This document shows, piece by piece, positions 1 through 64,000 of a DNA stretch of 64,000 bases (positions are counted from its first letter, which is position 1; each line of letters begins with the position of its first letter). A program made the translations under genes and the position numbers. Origin of the DNA: Iphione sp. A-MEVVRFRX5 (Eukaryota); assembly GCA_976226885.1 (NCBI GenBank), contig OZ320318.1:41974001-42038000 (forward strand), given 5' to 3'. Under the pieces are notes generated by a model, which saw nothing but the letters and a program-made list of their open reading frames with translations, made no database searches and was not told the origin of the DNA.

Positions 1-327
1 CATATTTTGGTGATGAGTCCATTAACCCTTTTTAGCAGTTTTCTGCAGCCCTCCCCCCATTGTATAACTCCAACAGCTTAGTAAATATAATGTAACCTAG
101 GGTTATGGTAACCCCAGGTCACCAGCTGAAAAGAACCTAAGTGAAACATACTCCTACAAAAAGCCCAAGGATCATCGACTGCATTTCAGCAGTTAAGCAT
201 GGCTGTGGCGAACACCTTAAATCAGGACAGTGACACACACCTCATTACAATAAGAGTCAACTTCATGATCAATAATTCATGATACAAAGAGAATCCATGC
301 AGTGAGGCAAATATTCGATAATGCTTA

Positions 328-1460
328 GGCCTGGAAAATCCGTTTCTGGTAACATACTAAAAATACAGAGGGTCAGTAGGTAGATGGGTTATTCTTTATT
401 TTTCTTTTTTTTTTCAATGTTAAAGCATCCTAAACATAACAAATGTGTATGGTAATGTCACTTTCACTGCTTGGATGTTATTGAAACACTTAAAGAAACA
501 CTTTGGTACAGAATGCATGTTTCTATCATTATTCGTTCATTTGTTTGTTCATTGCAGTTCAGTCAATTTGTGATCAGGCAGCCAAATTCTGAAGTTGTGA
601 ACAGCGTATCACATGTACCAAGGTGCAAGTCACTCACCCCTTCTTGCCAGGGTTACAGTGGTCTGGGATTACCAATGGTGTGCTGTCATGTAACCACCAA
701 CAAGTTGGTCGGTGTGACTGGAGTCCCGAAGTAGAGGTCACCCAATCCACCACAGACGACGCTGCTGGGGATAGCTGGCTTGATCTAAACATTGGGATGG
801 GGGTACAGCAATGGTGGGCAGACTCCAACTTGGCTGTGGCAGACATAACAATGATTGACAGGCATAAGAGGGTCATTTGAGTGGGTGTGCAATCAGCCAT
901 GATGAGTACGTATACTCACATGCAATATCAATCGCCCCCAGTACTAGGATTACAGTGGTCTGGCCAACCACCAGCATCTGGAAGCATGGAGGTTGCTTTA
1001 AACTGTGGGGGGACTCCACAGAGAAGTCTTCAAAATGTGCTGTCAAATGAAACATGTACTCTTAGTGCACTGCTTTCTCCCACCACTAACCAGTGTTCCA
1101 GCTGTTTGAGTTGACTGCTGGAGAGACAGTACTGTGTGTAGCCAGGTGTGACAAGTACATATATTCATGTGCATGTCCCACATGCCCCAGTACCAGGGTT
1201 ACACCAGTTAGGCTGACCAGTGGTGTCTGCATAAATGTTCATAAGTCAGGGGCACCACACCCTTCCTTAGAACTGGCACCACTCAGTTTGGTTACAGGCT
1301 GGTTAGAACCAAAAGCATGTCTGCTCACCTCCAAGCCAAGGACTGTCCTGATCATTATTCACTCCAGAGATATTCACAAAACAAGAATAAAAAAAAATCC
1401 CATTGGGACCAAAATAAGGGTTAGTTGGGTTACTGGAAACACAAAACTTTTTATTTGGCT
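328..1460. mobile_element. PIF/Harbinger (Tourist-like) MITE, split by an 816-bp insertion
   Basis: 328-534 and 1361-1460 align by eye with the two halves of the intact MITE at 32649-32985 (GGCC start, tttctggtaac, ctatcattattc, gggttactggaaacac). TTA precedes the left end; the right end is degenerate. Confidence 0.65.
535..1350 (-). mobile_element. Unclassified insertion flanked by a 10-bp target-site duplication
   Basis: ATCATTATTC occurs at 525-534 and 1351-1360, but only once in the uninterrupted MITE copy. The insert has no TIRs and a short aatgaac/aaac-type tail at the minus-strand 3' end. Confidence 0.6.
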
Positions 1461-3623
1461 TCAGTAAGGTAAAAGACACACAACACAACCAGAATGGCTC
1501 GAAAATAAACCCTTCTTAGAACAAATGTCCACATTATTAGGGTGACCAAGATGTATACATGTTTAAAGTGCCCATACAACCCGTTTCTGTCTATTATCTC
1601 CCCAAGTCCATTATGTCCAGTAATTGTCCAGTTGTCTCTCTGTTACAGGTAGTATTGTGTTGATTCTACTGTTGTTTTTAACTCCTCTTACACAATTTGA
1701 TGAGGATTCGAACTCTGACCTCCCACTGCGCTCCTTCTTTACTCTTTACATTGATTATGCGTGGGCCGGTGCCCTTTTCCACTGTGCCACAGAGGTTCTA
1801 CAGGTCGGACGTTAATTCTTTCATATATTGCATTCATTGAAGTTGAACAATAGTTAGACATTTCACTTTTCATTAAAATATACTTTCATCAATTTATTAA
1901 CATGAAGGGATACCTTCCACGCCCATCCTTTCCATCCTTTATTTTTATGAATTAAATGCTTCTTTAGTATGACCTCCAGAAATAATTGATGCTTTTCATA
2001 AATCCGTGTATCTTTTTGCCGAATCTTTAGTAATTATTGTCAATTTCATAAATAGAATGCAACTCTAGTGATACCTCTAGTGACACCTCTGGAAATATTT
2101 ACCACTATTTCCTGGCCACCAAATATAGTGTAATTCGAGGAGGTAAATGTGGGTCAATATAGCTTATTCATCTGTTTTGGTACAATGGACAATTTGTAAT
2201 GTTAAATATCATATGAAAGCCGATGAGTTGTACTGCATATCTAAGAGTTTTTGTTTTATTTTACTTGGTTAACATGGCAACAGAAGAAGATTGAATATGA
2301 AACATGATCACATAAATTACACTTAATTGACACTAATTCACATCACTAGTAGGAAAACAAAAGAATTTTGCTCCCAGAAAGAAATGTTCAACTAAGAAAG
2401 TATTCAAGGAGTCGCAAAACTTTCACTTTTGAGTAAAATGTTTCAGGAACAAAAAAATTTACAAAATCATTTCTGATATGGACATTAAGAATGCTGTTAC
2501 ATAACATACAGTTTGTACCAGTGTCTATGCACAGGTGGGTCTGTAACAGGAAATTTCTAGTAATTTTCAGTGTATTTCACATTTTAATGGTAATACCTGG
2601 AAAAAAAACCCTATCAAAGAAGATTGACAATAATTTCAAAGATTATTTCAAAACATTATATGGTTTAATCTGAATTAACATGTAATTTGTCTGTTATAGA
2701 TCATTACTAATAGTCAGAATGGGTTATTACTAGAAGAAAAATGGTAATTCCGTAAGTTATAGCAAAGTCATGTGACCATCCTGATGACTTTCCATATTAC
2801 AAAATAATAAATAAACACTAGTTATATAGCTTATAGCCTTTAGTATATGAATCATTCATTAAGTTTAGATAAGTGACCAGATTGAAAACCGGCTTGTTCT
2901 TATCTATCCATAGGCTTATCCAGCCAATTTGGCCTATGGGCAGTTAGGAGGGAGTTAAATACATCTTTAGCATGACCTCCAGAAATAATTTGTTTCCCTT
3001 TAATTAATGTGAATTGCTCCACGGAATCGGGGGGATGCTCATACAGACCATTAGCTGCTCATAATGCACTTATTTGCTTCTGCGTAGCTTAGATATTATT
3101 GCAGGTAATGGTCTGTACTCATACCTTATCTACCAAATACTGGCTGACTAATTCAGACAGTAATCCAGCACAAATATCAGAGAAAGTCATAACGTATATA
3201 TTTGCAATGATTGTGCACCATCCCCCTGTTATCAGCTTGAGCTGCAACGCTTACTAGCTATGCATACATGTAGACATCGCATTTATATAATTTAACTATG
3301 AAGAATATCATTTTTCAAATCAGTATGCTAAACATTTGAGTCAATGGTCTATGAGACTAAGGTAATATCTCAATGTTTTCATAGCCGAATTGAGTTCATT
3401 ATTTATACATTATGACTATGCAGTTGGCAAGACAATGTTACCTAGAACAAATCCAATTAAAAGGGCTTGCAAAGGTCAGACCACACAAGTTATGTAACAA
3501 TATATTTACCGAGTTATACATCCAACTAGAGGGTAAAGTCATTCTATCGTCTCATCAGATACTCAAGCAAGTTACTTCAGCTTTGACTACAACTGGATAT
3601 AAGTTTGGTATACATCATAATAA

Positions 3624-3755
3624 GGCCCCCCCCCCAATAAATGTTTTTGGATTACCCACCCTAACCTAGGAAAACCTCACCCTATATTTTCTATACCCCC
3701 CTCCCTACCTAGGTTTTGGGATGGTTGTAACTAGAAACAACTATTTTCAGGGGCC
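3624..3755. mobile_element. Short Harbinger/Tourist-like MITE
   Basis: It starts GGCCCC and ends GGGGCC, with TAA on both sides (3621-3623, 3756-3758). Internal motifs are shared with 46742-47094. Confidence 0.65.
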
Positions 3756-5573
3756 TAAGTAACAAGCATGATACATAAAACAGGAGATATATCTCCCTTT
3801 GATTAAATCAAATACGCATTATGTCGTAACTTGTATATCTTCCTTTATATACATACACATACAGTAGAATACCAAAATAAAGACAGCTGTCTAATCTGAA
3901 CTAAGCTCTCTTATTTCCAGGTCTCTAATTAACAACAGATTTTGCAATAAAACCAGGTGTAGCTGCACTTTAGTGCATATTTACCGTGCATATTTCAACT
4001 TATGTCTGCATTTTGATCTGTCTAGAATGTGACTTTGTACTGTACATTAAATTTTGTTTATTCTTACAAATCTGAAATTTATATCTTGCCAACTATATAC
4101 ATGCATTGATACACATAGTATGAAAGTGCTTAACTTCGAAAGTGGTATTTTATTAAAGCTAATTTGTATGCATGTGTTGTTGCGACATAGTTTCAGTATC
4201 GTAGCATTACCAATCTAGAGGCGTTCTGGGCAGAATTCTTAATTAAGTAGCGATGTTTGATATCATCAAGCTATGTGTACATGCAGGTATATGGCTGGAT
4301 CTAGGATGGAATGTGTCTGTATGTAAGGTTCCTAGAGGACCATTGACATGAGAAACTCACACCATCACCAACTTGTGCCATATTGTCAGAGGACATTAGC
4401 TTTAAAACCTAGTTAATAAAGTCATTATCCCGCCTTAACTGTAACTTTCCTTTCAAAATAGAGACGATATTGGAGTGTTACATGTATAAATATGAAGTGT
4501 TCCCCCCTGTAGAAGCAGATATTTCACGGTGTAAAGTTGCAATGGTGTGGGTTGGCTCTGGTGTGAGTAAGAACCAGTATGAATCATTTTGTTCCTTTCG
4601 GATCATGATTGTTGTACACTTTGACAGGTGGTCCCCAGTCAGGGCTATTGACTATACAGGTATAGTATTACACATGACCAGTATAATTATTCTCGATGGC
4701 CACTGGCTTAAGATTTTGTGACGTACTGATGTGTTAAATTAGGTACGATGCGATAATTGTGCATGGCACTTTATCATAGTTGTGTCCTCGTTACCCCTCC
4801 TATTGGTTTACTTAGGTTGCCCCCGGTTAGGTTTGCGAAGCAAGAACTGTGTATGGGCGACAGTATCTTCGCCATGAGTGCGGAAATCCCGATGTATTGA
4901 TCTTCCTTGTTTGTGTCTATGTGCATAGTTACCTGCGTCGGTGGGCAACAGTTACAATCCATTGCCCTGATGGGCTAATGTCATTATTGTGATACTTTCC
5001 CACTTATGTTCACATCGAATTCCACTATCTTGTGGTATCTGTAATTTCACAGTTTGCTTTAGTATACTCTTTTCATTCTTCCTATTGTTTTGTTATCATG
5101 GAGAACTTTGTCACTTGCTGCAAAAGTGGTAATAAACATACCGGTGGTTCATACCTAATGCTCCGCGATTCTCGGATATAGTTTGGAAGATGTAAAGAAA
5201 CATCTTTCACAAATGTTTCCTCCCCAGGCGCGATTAACCCCGTCCGAGAATACGTGCCTTGACCACCTTGTTTCTGGACCATGGTGGACGTATATAAAAT
5301 ACTGTGGATAAGACATAAACTACCATACTTTCTTAAGTGTAAACAATGAATTAGTCCATCTGTAATCGTAGAGTTTTCTCAATGCGTTCTCCTGTGTATC
5401 ACTGTTGCTCTCTCTTGGAAAGAGGAAAATGCTCACATTGTGGCCATAACACTGTAAAAAGAACAGAACCAGCATTTTGTTGATCACCGGGATGGCTACA
5501 GAGAGTCCTTACAGGTCTTGGCCGGTATCTGATTTTGTCCTTTCGCCATGTACCTTCCTGATGTGGCTCTATT

Positions 5574-6518
5574 CTATGTTGTACTTTCATCAGTCTCGTC
5601 CATACGAATGTAACGGTCATTTTTCGGTTGCGTCTTTTTCATGGCCGGCAATTGCGTGGTGCTCCTGGCAGTATTAGAGGGGTTACTGACTACAGGATGT
5701 CGACCCATTGGCGGTATCCGATGTGGCATATGCTTGACTTGTTCAAGCTTCTGTATCAATGAGCTCACAGCATTCGAACCCTGCTTTAAAGTCTCCGACA
5801 TCTCCCTCTGCGCAGCCCCACTGCCTTTGCCATTCAATACCGGGTCTCCTGAGCCAGCACTTCCAATTGAATCCTTGGAAGTCTTCCTTTGTCTTGAAGT
5901 TGGCTTAGTATTAGTATTAGTTGTTGGCCTGCCTTTCTCCGTCAATGATGTCACTGCATATGCATTGTGATCTAGGTCCCGTGTTTGTTTCGTTACTGAT
6001 GAGTCAACTCCTAAAGTATCATTCGCTAAGCTACTGTCAACGTTACGGCCCTTTCTACGAATTGGTTTGGGTTTTCTACCACACTCAGTCGTATTGTAAT
6101 ATTCAGTTGGACTCATTCCAGTGGGGCTAGTCGGGGAGGAAGCATTTACTAATCCTTCTCCCTCGGGATTGGATGAGAAACTGGAATCATGCTCAGTAGA
6201 CACCGTAGAACACGGGGCACTACATCCTGACACTTTATCACTCAATACATAGCCGTCACTTTCATCCTCTGTCGTGCGATTGCGTTTAGCAGACATATCA
6301 AAATAGGGCGAGGTCCCTGGCGGTGGAACGCAGTGGCGCGGGGTCCTGGACGACGTTTGCCCTTCAAGATCGATCCCTCTCCGGCGATTTCTCTCCTCAT
6401 ACATTGGGGAGTAGGCATCCGCCTGTGGGGGTGGAGCCAGAGGTTGGCGACCGCGATCTTCGCCACCAGGCATGGACTTCTTTTTCTTTTTCTTCTCCCT
6501 CGTTTTAGTTGTTGGTTG
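5574..6518 (-). CDS. Gene A last exon: S/T/P-rich cytoplasmic tail with YSPM, YFDM, YYNT and YIRM motifs
   Basis: It lies in the 349-aa ORF 5574-6623. A phase-0 acceptor ctacttcttccag|CAA at 6518 gives 314 codons to TAG. Confidence 0.8.
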   Translation of the reverse strand, partial: QPTTKTREKKKKKKSMPGGEDRGRQPLAPPPQADAYSPMYEERNRRRGIDLEGQTSSRTPRHCVPPPGTSPYFDMSAKRNRTTEDESDGYVLSDKVSGCSAPCSTVSTEHDSSFSSNPEGEGLVNASSPTSPTGMSPTEYYNTTECGRKPKPIRRKGRNVDSSLANDTLGVDSSVTKQTRDLDHNAYAVTSLTEKGRPTTNTNTKPTSRQRKTSKDSIGSAGSGDPVLNGKGSGAAQREMSETLKQGSNAVSSLIQKLEQVKHMPHRIPPMGRHPVVSNPSNTARSTTQLPAMKKTQPKNDRYIRMDETDESTT

Positions 6519-7066
6519 CTGGAAGAAGTAGGATCTGACGTTTAGTCTGCTTATGCTGTATACAATGATGATAGTATTTACCGTGTAAACTGTTTTAGGA
6601 TAGATTATTCTAAGGGTCAACAATGTCTCTAATGAAACAGAGAGCTATGAAATACGTGGGTTAAGGGTACTAAGAAAAATCAGTTAATGGCTTTGTTTTG
6701 GAGTGGTAAAGTAAGATGCTCTCTGTGAATTAGCGAGGGCTTAATTTGGCTTTACGCTTTGTTGTAAATCTGTCAAAGGTTTATGTAGGAATATAAATTG
6801 ATTCCCATATTGTACTTCACAATATAGTATAAAACAATGGAAACACAGACCCAATACTGAATATATGCTCTCTACTAGATTTAGCTGGATCACATCTTCA
6901 TTATTCATCAGTAAATATACGTTTTTCCAATATCTCAGAGTTGTTTTTCACAAGAATGCATCGTATTGTTCACCCATGTTTCAATGTTTCTCTAATGAGT
7001 AATATTATGGATACAGTCAATGGCGTTTTTTTTAACTATATCGATATATTCCTCATCGTTTCATAC

Positions 7067-7561
7067 CAGATTTCTAAAAGCCAGATGCAAAAGGCTAGAC
7101 ACCGAAATGTTATACTTATCAGTGTTTCTGAGTTGAATATATCCGGGGAAGGTGCCGCTCGTCGATGGAGCAGCTCGTGCAATTCTAGCATCTACGAAAC
7201 GAATTATACTTGCCATTGTTTCAGGGTTAAATAGATCCGGGAATGTAGGGTACGAATATGAAAGGCTGGTGTCATCGGAATCCTCTGCATCGTCTTTCGA
7301 ATGTTCTTCTTCGTCATTCAAATCCAAGGACTTCTTCACTGCGTTTTCTATATCACTTGGGTCCAACACGAACTCTCCGCCTTTCAGACATTCAGTAAGG
7401 TCAAGAGTATTTGGAGGTGGAGAACATTTTGGCGTCTCTGGCGGAACATTCACATAAAATACCTCGTTGATTGTGTCCTCGTGGTGCGGGGGATCGATCC
7501 CCGGAGGCGGGGTCATGTCGAGCTCAACTCTGTAGACCTGGTTGCAATCTTCTCGGTGGTA
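7067..7561 (-). CDS. Gene A cytoplasmic exon (YHREDCNQ...VFYVNV...GYIQL...FRNL), Pro-rich and acidic
   Basis: Acceptor tttaacag|TAC is in frame with ORF 7061-7516; donor CTG|gtatga. The exon is 495 nt, phase 0-0. Confidence 0.75.
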
Positions 7562-8052
7562 CTGTTAAAGTATTAACCATATTTATATATGGATGAACGG
7601 TCCGGATAAATGATAGTGCTGGATAATTGGAAAGGCATACTATTCGATTTTAGCAGAAACAAAAAGCTTCATATAACGTACAGATCGGAATAAAAATTGA
7701 AATGGACAGTATAAAGTAAAGCGTTCTGATTTTCAAACATATAGAGTGGACTATGGGGAGTGGAGTGTATATAGGGAAGAAGAGAGCGTGGACATATAGT
7801 TAAGGATAAAGGATAAGAAAAAGTAGAGAGCGAAGGCATTGGAATGTCAATGAAACAAGGAGACCAAGAGGTACACAGGCAGACACCTAGGGAGTTTTCA
7901 CTGTTTCACAAGGAGTAATTAATTCTAACAATCCCCGATACCGGCATTCAAAAAGACAGAAACCTCGATAAGTTAACAGATATGTTTCAGTCCTTTACGG
8001 ACATCTGGTCGACCGACAGATTTGTAACAGTAAAATTAACAAAGGGACCTAC

Positions 8053-8211
8053 CTGGTTCAGTTCGTCGCGGCTAGGGGGCTGTGAAGGAGGGTTACGATG
8101 CTTGCGCCGTGACCTCCGGAAGCTTACAAGGACAAAGGCGATGGTGGGAAGAAGGACCGTCGCAACAATGAGCACAACAAGTCCCGCAATAGCCCAAGCA
8201 TCATCATCAGG
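8053..8211 (-). CDS. Gene A transmembrane exon (PDDDAWAIAGLVVLIVATVLLPTIAFVLVSFRRSRRKHR...NQ)
   Basis: Acceptor ttgtctcgctttcag and donor CAG|gtaggt; 159 nt, phase 0-0. A ~26-aa hydrophobic stretch is followed by a basic stop-transfer cluster. Confidence 0.8.
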
Positions 8212-9898
8212 CTGAAAGCGAGACAATAAATGAAAACTCAGTTCTGTGGGTGTTTCTGTCCATAGACCTAAAAAATCTCTAGGCAAGAACAAGGATGATT
8301 TTCAATAAGAAAAATGCTTATAAAGTCATGGGTGTTCAAGAGCCGCTAGAGGGACTGTGAGTTTGTGTGTTGTAGGGTTGCGATACAGATGCCCGTTTGT
8401 TTAGGTTGGAGCAAAGAATCATGCGTCTTTTTGCAAATGACGCAAAACCAAACGGTTCTATGCAAACCGACCAAGTCTTCACAACATATCCATACAGTAC
8501 ATCAGGGGCAGGGTGTGTGTGGGTCTCCCCCTACATTAACAAAAGGCCCAGAAGGTTTCTTGTCACCTCTGTTGCCATCCACCTATAACAGAAAACCAAC
8601 AGGATGATTGCTGGATATAATGGAACCAAGGGGATGGTTGGAACATAGAGAGAAACGGGTGGCAGGGGTGGTTTCAATCTAGTATTGTTGTGCTTATCCT
8701 ATATTATTTAAACTGATGTGGTGTTGTTTTCAAACAAATCCTCTAACAAAATATCCGTTAGACAGAACATGAAACACGAACATAGCAGGATGTCTGATGC
8801 AACCACAGAAAGTAGATAAAAACCACAAGCTTCGCTTGTAAACCTATATTGATTACTTCGTTACTATCTCTATGATAATTATAATCAACTCACGTTTTCA
8901 CAAGGATCGGTCTTTTTTTAGATGTCTAATAACATTAAGGTAATAACACTGGAACTGTAAACTCTTTACAGGAGTCTCCCTTCAACTAAAGTAAACGATA
9001 AATTGCAGTGAAAACATTTGAATTCAACTAGAAGACATGTTATTTGCTTTGACTATTTATGGACAAGTCTTGGTGCAGTGAACAGCCCATGTAGGCGTTT
9101 GTATAATAACACTGAGGCTTTGCCCTTCGCTAACCATATATTGTGATAATTATTGTAAAATAAGTTGTACATGTTTACAATTGAAAGAAATATCACTGTC
9201 ATTGCAGCATCACTGTATATTCTTAAAATTTGAAATGATATTACTGAGCAAACTGTATTATCACAGAATGCGTATAGCTCAGACTAGCTGCATAAGCTTT
9301 ATTGCTCATGGACACTGACAGTGTGACGGAGATTTAATTAAAAGGATAAACGTCATAGACTCGGTTCAAAATATACAGTGTTACAAAGGAGAGGGACTCC
9401 TCTCTTTGAGGCTTTGTACTGTTTGGTCCCAATTAATTATTATTTGGCATTGATTTCAGTACTAAATGTGCTATTCAAATGAAGAAATAAGGTCTTAGAG
9501 TTTACATTAGAAAATGCAGACTCCTGGTTATCACTCTTCACCTCTGTAGCAGTTTTGTTGACTTGCTAATTTTAGAGAGAGATCTTGATATTGACACTAA
9601 TTAAGTCATTTATAATAAGAATAAAAGTTAGAATTAAACTAGATGCCGAAGGTCACCTTAGCTGTGTCAGTGCACTACATAATGTTCCAAGCAGGATAAC
9701 CATAGCAGTAGTTTACATTTGAATCAATCTTGTTAGTCCTAAGTGAATCTCCACCTCAAACAGGAAAAACAAATATAGTTCTTGGTAATCTCTAATTTGG
9801 TCACCAAGAAAGAGTGCACCATTTCAAAGAGAGATGGGGCTGCTGATGGTAGAATATCCAACTTTACATGACAATGCGCAACTTCTGATGTACAGGTA

Positions 9899-11015
9899 CA
9901 GTCGAACCCCCCTATGTAATCATACCCTAAGGCTCGACTTCCTTAGAAGCCTGTCGTTTCTTTGAGCCGTTTGGCATGTGTCACACCTTTTTACAGTGAA
10001 GCTGCATAATGAAAACACAGGCGTGAAAATGCCGAATTCGACAGAAAAAAGCAAAGGTCAAGCAAGTAGTATTGATATGAGGCAAATATCAGGCAAACTT
10101 ATCCAAAAAACAGCACAACATGGTGCATATAATAATAATTCAGATGAATTACAGCAATATTCATGGAAATTCGGCGTAAGAATGGAGGATTTCAGAGAAT
10201 TTCGGGTAAAAAGCAGCAAATACATGGAAAGTCAGCCCGAAAACAGCACAACTGATGACAGGAAATGAAGAAATGGGAAGAAATATGAGTAAATGTATGG
10301 AAATGTTTTTTGGCACAAAACATAGATAACATGGTTATTTTACTCTTACTTTTCATATACTTCGAAGCTAAACACGTGCCAAGGAAACATGGTTGTGTTT
10401 CTCACGGTGAAGGGAATATCTCTTGGTATGAGTCATAGTACAAATAAATCCCACAAAAACACAATTCAGCCTAACCACAAAAACACGATTCAGCCTAAAG
10501 CAGCCCAAACTGTTTATATGGCCAAATGAGCTCAGAAACGAATTTTTCCCTTCTGCGGCATGATAAGAATAACCACAATATGACCAGACCGTAAAGCAGC
10601 CAAAACTGCCTGTGATCACATGTCTTAGGGTCATTTTCAAAAGAATTCAATGCCGTAAATACTACGAATGGGCAGGTTTATACCATAGTTGTTGCTGCAA
10701 CCACTCCACTCTAAGAGATCACAACATTTGAAAGTTTTTTTATTGTCTGAGGTGCAACCAGAGGTGTGATTGCAAAGTCCTGAAAATATTTGTAAATTGC
10801 AAAATTCATGCGAATGAGGTAAAAAAACTGCAAAACTGGTAAAAATTGACGCAAATGCGTTTCAAAGGTGGTGAAATTCATGAAATTTCTGCGGTAAGAT
10901 GGCAAAATTCACGAAAACTATATGACTATGAGCTTTAACCATAGTGTGACAGAATCCACCAGTGTGACCACTTGAGCTTAGAACAGAAGGGTGATCACAA
11001 TGTGGCATTCGACTG
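9899..11015. mobile_element. Non-autonomous Tc1/mariner(pogo)-like DNA transposon
   Basis: Imperfect TIRs (CAGTCGAA...tgtaatca / ...TTCGACTG) with TA on both sides (9897-98, 11016-17). The interior is AT-rich and repetitive with no transposase. Confidence 0.55.
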
Positions 11016-11017
11016 TA

Positions 11018-11165
11018 CAGTGTTCCCTCAGACAGCTTTATAACTGACATACTCTGACGGAGCCTAATGTGAAAAAGAAGCTTAACAAGTTCCCTAAACT
11101 GACAATTCCCATGTATCCGACAAAATCTATGTGAACCGAAAGTGTCGGTTATGTAAGGACTACTG
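11018..11165. mobile_element. Small Tc1/mariner-like MITE abutting the previous element
   Basis: CAGT.../...ACTG ends with TA on both flanks; TIR similarity is short. Confidence 0.35.
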
Positions 11166-11250
11166 TATATCATTTTCTAATAGTCACATTTCCGGCCTTT
11201 CCTGAATGAGGTATAAGCCGTTTATGTACAGGAAGGCATGCGAGTCTGAT

Positions 11251-11585
11251 CCCAGCTAACACACAACATTGTGTTGTAGTTTGGTTAGGTTAGAAAAGAT
11301 TCTCGACACAATGTTGTATAAATGTTAGATCATGGCCCTCAGGTAACATTATAATATAATGTGTCTAGAATGTTGTAGTTTGATTAGGTCAGAAAAAGAC
11401 CTTCACACAATGTTGTATAAATGTTAAATCACAACCTTCAGATAATGTTATATAATAACATACTGATCTACAACATTGAAGTTTGGTTAGGTTAGAAAAC
11501 AATTGACAATGTTATACAATAAATTTACCATAACCAAAACACAATGTTACCACAACATTGTGGCATCATTATAGTGTTTGCTGGG
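11251..11585. mobile_element. MITE with CCCAGC termini (CACTA/CMC-like)
   Basis: TIR CCCAGC(T/A)AACAC; 2-bp TSD AT (11249-50, 11586-87); subterminal repeats acaatgttg/caacattg and gtttggttaggttagaaaa. Confidence 0.7.
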
Positions 11586-12837
11586 ATGACACATCCTTCT
11601 ACCACACGCCATAACCCATTGATTAACAGGAATGTGGCAAATGCTTGTTAAAAACATATACCGTTTTCAAGAAACATGTTTCACGCAATCTGTACATACA
11701 ATACACAGTAAGGTAGGGAATGGGATAGAATCAGAGTGAAAGAAGAAAGAGGTAGGACGAGAAATAATCGATTCGATAACCGATAATGAAATTCAGATCA
11801 ATAACCATCCTAGGACAAATAGCATTAGTTGGTATTCAATTTGCAGTTCTGTAAAAATATTTCAGTTTATCAGAATCGACCAATTGCTTTCGTACCCAAG
11901 CTTTGTCTTTGGTCGTGTCACAGACATATGTAAAGAGGAGAACAAACAGCATATTGTGTATGCTATACTCAATCATCTACCAAGCCTCCCTGCTTGAGAC
12001 CCACTGGACGTACATCAACCAAACATACCGAGAATCACATTTCATGAGTTTTATTATGTGTGTAAAAGGAAACAATGTCCTCAAAAATATTTATAGGAGT
12101 CACGGACTTCAAGCCAGACCATTTTATCCAATTATTCTCCAGAGGATCAGGGTGTCATGTCTTACATATATTTTCTATAAAACTGTACCTAAAATATAGA
12201 TAGAATAAAATACTTTCATTTTGATATATATATTTATACCCCACCGTTCACATACATATTTTACTGTTATACAAGTACCATGCAATCAAATGAATAATTG
12301 CAGGCAGGAGATATCTTCGGCCAGAGGACCTTGTCATAGTTGATGGCGACATATACATCCTTGTTATATTTTGTTCATTTCATAATCTAGATCTACATCA
12401 AAAGCATAACGGACAGTATGTTGTACCCAGATGTTTTTAGTTCCTAGTATAATTTATGCAATGGTCAGATGTCAGCCATGTAGCCAGGAAGTTTTGTAGG
12501 GTACCCAAAACGAAGTCTTCTGGTATTAAAGGAATTGATTTTTTTTTCATCTAGCACTACAATTACACATATATTTAGCCGTCATTGATACTGTCGGTTG
12601 AAACTGAGATAGAATAGGAGGATAGCATTCCGAAGAGTTTGAGAGAAAATACATGACATCAGGTTTAACTGCCTCGTGGCAGTGAATATTAAACAAAGAC
12701 AATCCAGATGTTTCCACATTAAAATGATCCTAATACTGATCGCATCATAAACCCGATACAAAGCATATCATTTTATAATTCATATCAATAAACATACTAA
12801 TCCTGATGTTCTTTATTCTACCAGGAAGGTAGACTAC

Positions 12838-12846
12838 CTGGGAGGT
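12838..12846 (-). CDS. Gene A candidate 9-nt micro-exon (TSQ)
   Basis: tcttgaccctcttacag|ACC TCC CAG|gtagtc; phase 0-0, weak donor. Confidence 0.35.
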
Positions 12847-13246
12847 CTGTAAGAGGGTCAAGATTTATTCGTCGGTGGGACGAGTCCCACATTCCACGCT
12901 CTCATCAGCTGTGCTCTCCGCCTGCAGATAACCTCGCGTGGTGGGGATACCTCGATGACGTTACAATGAATGTGTGTGCTTTGACCAAGCACTTGTACTA
13001 TCGCAGGAAGAGACCTGTTGAGAGCACCTAGATGTAAGGTATTATGGGGGCGGCTATATTGTAAGACCAATAAGCATCTGTACAGGTGTCTGTATAAGCA
13101 TGTTCTATGTGTAATCGATTAGTATAAGGGTATTATTCGGTGCATAATTAGCTATGTATTTATTAGTAAATATAGGGAATGACTAAATTTTCCATCGTAT
13201 TGATGGAGATGGTGTTTTTCAATTTGGTTTACCACTTACAACTTAC

Positions 13247-13288
13247 CATTTTCTCATATGATGGAGATCCTTCACCCTCAAATGTACA
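13247..13288 (-). CDS. Gene A 42-nt micro-exon (CTFEGEGSPSYEKM)
   Basis: Acceptor cctcttttggtttctatggttgaacag and consensus donor ATG|gtaagt; open in phase 0. Confidence 0.55.
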
Positions 13289-13533
13289 CTGTTCAACCAT
13301 AGAAACCAAAAGAGGAACTACTCATTACAACAGAATAAATACATTGCAACATAATAATAAGCACCGATTACTGTACATTGTCAGAAATAATGGTACATGG
13401 ACCTTCCTATTACATCCTGTAAACCTATCGTCTACAGTCACGTGCATTTTACCTATTTCTTCCTGTGCTCGAGGACTTGAAACTTAAGCTAAACAGATTC
13501 ACCAATAAGGAAGAACATAACATATACACGTAC

Positions 13534-13560
13534 CATAATCTGTGGAGTGGTAGTATCCAT
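13534..13560 (-). CDS. Gene A 27-nt micro-exon (MDTTTPQIM)
   Basis: Strong polypyrimidine acceptor ttttctgtttatttcctctgacag and donor ATG|gtacgt; phase 0-0. Confidence 0.55.
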
Positions 13561-14310
13561 CTGTCAGAGGAAATAAACAGAAAAGTAAGCGGGATTGTGG
13601 CTGAAGACCTTGGTAAGCGTATTGCATATGTATGCTCATATAAGTCCCTATAAGTATTCTACTTGATCTTGAACTGTACTTTAGTCAGCATCTCTCACTA
13701 CAGGCGAGAGGGAATGGTACAGCTTCTATAAGAATATCTTTACGGAGAAAAAATCTAATAAAATGGATAAAAGGAGTAGATCTCGAGGTAATCAATACAT
13801 CTGTGGTTATAGATGTCTTGATACAGCATTAATTTGGGTCTTATTTTCCACACAATAATATTTGGCAAGGAGGAGTCCCCTCTTCACAGCGATATATTAG
13901 TTGATGTGGATAAATCGCACCTTAATCTTAAACATAACATGTATGTACACAATGCCTTTACACAAATGGAACACTAAAAACCTGATAACAGGTTCCATTA
14001 GAGAATTCCTCTGATATCAGAAAATGAGATATTAAATAATGTAAAAATTAGGGTGAAGCAGATGTAAACTTCATGGAGAGGAGAACATAACATTGGTGGT
14101 AAGAAGCAGCGATGTAGTTTCATTAGTTATCTGCGGTATAACCTCTCTATTCCGTTACCTTGCTATTCCGTCACCCTTGCTATTGCAGACACAATTCCAT
14201 TTAACAGAGTTGATTTATGAAATTCCCTCACTATTCCAGGCATAAATCAAGGTAGAGAGGCGAAGAGGATACAGTCACATTGAAACATCTATTGTCTGAC
14301 CTCCTGTCAA

Positions 14311-14620
14311 CCTTAGATGTTTCTACACCTCATTATATGTGCTACTCAAGTCCTCAGCTCTCCTCCTGTTGCCCTTAGATATCACCACACTTCTTTAGGT
14401 GTTATTCAAGTCCTGAGCCCTCCTCCCATTGCCGCTAGATGTTTCCACACCTTGTCAGGTGCTACTCAAGTCCTCAAGCCTCCCCCTGTTGTAGTCTTGG
14501 TGTATCAAGTACTCCTTAGGTGCTACCTATGTGCTAACCCTTCCTCCTGTGCCCCCTAGGTATCACCACACTTCTTTAGGCACTACACCTATCCTTGGTC
14601 ACACTCCTAATGCCCTTAGT
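14311..14620. repeat. Degenerate ~60-bp minisatellite (about 4-5 units)
   Basis: Recurring ccttaga...ccacac...ggtgctactcaagtcctc...cctcctgttgc units. Confidence 0.65.
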
Positions 14621-14823
14621 TGTAGGTAAAGGAAGGAATATCTATTGTGTCAGGGTCACAACATCTTTTCCTTAGGTAACCAGTAAGAGCTCCCTGAATA
14701 CAGCTCCCTCAGTATTCCACCACCCTCGCTATTGCAGACATAATCACCGGAAACCAAGCAGTGGTTTTACTCTATATATTTATGCATTATAAATGCCTAA
14801 AATGTAGCTTATATGGATATTAC

Positions 14824-14877
14824 CAGGACAGATGTGATACGTGGACATATCTGGATCTCTGTAGTACTGATATCGAT
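14824..14877 (-). CDS. Gene A 54-nt micro-exon (IDISTTEIQICPRITSVL)
   Basis: Acceptor tactttttatttctcgagaag and donor CTG|gtaata; phase 0-0, open and S/T-rich. Confidence 0.45.
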
Positions 14878-16190
14878 CTTCTCGAGAAATAAAAAGTAAT
14901 AGTTTTACTTCCAGAAGTATATGTATAATTATATCCGTACAATTATTTGTACGTTTAATATAAAAACATAATTAGTGGTCAATTTGTTTTTATAACAAAC
15001 ATAACCTCATATGAAATATCTTCAAAATATTAAATCACATTAATAGAAATCTTCGAATGTTAAGTTTGGACTTTCTCCACAGTATTATGGAAATGATACA
15101 TGAAATAACCAAAAAATATATTGTTTACGTTTCTATGTAAATCTGGACTTACGGGGTTCCACTTAGGTGCACTTTCAAAAACATTATCAAAGAAATTTAG
15201 AGATACTTTCAGTCGAATAAAACACTGTTTCTTGTTTCATAATGCTACATGATAATAGCTCCGATAGTATCCTAAAGGAAAAACGTAGACTCTCAGGAAT
15301 CTGTCTGTATATGTGGGTACAATACGTGGAAGCTCACACCGGTTATCTATCTAGCACCCATCATAATGCTGTCCTGCTGCGCGCGAGGAAACGTTTCTGG
15401 ATTTATAGAGGCTATAGAAGACCCAGTGAGTCCACGGACCAATCCCAAACTCCATTCAATTAGATGGGGAGTGGGGAAGTACTGACCTTTCTACACTTCC
15501 TCAATACAATAAGAAAATATTATTCGGCCCAATAATTTCCTGGAGATGATTCATACTGGAACCAAATCTCAGTATTACCAATGTGTTCCTTGGCAACTTC
15601 TAACATGACCGGCTCGCATAATATATTACTACCAAACACAAATCACCCAGTAAGTCATACATCCTATATCACTTGTTAACAAACTTCTATTACACCCAAC
15701 TCATACTATAACTCTGACACCGAAAACAACACAATAAGTCTCTCGCACCAAATCACTCCTTCACCAACTTGCATAACAAATCTGATTTCACTTTCTCACA
15801 AAGCATGCAATAATGTGGCTATATAGCCTAGTTCAGCTGTATCCAAATATTCACCAAATTTCAGTATGCAGTTTCCTTATTGAACGTCATTAATTTCTAA
15901 AGCCTTTGTAATGTGCTGTTGCCTATGGTCCGATTCACCCTTTGTTCTTCGAAAGGGTGTTGATAACCTATCGTAACAAACACCCACCATAACGCAAAGA
16001 GCGCATTTTATCACCAGAATAAAAAGCTCTATCTAATAATTTTAATAATAAGATCCTAAAAATAGGTTCTTCTCCATTTCAAGTTAGCGGAACAAGGATT
16101 CCATGTTATCCAACTGGGAAGTTCGTGGCGTTGCACATAGGCGACCTGTCTTCCATTTTCTCTTTCTGCAACATGTACACTCCCACGTAC

Positions 16191-16205
16191 CTGGACTTGA
16201 CACAT
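16191..16205 (-). CDS. Gene A 15-nt micro-exon (MCQVQ)
   Basis: tacttctcccttatag|ATG TGT CAA GTC CAG|gtacgt; phase 0-0. Confidence 0.45.
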
Positions 16206-17285
16206 CTATAAGGGAGAAGTATATTGGGAATCGAACTGCAGCCAGCAGCACCTGAACCTTTACTCTAATTTTAATCTTGGAAACCTTCCTCCTATAGGTG
16301 CTCAGAGAATGAAATTCCACAGACTAGAACTTTGTTTAAAGTCCAATGTTTCAATGTTTTATTGACCATTCCCTGTTTGATACACAATGATCTCCTTGGG
16401 CAATTGGAACACATAGAGTGCTGGAAACAAGTTGTAAAACAATGTGATTGTGACAACAATGTCAGAGTATATCAATGGCATGTGTTATGTACAGATCGGC
16501 CGCTACTGCGCTAGCCTACAGTCTTGCTTGATGTTGTTGCTTCACATGGAATAAACACTCATTAAAATAGCATTCACGACTTTTTATGACTTTCTCAATG
16601 TGTATGCAAGATACCTCAATGTAGTGCAAGCAGTCTATTCGCCTTAGTGTCCATACTACTGCCAGTACCTCAGTGTCGTCCTGCTAGAGCTTCGCCAGAT
16701 CATAAACGCTAAATTACTTTTTAAGTTTTACTAACAAGTTTGCTTGTCCATAATCAGATGCAAAACCACTCAATGCCTAGTTTAACATGACACTGCATAT
16801 GTTACACTACTTCTCATTGACTCAATTATATGAAACCGCACATCACCAAATTAAAAGCCGTTTCGACGATTGACTGATTTTCACTATAAAAGCTCAGCTA
16901 AGGGATAGAGCTTAACTTTCAAGTAATGACATTACATAATTGCAAGGTTATAGAACTGCAAGTCAAGAAAAGCTACGATGACGCGGGTTATCCCTCTTTC
17001 TCCGACCAATGCCGCAATGTACAGCAATGATTAGTCCTTGTTAGAGAGGACACTGAACACCTTGTTAGTAACTTACACCTAGTGGGTCAGTGTTGATAAC
17101 ACCACCTATGCTGAGCTAGCCAGTTATGAAAGGGTTAGCTAGCCCATCTTGAGATGGTTTGATTGCCAGCATACGAGTTGGGGGATTGTCTCCCCCATCT
17201 GTGCCACTCCTGAGGGCACTTAGTCTTCCTTTCCTCTTCCCATCAACAGAATATCTCTCAACTTGATGTGCTCTGGCAGATTATT

Positions 17286-18026
17286 TCAGAGGTGTGCTGC
17301 ACCATACCTCAAGCTTCTCTTGAATGCCTTGGTTTTTGGGTGATCCACCTTGATTCTCATTGAGTGCCCATCCCGTGTCTTTGTTTCTTTGGCCATGTGC
17401 AAGAGACCCAGCTTCACTTGTCTGTGCACTGCTTCAACTGCCTTTTTCCGAGTGAGCTCGTCAACCTGTTTGATTTGAGTCCAAGCACAGATTGCCTTGA
17501 CTGTCATCTGTGCTCTCGTTTGTAGACACAACCTCGTGCACCTGTTTAGGTGAAACTGTAGGTTGCAGATGATCAACTTGGAGCAGCTGAAGAAAGGTAT
17601 GGCTCCATATTGGAGATGTGGTATGACTAAGGCTTTGAACAGCCTCACACATGCCCCCCATGGCAGTAGTCTTTGACTCTGGAGATCTTAAGATCGGCAT
17701 TCCACATTTTGCTCTTTACATCCTTGAGCACTTCTCGCACACTAAGGTGAGCATCCATTGTGTATATCCCAGTAGTCAAAGCTTGGTGACCATGGACAGA
17801 TCGGCGTCATTCACTTTGATGTCAAGTGGGGTGCCAGCTGCTTTGCCAATAGGCATGTAGCAACATTTCCCTTCTGATGTACTGTCTTTGGTCACGGAAG
17901 TAGCTGTTCATGAATTTACAAACATTTAGGATTGCTCCAGCAGCTTTAAGTCTGCTTAGCACACCCGAGGAGGGCACTAGATTGAATGCCTTCCTCATGT
18001 CGAACGTGAGGAGGCAGCAGTAGCCT
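17286..18026 (-). mobile_element. CR1/L2-type LINE ORF2 3' part (degenerate, internally deleted)
   Basis: RT motif FDMRKAFNLV..SYFRDQRQY and C-terminal LFKALVIPHLQYG. It continues from the 19359-19610 piece across a DNA transposon. Confidence 0.85.
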
Positions 18027-19356
18027 GGGAAGGGTGGGTAATTTGGACCCCCTAAGAAAAACATGCTCTAAAATTAAAATGTGTAAGCCACTGTGCAAAA
18101 ACTTTGCTTATTTTGAAGCAATAGGGGCTGCAGCATATTTTAACAAACTGGGGGAATATTAGTTAGATTAGTCTTTGAGTAAAATGCAATTCAAAATCTT
18201 TTATGACTGGTACAGTTTACCAAATAGGGAGGGTAAATTGGACCAGGTACCATAGTCTGAAGAGTCAGGGGTAAATTGAATCTAGGTCCTAGAATTGTAA
18301 GTTCCATGAACAACAGCATGGCTTTGAAAGGTTTTGGTCACTATTAGTTGTAATGCCAATTGATTTTGTGATTTCTACCATCAAAATATGTACGACAGAA
18401 TGGGACCTGCATTTGTAGGGTATTAGATTCCTTTCATACCTGTTGCTGCAAATTTATAAAGTGTATGTACATGTATATTTAAAATGTTTCACCAAACATT
18501 TTAAAAACTAGAAAAATTCATTTGACATGATAACCTCTCAGGCTTAAAAAGCTCCTTGCACTAGTGACAGGAGCTTTGTTGATGACCTTCTTCAATATGC
18601 GGACAAATTACCACACATCTATACCAATTATCTTGTCATTAAAAGTCCAAAGTATGTTAAAACCAAAAGTAAATAAATAAAAAACCAATAAATGTTTCTC
18701 TATTTATTTTTTTAAATGATGCCTTTCATTTCAATAAAAAATACTTTCAGTAGAAAAGGGTACATATTGGAGTTCCATAAATTTGCACTACATTTACTGT
18801 CTTAGCTCAAAATAGATTGTTTTCATATAATAGCTCCATGTTGAGACCAAATACATATACCACAAGGTTTTCTCCAAAGCCTGCTTAACAGATAAAAGAA
18901 AAGGTAATGGTTGTATAGGTAGATTGGACTGAGTCAGGTAATTTGACCAGTGGTCCAATTTACCCTCCCTATAGTGGTCCAATTTACCCACACACCAATC
19001 CCCATGAAAAATGTTTTCTGCACATTTTTGTGTAGATGACAGAGACTAAACTTGATGTTAGTATTACTTCTGAGTGGGACAATATTGATATAAAGTTATG
19101 ATAGGGGTCTATGTACTTTCTGCTCGCAACTACATTGCCAAATATAATTGGTAAAATTAGATCAGTGAGACGTAAAAAGAATAAATGTGTCTCAGCTTGG
19201 CACATGTTTTTTTGAAGCCATCATTTTTTAGTTCTGAGACATTGTGTAGTTATATCATTTGTTGTTGGATGGTGCTCATATTCCTTCCTTGCTTGAAAAT
19301 CAGAGATCTTGATGTGGTCCAATTTACCCACTGGTCCAAATTACCCACCTTTCCCC
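18027..19356. mobile_element. 1.33-kb non-autonomous TIR DNA transposon (TA target, pogo/Tc1-like), copy 1
   Basis: TIR GGG(G)AA(A)GGGTGGGTAATTTGGACC, TA at 19357-58, and internal ggtccaatttaccc repeats. It aligns throughout with 52903-53903 + 57382-57711. Confidence 0.85.
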
Positions 19357-19358
19357 TA

Positions 19359-19610
19359 CAGTCCGGCATTTGTCAGTTCACTTGCCCTTCCCAGCAATGA
19401 TACCACAGCCATTTCTGTGCTGCACCCCCTTCTGAAACCATGCTGTTTCTCACTAATGACTCTTTGCTTGTCAAGGTGATGCATGATGTCATTAACAAAC
19501 CACTTTTCGAAGATTTTTTCCCAGAAGTTGCAGAAAGGAAACGGGTCAGTAATTCCCAAGGGTATTTTGATTGCCTTGCTTTTATAGCGGCGTTACCCGC
19601 TCCTCCTTCC
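19359..19610 (-). mobile_element. 5' part of the same LINE RT, upstream of the transposon insertion
   Basis: KIFEKWFVNDIMHHLDKQRVISEKQHGFRRGCSTEMAV (RT QHGFR motif) joins GYCCLLTFDMRKAF once the TIR element is removed. Confidence 0.8.
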
Positions 19611-21867
19611 ACGCTTTTCCAAATGGAAATACATACACGGGGTTCACAAAAACGTCATGTTAGGAGCTTCAAAGAATAACGATAAATGTGTAAAGCATAT
19701 AATGAATGATAAGTCTATGAGGGATGGACGCATTGAAACCTTGACTGTTCGAAGAAGAAGAATAATACATGTTCTAAGGGAACTACAAAGAACATTTTTG
19801 TTGCAAAAGAGATTGAGACAATAAACAATATTTTGTATTATTAGACCCGCACACATTATGAAAACACCTAATGCGATAGGGTTTGAAAAAAGCGGTTGCT
19901 TCCTGCATGCTTCCCACACACATGAAGGGATATCACATTTATGGAAACGTTGCTTGATTACATTAAGAGGAGAAGAATTATACACTTTGTTTTCAATAAC
20001 AAGCATACATCACAAGGAAGAACATCAAAACTCACAATCTACATTGTTAATTGCCCCCCCCCGCTTTTGGAACTAAACGCGCTGCATTTACTACTTCTAT
20101 CTTATATTTTCACAGGACATCGCCGATCTATGCACTCCATGTGTCCATGCTGCTTGCATGTGTGGGTGGGTTACGTGCTTCAACGGATTTTCAGTATTAT
20201 GAGAACAAGCTAGGCCTTGCCACTAAGTCTGCAGCATGAATATGGGCTCGTGCTTGCGATGTTCAGAGCAAGCACTGTCCATAAATGTAATGCACGTGGT
20301 TCCGTGATTTTTGAGATCTATTATTACACAAAACAGTATTTCAATGTACCGGTACCTGAACATATTAGCTGCCGCCATTACAAAGTTTTAATTCACTAAG
20401 ATTTTATTATTTATAGATCCTACACTTACACGCTTTATTTCTACATCTTTATTCTATGTCTAGTATCGCCACCAGTTCAGACATTTTCCAATTATACACA
20501 TCCAATCGGGCTCGTAGGATTCATATACAATACTCAAAAACAACCTGAATGCAGGTACTTGCGGGCAGAGTAGGAAGTAAGCTGATAAGAATAAGATGAC
20601 AGGTATAACGAGAGGGTCAAACCAACGAGGAAAGTATGTTAACTCGAGTGGATGTGAAGAGGTTAAGTAATGATTATCTCATATCGGAAGTTATGTAGGT
20701 GTTTGTCTCAGATAATACCTAACTGTATTAGGAGAATGGCTCCTCCTGTGAGAGACTCGCTGTGTAAATTGATGAAAAAACTGGGAATTTCCCAGAGAAC
20801 GTCTGCGAACAGATATATTGTACACTTTATACTGGTGCGTATAATAATTGAGATATAGAAAGTACAGATGAAAATATTAGGGGCCAGAGGGGGGGGGGGC
20901 AGAACGAGAGACAAGTACTCTTCAAGAAAGAAAGATTATGAGATAGGAAAACGGCGAAAGAAGACATTCTCAAGCTTTTTAAGATCTGAAATGAAAAGTA
21001 CATACGAAATGATACGAACAGCGGTTTTAAGTTAACGAAATCGAAGAACTAATGTACTAAAGAAACTCGTTACATAGATGGCCTGTGCTGAGCAGGTCTT
21101 CTCATACTTAGATCGTACGCGTTCTCACTGACCGGCAGAATACTATACACACTAAATGGTTTTGTGTACAGAGGATATTCCAAAACCGCACACTTGAAAT
21201 CCAAATTGGCCGAAATGCGAACGATAATACCAGGAACGAACTATTTTCCTGCATACATAATAGAAAAAGTGCACGAAAAACAAACACGTTTTCATCCTCA
21301 GCGTCTAATGCTGAAGCATCGTTGAGGAAAGAACCCAGGCCTTTGGCCTTGATTTCAGAATAATCAATGAATTAATCTAATCTCATGCCGAAAACAGCTC
21401 GGTATTCGCCCTAGAAAGCAGGAACTGCACTTTATGTGTGATCGGATTTAGGTTTAAGATAACTACAATCCAATTCCTCGAGCCATTTCCTCCCTGAATA
21501 GTCTTATCATTGTCTTTGCCCCCTATGTGCTGTATTTCGCTTTCTCCCTCTCTTACATATAACTTGTTCTTTCTCTGTCCCTGTCTCTGCCGTTCCTCTA
21601 TTTAGATATGCCGCTTTACTTACAGCACCTTCCCCCGCTGATATACATGAATTCTATCTGCCTGTCAATCCCTTTCAGTCTTCCACTTTTCTTTCCTCTT
21701 TAACACTCCCTGCCTCTGCACTCTCTATTGCTTCTACCTTTCTCACTTCCTTCTCTAATACTATCTCCTGCTCTACATATTTCTCTGCTACATGGTACTG
21801 TGGATTTTCCCTTACGTACATTTTGTTCCCTCAGAAGCCAGTGACATAGGCTTATCTCCTAACAGTT

Positions 21868-21935
21868 GGCCGGTTAGGCTCAGTTAGTTAGAATGTCCGG
21901 TGAGCTCAGGCATGTTCGAGACCCATACTGGTCAG
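21868..21935 (+). mobile_element. tRNA-Ile-like pseudogene or SINE head
   Basis: GGCCGGTTAGGCTCAGTTAGTTAGA (A box) ... GTTCGAGACCCATACTGGTCA (B box and acceptor-like end). The anticodon arm is deleted, so it is not a functional tRNA. Confidence 0.55.
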
Positions 21936-22869
21936 AAAAGCGGCCGATACATCATTGTGCTCTTGATGCGAAAATAAGATAAATCTGTCTGGAGAAATAA
22001 AATAAAATGGAAAATACGGTAAAATGGGTTTGACTGTCCTAGGTCTTTACATGAATGGGTTTATGTATTCCTGTATACCAGCGTACGCCCATGTGCGTTA
22101 TATAGAATAACTGAAACTACGGTAGTGTGAACATCGTGAAGACGTGAGCGTGCATGATGCTTGTGAGGTCAAATTATGAGGTCATCTATCGTGACATCGT
22201 CCGGATTTGGCTTGGTTTGTTGGGATTTCTGCTCGGTGAAGATACTAGCAGACGGTTGACAATCAGAGGTCACATTTGGGTGTCCTTTGCCTCTGAAGTC
22301 TTACCGTTCCATGTTTCAGACCATGCTTGTAGTGTCTATTTATCTGAAGGGTTGGCAACCTGAAGGTATGCTCTCGTGTGTGGACGTGTGTTTGGGTGTC
22401 TACATTTGTGTGCGGGAGGTACCTCCTCGAAATATCATTTCTGTATCGCTCGATCCCTCCATCTACTTCTCCCTTTCTATCTTATTTTGGATTGTTCGCT
22501 TCTTTTCTTACTAATACCACTCTCTTTCTCTCTGCTTCTTTATCAGTTTCGTTAGGTTTTCCATCTCGGTCTCTACTTCTCTATCTCTCCGTTTCCCTAA
22601 TGTCTTTCAATAACTTACACACTCAGTCTCCCTCAACTGACTTAGGCTGGGTGCTCATGTGTACAGAGATTTCATCTGGAGCCTTGGCTCCAGAAGAAAA
22701 CAATCCTATGCTGTTCAACAAGATTGCTTCCATGGGTCCATACCCCTGGGCCTGTGGTCGAGGTGCGGAGACCAAAAACAGCCCTGGACTGTAAATTTAC
22801 ATGTTTCTGGACTCCAGAGTCCTCACGAACCTGTAGTCTAGGAAGATAGACATTAAATTTTCAGATGGA

Positions 22870-23850
22870 ATGACACTCTATGTTTTATAGACTATGAGAA
22901 GGCATTTGATCAGGTGAACCATGGCAAGATGTTTGAGTGCTTGCAACAGAAGGATATGGATGGACAAGACCTTATACTGACAAGGAATATTTACTGGAAT
23001 CAGAATGCCTATATAACAATTGAAGAAAGTTTGTCACCAAAAATGAATATTAAAAGAGGAGTTCCTCAAGAAAACATCCATAGATGCACAGATAATGAAA
23101 AAGGAGTACAAATTGGTGGAAAAATAGTTAACAGACCCAAGATATGCAGATGATGTAGTACCTTTTGCTGAAAAATGGAAAAGAACTGCAGCAAATACTA
23201 AATTATGTCAACATCAAAGGAATGAATTGTGCTATAAAAATGAATGCCATAAAGACCAAAGTATGCTAATCTCCAAGAACATCAACACACCACTGAAAAT
23301 AAATATTGATGGTTCTGATGTTCATCAGGTAAAATCTTCTGTATATTTGGGACAACTGATTACTGCTGATGGCAAATGTGATGCTGAATAATGAGAAGAA
23401 TAGAAAGGAGCAAGAAGTGCTTTTGATAACATGTCAACTACATTGACATGTCATAATACAAGTATATCTACATGAAAACAAATTATAATGTGTTATGTGT
23501 GCACCACGCTGTTTTATGGTAGTGAGACATGGAGTATGAGTCAGAACAACTGAAAGAAATTACAAGAATTTGAAATGTAGTATTATAGAAAAGTAATGAA
23601 ATATCACAGAAAATCAAGAATGAAGAGTTTCTAAACATGATCTAAGATAAATCATTATGTTGTCTACCATAAATAAGAAGAAGATGTTATACTTTCAATA
23701 TATGGTCAGAAGAAATAACACACAGAGATTGCTACTGGAAGGAATGAAAATGGAAAACAATGCAGAGAAACACCTAGAGCAGAGTGGATTAACAACATCA
23801 TAGAATAGAGTGGAAATAAAAAAATATGATGATTTAACCAAATGAAGCCG
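22870..23850 (+). mobile_element. RTE-clade LINE ORF2 remnant (5'-truncated, frameshifted)
   Basis: IDYEKAFDQVNHGKMF..., NIYWNQNAYITIE..IKRGVPQ, a yaDD-like tgcagatgatgtagta, and F.YLGQLITADGKCD, all typical RTE RT motifs. Confidence 0.85.
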
Positions 23851-23852
23851 GC

Positions 23853-23940
23853 ATGTATCCCTGAGGATACACCATATATGCTGGGGTGTATCCTCAGGGA
23901 TACACCCCAGCACCATATGGATGTATCCCTGAGGATACAT
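23853..23940. repeat. Three copies of the quasi-palindrome GTATCC(CTGA/TCAG)GGATAC
   Basis: Copies at about 23853-23872, 23885-23906 and 23921-23940; related motifs occur at 43900-43982. Confidence 0.7.
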
Positions 23941-24072
23941 ACACTGATAAAGACAGTCTTTCATAGTAAGTAATAATTATCAAATTTAAGTTAAGAATAA
24001 GGGTTAGGTATGGTAGATTAATGAAAATAGTCATATTCTGATTATATCTATTCATAATTGACAATAACTTAA

Positions 24073-24216
24073 CCCTTTATCATACTATTTTCCAATAATG
24101 ATTATTTAAATATATGTATATGCTCGCACACACACCCGGCCTCAAAGGGTATTAAAATCATGATACACCCCGGCGTCAATGTCCCCCTCCTTCACCAGGG
24201 GACCGGTGTTAAAGGG
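24073..24216. mobile_element. piggyBac-like MITE
   Basis: TTAA|CCCTTT ... AAAGGG|TTAA (TTAA at 24069-72 and 24217-20). Confidence 0.6.
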
Positions 24217-25503
24217 TTAATTAGGAAGGCCCAAGATCACAGAAGCTGGAGGATCATGGCAGCCAATCTTCATGATGAAGACGGCACCCAGTAATGATGA
24301 TGTGACACTGTCTATCACATGATAGATGATATGAAATATCTTCTAGTTTGCTAAAGAAAAGCTGAATTGGGCCGAATTCTCTCCGATCGGTATGGAAAAA
24401 CACAGCTTTAACAGAATTGGGTGGAATTCTTTCTGATTGGTACAAAAAGTGCAGTTTCAACCAATCGGTACCAAAAAATGTAAGTTTTGGGTGCAATTCC
24501 TCCCTCCATGTGCTATGGAAAAAAACCCCATACACATGGAAAGTCGGCCTTAGTCTCCCTCTACGTGATTCTCTCCCATTCCCTCTTCTTTCCCATTTCT
24601 CCTTTTCTGTTTCTTGAATGTTTCTTACTCTTCTCCAGTCTCTCTCTACCCGTCCACCTGTCTCTTTCGTCTCATTTTCTCGTTTGTGTGTCCTATGACC
24701 CTTGCTAATGTTTGTCTGGTCATCTGTCAGGCTTTATCTTTGCCCTCTAAGATGATCTTGCTCTTTCTTCCGCCTTTTCTTTCGCTCTATACGATTCCGT
24801 TGATCGGTTCAGTGTAATGTCGAATTAGAACTGCAGCAATTGTTAGATACGCCTTCCCCATTCGAGGAAAACTATCCCTAAAAATGAATAGCAAGGGCAA
24901 ACATGAAGGTTGTGTGATGGAGAAAAAGAAAGCTCTCATATTTTTAATGTGATGTCCAATACAGGGGACACAACTATAGCATCTGAATGTAACAAATAAA
25001 TACATGGCTATCATCTTGAGCAGATAACTTGATGTAACAGATAACGTGATGTAATGTTCGCTATTAACATAATATCGTAATAGCGTAGAGTCAATTTGAA
25101 ACAATGCAGTCAATTCAAACGTACTTCCGAGCAGAAATATACGGTTCATTATCACAATAACAATTGATTATAGGAAGTCACGTTTGATTGCGCTACTGAA
25201 TCTTGCCCCTATCGCTTGACTCTTGCATTATACACTTGTATATTGACATGTGATAAGCACATGTTCATGGAGATGCTCTGTCACGGTGTGAAAACTCTCA
25301 CTGACCGAGCACCTTAAAGCCAATTAGTCATAGTTTCACGTAAGAGAAAAGAAATATTAAATACAGAACCACATTTGCAATACGAAAATTACAATATAGG
25401 AATACGAGTGAATCATGCAATGGCCTATCTGTCAACGTAAGTTAAGAATATATTGGCACTTTTGATACTTTTTCTCTATTAGAATTTCATGTTGATCTCC
25501 TAC

Positions 25504-25663
25504 CTCGATAGAACTCGTTTCAGTTGTTTCAACTGATGACGTCATGAACAGCGACGTTGTGTCCACTGACGAGACAGCCCCAAGAGGCGTGGAGGTTGTC
25601 TCCGGTATGAAGGACGACTCCATTGTGGCTGTGTTTTCCGTACAAGATCCAAGACAGAATATC
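25504..25663 (-). CDS. Gene A exon 2: end of signal peptide plus S/T-rich mucin-like ectodomain
   Basis: Acceptor gatatttccag (phase 2) and donor GAG|gtagga (phase 0). It encodes IFCLGSCTENTATMESSFIPETTSTPLGAVSSVDTTSLFMTSSVETTETSSIE. Confidence 0.7.
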
Positions 25664-25856
25664 CTGGAAATATCTTCTCTTAGGCAAATGTCTCAAAAGT
25701 CGGTATTAACCAGGTAGAGTGTGTCGATGATTTCAAAGTGAACTCATTATAGGATCGTCGCACCACTGGCGGTTAATTCTTTTCGTTGTATTTCTTCCAT
25801 GCAAGTGCCTTGTCTGTTGACAGCTGGTAACCGTATGCATGGAGATGCTCTGTCAC

Positions 25857-25882
25857 AGCGTTAAAACTCTCATCCTCGCCAT
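25857..25882 (-). CDS. Gene A exon 1 (MARMRVLT-L), start of signal peptide
   Basis: aaaATGGCG start context. The phase-2 donor CT|gtgaca is weak, but it joins exon 2 to give MARMRVLTLIFCLGSCT. Confidence 0.5.
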
Positions 25883-25964
25883 TTTGTCTTTCCGAGAATC
25901 AACGACCTCAATGATGCGCACGTACTTTCACTTCTGATAGCTTTGCAGCCCTGCGCATGCGCAG
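25877..25964 (-). promoter_or_regulatory. Putative gene A promoter: NRF1-type palindrome plus YY1-type motif
   Basis: Perfect palindrome CTGCGCATGCGCAG at 25951-25964 (NRF1 consensus YGCGCAYGCGCR). AAAATGGCG at 25885-25877 overlaps the ATG. Confidence 0.5.
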
Positions 25965-27749
25965 TCCTTTATGTATGTTCATGTGTGTCTATGTGCTTTC
26001 GCCGATAGATGGATGTATGTTGATAGACGTATCCGTCGGTATAACTCTGCGTGTGCGCGTGTGTATGTGTGTCAGTTGATGACTATGCCACAGGTTGGTG
26101 TTCGTATTAATGTGTGCAGAGAAGGTATGTCTGACGTTGATGTAAGCTTGTGTGTATGTGTATATGCTTTATAGAATATATATGATATGTGTATGTTAAG
26201 GTGCCTGTATCGATATCCTTGTTACTTGGTACTTCCGTACGTCGTCGTGTGTCTGTTAGAGTGTGTGTATGCGTGTAAGTGTGTGGGAATTAAGATTTCA
26301 GCACCTTCCCATCCGCGTTTTGCAGAAATGATATATGTACCGGACGCTGTGTTGTCAGCATACAGGAGACCAGGATATAACGTCTGGAAATATAAATTGA
26401 TATAATGTGATACATAATATGAAAAACGCCCAGATATTATACACTAAAACATGGACATCTTCATATCGAGTGAGTAAAGCCAATGCCCAACTTGTACAGC
26501 AGGTTCAGTCGTGTTCGAATAATATTTCTAAAAGAAAGAAATGCCAGCGACAGTGATAGTGTGTGAGAATAAAGTAAGAGCTTTAATCGATTAGGATACA
26601 TGGTGTTGTGATATGTTAGAATGAGGTTCCACTTTTAAGTGACAAGCGTAGAAGCAATGATGCTAACATGTAGAATATAATAGTTTTAACTGATAAAGGC
26701 ACCAGCAACAGTGCTGCTGTGCAATAATAAAACAACAAATTGAACTGCAATGGGCAAATACAGAGCAAAAATGTATGAATGAAGTGATCGTTTTAGCAAT
26801 GACAACGTTTAAAGCAAAAGTGACACCACATCAGAAAACGACCACAGTCTGACTGATCGAGACACACGCAACAAAGATAATACATGGGAATAAAGTCCCA
26901 TTTTCAAATGTGCGATTGTGCATGGACCAAATAAAGCATATTTAATGTTTATGCAGTCGTGCCCTGTCTTTTGACGCACAGACAACCAGAGGCCATCATT
27001 TTCATCTGACTAAATATTCTGTGACAGAATAATCTGACAGCCTATTTATGCATATCAATAATGACATCATATGGTTTGTTGAATTTAATTGAATTGAACT
27101 ATGAGTCATTACAGCTATGTTTGATCACACCTATGGTTTGTTTGACAAGAATCCATTAAAACTGTACAGAAGACACTCAAGGGACTTTAAATTTGAATCA
27201 AAATTCTTACTTTTATGCATCTCTATAAGGATTTCAGCGTTTTTCATGCTAAATATAACCATTTGTGTGACATGATCAATTTTTTGTGTATATTATGTGG
27301 TAGACAAGAAGCACCAACAAAGGTGCAATAGATGCATGTAAGAAAAGACGAGCAAATCACATAATCATCAGAGGTTTTTGCAAAAGGCCGAAAGATGTCA
27401 TACTATAGAAGGATTACATTAGTTGATTACATCGAGTGCCAGGGTCAGTACCTTGTCTCATTTTACCTAGTTACTATTGGACAACTATGATGCTATATCT
27501 GCTAAGCTTAATTTGTCAAGTGACTTCAGCTTTGGGGAAGGCTTTTGTAGTCCAAGACACTTTTGTAATCTGAACGACTGTGAATAACTCTTGCTGCTAT
27601 GTTTTTAAAGGTTGATGAGTCCCATACTTCCCCGTCATGTAATTGTGTCCCTTCCTTTGGGTAAACGATTAAGCTAGAAAAGGTTATAGACTACAGTCAC
27701 TGCTGTTGCTCTGATTAATAATTCTGTTCTCGAAAACTTCAGGTCTTGG

Positions 27750-28900
27750 TTCAACTTACGTGCAGGTAAAAGATCATTTCGCTGGCAAACAGCCCTACAA
27801 CATTTATAGAATCCCATTTGCTACCCTGTTCTCCTTGACGCACCAAGACCACGTATCAAGGGGGGCATGATAGGTCAGATGTGGTAGAATAAGAGAGTTT
27901 ATTGACTTTATTCTCAGTGGAAGGACACTTCTGACTCGTGCTGACTTGACCGCTGCAGATTTGCCATTTAAATCCGGCCTCACACAGCCTCAATATAGCC
28001 TTAAAGATACCGCTCTTTGTGCGGCTTCCTAAGGCTACGTAACCAAAATAATGCATGGTAAATGCATACCGTTCCCTCATGCAGCCTCACAGACAGCAGC
28101 ACAGGTATAGACATTGGGCTTAAGAGTAAAAGTATAACACCTGCATAAACTATCAATGTATAAGTCGGATTAAATGACCTAGCTGCACCTAGTGTCATGT
28201 ATAAACATTTACTCGGAGTGAGAACAAGGCCAACTGATTTTTGGGCACAACAGACACTGGACTCAAGAATCAATAGATTATACACTTTTAAAACCACCAG
28301 AAGGTCGTCGGCGTATTACACAGTCCCAAATCTGTCAGCATCTCCTTTACAAGTGAACAGATTTAGGCGATTGGCACAATTACTAATTCCTGTGGCACTC
28401 CCTCCTATATGGTGATAGATGAGCTGATATCCCCAAGGCATGCAAATCTTTTAGATAGTTATTGATGAGCTGGACCAGCCTTTCACCTAAGCCTGCGGTT
28501 TCTGTGCTAAGACCTGGACGGAAACCACGCCGACTGCCAGAGAATAATGCACGTCTTTGAAGCTTTATTTATGTCATTATGATACCCCTTTTTTACAATG
28601 GTACAACCCGAGCTACTGTCCAGCCAGGTGGATAAATTTAGATCTCACCAGTACAATCAAAGAGCCAAGCTAAGGAAATCAATTTGAAAAGTAAGAGTGT
28701 GAGAATGTGCATAGGGATATCAGCAATCCCTGAGCATTTACTGTCATCCACCTGAAGGATCAAGTCAAATAAATACACTGGTGTAATAGGATCAATGTTT
28801 AGACTGACTGGTTCTTATCAGTCACAATACACTAATGAGGATGAATATGACTGCACTAGCTTCTGCCCTGTGTCAATAAAAATCAGCATTAATTCCGTTT
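27750..28900 (-). mobile_element. Degenerate CR1/L2-type LINE ORF2
   Basis: Manual minus-strand translation gives YPPGWTVARVVPL*KKG, RGFRPGLSTETA, and YADDLLVVLKV (TACGCCGACGAC near 28310). Confidence 0.75.
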
Positions 28901-31595
28901 GCCAGATGCACTATGTCATTGTTGTAGGGTCTCTCCCTTTTTGAGCACTTCTCGGTTAGAAGCCCTTGTTTGCATATTCACATGACCACTATATAACTGA
29001 TTTACATCCGGCCATAGATTTGGCGTGGAATTTCTTCATTTTATGTAGAAGCAACTATAATGACTGCAATCTTCTCTGTAACTCCCATAACTAATATTAT
29101 TATAAAGCGAGAGTGTGGTTTTAGTTGGTCAATAGAGGATTTAGCCATGGGTTAAAATGACTAAGGTGTGCGTTTGTCATTGTGTGAACTGTCATTTTAT
29201 GAAAAGGTCATGGTGTGAACTAGTGATCACATGGGTTGATAATAGTCAAGCATTAAAAAAACAAGTTCATCATATCACGATGATATACAAGACCAATGCA
29301 CAGTTGCTGGTGACCATTGTTCTCTAGGAGAGAGTCGAAAGGGATTCATTCCAAACCTCCTAAGGCAATTGTTAGAATGACAATTTGCTCATGAACGAGA
29401 TGGATTGTACTAGTTTGATATCTTAGACATGCAGAGTACAGGAGGCTCCTGTGCTAGAGGTGTGCCATTGTTCATACCGATGGACTCCTCCTTATGTTTA
29501 ACGCTTCATCGTCTTCACCAAATGAGGAATGACCTACATATGTTCCAAAAGAATTTTATGTTGTGATCAAGGGATGTTCCTAAATAAGTTAAGTCTGTCT
29601 CTGCGGTGTGCAAGAGGAAGGGACCTGAATAAGTACATTTCACTCTTTTATGGCTAGACATTTGACCCGACCTCTGTTATCGCCTTTTTTGTCCGACAGC
29701 AGAACATAAACACGTCTCATGAAGATGAGGGATAAAGACTAGATCTGTTTTTTAGTAACCAATAGGTTTCTTCAAGTATGATAAAGTCAAGGCAGACAGA
29801 TATACATAAGTATAGCTTTGATAGAAGACTGACCTTTAGGGAAGAATAAGCATCAAAACCCAAGCATAAACATCTATCCACATTATGTACATCTCCAACC
29901 TCTCATGAGACGGTAAAGTGGGAGAGACTAAGTATATCTATGTCTTTTCCCAAGATTGTCTTTATTTGCGAATTTCCACCGCATTTAATTTGGCAAGCAC
30001 GATCAACTTGGACGGCTTTCCTTATAAGGAAGAGTTGGCCTTGGACTTCTTGTTCTTTTGCATCTTACACATGTTATCTTTGGAGGTACGCATTACAAAT
30101 AATCATCTTTACATTGACATAATGTGATATTGTCTTGTATTCTTCGTGTTAAAGACGTTCACTGTATTATCAAACATCTAGTCATAATGAATATGTATAT
30201 ATATATAACCATTCTTACATAAATTTACAGACATGTACATTTATTAGAGGTGAAATGTACAGCGCATACACATGTGAAAGGAAATAGTAATACAGAGTTG
30301 AAGCACCTTTTCTATCACTTATGAACTTATGATAAATCTTAGATCAGCTCATAAACCGTTCCCACTGAGGACAAAGAGGTTATGTGGTCATGATAATTTT
30401 ATTATGCGATTGTTATCCTGGCTATTCCACTCTCTCTTTGAACACAATGTAGATACTTTTGTCTCAGATGATATATTTTACGAAGGAGATTACAATCGTC
30501 GTGCAATCTGCTGTTTATATCACGTTCCTAAAATGTGATGGAAGTTAATGGTTCCCAATCGATGTGATGCAGAGCATGTCCTGTTATTTAGCCATTTAAA
30601 CTCCCAAATGACTCACAAGCGGCATGAAAAAAGGCAAATCGAAAACGGTACTATTACCGCTCACCCGGCGCGGCAACTTGTATCCAGGATCCACCGCCAT
30701 GTTGTTTGCACCCGTATACGTATGCATGTGTGTGCATGGAAGTATGTATGTTTGTATGTGTATATGTGTTAGCATGGATGTATGTGTACACATATAGACG
30801 GCTAACTTTGATGAAGAGTACATCCTGATCTCACACACGTCGAACCAGGAAGGAGGACAAATGTTCATGTACCGACGTTTCTACATGTGTATGTAACCTC
30901 ACATACAGTCTTATTTCATATACATGTACGCATACATGTGTGAGGATGTAATGATCAACGTTACTACTAGGATCGTTTCGAAACAATAAGAATTGCATGT
31001 ACTGTAAAAGTAAACGATTTTACGTATTACAACAATATATCTATGACCTATTATATGATAACACTATCTGTAAAATGTCAATCAAATCTCTCTGTCAAAG
31101 CTCCTCCTCCCCCCATGTTTGGATACAGAGAGGGACGAAGTGAAACAAAACAGAGAGAACGGCAGAAATAGGAAGGAAAGGATAGGCAGGGCAGAGAGAG
31201 CAAAGTGTAGAGAAGCATAGAGAAAAAGTGAGAAGAAACACTAAAAACCCACCAATCTGCGCATAATCCACACAGATACCCAGGTTGCAATTGACATTCT
31301 ATAAACTTTTACTATACATTTCACATTGGTTTGAAGAAGGTTGTGATACAAAATGGATAAAACATCCATTCTAATCATTTCTTGAATATTCTAGTGAAAT
31401 GGATGTAAAAAGCCTTCCTGATAGAATTTAAATTTAAAATATTGTATCTTATTTTTTTTTCTTTTTTGTTATAAATTAATCGCTCTTTGTCATATTCTTT
31501 TGTCATTAAGAAATCTAGCTTCTCACCTTTGTTGAGCTCATGTTTTCTGGCTCAGAGTACTTAACTCAATAAGCTATCTGGACTTGTTATTAATT

Positions 31596-31938
31596 TTCAT
31601 TTCATTTCATTGTATCTTTTACCAGGAATATATTCACCTATCATACAACAGGGATATTCCATATCCTCCTGGGGTAGCATACTACCATCTATTATTGAGA
31701 ATTGAGAGACCAGAATACCCGAGGTTGCTCCCTACTCTTATTTCGAATAGGTTTCTGGGGTCTTTTTGTACATAGGGGACAGAATCCTATACACCCACAG
31801 CCTTTTTATGAGTTGTGGACCACTCTGCGTTGGGGCTACAGTAAATTTGTCTGGTCATGATCAAGAGTCCCAGGCCGGGGATTGAACCTGTGACCTCTCA
31901 GTCAGTAGACCAGTGCTCTACCACTGAGCTAACTCCCC
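31596..31938 (-). mobile_element. tRNA-derived SINE with Deu/Nin-like central domain
   Basis: Head GGGGAGTTAGCTCAGTGGTAGAGC...GGTTCAATCCCCG; core AAAAAGACCCCAGAAACCTATTCGAAATAAGAGTAGGGAGC resembles the recalled Deu-domain consensus; (ATGAA)n tail. Confidence 0.7.
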
Positions 31939-32450
31939 ACCCTATAATTCATTCTAATACTCTAGTGGTGAAATTACCTATACCTGTAAGGACACAGCCA
32001 ATGAAATTTTCAGGGGACGATTCACTCTGACATCACAATAGACTTAAATGTTGTACGTTTTCTGAAACAAGATGGATGACAGGCATCGACTCGCTTTTTG
32101 TACCTCAAACTTGGGAGGGATTAGAACATTTTCAGTCAAAATAAGGCCAAAATTATTTATTTATTCAAATTAACATACGCTCACCATTCTGACATGTTTG
32201 GAAGCCATTTCAACTTGTAATTTCATAAACCTTTAGTTATGGGCGTCATGCTTGCTGCAAACTAGCAGCAACAAATTTTGCATATAATGCGCGTGCTCAG
32301 TAGGTTATTTTATTGGGTCATACATGTGCAATACATTAATTTAAGATGAAATTTGACTAAAGGTGCTGTCTGCTGGTATATATAGACAAATTATGTGCGC
32401 ACAAACCGACAGAAATGTATAGTGATACTGTACCTATAGTCATTAGAACT

Positions 32451-32579
32451 GCCATTAAGTGAAGTAGAAGTGAAATGTCGACAAACCTTGTCCATCTCAC
32501 CGAGGGGAGGGGCGCAGTCCCTCCCCTCGGTGAGATGGACAAGGTTTGTCAACATTTCATTTCTACCTCACTTAATTGC
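32451..32579. repeat. Near-perfect foldback hairpin (~60-bp arms, 7-nt loop)
   Basis: ...gacaaaccttgtccatctcaccgaggggaggg-gcgcagt-ccctcccctcggtgagatggacaaggtttgtc... Confidence 0.9.
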
Positions 32580-32648
32580 TCAGTTAAAAAATACCTCATG
32601 TTCATTTTCTAATGTAACCACACTACCAAATTGCAGAAACATTACTAA

Positions 32649-32985
32649 GGCCTAAAAAAAGTTCTGTGTTTCCGGTAACATGCTTAAAATATGGAGGGTC
32701 GGTAGGTCGGTGGTTATTTTTTGTTTTTTCATTATTTTTTCAATGTAAAATATTACTTAAAGTTACAAATGTATATGGTAACATAAGTTCTCTTACTTAG
32801 ATCTTTATAAAAGTTGTATCAAATGAGAGCTTGTGATGTAGGCAGCAAAATGGTGTATTGCATGTGTCTCTATCATTATTCATTCCAAAGATATTAACAA
32901 AAACAGAATAAAATAAAATATTCCATTTGGATCAAAAGCAGGGTCGGTCGGGTTACTCGAAACACAGGTATTTTTTGTTTAGGCC
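32649..32985. mobile_element. Intact PIF/Harbinger (Tourist-like) MITE
   Basis: TIR GGCCTAAA.../...TTTAGGCC; 3-bp TSD TAA (32646-48, 32986-88); subterminal gtgtttccggtaac / gttactcgaaacac. Confidence 0.8.
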
Positions 32986-35269
32986 TAACCAATCTACAGC
33001 ATTCTAGGAATGTCTCATTTGAATGGTATGATTTAATGTCTGTATTTTGTGATTGAATGTTTAATTTGCTTCTAAACCAAAGCAAAACATTAATCAAAGG
33101 TTCAGTTCTAATATTACATGAATATGATGATTTAACATTAAAACTAAATTGGCTGAATATGTTTTGGCACCTAAACAGACTTTACTTTCTTGGAACATTT
33201 CATTCTAACTTTGCCTGATTGTTACGATTTGACTTTCATGAAATGTCTCTAAACCATCTTCATGGTTGCCTAAAGTTTCAGTTCTTATGCTACTTGAACA
33301 TAATGACTAAATGCCTATACAAAGTGTGAATGCTGTTCTAACCTAACCAAACCACAACATTCTATAGAGGTTTTTGAATATTATGTATTAGCTGGGTATT
33401 CATGAGAATTAATCTAAAATCTGCCTTAAAGGTCAAGCTCTCATTTTAACATTCAGCATATAAGTATTATATACAGACATTAATTTTCATAAGTATGATA
33501 AACAATAAGTCCCAATAATTTCTCCATGTTAGTAGAGATGTATTTATAGTAAAGGAAATTTTTGGCGATGATGGTGAAGGCCATGTATCTTCCCTCTGTT
33601 TAAAAGCTGCCCATTGCAATAGTTGAGGTGAAACATATTTCTATGATAAGACTGGAGCACCACACCAAGTTATGGTGTTAGAGGTCTTCTTATTTGTTTT
33701 TTTCCAAATACGCGTAAAAAGACACACACTCGAACGAGTCAGAGATACTGACTAAAGCATTGATATCATACAAAAAAACTAAAAATCAAATAAATACATC
33801 TTAAGAGTAGGAAACGCTGAATAATCTCAAAACGATGATAAGCGCATTAATGTTAATGTTATATAATGCGTGTAATAATCAACATGGGCATAACTATCAA
33901 TACCATAATATTAAAAGAGATTATTTCCTAGGCACTCACACTGGTCTCCAACCTTCAGCTGAATCTTGTGACCCTAACCAAAACTTATTATCACACATCT
34001 CGCTATGAAGCCAGTCCCCTTACTAAAACTGTACAAATTATGCTTGGGTACAGGGGAAATAATGATACAATTGACCAAGATGGTCAAAAGAAAAACAAGC
34101 GCCGCAATGAACTAGGGAATATACAGATGACCTCATTCCACAGTGTAAAATTGACGGAAGACAGTTTTTGGATCACATAAAGAAGTGAACCTAATCACAT
34201 ATCGCTCTCAATTCTGAGTTGAGTATAAGCTGTAACTGTACTGTCAAATATTGATTGGATGTATTTATATACAAATAAATGTCCGAATTCGGAGTTGGGT
34301 ACCATCACTCACCTCATACAGTACTCTCGTCTGTCATCCTCTTCTTAAGGCCTCCATTCGCTCGCCGCTTCCTGCTAATGACACAGGACACACAGTATAC
34401 ACTTTCCAGCTCGCGTGGAGCAGTCACGTGAAGGACGGCTTTCCTTATATGGAGAGAGGAGCTCATTTAGGTAGGCTGGGTGGCAGAGTGTGTCGTGTCC
34501 TGTTACATATATCTATGTATGTCCACGCATATACATAGGCAAATGGAGGATTTGGAAATATTCTCACATACTCTCACACCCTCGGAGAAGCATGCATATT
34601 TCACACAAACACGTTAACAATGTAATACAAATAAGATGGATCATATACAGATGTATCTATACCTATACGTATACATCTATGCACACGCAAATGCATCAAC
34701 CTCTTCCCAACACACACTCTGACACCCCCATCCCCCCACCGCCGCCACACTGTTACTTGTATATATGTCAAAAGCAACGATTCGCAAATTTACATTTACC
34801 TACCAAACGCATTTTGAGATGCGAGCAAACACAGGCACACACAAACACACACAAACACACGTCTTGGCATCGTCATGTTGCTTCCGTCAGAGCGTCTAGT
34901 CGTGACGTAGTAAGCAGGAAGTATCTATGGACACGCGAGCATATATGCGCTCTCTGATAGATAACTATAGAGGTCGGGAACTACACAGTGGCTGGTTTGC
35001 AGGGCTGGGGGGGTGGGGGTTGGGGACGAGGGAGGACGGTAGGTAAGGTCAAGAGACAGTAACATGAAGTTTATCGAGTAGTTGAGGTTACTTCAGCGAA
35101 ACAGCGGGAATTCCCGTGCTATTTCAAAAGGCTTTTAATGTGACATAATGATTAATCGTAGTACACTGTATATTAACAGAAGTACTGCCCGGTTATCCAA
35201 ACGACACAACGATGTTAAGTTTTGTAACATTCAACAGAGCAAAAGTATCAATAACTGAAGTCTAAGGTC

Positions 35270-36050
35270 TAAGGTAATGTTGTTTGGGAAGGCTGGAGGC
35301 TTCCAATTAGATGTGAAATTGGGAAGTGAGATCTTGGAACAAGTGAGCAGTTTTAAGTTCTTAGGTTTGCACCTTGACGAAGGGTTATCTTTTGCCTGTA
35401 TGATACAACATGAAATAAAAAAGCTTCATCAGCTATCCTACTTGATTAGGCGATCAGGATTTTTACTAAATATTGAACTCAGGAAAAGAATATTTGTAGC
35501 ATTCCTCACTCCTCACCTAGACTATGGGTTGTGCTTTTTAACAGGAGCAAATAAGGTGGATTTCAATCGGTTGGAGAATGCATGGTACAGAGCTATTTGA
35601 TGTGGCATTTTGGGCTTATGGGTGGGGAGAGGGGAGATCAAAGAATGATTAGGAAGAAACCATATCAAAGATTGTGATAAGAGGTTGCATTGTTATTTGT
35701 TGAATTTGATTTCTGACCTGTATGCATTAGGTATCTGTTCTGTTAAGGGACAATCAGTGACATGTGTGGGGAGCATGATACAGTTGTATTATGAAAGACC
35801 AGTATTGACTACTTATGCAAATAGTTTTGTAGTTGAGGACATAAAAAGATGGAACAAATTACCCTCAAATATATTGTCATTACCAGTAAAGGGTATTAAG
35901 AAGCATGTTATGCAGATTATCTAGTAAATGTAGTTAAGAGAAAAGGAGAAATGCATGCTTGTTTGGATTGTACAATGGCTGAGTATCATGTTGAAAAAAC
36001 ATCAAGTAGATTGATGACACTTTTGCTCAATAAACATTTTCAAATCAAAT
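35270..36050 (+). mobile_element. 5'-truncated CR1/L2-type LINE 3' end
   Basis: SFKFLGLHLDEGLSF...FVAFLTPHLDYG...KRWNKLP, followed by AATAAA and a caaat tail near 36027-36050. Confidence 0.8.
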
Positions 36051-37781
36051 TAAGTTGAGATAGCTTCATCGGGCAGACTCGAAAAACTACTTATACGGAC
36101 GGCAGCCTTCTTGGCGTTCCTGGGTTCCTTTCTTCGACAGGGAAGCATGTCGGAGTGAGAATTCGCCTTTGTGAAGGACTATCCTATACATAGGTGGAGA
36201 AGACGGGTTTCCGTAACTTGTATCATGTACGCACTAGTTATTTGAATGGTACGGATTAGAGTTTGGATCGACAAAAAATTCTCTGGAATGGAAATTGAGT
36301 TGCACTAAAGTACACAATATTGATTTTTATACATGCAAATACGTTAGCATTTACTTTTAAATGAGCATTAGAGAAGTATAAAATAGATAAGGGTATCAAG
36401 CGGGAGATGATAAAGAACTAGGCTACAACTTAAGGGAGTTTTGGTGTCAAATATTTATTGCTATCTCTGTTGACAGGGAAGACGTTTATAAAGACAGCTC
36501 AAAGTTTCAAATATAAAGTTTATACATAGGTGGCATATGACTGTATTGCTGCGCATCTATTAATATATTTATGCACATGCATAACTCTAAACAAATCCCC
36601 TGAGAGAGAATTATCTTTATGACGAATTTATTATTTCAGATATAAGCAAGGGAGTTCTTTAATTCTAATATGTTATGCCTCTGTGCCTCTGTGTACCTAT
36701 GTCTATTTGTGGATCAAACTGTGTATATATCCATTTGTGTATGTTTGTTTTTAGGAAGAATGGGAACTGAAGGAGAAGGGAAATAGGAGAGGTACATAGA
36801 GAAAAGGGGAGAGTTTAGTTAGAGAAGGACACAAAAAGCTGTTGGGAATTCAGAATGGACAGAAACCGAAAGAGACGATAAGGAAGGCAAAAATACTAGA
36901 AGAGAGAACAAGAGAGCAAAGACAGACACAACTTCAATGAATCACTGCTTAAAACCAGCTCGTTGAGCTGACCAATGTGAGTTCGTATTCTTTTTTTAGT
37001 GGAACATAACGGAAAGAATCGCAGGAGTACTCTTGTCATAGGCTGAGAAATGATAACGTGTACTTGAATCTGGCATATCTCTGTACGTCTCCGTGTTGCT
37101 TCCACAAAGAAGCTTGAAAACCACCTCGTGTATCGACTTAGTGGACCCATGCTTCTAGGCTGGACCGGTAAACCGTACAATCATGGGTGGGGTGATTTAA
37201 ATCAGATAAAGTACTCGTAGTCATGATCACACTCAATAATGGACTCATTAACTCGTCCATTATTTCATGTGATCACTCCTACTCGTACTTAATCTAATAC
37301 ATAATTTACATTACTAGAAGATAAACATTGAAAAATATTGCTCCCAGAAGAAATTGTTCCATTAAGATGTGCTCAGCTAGTGATTTCGCAGTATTGTGAC
37401 TTAATTTGTCCTTGTATGTCATGTGAAATACAATTTGTCATGAACTGTAAGTATCCATGTTTTGTGCAAAAAAGTGCATCACCATTTTATCATCTGCACC
37501 ACTAATGCATATCTGATGCATCATGAGATATATAAAAAATAGAAATGATCATAATTGGTTAGAGAATACTAGTCAAATACGACTCACAACAGAACAAGCT
37601 ATGAATTTCCTGATAATTTTCTTAGGCAGAAATTAACTTCCTTACATAAAAAGCCATATGTAATCATATGTATACGTATCATCTATGTGACAAGGTAACC
37701 TGAAGTAAGAACACCAAACAATTATGATATAAAAGTTCGGCCTCAGGATAACACCGAGAAAAAACTCTAATCGGGTCTAAT

Positions 37782-37835
37782 GGAGGTGTGAGTCAAGGGT
37801 TTAGAAAAGGAGGTGTGAGTCAAGGGTTTAGAAAA
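37782..37835. repeat. 27-bp tandem duplication
   Basis: ggaggtgtgagtcaagggtttagaaaa x2. Confidence 0.85.
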
Positions 37836-38589
37836 GCGTCTCTCTTTCGCTGACATGTTACAAGATAACAGGTCGCACGGTGTTGAATAAAGTCAATGTC
37901 GTTTCCATGATTAGTTTCAGAGAACGCCACGGAAGGCAGATAGGTCAATCAGCACAAATGTCACTATCTTTGTTAACGCTAATGTGCTACCCTCTGGTGT
38001 ATTCTGGTATCACTAGTATATCAATGCATGTAGTGAAAGCTGAAGCAGGGCTTACAAATCCTGTCAGCCGATATGATAAAATTACAGTTTTTTTATTATT
38101 GTTGACACTATTCTCTAATTTTTATAACGATTTAATGACCATTCATTTCTTGTACAGTCAATAGCAAAATATGAGTGAATTCTATTTATTGATCCATTCT
38201 ACAAAAGTACATACATGTATACAGGTGCGAAGCCAAACTAGTATCAGGTGGGGTATATGCAAACACTCTTGACATCAAAACAGTCACTACAGTTTCAGCG
38301 ACAGAAATACTGCAATCTGTGTAAAAGCGTTTCCACAAATAAGGCAGTGTTTGCCCTTCTATGCTGATGGACCTGGAAGAAGTCTGAATGTTGGATCCTA
38401 CAAAGCCTAGCTATCGCTTTCCCTCTACTCCTAGTCCATAGTTAGCATTTTCTGCTTAGAACCACTGTCACAGAACTTAGAATTTTACATTGACCCGTAT
38501 GCAAACATTATACAACAAATTTCAATCTCAATCCTACACTGAAACTCTCACTTTTATAAATCTACCCTTGCCATATATCGAATGCGTAT

Positions 38590-38671
38590 TGTAATTCGCG
38601 TATTTAAATCTCCTTTGAGTTACACTTCTGACACCAGTGTAATTCGCGTATTTAAATCTCCTTTGAGTTAC
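38590..38671. repeat. 33-bp direct repeat with a 15-bp spacer
   Basis: gtaattcgcgtatttaaatctcctttgagttac x2. Confidence 0.85.
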
Positions 38672-38772
38672 TCCTCGGAATAAAGTAATATCCCCAAGTG
38701 TCATATGTGTGTTGTTATTCCCACTTGGTAAATCCTCCTATGGTAGTTAATTCCTTGGCTTAGTAATCCTCA

Positions 38773-38959
38773 TGTGTTAATCCAATACGCTACTCCAATA
38801 GGCTAACCCTAAGGTAAATCCAAGTGGGTATGTGTTCCTAGCATTCCCTGAAGAGACAACAGCCACAACGTAATCCAAGTGCAGACTGGTTTATTGGCCA
38901 CACAGGACCCCTTATATATAGGCAGCAGTCAGTCACATGACCATCTCCAACATGCAACA
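38773..38959 (-). mobile_element. Possible solo LTR
   Basis: The minus strand reads TGTTG...TATATATAAG...AATAAA...ACA. No TSD was found. Confidence 0.3.
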
Positions 38960-39005
38960 CAGTAAATTTTTTTAGAACGCTTTTGCTACATGTGACCTAC
39001 ATATG

Positions 39006-39640
39006 GGCTATAAATAGCACACCCAGAGTTCATTGAGTACAGCATAGTGCATAAAGGTTGGCGGCACCGCTAATCCTATGGCCCAAGAGGCACACTCCTA
39101 TACTAAAAGGTTGGTGGCACCGCCAATGATCCCTGCTTACCAGCTATAAATAGCACACTTGTCCTACTTACAGGCTATAAATAGCACACCCAGAGTTCAT
39201 TGAGTACAGCATAGTGCATAAAGGTTGGCGGCACCGCTAATCCTATGGCCCAAGAGGCACACTCCTATACTAAAAGGTTGGTGGCACCGCCAATGATCCC
39301 TGCTTACCAGCTATAAATAGCACACTTGTCCTACTTACAGGCTATAAATAGCACACCCAGAGTTCATTGAGTACAGCATAGTGCATAAAGGTTGGCGGCA
39401 CCGCTAATCCTATGGCCCAAGAGGCGCACTCCTATACTAAAAGGTTGGTGGCACCGCCAATGATCCCTGCTTACCAGCTATAAATAGCACACTTGTCCTA
39501 CTTACGGGCTATAAATAGCACACCCATAGTTCATCAAGTACAGCACAGTGCATAAACGCTGGCGACACCGCCAACCCTGTGGCCCAGGAGGCACACTCTT
39601 ATACTAAAGGGTTGGCGTCATCGCCAGCGATCCCGACTCG
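39006..39640. repeat. 167-bp tandem repeat (3 near-identical units plus a diverged 4th)
   Basis: Units start at 39006, 39173, 39340 and 39507. Each full unit has two GCTATAAATAGC motifs and two AAAGGTTGG(C/T)GGCACCGC motifs. Confidence 0.95.
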
Positions 39641-40699
39641 GTATGGGAAGCTCAGCGGCACCGCCTCCCATACCCTACAGTATTTTGGATCTTTCTAAAC
39701 GTCATCTTGATCAGCGTGGTCATCACCATCATTGTCGTCATCAACATAGTCAGCATCATTGTCATGATCTTTTTCACTATGATTGCTGTTATGATATGTT
39801 GTCAAATACCTGTTCGGAATATTGTCTTCCCTATCAAATCAGTTCCAGGAATTATCTCAACACCAATGCCGTGTTCAAGAAGTTTTAGGACAGACACAGA
39901 AAGCTCTATTCCTAAAGATCAGAATTTATTTGAATTCTTCTTCAGTTGCACCAAAACTTGTCAACCAACCAATTTGTTACCATCTGTATGTGCACCTACC
40001 ACAGGTGCCCGATGACGTATAAATTATCAGGTCAAATGCAACATTTACAATGTTTTTTTTCTTAGTTACACTTAAAAACAGCAATTTCTTCCGATGATAT
40101 ACCATTATCTATTCACATGCTATTCACGCTAAGTGAATTTACACAGATTTTATTTCCTACCTAAATGGATGTTGTATTGATAGAGGTTCAATATAATACA
40201 TTAATACGGTGTTTCCCCAGAGCTTGATCATCCACTGAAGCATTGCTTGGCTACCGCACAGGAATGTGTGTAAGCACTACACTACTTAGGGTTAAATCTG
40301 AAAGCTGCTTCATCAGTTCCTCTTGTCAGATCTTAATGATTATGTGGAAATGTTCACTTTTGGTGCTATTCCTGCAGCGTTCTGCCGAAACCACTCAGTC
40401 ATCTTTTATAATTTCCTGTAACAAAAATAGTTTTCCAGCCCGTATATATATATGGATTTGACACCTTTTCAAAGAAAGAGCTAGTCCACTGGTTATGGTA
40501 TGCATACTAAGACGAACATCGTCCTTAATGTCATACAAATGTTTTAATTGACTCATCACCGTACCGTCAAATAGCCACACCGTCCTGTCATATGACACGA
40601 TAGTCATACTTTTACTACGTTCATGTATTGAATTGCATTGAATTGAATGAATTTTTATTGTCACAATGAGATCTCCACACAGAGCTCTTCCGAAGTGGA

Positions 40700-42260
40700 C
40701 ACTAGGGGCCTAAAACTAGTACATCAATACAAGTTGTTTTCTTACATTTTGTCATCAGTCTTTCGCAATTTTTTCGAGAATTCTTTCATTGATTGGCAAA
40801 ACCTTACAGCTGGTGGTAACTGATTCCACCACAGTGCTCCTATAAGAGCGAATTTCTTATAACTCCTTTTTTAGATTTGTAAAGGGCAATTATGCACACC
40901 GTGCCAGACCTTGTTTTTGATTTTGCACTTTGCTCAATTCTGTTTGTAAGGACTAAATAATGCAGCATATGGAAAGTACCTTTCCTTATTCGATCACTGA
41001 GACCGTCTATGTCATTAATTAACAAGGGGTCCTGCTTGTTGCCATACACCTTTTTGCAGATCATCAACCTTGCGCATTTGTAGTAGGTCTTTTGCAATTT
41101 ACTAAGGAATTGTTTTTTTAATAACACACAGTATAGGAGCTACATAATCTATCAATGGATAGATGTACAGATTGAATAAGTTCACTCTCAACTCTTTATG
41201 GATGTAATCCTAGAACTTCCCTGTTATATGCGGTACACCACATTTTACAGATAGTGTTATTTACAGATTCTTTCCAAGTCAGATTCTCATTTATTGTATA
41301 CACTAGTATTTTGAGAGCCTTAGTACCGTTCAGGATATGTCCCTTGCAGCTTACTTCATTAAGGCAGACGTCTTTATTCCGTAATATACAAAAAGTACTT
41401 TCCTCATGACTTAACAATAAACAGCTATCTTCACACCAGCATATGATGTATGCATATATGTTTATGAGATTGTTTAATTCTCCTATAGTATTCCCAGTGA
41501 CAAAAAACATAATATCATCCACATATAAGGTTCTGCTAGAATCGGACGGTATATTTTTACATATGTTGTTGATGCTCATTGCAAACCCAAGAGGGCCTAT
41601 GGTACTGCCTTGTGGTGTTACATTGGGTTGCAGCTTGATTTGTGATTTTGTTCCATTAACATAAACATATTGTTTACGGTGTGTGAAGTAGTCTTTAGTT
41701 AGCAAAATAATATTACTACCTGCTCCTTCTGCCTCAAGTGTTTTGATGATGATCTTCCTGTCTTATAGATCAAACGCTTTAGTAAGATCAAACACAGCTA
41801 CAGCTACAATTTTTCCAAATTTTATACCATTCAGGATGTTTTGTATAATTTGACTAATGGCTACCTTTTTAAATACAGGGACCACTTGTGATTTTTTTCC
41901 AGTCAGCAATGTATCTGCCTTCTGCTAACATATCATTGAAAAGACAGGTAATATCTGTGTTAAGTACAGATAGTGCATCTCTGAGATATCGAGCATTGAG
42001 GCCCTCAATATTTGATGCCTTTATCAGGTTGATGCTACTTACAGTCTTGGCCACCTCCTTCTCAGTGAACGGCACAATCCAAAATTAATATCGTTAGTTT
42101 CACATCTCGATCTGCTCAGCAGTTTTTTCACCATTGATTGTGTTAAGTCTTTAATGGTGGTAGTAAAGTAGCAATTGAATGCATCAGGAACTGCTAATTT
42201 TGGTAGGTCTACATTATTTTCTTGAATGGATGCTATGCCTGAATTCTTATTATACTGTTT
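40700..42260 (-). mobile_element. Degenerate CR1/L2-type LINE ORF2
   Basis: FTEKEVAKTV..KASNIEGL..FNDMLAEGRY, DYFTHRKQYV, TPQGSTIGPLGF, LYVDD. Confidence 0.85.
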
Positions 42261-42724
42261 GAATTAACCATTGTACACTACAATATTCAAAATGAAAGGT
42301 TTTCAGTCATAGTGTCAGTGTACTGCCTTTTCTCAAAAACTTTCAAAATAAATATAGATACGTGACCATGTCCTCAATGGATAGATATTCATACATTTAC
42401 CTAACGATGTAATGAAATGTGACAATTTTAATTCTAACATTGTCATATCTAAGTGACAATGTAACTTAAATGTCATCTGCACGGATTGGCTATGCAAGTC
42501 ACATGACAAAATGGTACAGCATCATTGGCTGGAGAAGGCTTCTGAATGACTGTTTTGAATTTGAATTTGTTTATTGATCAACATCTCCATTGCGGTACAA
42601 ACAGAGCTTTCCAAAAGAGTAAAAAGAAAAAATGACAATATAAGAAACATAATTTAGAGTAAGTAAGACTTAAGACTAAGGAACAAAAGACGAACAACCA
42701 TTGTTGTAAATTAAAATCATCTCT

Positions 42725-43710
42725 GGATCAAACAGGCCAGACAGGCACTGACTGGTGAAAAATATATTTATCGTGCCATCTCAATATAAATAAGGATTTA
42801 TCACACGACTGAAGAGATGCATATACTGGTGCTACCACAGCCGATAATCACATTGTCTTTGGTCAGTATCCCAATATGTACAGGTATGTGCAGGATATAG
42901 ATTGATACAACACACAGCACCATACAGGGAGCAACAGGTGTAGTTAAGGAGAACTGTGACCATCTCACAAACTGTTTATTGTACCTTTCCTTCATTGTGG
43001 TGATGCGGATATTATATCTCTAGGTATGTATGTGATTTAATGTCTGGGTCAAACAGGCCACAATGATAGAATATACAGACTGGTGAACAAACTCTGCCAG
43101 TATCATATCACTTAGATGTAAATGAGAAATTGTTGCACTAAGACGACGCATATCTTAGGAGCTATCACAGCCCCAAATCACATTGTGTTAGGTCATTATC
43201 ACAATATATACAGCCGTGTGCAGGCTTACCTGAGTGAGGAAATAAATCGATATATCACACACCGCCATATAGGAAGCAACAGGTGTAGTTGAGGGAGAAA
43301 TGCAGCCCAGTCACCAGCAGTACATTCTACCTTTCCATCGTTGTGTTGATGTGGATATTACATATCTGGGTATAACTGAGATATGACATCTAAATCAAAC
43401 CAGTCACCTTGATAGGGCATACTGACTGGTGACCAACTGATTTTGTAGCATGACACCTACATTTAAATAAGAAATTATTACACGACTAAACACACTCATA
43501 TCTTAGGAGCTATCACAACCCCAAATCATGCTGTCCTTGGTCGTTATCATGATCTATACAAGCGTCTGCAAGTTTACTGGGGATAGGAAACAGATTGACA
43601 CAACGCTCAGGACCATACAGGGAGCAACAGATGTAGGTATAGAAGAACTGTATCCCAGTCACCAGCAATATATTGTACCTTTTCTTTGTTGTGGTGATGC
43701 GGATATTATG
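42725..43710. repeat. Three diverged tandem copies of a ~320-345-bp unit
   Basis: Anchors tcaaac(a/c)(g/a)g(c/t)c near 42725, 43046 and 43392. Shared motifs gagc(t/a)..cacagcc, agcaacag(g/a)tgtag and tg(c/t)ggatatta. Confidence 0.75.
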
Positions 43711-43893
43711 TATAACCATGCCCTATGTTTTGGGTACGTGTTAGAATATTCTATACATCACATTATAGCACAAGGGCATGTACAAGACCCCACACCTGGG
43801 ATCGTGTAGCACCATTGTTGACAGTACCATAACAACTGTAAACACTTATCGTGACCATAAAAACTATTGTCCTCTCATGTGGCAATGTGTTAA

Positions 43894-44520
43894 CCCATTC
43901 CCTAAGGATATACTGCCACAGGACAGCTTGTATTCTTAAGGATACACTGATCCAGGATGGTATGTATCCTTAAGGATACATGCATGCATTCAAGGCTAAC
44001 CATATGGCATGACAACAGAGTAGTTCATGTTTTGTCAACAATGCATGGTACAGATGTTTCTCCAGTCCCCAGATCAGCTAAAGACCCAAAAGCTGGTAAA
44101 TATTTCATACAACAAATTGATTGTCCCAAGTCTGTCTTCATTAAATGAACTCTCAAAATGTGCTGGAGACTACTTGTGGTAGTAAAATAATTCACTTATA
44201 ATCTATGATCGTCTCCAATACAAGAAAAGCACAATGATCAAATTCACTATGTATCTCATCTGTTCCCTCCTGTCTGAAATTGGTAGCAATGAAGCAGGGA
44301 CACCTTCAAGGCCTATCCAAAGAAAAAAAGAAGTGATGTTTTTAGGCTAAAAAGCACGTGCATGCCAGGTGAAATGCACAATGAAAAACAAGATGTAAGC
44401 TGTGTTATGCTCAAAATGGCTGGAATATGTGAAAAAGTAAAACAAACCAAATTTGGGTGTCCCAGTTCTGTCCAGAAATCTGTGCATACCATACTGCTTT
44501 ACAATGTATCACACAATTGA
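43894..44520 (+). mobile_element. piggyBac transposon remnant (left end plus transposase C-terminus and Cys-rich domain)
   Basis: TTAA|CCC at 43890-96; WHDNRVVHVLSTMHG...IDCPKSV; downstream C..C / KFGC..C..LC..CF.MYH fragments with stops and frameshifts. The right TIR was not found. Confidence 0.75.
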
Positions 44521-45130
44521 GGATTATCCCTGTGAAAGTATTGAGTGCTAAATGACAAAACTCACCTCACATTGAATAAAATGTTTTTCTTAGCAAATAT
44601 ATCTTTATGTGATTGTTTCCCATGCAACATATACACCATAAACAAGTTCAACACAATAGGTGCCGTCCTTAACTCAAGTAGAAAACACCAGGTGGCCATC
44701 CTGAAATGATTAATTAGAAGGGACTGTTAGTAGCTGTATCAAGCAATGAATCTCTTTGTTTCATATTAAGGGCAAACCGAAATGGCAGCCTGGTAGTTTT
44801 GAAATTATTATTTTTCGTAATAATGTGGTCGAATCTCTCTTAAAATAAGAATTAGATCTATATGGGGGCTTTGGACGTATGGTGGAGTCTAAAGTAGTAA
44901 CGAATAAGAAAAATATGCAGATAGTGCTGATAGATGATTTATTGATTCTGCTGATGTTTGACGATCGCCAACATGTATATTACAATGAAGCACCATTGAT
45001 TATTGTGTACTATAAAAGACGAGCAGGAGAGGAGCGGAAATCTCACTGTCTTTTTGACACACACGCACGTGCCAAACTATTACATTGAGCAGGTGGATGA
45101 CTGAGGGAGCTATCATCAGGCTCCTTGAAT

Positions 45131-45169
45131 ATGATTCACAGCGCGAACTACTACCCGAACAGTGACACG
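45131..45169 (+). CDS. Gene B first coding exon (MIHSANYYPNSDT)
   Basis: In-frame TGA upstream at 45098; donor ACG|gtaagg, phase 0. Confidence 0.45.
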
Positions 45170-45825
45170 GTAAGGTCGGAACTGAAGGCCAGAAAGGCAG
45201 ATAGAGAGCAAGATAGAAGTGGAGGCAGACAAAAGCAGAGGTAGAAGGCGAGTGATAGATAAGTAGATTACGAGAGAAAGGGAGGGAGGGGGACAAGGGG
45301 GGGGGGTAGATAAAGGCATGACTGAGCAGGGGAAGGAAATAAGACAGATGGGAAGAAAGAAAATGAGATGTATGAAGAAAGATAGACAAAAGGCAACATA
45401 CCTTACTTAACCAACTTTCAATGGCTAGCGTCAATAGGAAGTAAGCCACCCTTTTCTGCATAGGGGGGAGCTGCAGTCAGTGTTTAAAAAAAGGGTTAGG
45501 AGGGTAAAATTGCTGCCACTTAGCTTGATCTCCCGTAGGGAATTAAACTCACCATACGTCTGTAAATATCAGGTTTCAACCCTCATTGGCATGCACGAAC
45601 TAACACACAACATGAGCCATTTTCGAATTTTCCATCGAATTTCAATTTCGATTTTTTTTTCGATTCAGCAGTATATACTGTGTTCTTACAGTGAATACGA
45701 AAAGTTGAAGAAAAATAAACACATCTATATCAATATTCATATAACAACAAATTGAATGTGCATATATTAGCGTCATCTCTGCTACTCTGTCAGAATGTTT
45801 CTCTCATGACATACACCTTTTTCAG

Positions 45826-45865
45826 GAAACTCGGTTTGCCGACAAGACTAGACCCCCACCAGAAT
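45826..45865 (+). CDS. Gene B exon 2 (ETRFADKTRPPPE)
   Basis: cctttttcag|...T|gtaagt, phase 0-1. It bridges exon 1 and the phase-1 exon at 47190. Confidence 0.55.
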
Positions 45866-46741
45866 GTAAGTATAAGATTCTAGTTTCCGTAAATTATTTT
45901 GGTTGTTGAGTCCTGATAATTCTACCGGCTTGGGATGAGTCTGCACCATACAGCATGCACATAGCAGATGTCTAACTACGCGGATTACGTGCTAAAAATG
46001 AACAATATGTAGTACTGGCTCCTTTTTCTGTTGATTGATACTTCTCCTTTAATCAAATACTCTTAATTTCTTATTCATAAGCGGTTACTGTCCAATTTTA
46101 ACTTGGCGTTTCGTTTATTAGTAACCCTCATGTGACGTATCAAATTGTTACTTCCAATAGCTACACAAGCAGCGCTCATTGTTTTGTGACATTGGTTTTT
46201 ATGGACAACTAGTTGCGTATACATACACACTGTCTGTCTCTGTTTATCTGACTGTGTGTCTGTCTGTCTCTGTCTCTGTAGTGGTTAACAACAAATAAGC
46301 ATGGGGATACACGAGGTTCCACAGAATTAAAAGTAGGGAGACCTCCTTTCCTTAGCAGAAACTACTTTCGGGCAACGTTTTATCTATGTAGTATACAAAA
46401 TTGTTAGGAAAAATAGGTGTTGATGATCTTGGTCAAAATTATCACAACAGCGACAACAACATTCTATCCACACTGAAAAAGAGACCTCTGGTCATCAGGT
46501 AAACCTTTAGTGGAAACCCTCCAAATGCATCTACAAACGAACCCTCTTTGCAATGTACTTTCCATCGATTTATCAACAGGCCTGAGGTTATCCAACTCAA
46601 CAGCACCTGGACGGAAGAGTTCATGTCAAATAATTCTAAGTAACTGTTATGCTACACTTTGTCCATTCCCAGACGGATCCAAGCAACAGTATATATTATC
46701 GTTAATATTTCTTATAGAATCATATTAAGCAGAAATCCTTA

Positions 46742-47094
46742 GCCCCCCCCCCAAAAAAAAATAGGTGTGTTTCTGGTAACGACTAACCAAAGACCTAGGT
46801 AGGGAGGGGGGTACCCTTTGTTTTAGATTTTGTTCCAGTCTCTTCCTGTGGCTTTCAATAATGATAAAGACAATATCAAGAAATTTGACCAATCTGTATG
46901 AGCTTTACAGTTTTTGGTGAATTTCCATGGATTTTATTGTTTTTTGACTGAATTTACTAAAAATATGTGTCATGAAAACATATATCTAGGGAAATTCAGC
47001 CTTGAAAACTCTTTGGGGCCAAACATTTTTTAGGTAGGGTGAGGTTTTACTAAGTAGGGGTGGGTTACCAGAAACACACCTATTTGTTTTGGCC
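46742..47094. mobile_element. Harbinger/Tourist-like MITE in a gene B intron
   Basis: TTA on both flanks (46739-41, 47095-97); inverted aaataggtgtgtttctggtaac / gttaccagaaacacacctattt. Confidence 0.75.
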
Positions 47095-47189
47095 TTATTG
47101 TGGCAGCCCTTCAGAGAAGGTGACGTACCCTTTTGCGAGAATTCAGACATAACGAACACCTATGTGCCACTTTTTAACATTGCTTTCAG

Positions 47190-47384
47190 ATCGTGACAGC
47201 GGTTACTTCAGTTCTCCTCCCCTCTCACCAGCGTATGATTACAAGGGTGCTGACGAACAGGATAGTAAAAGGAGCTCTACTAACAGGACCAAATGTGAAA
47301 TGAGTGAAACCGACAGTGGATTACCTGTGAACATGGAGAAAAGGGAGAGTCTCTTGAAAATAACCTTCCCAAATCGGGTCCAAC
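47190..47384 (+). CDS. Gene B exon 3, Ser-rich N-terminal region (RDSGYFSSPPLSP...)
   Basis: ttgctttcag|AT...CAAC|gtatgt; phase 1-1, 195 nt. Confidence 0.7.
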
Positions 47385-47691
47385 GTATGTCATACTAGTA
47401 GCTGCTATTCTCACACTTTTCGATATAGGGTAGTTGATGGAGAGTGGTCGATATAAACAAGAAAGACAGTAATTAGTTAAGATTCGGAGAAACATACAGC
47501 GCTGAAAATCAAAAGTGAATTATTTCAAAGGTGTTTTTGAGTAATGTTCTACTCTCCGATATAGATAAAGTATTCGACACTGACTATAGAGACAGACGGC
47601 ACGTGGGCTGATGTTTATTCTATTATACTTTTTGTTATTTAAGGATTTAATAGTTCAGAGAAAAACGTAGATGAAACCGACCAAATCCTAG

Positions 47692-47817
47692 ATATGGCAA
47701 CCTTCACTGGGAGCTTTACTCACGAGGAAGGGGGAATCCTGAGAAAACCCGGTTCTGATGTCATACTGCGGATTCCACCTGGAGCTGTCCCAGCGGGAAA
47801 GACCTACACAATTCATG
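47692..47817 (+). CDS. Gene B exon 4: ZU5 domain, first half
   Basis: TFTGSFTHEEGGILRKPGSDVILRIPPGAVPAG matches the ZU5 pattern GG.L.....V.L.IP.GA; phase 1-1. Confidence 0.85.
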
Positions 47818-49573
47818 GTGGGTAGATTAGCCGCCACATACACGTACACATACATATATATAATACATGAACGTGTGTATTTTGATACAGGTTTTAGTAC
47901 TGAAAAACGTCCTGATAAAATTCTCTTTCCAAGTAGTATAAGTAGCTGTCTTCCGTAATTACGGACCAAAAGGGGCTTCCCGTGCGTACGATGAATCTCC
48001 ATTGTTTGGTTCCTGGGTTTAATTCAACCCAACATTTTCCAACCACAAATTTCTAATGAATCACCACGTATGTGTTAACCAGCTGGTACCACAGACCACA
48101 ATGGTTGGAGGGGGGGGGGTTGTCGGAAATATAGAGAGGGACAGAGCGAAGAGCAGAACAGAGAGACAAACGAACAGAGACAGGTAGAGGGAATGAGAAA
48201 ATGTACATAATTATGTAGCATCCACTTCCACAAAGTTCCACAAGCTTTTGCAAAACCGAGAGTGCTACCCAGCTAAAAAAAAGGCACATCTAACGTTGCG
48301 TTTAGCTGCCTGCTGTGTTCGACGTATGTTGGTGGATAAAGATGAAAATCTCCGTGTTTGACAGTGAATTATAGTCAATAGTCCAGTCCCACAACATCAC
48401 CAGAAGCGATAGATTGCTGGAGTGATTAATTGTCAGATTCAGATTGATTTTTATATTATATCATCACTTTATTTGATCAAAAATCGTTATACGGCGAACG
48501 TCATGTTCGCAACAGAACTACACGCATCACAAATCAAGAGACTTATTTCATCGTCTTAATCATCGCCAAGGAGGATTTTGAGAGTGAAGTTCGTCGAGAT
48601 AAATAAATTCGTTTTTATTGAACGAATCATCCGCCAGTACTATATTGTAATGCTATATTATTATCACATTTTGCACTAGACAAATCAATGGAAAAATAAT
48701 CAATGGAAGATTATCAGTTGGATTACGTTACTTCTTATTTCATTACGTTTCGCACATGGTCGATGAAACATAATGAACTCAAAAGTGGCATTTGTATTTA
48801 GAATTATTACTCAGCATTTAAGCGGTACTGCATAAAGGCATGCTTACTAATTGCTAGTCTAAAACATAATGGTAAACACGCCGAAACAGCCCAATGGTTA
48901 AAGAAGGACTTCTATGTAGTGTGACCTGAAGTTAAATCAGTTTATCATGTAATAACCGAGTTGATTAATGGTTGGACACCTTGAGGACGTCGCATTAAAA
49001 GACGTCAACGTCGAAAGAAGACTTTATGATTCATTATGTAACCGTGTTTTAGTATCATTCTGGTTTTATTGGCCACACAGGGCCTAAATCTTAGTGTGGC
49101 TCAGGAGACCAACACAGCAATAAACAATCAAATCCCAGTGTGTAACACAATATATGTATATACTTTATATCGTTTTTAACAACGGGGAAGAAGATAGTGT
49201 AGATGCAGTATAACACCAGCAGCCGTGGTGCCATGGTCCTTCGACACAGTCAGCAAGCATGCATAGCAGCCTTAATACAATGTAGCACTATCACAGTAGG
49301 TTTCCTGGTGCCACAGGTATGAACTGTCTACACAATAATGAACAATATTTGTGAATCTACAAGTTATGACACTTGGTCAGCCTTTGTATACATGACTATA
49401 TACTTTGGAGATCTACGTAGAATTAATCTGTTGGTAGCATGAGACAACAGAATACAATGCAGTACGATGCATGAATGTATAATTGTATAGCTACTTTTCA
49501 CAAGTGGCACTTGCAGAATATCTGAGTGTGTAGAATGATAATTTGTGAGTTGGCAAACTCTGCAATAGCCCTT

Positions 49574-49864
49574 ATGCAGGATAATATATTTTAGAACAGA
49601 ACATAGTACTATCCTCAAGATATGACACATATACAAAATACATGTACCACAATGCATTAGCAATTTAGCCTAAGTCACAAAACATGAACAGTAAAGCATG
49701 TATGCAAGATAATATATGTATGCATGTATGCAGGATAATATATTTTAGAACAGAACATAGTACTATCCTCATGATATGACGCATATACAAAATACATGTA
49801 CCACAATGCATTAACAATTTATCCTAAGTCACAAAACATGAACAGTAAAGCATGTATGCAAGAT
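49574..49864. repeat. ~137-bp direct duplication (period 154 bp), intronic
   Basis: atgcaggataatatattttagaacag...catgtatgcaagata x2, with about 4 mismatches. Confidence 0.9.
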
Positions 49865-50021
49865 ATATCATACGCCATAGAAAATAAAGTGTGTATGGTA
49901 TACGACACCATGTATTTGTTACAGGATACAATACATACTAGAAGGTAAGGCACGGTGTATATATATTCTGAATGATAGTATGCTAACTATTACATATACC
50001 CTGCGTGCTTCTCACCCACAG

Positions 50022-50224
50022 GAAAGATCCACACTGACCTTAGCACCTACAACCAGTGGATGAAATCTCCTTATGAAATCATCATCGGTCCTGTACCCCA
50101 GTACTGGGTGGAAGGTGGAGGCACCTTTGAGAAACCTGTGGAAGTAGAGATTCCCCACTGTCTTACACCAGAAAAAGCCAAGGCCATCCGAGTACAATAC
50201 AGTCAGCAAGATGGCTGTTTCAAG
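50022..50224 (+). CDS. Gene B exon 5: ZU5 domain, second half
   Basis: IIIGPV...GGTFEKPVEVEIPHC (ZU5 signature F.KPV...IPHC); cccacag acceptor and AAG|gtaagt donor; phase 1-0. Confidence 0.9.
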
Positions 50225-50448
50225 GTAAGTAAACTCCTAAATATTGATGTAGGGTGTCTTGAAAAATCAAATCTGTACAAAATCTACATACAAAAAAGAA
50301 CTGTGTGTGTTGGGTGACATGGGAAGGAAAGATTATAACTTGAATATCCATCTCAGGGCAGCTCACCTTGACGATCCATAATTGCCCTCTTAGAGGAGTA
50401 ACCCTCACTAATAAGTCATACGGCGGAGCATGATTAATTTTTTTACAG

Positions 50449-50700
50449 GAGGTCTCCCACCAGGAGAAGCAAATCATTTCTTACGTCATCAAGGATCACG
50501 TAGTCGTGATCAGTTCGACCCATTTCACGCGCTTCATCTGTTCGGCGGAGGCAGGGGAGGAGGAAGAAATAACGGACGCCCTCCTCACGGTGGCAAGCTC
50601 TGTCACTGACATTCCTGGTCATAAACAAATCATAAAGATACGACTGATGCTGCATTCCAGATGTGCTGGACAGAATGACTTCGGTTCAGAGAGAAGCCAG
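50449..50700 (+). CDS. Gene B exon 6: post-ZU5 / UPA-like region
   Basis: ttttttacag|GAG...CAG|gttagt, 252 nt open. It contains VVISSTHFTRFIC, resembling the I...HF..F..C motif that follows ZU5. Confidence 0.8.
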
Positions 50701-51223
50701 GTTAGTGGGTCTTACCAGGTCCAGCGTACACCAAGGAAACTAAGAGATGATAGCAAAGGGTGTCCGCTGTGGTGAGATAATACCACTGGATCTCTAGATT
50801 AACTACTCAAATAATCTGAAGATGTAAAAATAGAAGGAATTGTTTGTAATTGACCAATTACTCAGGCAGCTATCTAACAGTTGTATTTCAAAGAAGCGTC
50901 ATCACGTAAGTGCAGAATTGCCTGCTTTCTTGTAACAATAGTATAACCGAAAATACGTTTGGTGATTTCTATAGTGGAAAAGTAAAATCTTACCACTTAT
51001 TTGAACCTCATCATACCTTCTTATAAGGTCAACCCCTGTAATGTACACTGTGACTTACTAAAACTGTCTCAGTAATTTAATTCTTCCTTATGATCAGTAT
51101 GAAATTTCTGTTAAACAATACTTCTGTGGGTAAACATCTGTGCGTATATGTTTACGATTCTAATTAGATAAAAGTTAGAAAGTCTTTAATTATATGTTTT
51201 ATCTTTCTCCTATTATCATAAAG

Positions 51224-51385
51224 TTTTATGACCCTGATATGGAGGAGATAAAAAGGATGAAGGTTGAACTGCCTGAGAGAGGTCCTTTACCTTATCCCAA
51301 AATAAACCTCGAGTTGGTTATCGATGACGACTGTGGCTGGACCAATCGTCTTATGAATGGCAGAGAACTCCATCCACTCATACAG
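51224..51385 (+). CDS. Gene B exon 7: UPA-like region
   Basis: tttctcctattatcataaag|TTT...CAG|gtcagt, 162 nt, phase 0-0. LELVIDDDCGWT resembles a UPA-type motif. Confidence 0.7.
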
Positions 51386-52902
51386 GTCAGTTGAGAACAT
51401 CACTTCAGAAGTGTAATGATGTTACATTGCATGGGAAGGGTCCACACACCTATGGTAGACTGTAAGGCCTGGTTTCCATGCACATGGGTTTTTTCTGCAC
51501 TGCATGTCAAGTCTGGAAAATGGCCCACTTTCCACACAAGCAAGGAGACCTGGTTTCTTTGTGTGTTGATTTTGGCCATAGAGGGAAAGAGAAAGAGAGA
51601 TAGATAAAGAGATGTAATGTATGAACATGTATTTATCTTTATCATGGAGGCTGAGGCATATTGGTCCAAATTGTGCAGTTTTTTTTACAGAAGTTGAGGC
51701 ATATTGGTTTAAATTGTGCAGACTTTTGTTGAGGCTGAGGCATATCAGTAGAAATTGTGCAATTTTTATGAAAATGATATGCAAATAATAAAATATTTGT
51801 CACGATCTATCATATGATAGACCATGTCCATCCAGTTGAAAACCTCCATCTCTCCATCCTACTCTTCATGTGGCTATCTGGAGTTCCGAAAACATGTTAA
51901 TTGACAGTCATTGTCGGTTTTTGGTCTGCAGAATAATTTCTCCCAGCATGGACTGTGTGCTGCAGGGAAATAATCCGGACATATGGAAACACCCTATTAC
52001 ATTCTCATAGTTGAATTTTTCCCATAGCAGGCAGTCTGTGCTGCGTGAAGAAAATCCGGATGCATGGAAACCGTTCCTTAGATGGCTCTCACAGCAGCAG
52101 CATGCAAAGGATACCTTGTATATAATAGTAAAACATCAACTAGTAAATTAGCTTCGATACTTGAATCATTCCCTTATAGATACCTCAGAAACACATATTA
52201 CAATTTTCATCGCTTTAATTGATTGTTTTTCTCTATTCAAAGGAAGTTAATACCTTATCAATCGGATATAAACTATTTCATCTGAATGTTCAGTTTAATG
52301 CAGAAAGCGTTCATGTGACCTACAGGTTCTTGTCGCAGTCAAAGAAATAAAACTCTTGCCAAAGAACATAATATCACTCCCGAATGTCCAGTTAGTGTAA
52401 AATGAATCGCTAATATTCCTGCAATATTTTATTGACGATCTGATATATTTCTATGGCTATATTTTACAAAAATATGTTTTGTTTACTCTAAATCCAATGG
52501 GTTAATCCTGATGTTAACTATCCAAAGAACAAGTTCCACAAGGTAACTTCTAGCTCTAGCTACAAAATAATAGGTGTTTCTATCTATAGGGGCCCCCTAT
52601 ACAATTTCCAGTGTATTTGAAGAATCCAGGGGCTTAAAGGTCATGAAATATATGTTTGCATAGTCTTTGTCATGGTGCCACAACCATTATCCTAGAATAG
52701 GGTGCATACACCCACTGCATATACACAATACACAAGGCTGTGGTGTCATGACCGTTATTATAGAATTGGGCTCACTCAGTACATATTATGCAATATGCAC
52801 TGTTGTAGTGCGATGACCTTTCTACACTTCTTTGTTGGACTCAGGTCTCTGAGGTCTGATGCATGGGGCTTGACAAATTGCAATCGGTATGTGGGGCTGG
52901 TA

Positions 52903-55900
52903 GGGAAAGGGTGGGTAATTTGGACCCCCTAAGAAAAACATGCTCTAAAATCAAAATGTCTAAGCCACTCTCCAAAAACTTTGCTTATTTTGAAGCAATA
53001 GGGGCTGCTGCATATTTTAACAAACTGGGGGAATTTTAGTTAGGTTAGTCTTTGAGTAAAATGCAATTGAAATTTTTTTATGACTGGTACAGTTTACCGA
53101 ACAGGGAGGGTAAATTGGACCAGGTGCCATAGTCTGAAAAGTCAGGTGTAAAATGAATCTAGGTCCTAGAATTGTAAGTCCCATGAACAACAGCATGGCT
53201 TTGAAAGGTTTTGGTCACTAATAGTTGTAATGCCAATGGATTTTGTGACTTCTACCATCAAAATATGTACAACAGAATGGACCTTCATTCCTGGGGTATT
53301 AGATTCCTTTCATACCTACTGCTGCAACTTTATTAACTGTGTGTACGTGTATATTTAAAATGTTTCACCAAACATTTTAAAAACTGGAAAAATTCATTTG
53401 ACAAGATAACCTCTTAGGCCTAAAAAGCTCCTTGCACTAGTGACAGGCACTTTGTTGATGACCTTCTTGAAAACCTGGGCAAATTACCACACATCCATAC
53501 CAGTTATCTTGTCATTAAAAGTCCAAAATATGTTAAAAGCAAAAGTAATTAAATAAGAACCAATAAATGTTTCTCTATTTATTTTTTAAAATGATGCCTT
53601 TCATTTCAATAAAAAATACTAACAGTAGAAAAGGGTACATCATGGAGTTCCATAAACTTGCACTACATTTACTATGTTAGTTCAAAATAGATTGTCTTCA
53701 TATGATAGCTACATGTTGAGACCTAATACGGATACCACAAGGCTTCTCTAAAGCCTGCTTAACAGATAAAAGAAAAGGTAATGGTTATGTAGGTAGACTG
53801 GACTGAGTCAGGTAGTTAGACCAGTGGTCCAATATACCCTCCCTATAGTGGTCCAATTTACCCACACACCAATCCCTGGGAAAAATGTTTTCTGCTCATT
53901 TTTAATAAAGTATAAAGTATGTTTATTCGGAATCTCTGGAATACACAGACATGTGTTGACAAAGTTCTTCGTCCGAAAGGTGAGCGGACAGCTCTGGGAA
54001 ATAAAAGAGAAAATAAAAAGAGTCCTTCATGGTTCTTACTGACTGTTATATTGTTAAGAACATAATTAGGTGGCCAAAATAAGGAAAAAAGCTGACACTA
54101 AAAAAAATGTTATACAATAGTACACCAAGCCGTATGTTGAGCAGAAGCAATAATAGGGCTGATATTCATTACTTCTTCAGGCGAGTTGTTATCACTACAC
54201 ACCAACTTACAAGTAAGGCACCAAACATGGTAGACAAATAGTAGTGACGACTGCTGCACAGTACTTTGACCTATAGAGTAGTGATGTTATACGTCTCCCT
54301 ACTAGTAAGTACCATCACAACCGCAACACATCAAGGTACTGTAAGTAAATACAATCGTTGCACAGATAGACAGCCATACTGTAAGTTATCACGCAAATAG
54401 CATCAGAGACTCGTGACGTGAAATGTCACATTAGTTCCGAGTCCATAGCATTGTACACCATGTCAGCACCTTTCCGTCTTCACCCTACCCCTTGATCATA
54501 CCATCCAATTATCCTCTCCACTCACACATCATCCAAGACAGTTTCAAGGATAGACACACACTCTAATACATCTAACATTTGCCTAACACCCACACATACA
54601 CTTAGCAGTCCCACTCACAGTAGAGACACCATAAGGATGTGGCTTAATCCTGACAACATCCAGGGCATATACAACAACCCAGACCTATACGATATCAGGA
54701 CTTCTACTCTTAACCCAATGCTTGGGCAGTTTACCTAATCTTTTTACCACCTCCGGTAGCTTGCCCCATTCCACTACTCCACGGTATCTAAGCGACCTAG
54801 CATACCTGCTGGTCCTTGGTCTGACCAACCATCTCCTCTTCCTCTTACTTGCACGCGTTAAGCCCATACCACCCTCATCCAATAAACCTAGTCCCATGAG
54901 CCAGTGTACCAGGGACAGGCCCTTATATTCAACTAACTCATTCACCCTCAGAACACCAAGCTTACGTTGGAGGGTGTTGGGACTTTGGCGTTGGTTCACC
55001 ATTACTGCAACCCTGAAACAGCGGTTGAGTATCACCTGCAGACGAATGAGGTCTGAGCCCACCACTCCATACAGGACACCAGCCACATAATTTAGGTGTG
55101 ACAACACCAAGGCCCAAAATAACATGAGTCTAGCCTTGATTGGCAACTTGCATTTCACTCTAGAGAGCTGGATAGCTACTCTCCACATTTTAGATGCTAC
55201 TGTCTTTACGGCCCCTTTAAAGGTCAGCTTTGAGTCCACCTTAAAGCCTAAGAGGTCCACTTCCTTGGCTGCCATTATAGACTCACCCCCTATTTTTAAG
55301 TCTAAGTCCAGCCCGGTTGCTCGACCAAGTGGCATGTGCGCACACTTCTTGACACTGAGGATCAGCCCTTGATCCATACACCATTGTGAGACCAATTGTA
55401 GTACCCTCAATGTCAACGCTCTCAGCCGCAGAAGGTCCTTAGCCTTAATAAGGAGGGTGACATCGTCGGCGTACAACACGCTTACCACCCCACTAGGCAG
55501 AATGTCCACAATCGTATTAATCACTAATAGGAACCCCAGGGGCCCAAAAATGGACCCCTGAGGAACTCCAAGGCTGACCTTATGTACCTGGAAACTATTC
55601 CCGCCACATTCGACAAACTGATGTCGACTGGACAAGTAATCACTGATCATGTTGACTGTCAATGTTCCCGCCCCAGCCCTCTTAAGTTCATGGATGACCA
55701 TGTCCCTATTCACCAAGTTGAAAGCCTTAGTAAGGTCTAACATCAACACACAGGCATAAATATCTGCATTAAGACAGTCCCAGGCCTCACATAAGAGGTT
55801 ACCAACAGCAGTGTCAGTTCCATGCCCCTGCCAGAAACCATGTTGGCTATCTGTAAGCCATCTCCTGAATTCTAACTCCCTGACCAGGGAGCCACAGAAC

Positions 55901-57711
55901 AATGATTCACAGATCTTTCCCGGCAGGGGCAGGATACTTACCGGTCTATAGTTGTTGAGTACCTCCTTATCCCCTTTTTTATAGACCGGGCATATTCTCA
56001 CCCTTTTCCAACGAGACGGGTATCTGCCACTGACCAGACACATCCCAAACATCCACACCATGAATTCCAGGTTCAATATCATGACTGACCTAAGGATAGT
56101 CGTGGTATCCCTGTCACCCCCGAGGACTTACGCACATTTACCTTTTGGATCAGCTTCCTAACCTCATCTACCCTGGGTGGGACAAGTTCAAACTTATTCT
56201 CAATTCGAGGTTCATGATCTGGAACTACCACCCTAGAAGACAGCCGCTCTACTTCTTCTATAAAATGATTGTTAAAAGCCATTGCCAAACTGTCTCCCAC
56301 TCTGTTATCTCCTTGAGGTAACTTGTTTTCCCTCTTCACCTTTCCCTGACACTCATTAACTACAGCCCACAGCTTACAACTATCCTTCCCAGCCTTTGCA
56401 ATCCTAGCATGCCAAAAATCTTTTTCTTCCTCGACAATTGCCCTCTTAAGTTTAACATTTAGGTATTTAAATATGTTGTAATCATCCTCATCACCCCCTG
56501 CCTTCCACCTTTTCAGGAAATACATCCTATCTGCTGCCAAGTCCCTTGTCCCTTTACTAAGGTTAAACCCATCCCTCCTTGCCTTGATCTTTCGTGTAAC
56601 TAGAGGGCATTGTTCTTCTAATATTTCCCTGAGCCTATCTTCAAAAAGATTCCATTTACTCTTATGATCACCAGACAAGTCCTCAGTTATGTCCTTTACT
56701 ACCTCATTTAAATCCCAGACATCTGCTCTTGACCATGCTCTCACTTTAATCTCCTTCCTGATTAAACTCGCTACCCCCTTCTTAATTACCACCTTAATTG
56801 GGTAATGATCGCTAAGTCCCCAACATTCTACACTCCCACCCCTGTGACCAGCAAAATTCACCAATAGGTGATCATTGCAATTATCACCGCATACCATAGT
56901 CGGCTCACCAATAAGCTGACAAAACCCTAGACCACTCATCTTTTGAGATAGCACTTTGTGACCCTGACCATCACCACCATAATGATAATTGAAATCCCCC
57001 ATGACTACCACATCATCTTTTGTACCTACCACAGAGCGCATCATATCCTCAATTGCACGTGCACTGTCACTCAACTTATCCGAAGGAGGTCAGTACACAC
57101 TTACCACACTAATCGGGCTACGCTTACCCAGTCGTAACCTCACCCCTAAAAACTCACAATGCCCAGCACTTGCTTTCAAAGCTAGCTCCTCCACCACCGA
57201 AAAGTCTTCTTTCACATAAATAGCTAATCCACCCCCCTTTACCTTCCCAGGACAGGAACGATCTTTCCTAAGTAGTTTATACCCAGCAATAGATATAGCC
57301 CCTGAAGAGTGAGTTTCATTCATCCAAGTCTCATTTATACAACAAATATGAATGTTCTCCTCCTTCATGTGGTTACTCAGCTTTTGTGTAGATGACAGAG
57401 ACTAAACTTGATGTTAGTATTGCTTCTGAGTGAGACAGTATTGATATAAAGTTATGATAGGGGTCTATGTACTTTCTGCTTGTAACTACATTGCCAAATA
57501 TAATTGGTAAAATTAGATCAGTGAGACGTAAAACCAATAATGTGTCTCAGCTTGGCACATATTTTTTTGAAGCCACCATATTTTAGTTCTGAGACATTGT
57601 GTAGTTATATCACTTGTTGTTGGATGGTGCTCATATTCCTTCCTTGCCTGAAAATCAGAGATTTTGATGTGGTCCGATTTACCCACTGGTCCAAATTACC
57701 CACCTTTCCCC
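52903..57711. mobile_element. 1.33-kb TIR DNA transposon, copy 2 (52903-53903 + 57382-57711), split by a LINE
   Basis: TA|GGGAAAGGGTGGGTAATTTGGACC ... GGTCCAAATTACCCACCTTTCCCC|TA. The two halves total 1331 bp, against 1330 bp for copy 1. Confidence 0.9.
53904..57381 (-). mobile_element. CR1/L2-type LINE (APE endonuclease + RT, 5'-truncated), antisense in a gene B intron
   Basis: EN motifs INETW, GGGLAIYV, GDFN and SDH; RT motifs NYRPVSILP, QHGF, DLTKAFN, GVPQGSIFGP and YADD. ORF2 is broken by one stop (57090) and one frameshift (~56080). There is a ~780-bp 3' UTR with AATAAA and a (tacttta) tail; possible TTTT TSD. Confidence 0.95.
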
Positions 57712-58105
57712 TACATACAACTGCCTGTTTCAAGTTATATTAAGAGTGGTTTTAGTGCATTCATCCAATGTGTTCAAGTGTTGACCTTGTATCATACATA
57801 TTTTTTGTTTTGTTTTATTAGTAATAAAAATTTGAAGGTGTGATTCAAATGATATCTATATTGGCATTTATGGCATTTATGATATGAATTCCTCAAGATC
57901 CCTGTCAACCTAGTCTTTCCTCCTACTAAATACTCGACTCATTTCTGATAAATATATATGTTTGGTTGATACATATCTCTGGAAGCAGAAAAGCTGTGAT
58001 TCCCATCCAGACACGCAGCAGGTGGTAGCTAAACTGGACATACGTGGCAGTGCTGGGGAAGAATACACTATACCTTATAGTCCTCTGTTGTTTGCATGTT
58101 AACAG

Positions 58106-58336
58106 AAGAAGGACGGCCAAGATGTATTAGCACCTCGCACTTCACAAGCTCGACACCGCTCAGAGCAGCTTGCTGATTATATCGTCGAATTGACTGAAAC
58201 TGAATGTGAAACTGATCATCCCTTCAACGGTCACATCGAGGCAGAATTCTACTACAATGAGAAGATCATAAAGCATCACATGCTTGAGTTGACAATCCCA
58301 GTCGCCCAGCCCCCATTCCGACTTGCTGCCTCACCA
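58106..58336 (+). CDS. Gene B exon 8: UPA-like region and linker
   Basis: ctctgttgtttgcatgttaacag|AAG...CCA|gtatgt; 231 nt, phase 0-0, open. Confidence 0.7.
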
Positions 58337-58542
58337 GTATGTTAGCTAACATGCAATATATTTATGGTCCATGACAGCTTTTTGATAAATGGAAGAAACA
58401 CATAATACTGAACTGTATAGGCAAAGCTTTGCTAAACCCAAAACGAAATGCTGAAAAGACATTATTTATGGCGGTGGCAATCGTTAGATGGCATGCTCTG
58501 ACGTGGTATTCATTTTGTGTATGACATTTTTTACATTTCCAG

Positions 58543-58691
58543 CCCAAACCAATGCTGTCCGAGCTTCTGTCTCTTGAAAATGATGCTCTCAGCAAGGTCA
58601 TCAAAGAAATCTCCAGGGATATTGGTGAAGATTTCAAAAGACTTGGCATTTATCTGGGAATACCGGATCAGGATATAACAGAGATATCAAG
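58543..58691 (+). CDS. Gene B exon 9: Death domain, first half
   Basis: ISRDIGEDFKRLGIYLGIPDQDITEI (DD helices 1-3); ttacatttccag acceptor and AG|gtagag donor; phase 0-2. Confidence 0.85.
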
Positions 58692-59200
58692 GTAGAGAAC
58701 CCATAGATTTAGAGTTTTGAATCACTGGTACAATCTTAATGAATTTCCCATAATTTAATAAAAATTGTTAAGATAGCCGCTATGTAAGAAAGATTACCCG
58801 AGAAAATGGGTATCGTTTCTCCACTATAAGAGGAGGGGAAATACATATTTGAATTAGAAGTATCCATTGTCTACTCTTTGACATGAAGCAAAGTACATGT
58901 ACTTAGATATGCATCTATTCTATACTGTATTCTATACTGGATACTGTTTTCCCCCTGTATGGTGAAAAATGTAACTGTCAGCCATAGAGTGGAGACATAT
59001 TGCAGATGTCCCATCATGTAATATTGATATGCGGATATATTTTTGAAACATGACATATAACGTTTACATTTATAGGTATAATTATAATTGTACATCATAT
59101 TTCTATTTTGTAGCATAGTTTGATTTGCTTGATTTTGATATAGCGTGAAAATGCATATTACTAATATTGCCTCTGACACTAAGCCGATTTGTTCCTATAG

Positions 59201-59564
59201 GAAGCACTACAGCCACTTCGAAAGATCTTATTCACTTCTACAAGTATGGAGGCAGTCGCTGGGGACTTTAGCCAGCCTGGAGGAACTACTTAAGGCATTG
59301 GAGCGCTGTCAGAGAGTGGACCTTGTAGACAGTGCCAAGTCTGTTGCCAAGCGACACAAAGAGAGTCCCTCACCGTGGTCTTCACCAGTGTTCCAAAGAC
59401 GTCGCCCCTCACAGCCATTATTGCAGTTGTCCAGTCCAGGGAGAAGTCAGGTGTTCCCTGGTTTGGAAATAAATCTGGGACGAAGGGGTTCACTACCCAT
59501 TGTTGGATCTTTAAGTTCCATGAGAAGTGACACTGATTCTGAAACAGAATTTCCTCTTCTCTAG
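59201..59564 (+). CDS. Gene B last exon: Death domain second half plus Ser-rich tail
   Basis: SYSLLQVWRQ...LEELLKALERCQRVDLV (DD L..W / L..AL....R.D); ttcctatag acceptor in phase 2; TAG at 59564. Confidence 0.9.
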
Positions 59565-61439
59565 AGAACCCGCTTATCAAAGCTATACTCACAGAGTGTT
59601 CATGCTCAGTCCTGCTACACTAGGTTCGACTTGATCAATACGTGGGCTGCAATTACATTTCCTCTCCTCTAGTGAAGGCTTTTATGATCTACACACCGAA
59701 TGTACTGCTAAGACTCAGGCACCACACTACTTCACCAACAATACTTGCATCCTAAACAGAGTCACTGTGTGTAAATTAGGACTTACTGAAGGTAACATGG
59801 ATCCGAAATAGAGAGACAGACAAAAGAAAGCATTAGAGAGAGTAATTAGTAGATCACTATAAATTTGAACATTCTGCGTTAATAGCATATGACGAGAAGG
59901 TATGTCGCACCAATGTATCACTCGAGCTCTGGACACCAATGCTATCTAACAATGACACGTTGCAAAGGACACAACAGTACTTTGTTTTAGTAAGAATACT
60001 TTTATAAATTGTATAAAGATTTTTCAATACTGATAAAATACTTCTACAAACCTCCTTTAACTTACTCTGTTTCAGTATCACATGACTAGAAGGTTAAGTG
60101 TTACTCTGTGAAAACCATATGGTTAGAGGGTGAGTGACTGGCTGATAATATCACACTGTGTTAATGATAAAATGACATGGTGAGAAGGTTACTCATGTTC
60201 TTAATACTCTTAATATCACACAGTAAGAGGGTTCATTGTACAGTGAGAGGGGCGGTCATATTGTGAATATTCTTCAAGGGTAATTTGGGGTTTGTATTTG
60301 GGTTTGGTGCCTACATGTATGTACACTGTGCCATAGGTGAATATCACCCCAACAAGCTGAAATGTGATAGCCCCATGTCATCTGACCATGCTACACTAGT
60401 ATATAAGGAGCACTCTTTCATAAAATTAGGAATTGGGCAAGTAGACTCTGATGATGGACACCGACACACTACACAACTTAGAACAATGTCTTGTATACTT
60501 CTAAATTCAACCCGGCTACATATGGATGAAGGTATGTTTTAAAAGCTTCATAAAGTAAGCATTTGTGTAGATTTATGAGATTAATTATCTTCGGATCTAT
60601 AGATTTGAAAGTTTACTTCCAACCTATCTATTATACCGAATCAGTAAAATGTTTTCTTTACAATGCATATTTGATGGGTTTTGATTGCTCTTATGCAGTC
60701 AATCGTAATTTTATGAGAAGTATATGCATCGCCTGACCTGTATTCCAGTCATTTCTTATAAACAAGTGCCTTGGGTGGCGATTTGCAGATAAACACATTG
60801 ATTAGCAGCATGAACTCAATTAAGTTATGAAGGGTATAGTAGTATCAGCGCCCTAGAAAAACAGTCAGGTGGTGTGGTTGCCCGACACTTCAGACCATGA
60901 CACAGGGAGTGACCAGACGGATCCACGTGATCGCCATTTCGTGTACTTTGAACGCTAAAGATTTCAATACACAGCTTCAAACCATTCATCCTAGACACCA
61001 CCCTTTCTTTGTTTCTATTTTCTATCTATAAAGCTTGTTTAAGGCACGATGAAATAATTTTCTCATGTGCATTTTTTCAACCTTGGCATAAGGGACAGCC
61101 TGCTGGAGTGGGACATTTCAGTGCCACACCATCCTGCGTTCTGATAAGCTAGTACTGGACCTCTAACTGGCTAATGACTCCGTTCAATGCTACAGTCCGA
61201 AACATTCCACGAGATAGGATATGATATGCTATAACCAAATTGTACCACAAATAAACTGGGTTTTATGTGGCAGATTCCTAGATAGCCAAACTATCCCCGA
61301 ATTACGCCACTGCACCATTCTTCTTGCATTTATGGAGACCGAAGGTAAAAATGATAAATTTCACTGTTCACTGGAGAAAAGGTAATGATAATGCATTTGT
61401 ACCGAGGAAGGACAGTGAGAGAGGAGGGAAAGGAGGGTG

Positions 61440-61514
61440 GCATGGAAGTAAGGAGGGGGAGAAGGAGCGAGAGAGGGAGAAAAGGAGGCAGGAGCCAGGA
61501 GAGGGGGAGGGAGC

Positions 61515-61570
<56 letters not shown>

Positions 61571-61650
61571 TAGACAGACAGACAAAGAGAGAGAAAAAAG
61601 AGGGAGGTAGGTGTGGAGAAAGGGAGGCAGGGACAGAGGCAGGAAGCGAG
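61440..61650. repeat. GA-rich low-complexity tract with a (GA)n and GACA microsatellite
   Basis: (AG)n at about 61522-61558, followed by GACA repeats. Confidence 0.9.
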
Positions 61651-64000
61651 GGAGTGGGGCAGTCCGATCAACTTTGATGACTGATTTGTAGAATCAGGTT
61701 CTTGCCGTCGTCCCGGTGGAGATATCGTTGACGAAGTACCAATCAGGCACCGAAGGTATCACTGAACCCAGAAGTATGTGTCAAGGGGTGTGTAAACAGT
61801 GTGACAACGGATCTCACATCCCTTGACAACTATCAAAAGTGATCGAGGCCATAGTTCTTTTATATCATTAATCTTGACTTATTTCAAGGACCCATGACCG
61901 GTTTCACATTTTACTGAACCCTGGCTTCTTTTACGGCCGATCATCTCTTTTCATGACATCAAAGCTCTCTTGTATGATAACAGGACACTTTTGGTGCGAC
62001 ATTAAAGAAATTCCCCGTATGATATCGATGTATTCCTTGTGTAACATCAATCCAGTCTGGTGTGACAGGAAAGTATGTCTTTTATTACATCAAAATAATC
62101 CTTTTATAAAACAAACACTTTTTGCAATACATAGGGACATCATAATGCTCCTTGCCTTCAAAGCATTACATGTATGAAGCCAACGTACTCCCTATATTTG
62201 CATTAAACGCACATGTGCTATGTTGATTCATAACACATCAAAACATATATAAAAGGACAACATATGTGACGACCACCAGAGTATAGTTTATAGTATTATC
62301 ATTTTATAAAAAAAACTGTGGTAAATCACACTGCTAACATCTTATAAACTTAGACTGTCGGAATAGTTTATGATATTGGAGATTAGTGTATGAGAACTGC
62401 TATATTATTCTAGACATTAAGTAGCTTTTTTCTTAAACTGTCATGATGCGGGTTACAGTAGACTGTAGTTTGAATACCTTACCTGTATAGATAATTACTG
62501 TAGTTTGGACAAAATGTACACCTTTAAATCGTCCTGGATTCCCCCACTGTATATCTCAATATTGCTGATTGCTAGACCTTTAAGCAAAGGGGATAGTATT
62601 TCGGATATTTAAAAGATGTTTGGAAATTACTATAAAAGTCTTTACATCAATGTTCTTGAGAATGGGAGGAAATGATTGTATGTTGTGAATACAATTATTC
62701 AAAGTAAATATTATCCTTAAAGCAGAGTGATACCATCTGCCCCTCAGGAGTTAAGGGTAATGTTGCAGCTGTAGGATGCAATTATGGATGAAATTCCAAT
62801 TGGTACGATTTATTCTCAGTTGGGTCGACGTGGGTTGCGTGGACGTTTGTGTGCTGTGGTCCTCAACAACCTCTTTACTGCAGTACCGTGTGAGGTCCAC
62901 CACTCCGCCACGACATGCTGCCAGTCAAGGGTTCTACCTCCCAGGTGGTCAATCCCCACCTGATAACGCTACCCCGCGTGCCCGGGAGGCCACAGAGTGT
63001 GTTCTGGCAGAGACTCACACAGGCTTGGAGCAGGATGGTTGGAAATTTACTATATGGAGTTCGTGAAGAATGAAGACGATGCCTTGAAGGTGGGTTCCAT
63101 CACGACATTAATTATCTGCAACTATCCCATACAAACACTTTCATATGTACTGGAAATGTTTCGTAAAGATGCGTTTATTATCTGCGAGTTTGGCACTCCC
63201 ATTAATGATCGTGACCAGAATTTGACTGTGGTTTTAATAAGCATGCTCTGAACCAATTTGGTCTGATTTGGCACACATAGATTAATTGTAAGCAATCATC
63301 TAGGACTAAAACTAGTCTTACTGTTAGGAGCATTTATGCTTTTGGTTAAATTAGTCTCATGGTTCAATAAATAGGAGAGTTAGAGAGTTATTCTCCCTTA
63401 CAAAAAGAAAAAAAACAATTTCCTGTTTAACTCATTAGTCAGGACCATAGATTAAGTACTGGACAAGCCCCGAGCAGAGGGTTGGGATTTCACTTTAACT
63501 TGGAATGTATTTGTTCGACATCCCTGATCTACCTATCTGTTGGCCATGTGACTGGATATGAGAACTTCACCTCAACAGTTACTGAAAAAATAATAGAAAG
63601 ACATTCCACGACCTGGCGAGGTAGCAATTGGATAACCGTATGTCTCTTATATCTCTCATGATGTAGAGTACAACCATTCGTTCAGGCAAAGCCTAAGGCT
63701 AGGCATTTGTCTCATCGGAAAGTTACTATCGTGACCCTATAATATATACATATAATGTACGTATACACAACCTAAGGAATATGGCCCCTGTTATGTGACC
63801 ATATAGAGTTGCACATGACGGCGAAATCGGAAATGCATCTTCCATGAACAAGGTTGTATCATCTCATAATTCCATTACTCTATACAGAGCAGCAAATCTA
63901 TATTGGCATGTGCAAGGGCCTTCATATTCTTCTCCTGTTCTATACAATGTATAGGACAAGGACAGGCTTTGGTTCCTTGACACCCTGGGCATTTCAGTGC

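What the first reader, a model, noticed from the sequence alone, without database searches (positions are those of the whole stretch)
5574..8211. LAT/PAG-like transmembrane adaptor tail: ~500 aa, non-catalytic, dense in SH2 docking motifs
Seen: after the TM helix the spliced tail contains three YxxM (YSPM, YFDM, YIRM), two YxN (YVNV, YYNT), YIQL, an ITIM-shaped VFYVNV, Pro-rich runs (TPPPGIDPP, PLAPPPQ), an acidic patch and a KKKKKK cluster, with no recognisable folded domain. Established: pYxxM binds PI3K p85 and pYxN binds Grb2. Inference: this is an invertebrate signalling scaffold receptor, perhaps in immune cells, and likely unannotated because such proteins diverge fast.
Basis: partly seen in the sequence, partly recalled or inferred. 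Interest (0 to 1): 0.7.

Follow-up and report, generated by a model that had tools for sequence, protein, structure and literature searches.

The report
Orphan membrane protein with disordered tail
The stretch holds the last three exons of a real, single-copy invertebrate gene for a one-pass membrane protein with a roughly 500-residue floppy inner tail that carries tyrosine motifs, but its proposed role as a signalling scaffold could not be tested and no relatives were found.

Summary
On the minus strand, three open frames join in phase 0. They are the TM exon (8211-8053), a middle exon (7561-7067) and the terminal exon (6518-5577, stop 5576-5574).

Together they encode 532 aa: a 26-residue membrane helix with an acidic outside flank and an RRSRRKHR inside flank, then a 501-aa tail. 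Exon GC (47-57%) stands out from intron GC (33-38%), and the terminal open frame is far longer than chance allows.

The tail has no Pfam domain, no PDB relative and no paralog in its 1.18 Gb genome. No homolog turned up in about 1.8 billion representative proteins. However, the window's own retrotransposon finds only 28%-identical hits, so that database evidently lacks close relatives of this animal.

AlphaFold on single sequences gives mostly coil, with one confident helix.

Only YxxM is enriched (3 seen, 0.33 expected, p about 0.003 before correction). YxN and the ITIM shape are at chance level.

The gene is not a LAT or PAG family member: it has no profile match and no CxxC. By motif content it most resembles LAX.

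No RNA runs were listed, so splicing, the 5' exons, expression and motif conservation all remain untested. The scaffold reading is plausible but unproven, and the finding is of modest interest.

The parts
8053..8211 (-). Exon encoding the last 5 extracellular residues (PDDDA), the transmembrane helix and the basic, Pro-rich juxtamembrane segment (53 codons, phase 0 at both ends).
   Evidence: Acceptor tttcag| and donor CAG|GTAGGT read directly from the sequence. GC is 0.57 against 0.38 in the flanks. There is no in-frame ATG upstream within the open frame, so an upstream exon is required.
8119..8196 (-). Transmembrane helix, residues 6-31. The N-side flank is DDD and the C-side flank is RRSRRKHR (8095-8118), which implies an N-out/C-in orientation.
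   Evidence: Kyte-Doolittle 19-residue maximum of 2.98. It is the only segment above 1.6 in the 532 aa. Orientation is inferred from the positive-inside rule.
7562..8052 (-). Intron 1 of the segment (491 nt, GT..AG).
   Evidence: GC 0.375. Splice signals are present at both ends.
7067..7561 (-). Middle exon (165 codons, phase 0-0). It holds TPPPGIDPP, VFYVNV (7445-7462), the acidic Ser-rich patch (7271-7321), FPDLF (7229-7243) and YIQL (7130-7141).
   Evidence: The open frame opens two codons before the acceptor AG and closes one codon after the donor CTG|GTATGA. No Pfam match. No homolog among 1.84 billion representative proteins. AF2 mean pLDDT 35.8. Single copy in the genome. An alternative donor/acceptor pair (GATAA|GTATAA with cgtcag|A) would also keep the frame.
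6519..7066 (-). Intron 2 of the segment (548 nt, GT..AG).
   Evidence: GC 0.334.
5574..6518 (-). Terminal coding exon (314 codons plus stop). It holds KKKKKK (6477-6494), PLAPPPQ, YSPM (6402-6413), YFDM (6294-6305), YYNT (6090-6101), a predicted helix (5730-5816) and YIRM (5601-5612). The C-terminus is DETDESTT.
   Evidence: It lies in a 356-codon open frame, compared with at most 166 in shuffled windows. No Pfam or PDB hit. No homolog. Single copy. AF2 mean pLDDT 50.4, coil except helices at exon residues 38-46 and 234-262; the latter has pLDDT 94-97.
25504..25623 (-). CANDIDATE first coding exon, unverified. It runs from an ATG in a near-consensus Kozak context (gccacaATGg) through 40 codons to a phase-0 donor GAG|GTAGGA. 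It encodes an S/T-rich acidic peptide with no Lys or Arg and no signal peptide. Joined to the TM exon, it would give a type III protein with a 45-residue mucin-like outside part.
   Evidence: It stands out among 22 ATG..GT phase-0 candidates on this strand between 8.2 and 46 kb, with GC 0.52 and the best Kozak context. It is single copy in the genome. A TGCGCATGCGCA palindrome lies at 25963-25952, upstream. There is no RNA evidence, it lies 17 kb from the TM exon, and it could belong to another transcript.

Best explanation
This is the 3' part of a real, single-copy, intron-containing gene of a spiralian (mollusc- or annelid-type) animal.

It encodes a single-pass membrane protein oriented N-out/C-in. 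Its 501-residue cytoplasmic tail has no enzymatic or other folded domain and is largely intrinsically disordered.

Such a tail can only act through short linear motifs. The protein is therefore most likely a membrane-anchored docking platform.

The leading specific mechanism is the following. Cytoplasmic tyrosine kinases phosphorylate some of the 15 tail tyrosines. The three YxxM sites then recruit a PI3K p85-type SH2 protein, and YVNV recruits a Grb2/Drk-type SH2 protein. The Pro-rich runs could bind SH3 or WW partners.

What is shown: the exons, the TM helix, the charge asymmetry, the lack of domains, the motif content and the single-copy status.

What is inferred: co-splicing, disorder, topology and all binding and phosphorylation steps.

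The extracellular part is unresolved. No folded ectodomain is visible in the 56 kb upstream, so it is probably short or mucin-like.

My odds: gene model about 0.85; N-out/C-in single-pass topology about 0.8; motif-based docking platform in general about 0.55; phosphotyrosine/SH2 scaffold specifically about 0.3.
For: Gene model:
- Three same-strand open frames with canonical, phase-0-compatible splice signals.
- Exon/intron GC contrast of 0.47-0.57 against 0.33-0.38.
- A 356-codon open frame against at most 166 in shuffles.
- Single copy in 1.18 Gb, so it is not a transposon.
- No Pfam domain on the opposite strand.

Topology: one hydrophobic segment, with DDD before it and RRSRRKHR after it.

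No domain, and likely disorder:
- Pfam finds nothing at E<=1 on either tail exon.
- PDB sequence searches are blank.
- AF2 gives pLDDT 35.8 and 50.4, with coil nearly throughout.
- 72% of tail residues are disorder-promoting.

Motifs:
- YxxM, 3 seen against 0.33 expected, p=0.003.
- YVNV is identical to the Gads/Grb2 motif of LAT and LAX, and LAX also has YxxM (PMC3342071).
- The genome encodes many SH2 domains, with at least 37 exon-level matches.

No folded ectodomain:
- Pfam on 180 minus-strand open frames of at least 50 aa between 8.3 and 63.7 kb (seven frames left out, among them the open frames of the 54.7-57.4 kb retrotransposon) gave only a reverse-transcriptase match and sub-threshold weak hits (E 0.0025-0.0081: RHSP, Zn_ribbon_RanBP, MS_channel_2nd).
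- There is no excess of Cys-rich frames over the other strand.
Against: - No RNA evidence: no RNA run was listed. The junctions, the 5' exons and expression itself are unverified.
- No ortholog or paralog was found, so conservation of the tyrosines, which is the key test, could not be done.
- The YxxM enrichment is the only one above chance. It rests on 3 sites and would not survive correction over all residue and position combinations.
- YxN, the ITIM shape and YxxPhi are at chance level.
- The same tyrosines fit YxxPhi endocytic signals. The tail also has an FxDxF and an acidic Ser cluster, which point towards trafficking rather than signalling.
- Low pLDDT from single-sequence AF2 is expected for any orphan protein, so it is not proof of disorder.
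Confidence: 0.4

Rival explanations
1. This is the cytoplasmic tail of a larger receptor or adhesion protein. The ectodomain exons would lie beyond the window or in small exons that went undetected. The tail would then be the divergent intracellular part of an otherwise recognisable family.
For: The TM exon begins only 5 residues before the helix and has no in-frame ATG, so upstream coding exons must exist. Introns upstream carry retrotransposon fragments and could be very long. Exons under 50 codons were not scanned by Pfam.
Against: Pfam found no significant domain match other than reverse transcriptase in the 180 minus-strand open frames of at least 50 aa that were scanned across the 56 kb upstream. 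Cys-rich frames are no commoner than on the other strand, 17 against 16. A plus-strand ZU5/death-domain gene occupies at least 50-59.6 kb, which limits the room available upstream.
Confidence: 0.25
2. This is a trafficking or sorting membrane protein, or a small mucin-like surface protein. Its tyrosines would serve as YxxPhi endocytic signals for AP-2, working with an FxDxF and a CK2-type acidic cluster, rather than as phosphotyrosine docking sites.
For: Six of the 15 tyrosines fit YxxPhi. FPDLF fits FxDxF. The acidic Ser/Thr patch at residues 134-150 resembles acidic-cluster sorting signals (motif meanings from general knowledge). The candidate first exon is S/T-rich and mucin-like.
Against: The YxxPhi count is not above chance given the composition: about 2.6 expected from 17% L/I/M/F/V, against 6 seen when F is included. 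The excess is specifically Met at +3, which AP-2 does not prefer over Leu, Ile or Phe. A 500-aa tail is long for a pure sorting signal.
Confidence: 0.2
3. This is not one functional gene. The frames would belong to separate transcripts or to a decaying or young, lineage-specific locus with no selected function, and the motifs would be chance.
For: No homolog was found anywhere. No RNA run was listed. Most motif counts are at chance level.
Against: An intact 314-codon exon with no stop, tight agreement between open-frame ends and splice signals, phase compatibility of all junctions and a strong exon/intron GC contrast are not expected of decaying or non-coding DNA. The homology blank is uninformative because the database lacks close relatives of this genome.
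Confidence: 0.12

Closest known systems
LAX (LAX1), a non-raft vertebrate transmembrane adaptor protein (TRAP)
   Same: It has a single TM helix followed by a long tail of about 370 aa with no enzymatic activity. It lacks the juxtamembrane CxxC. It carries a YVNV motif and a p85-type YxxM among about 10 tyrosines (PMC3342071). LAX was itself found by a motif-based genome search.
   Different: There is no sequence similarity: Pfam-wide scans are blank. LAX has five YxN motifs, whereas this tail has two, which is chance level. The short ectodomain is not shown here. This tail is longer, at 501 aa, and has three YxxM. LAX is known only from vertebrate immune cells, and phosphorylation and partner binding are untested here.
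LAT / PAG (Cbp) / NTAL, raft-associated TRAPs
   Same: The same general plan: a TM helix near the N-terminus, a domain-free tail with tyrosine motifs, and Pro-rich stretches as in PAG.
   Different: The LAT (PF15234) and PAG (PF15347) profiles match nothing in the locus or the genome. The CxxC palmitoylation motif is absent. There is no Csk-type site context that could be tested.
MUC1-type transmembrane mucin cytoplasmic tail
   Same: If the S/T-rich candidate first exon belongs to the gene, the plan would be a mucin-like outside part, one TM helix, and a tail with PI3K-type (YxxM) and Grb2-type (YxN) tyrosine motifs. The MUC1 comparison is from general knowledge.
   Different: No SEA domain or tandem-repeat mucin domain was found. 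The ectodomain would be only about 45 aa. The tail here is seven times longer. There is no sequence similarity.
Draper / MEGF10 / PEAR1 receptors (invertebrate and vertebrate TM proteins with tyrosine-motif tails)
   Same: These are single-pass proteins whose disordered tails signal through phosphotyrosine motifs. PEAR1 uses YxxM for PI3K (general knowledge).
   Different: No EMI or EGF-repeat exons were found. The tail has no NPxY and no ITAM.

Membership tests
TRAP class (functional class as defined in PMC3342071) | Single transmembrane domain | tested here: met
   There is one hydrophobic segment, residues 6-31, with a Kyte-Doolittle maximum of 2.98.
TRAP class (functional class as defined in PMC3342071) | Short extracellular domain of a few residues and no ligand-binding fold | tested here: inconclusive
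   The 5' exons are not defined because no RNA is available. No folded domain was found in the minus-strand frames of at least 50 aa scanned for 56 kb upstream. A candidate exon 1 would give 45 aa outside the membrane.
TRAP class (functional class as defined in PMC3342071) | Cytoplasmic tail without enzymatic activity that carries several tyrosine-based motifs | tested here: met
   No Pfam domain. The tail has 15 Tyr, 3 YxxM, 2 YxN and YVNV. Only YxxM is above chance.
TRAP class (functional class as defined in PMC3342071) | Tyrosines phosphorylated by Src or Syk family kinases and bound by SH2 proteins | not testable with these tools
   This needs phosphoproteomics or pull-downs. The genome does encode SH2 domains.
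LAT / NTAL / PAG / LIME (raft TRAPs) | Juxtamembrane CxxC palmitoylation motif | tested here: not met
   There is no CxxC anywhere in the 532 aa. The first Cys after the helix is 28 residues away.
LAT (Pfam PF15234) and PAG (Pfam PF15347) homologous families | Sequence match to the family profile | tested here: not met
   A Pfam-A scan at E<=1 gave no LAT or PAG hit on any of the three exons. Neither profile matches anywhere in the genome.
Draper / MEGF10 / PEAR1 | EMI and EGF-repeat ectodomain, plus NPxY or ITAM in the tail | tested here: not met
   No EGF or EMI Pfam hits upstream. No excess of Cys-rich frames. No NPxY or ITAM.

The most novel reading that the evidence does not exclude
A spiralian animal has its own transmembrane adaptor. 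It would be unrelated in sequence to the vertebrate TRAPs but built the same way: a type III protein with a short acidic O-glycosylated outside part, no palmitoylation motif, and a long disordered tail with YxxM and YVNV. It would couple tyrosine kinases to PI3K and Grb2/Ras at the membrane. This would be a convergent LAX-like adaptor outside vertebrates, where this class has so far been described only in vertebrate immune cells.
Probability: 0.15. Interest if true: 0.6.

Novelty: new member of a known kind. Interest (0 to 1): 0.3.

Why it matters
Membrane-anchored, domain-free adaptors organise tyrosine-kinase signalling in vertebrate immune cells. They are invisible to homology searches because only short motifs are conserved.

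A working analogue in a mollusc- or annelid-type animal would show that this design arose more than once. It would also give a handle on PI3K/Grb2 recruitment in invertebrate cells.

As it stands, the locus is one more unannotated, taxonomically restricted membrane-protein gene with a disordered tail. It is useful for annotation, but no functional claim can yet be made.

Tried and rejected
RNA support:
- The look-up of sequencing runs (kind rna) on 5400-8400 listed no run. Read laying could therefore not be used, and splicing is unverified.

Homology searches, all blank:
- Word-indexed search with the terminal exon: candidates of about 175-550 aa, then about 196-623 aa using the longer open frame with region scoring.
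- Exhaustive phmmer of the middle exon against 1.84 billion representatives.
- JGI metagenome contigs with both exons.
- PDB sequences.
- ESM Atlas by features: best score 0.85, phage hypotheticals, noise.

Control for those blanks:
- The window's intact retrotransposon RT finds nothing closer than 28% identity. The blanks therefore say little about close relatives.

Paralogs: none in the window's own genome.

Structure:
- Single-sequence AF2 of both tail exons gave low confidence. I did not run fold search, because such models give meaningless matches.

Ectodomain hunt:
- Pfam on 180 minus-strand open frames of at least 50 aa between 8.3 and 63.7 kb (seven frames left out, among them the open frames of the 54.7-57.4 kb retrotransposon) found only a reverse-transcriptase match and weak sub-threshold hits, the latter including a RanBP-type zinc ribbon at E 0.0025.
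- The Cys-rich frame screen was equal on both strands.

- A crude splice-site PWM scan for phase-0 symmetric exons gave 6 candidates on the minus strand and 8 on the plus-strand control. It gives no statistical support.
- The PWM also scores this gene's own acceptors poorly, so the scan has little power.

Opposite-strand gene under the exons: rejected, with no Pfam hit on six plus-strand ORFs.

Complex prediction of an SH2 domain with tail peptides was not run.

Full report
**What is there**

The finding lies on the minus strand of a eukaryotic window (39% GC, no N). Earlier follow-ups on the same genome call the animal mollusc- or annelid-type.

Reading the sequence and checking by script gives three exons with canonical splice signals:
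- The TM exon, 8211..8053: 53 codons, acceptor tttcag|CCT, donor CAG|GTAGGT.
- A middle exon, 7561..7067: 165 codons, acceptor ttaacag|TAC, donor CTG|GTATGA.
- A terminal exon, 6518..5577: 314 codons, acceptor cttccag|CAA, followed by the stop at 5576..5574.

All junctions are phase 0.

A second donor/acceptor pair for the last junction (GATAA|GTATAA with cgtcag|A) would also keep the frame. The tail reading therefore does not depend on which of the two is used.

**Is it more than chance?**

Yes, on several counts:
- The terminal exon sits in a 356-codon open frame. Twenty shuffles of the window never exceeded 166 codons. The only frame in the window that is longer belongs to an intact retrotransposon (480 codons); a second retrotransposon frame (336 codons) is slightly shorter.
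- Exon GC is 0.57, 0.47 and 0.49, against 0.375 and 0.334 in the two introns and about 0.38-0.41 in the flanks. A sliding GC profile picks the three exons out.
- The middle exon's open frame opens two codons before its acceptor and closes one codon after its donor.
- Both tail exons are single copy in the 1.18 Gb assembly, so this is not a repeat.
- The plus-strand ORFs under the exons have no Pfam match.

**The protein segment**

The three exons give 532 aa.

There is one hydrophobic stretch, residues 6-31. Its Kyte-Doolittle 19-residue maximum is 2.98, and nothing else exceeds 0.62. It is preceded by PDDDA and followed by RRSRRKHR. By the positive-inside rule the N-terminus is outside and the 501-residue remainder is cytoplasmic.

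- TPPPGIDPP (70-78) and VFYVNV (87-92).
- An acidic Ser-rich patch (134-150).
- YIQL (194) and KKKKKK (227-232).
- PLAPPPQ (244-250).
- YSPM (254), YFDM (290), YYNT (358) and YIRM (521).

I also note an FxDxF (FPDLF, 160-164). The tail has no CxxC, NPxY, PPxY, ITAM or dileucine motif.

**Fold and disorder**

- Pfam-A at E<=1 finds nothing on the two tail exons. On the TM exon it finds only TM-driven sub-threshold noise.
- PDB sequence searches are blank.
- Single-sequence AlphaFold2 gives mean pLDDT 35.8 for the middle exon.
- For the terminal exon it gives 50.4. That exon is coil apart from a short helix over YSPM-flanking residues and one confident helix, exon residues 234-262 with pLDDT 94-97. 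This corresponds to protein residues about 452-480 and nucleotides 5730-5816.
- 72% of tail residues are disorder-promoting.

This fits a largely disordered tail with one helical element. Low confidence from a single sequence is not proof, however.

**Motif statistics**

The tail has 15 tyrosines (3.0%). Counts against 20,000 composition-preserving shuffles:

| Motif | Seen | Expected | p |
|---|---|---|---|
| YxxM | 3 | 0.33 | 0.003 |
| YxN | 2 | 0.78 | 0.18 |
| Yxx[LIV] | 2 | 1.9 | not enriched |
| ITIM shape | 1 | 0.46 | 0.38 |

Only Met at +3 is enriched. If one restricts the test to the handful of classical SH2 classes, this stays nominally significant at about 0.02. If one allows any residue at any nearby position, an enrichment of this size is expected by chance in a fair fraction of tails. 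'Dense in SH2 docking motifs' is therefore an overstatement, although the YxxM triplet is suggestive.

**Relatives**

None were found:
- The terminal exon found nothing in the word-indexed search of 5.8 billion clusters. The length windows were about 175-550 aa and about 196-623 aa.
- The middle exon found nothing in an exhaustive phmmer of 1.84 billion representatives, which has no length filter.
- Neither exon found anything in JGI metagenome contigs.
- The ESM Atlas feature search gave noise.

As a control, I searched the intact reverse transcriptase of the window's own retrotransposon. Its best hit is only 28% identical. The collection therefore evidently holds neither this species nor a close relative. 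For a fast-evolving disordered tail the blanks are expected either way, and 'orphan' cannot be claimed.

**RNA**

No RNA run was listed for the locus. No reads could therefore be laid on it. Co-splicing, expression and the 5' end remain inferred.

**The missing N-terminus**

The TM exon has no in-frame ATG in its upstream open frame, so at least one upstream coding exon exists.

I scanned 180 minus-strand open frames of at least 50 aa between 8.3 and 63.7 kb with Pfam, leaving out seven, among them the open frames of the intact retrotransposon at 54.7-57.4 kb. Only a reverse-transcriptase match and weak sub-threshold hits, among them a RanBP-type zinc ribbon, appeared. Cys-rich frames are equally common on both strands, 17 against 16.

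A plus-strand gene limits the room for an ectodomain:
- Its death domain is split over 58525-58692 and 59139-59561 (Pfam Death, E 8e-7).
- It has a weak ZU5 hit at about 50 kb.
- It therefore occupies at least 50-59.6 kb.

The outside part is thus probably short or low-complexity. The best candidate first exon is 25623..25504:
- The ATG sits in gccacaATGg.
- It has 40 codons, more than half Ser/Thr, six acidic residues, no Lys or Arg, and no signal peptide.
- It ends in a phase-0 donor GAG|GTAGGA.
- Its GC is 0.52, it is single copy, and a TGCGCATGCGCA palindrome lies about 330 nt upstream.

Joined to the TM exon, it would give a type III protein with a 45-residue acidic, mucin-like outside segment. 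This is a model only. The exon lies 17 kb away and may belong to another transcript.

In a crude splice-site scan such candidates were no commoner on the minus strand than on the plus strand, 6 against 8. That scan has little power, because the PWM scores this gene's own acceptors poorly.

**How it most likely works**

A 500-residue domain-free tail on a single-pass protein can only act through short linear motifs. I therefore commit to a membrane-anchored docking platform (about 0.55).

The most specific mechanism consistent with the one enriched motif is phosphotyrosine-dependent recruitment. A p85-type PI3K subunit would bind the three YxxM sites. A Grb2/Drk-type adaptor would bind YVNV. 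The Pro-rich runs would serve SH3 or WW partners (about 0.3). The genome has the needed SH2 repertoire.

Rivals:
- The tail of a larger receptor whose ectodomain went unseen (0.25).
- A trafficking or mucin-like protein whose tyrosines are YxxPhi endocytic signals, helped by FxDxF and the acidic cluster (0.2).
- A non-functional or mis-joined locus (0.12).

**Comparison with known systems**

Vertebrate transmembrane adaptor proteins are defined by three features: a very short outside part, one TM helix, and an enzymatically inactive tail with tyrosine motifs. They are a functional class without mutual sequence homology. LAT, NTAL and PAG carry a juxtamembrane CxxC. LAX lacks it, and it has YVNV plus a p85-type YxxM (PMC3342071).

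On that basis the closest analogue is LAX, not LAT or PAG.

Membership tests gave the following:
- Single TM: met.
- Domain-free tyrosine-motif tail: met.
- CxxC: not met.
- LAT and PAG profiles: no match in the locus or the whole genome.
- Short ectodomain: inconclusive.
- Phosphorylation and SH2 binding: not testable.

It is also not a Draper/MEGF10-type receptor: there are no EGF exons and no NPxY or ITAM.

A full-text search did not rank any paper that pairs transmembrane adaptors or YxxM with molluscs or annelids. That is weak evidence that no such protein has been described there.

**Verdict**

This is a real, apparently unannotated, lineage-restricted membrane-protein gene of a common architectural kind. 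Interest is modest (0.3). It would rise to about 0.6 if RNA, motif conservation and phospho-dependent SH2 binding showed it to be a convergent invertebrate adaptor.

Noticed in passing
window 49979-50314, 58525-58692 and 59139-59561 (+): A plus-strand gene ends here with a death domain split by an intron. The C-terminal half matches Pfam Death at E 8.2e-7, and the N-terminal half was recognised by eye. There is a weak ZU5 hit about 9 kb upstream (E 0.039). This suggests a ZU5/death-domain protein of the UNC5, ankyrin or PIDD type.
   Followed up: partly
window 54685-57401 (-): A non-LTR retrotransposon that looks intact, with consecutive ORFs of 92, 331 and 465 aa, the last carrying the RT. 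Its RT finds nothing closer than 28% identity in the 5.8-billion-cluster protein collection. This shows that the collection lacks close relatives of this genome.
   Followed up: partly
window 17119-19654, 28004-28568, 41199-42263 (-) and 35277-35600 (+): Decayed reverse-transcriptase fragments lie in what would be the upstream introns or intergenic DNA of the finding's gene. One matches RVT_1 at E 1.6e-9.
   Followed up: partly
window 25952-25963 (-) and 25504-25623 (-): A TGCGCATGCGCA palindrome, the form of an NRF1-type promoter site, lies about 330 nt upstream of an ATG in a near-perfect Kozak context. That ATG opens a 40-codon S/T-rich frame free of Lys and Arg, ending at a phase-0 donor. 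The region is single copy. It is a possible first exon of the finding's gene or of another transcript.
   Followed up: partly
I could see plausible ones, such as 13560-13534 and 14880-14824. However, a crude splice-site scan found no more such candidates on this strand than on the opposite strand, 6 against 8.
   Followed up: partly
window 14339-14491 and 11272-11513: Two short tandem arrays: period 60 with 2.5 copies at 75% match, and period 99 with about 2.4 copies. The first lies inside the proposed micro-exon region and explains its GC island.
   Followed up: no
window 58365-58649 (-): An open frame with a RanBP2-type zinc-ribbon-like CxxC...CxxC stretch (Pfam E 0.0025, below the cut-off), antisense to the death-domain gene's intron. 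It may be chance or a gene fragment.
   Followed up: no
window 25235-25300 vs 25809-25872 (-): A local 64-nt duplicate at 80% identity flanks the candidate first exon. Its origin is unknown.
   Followed up: no
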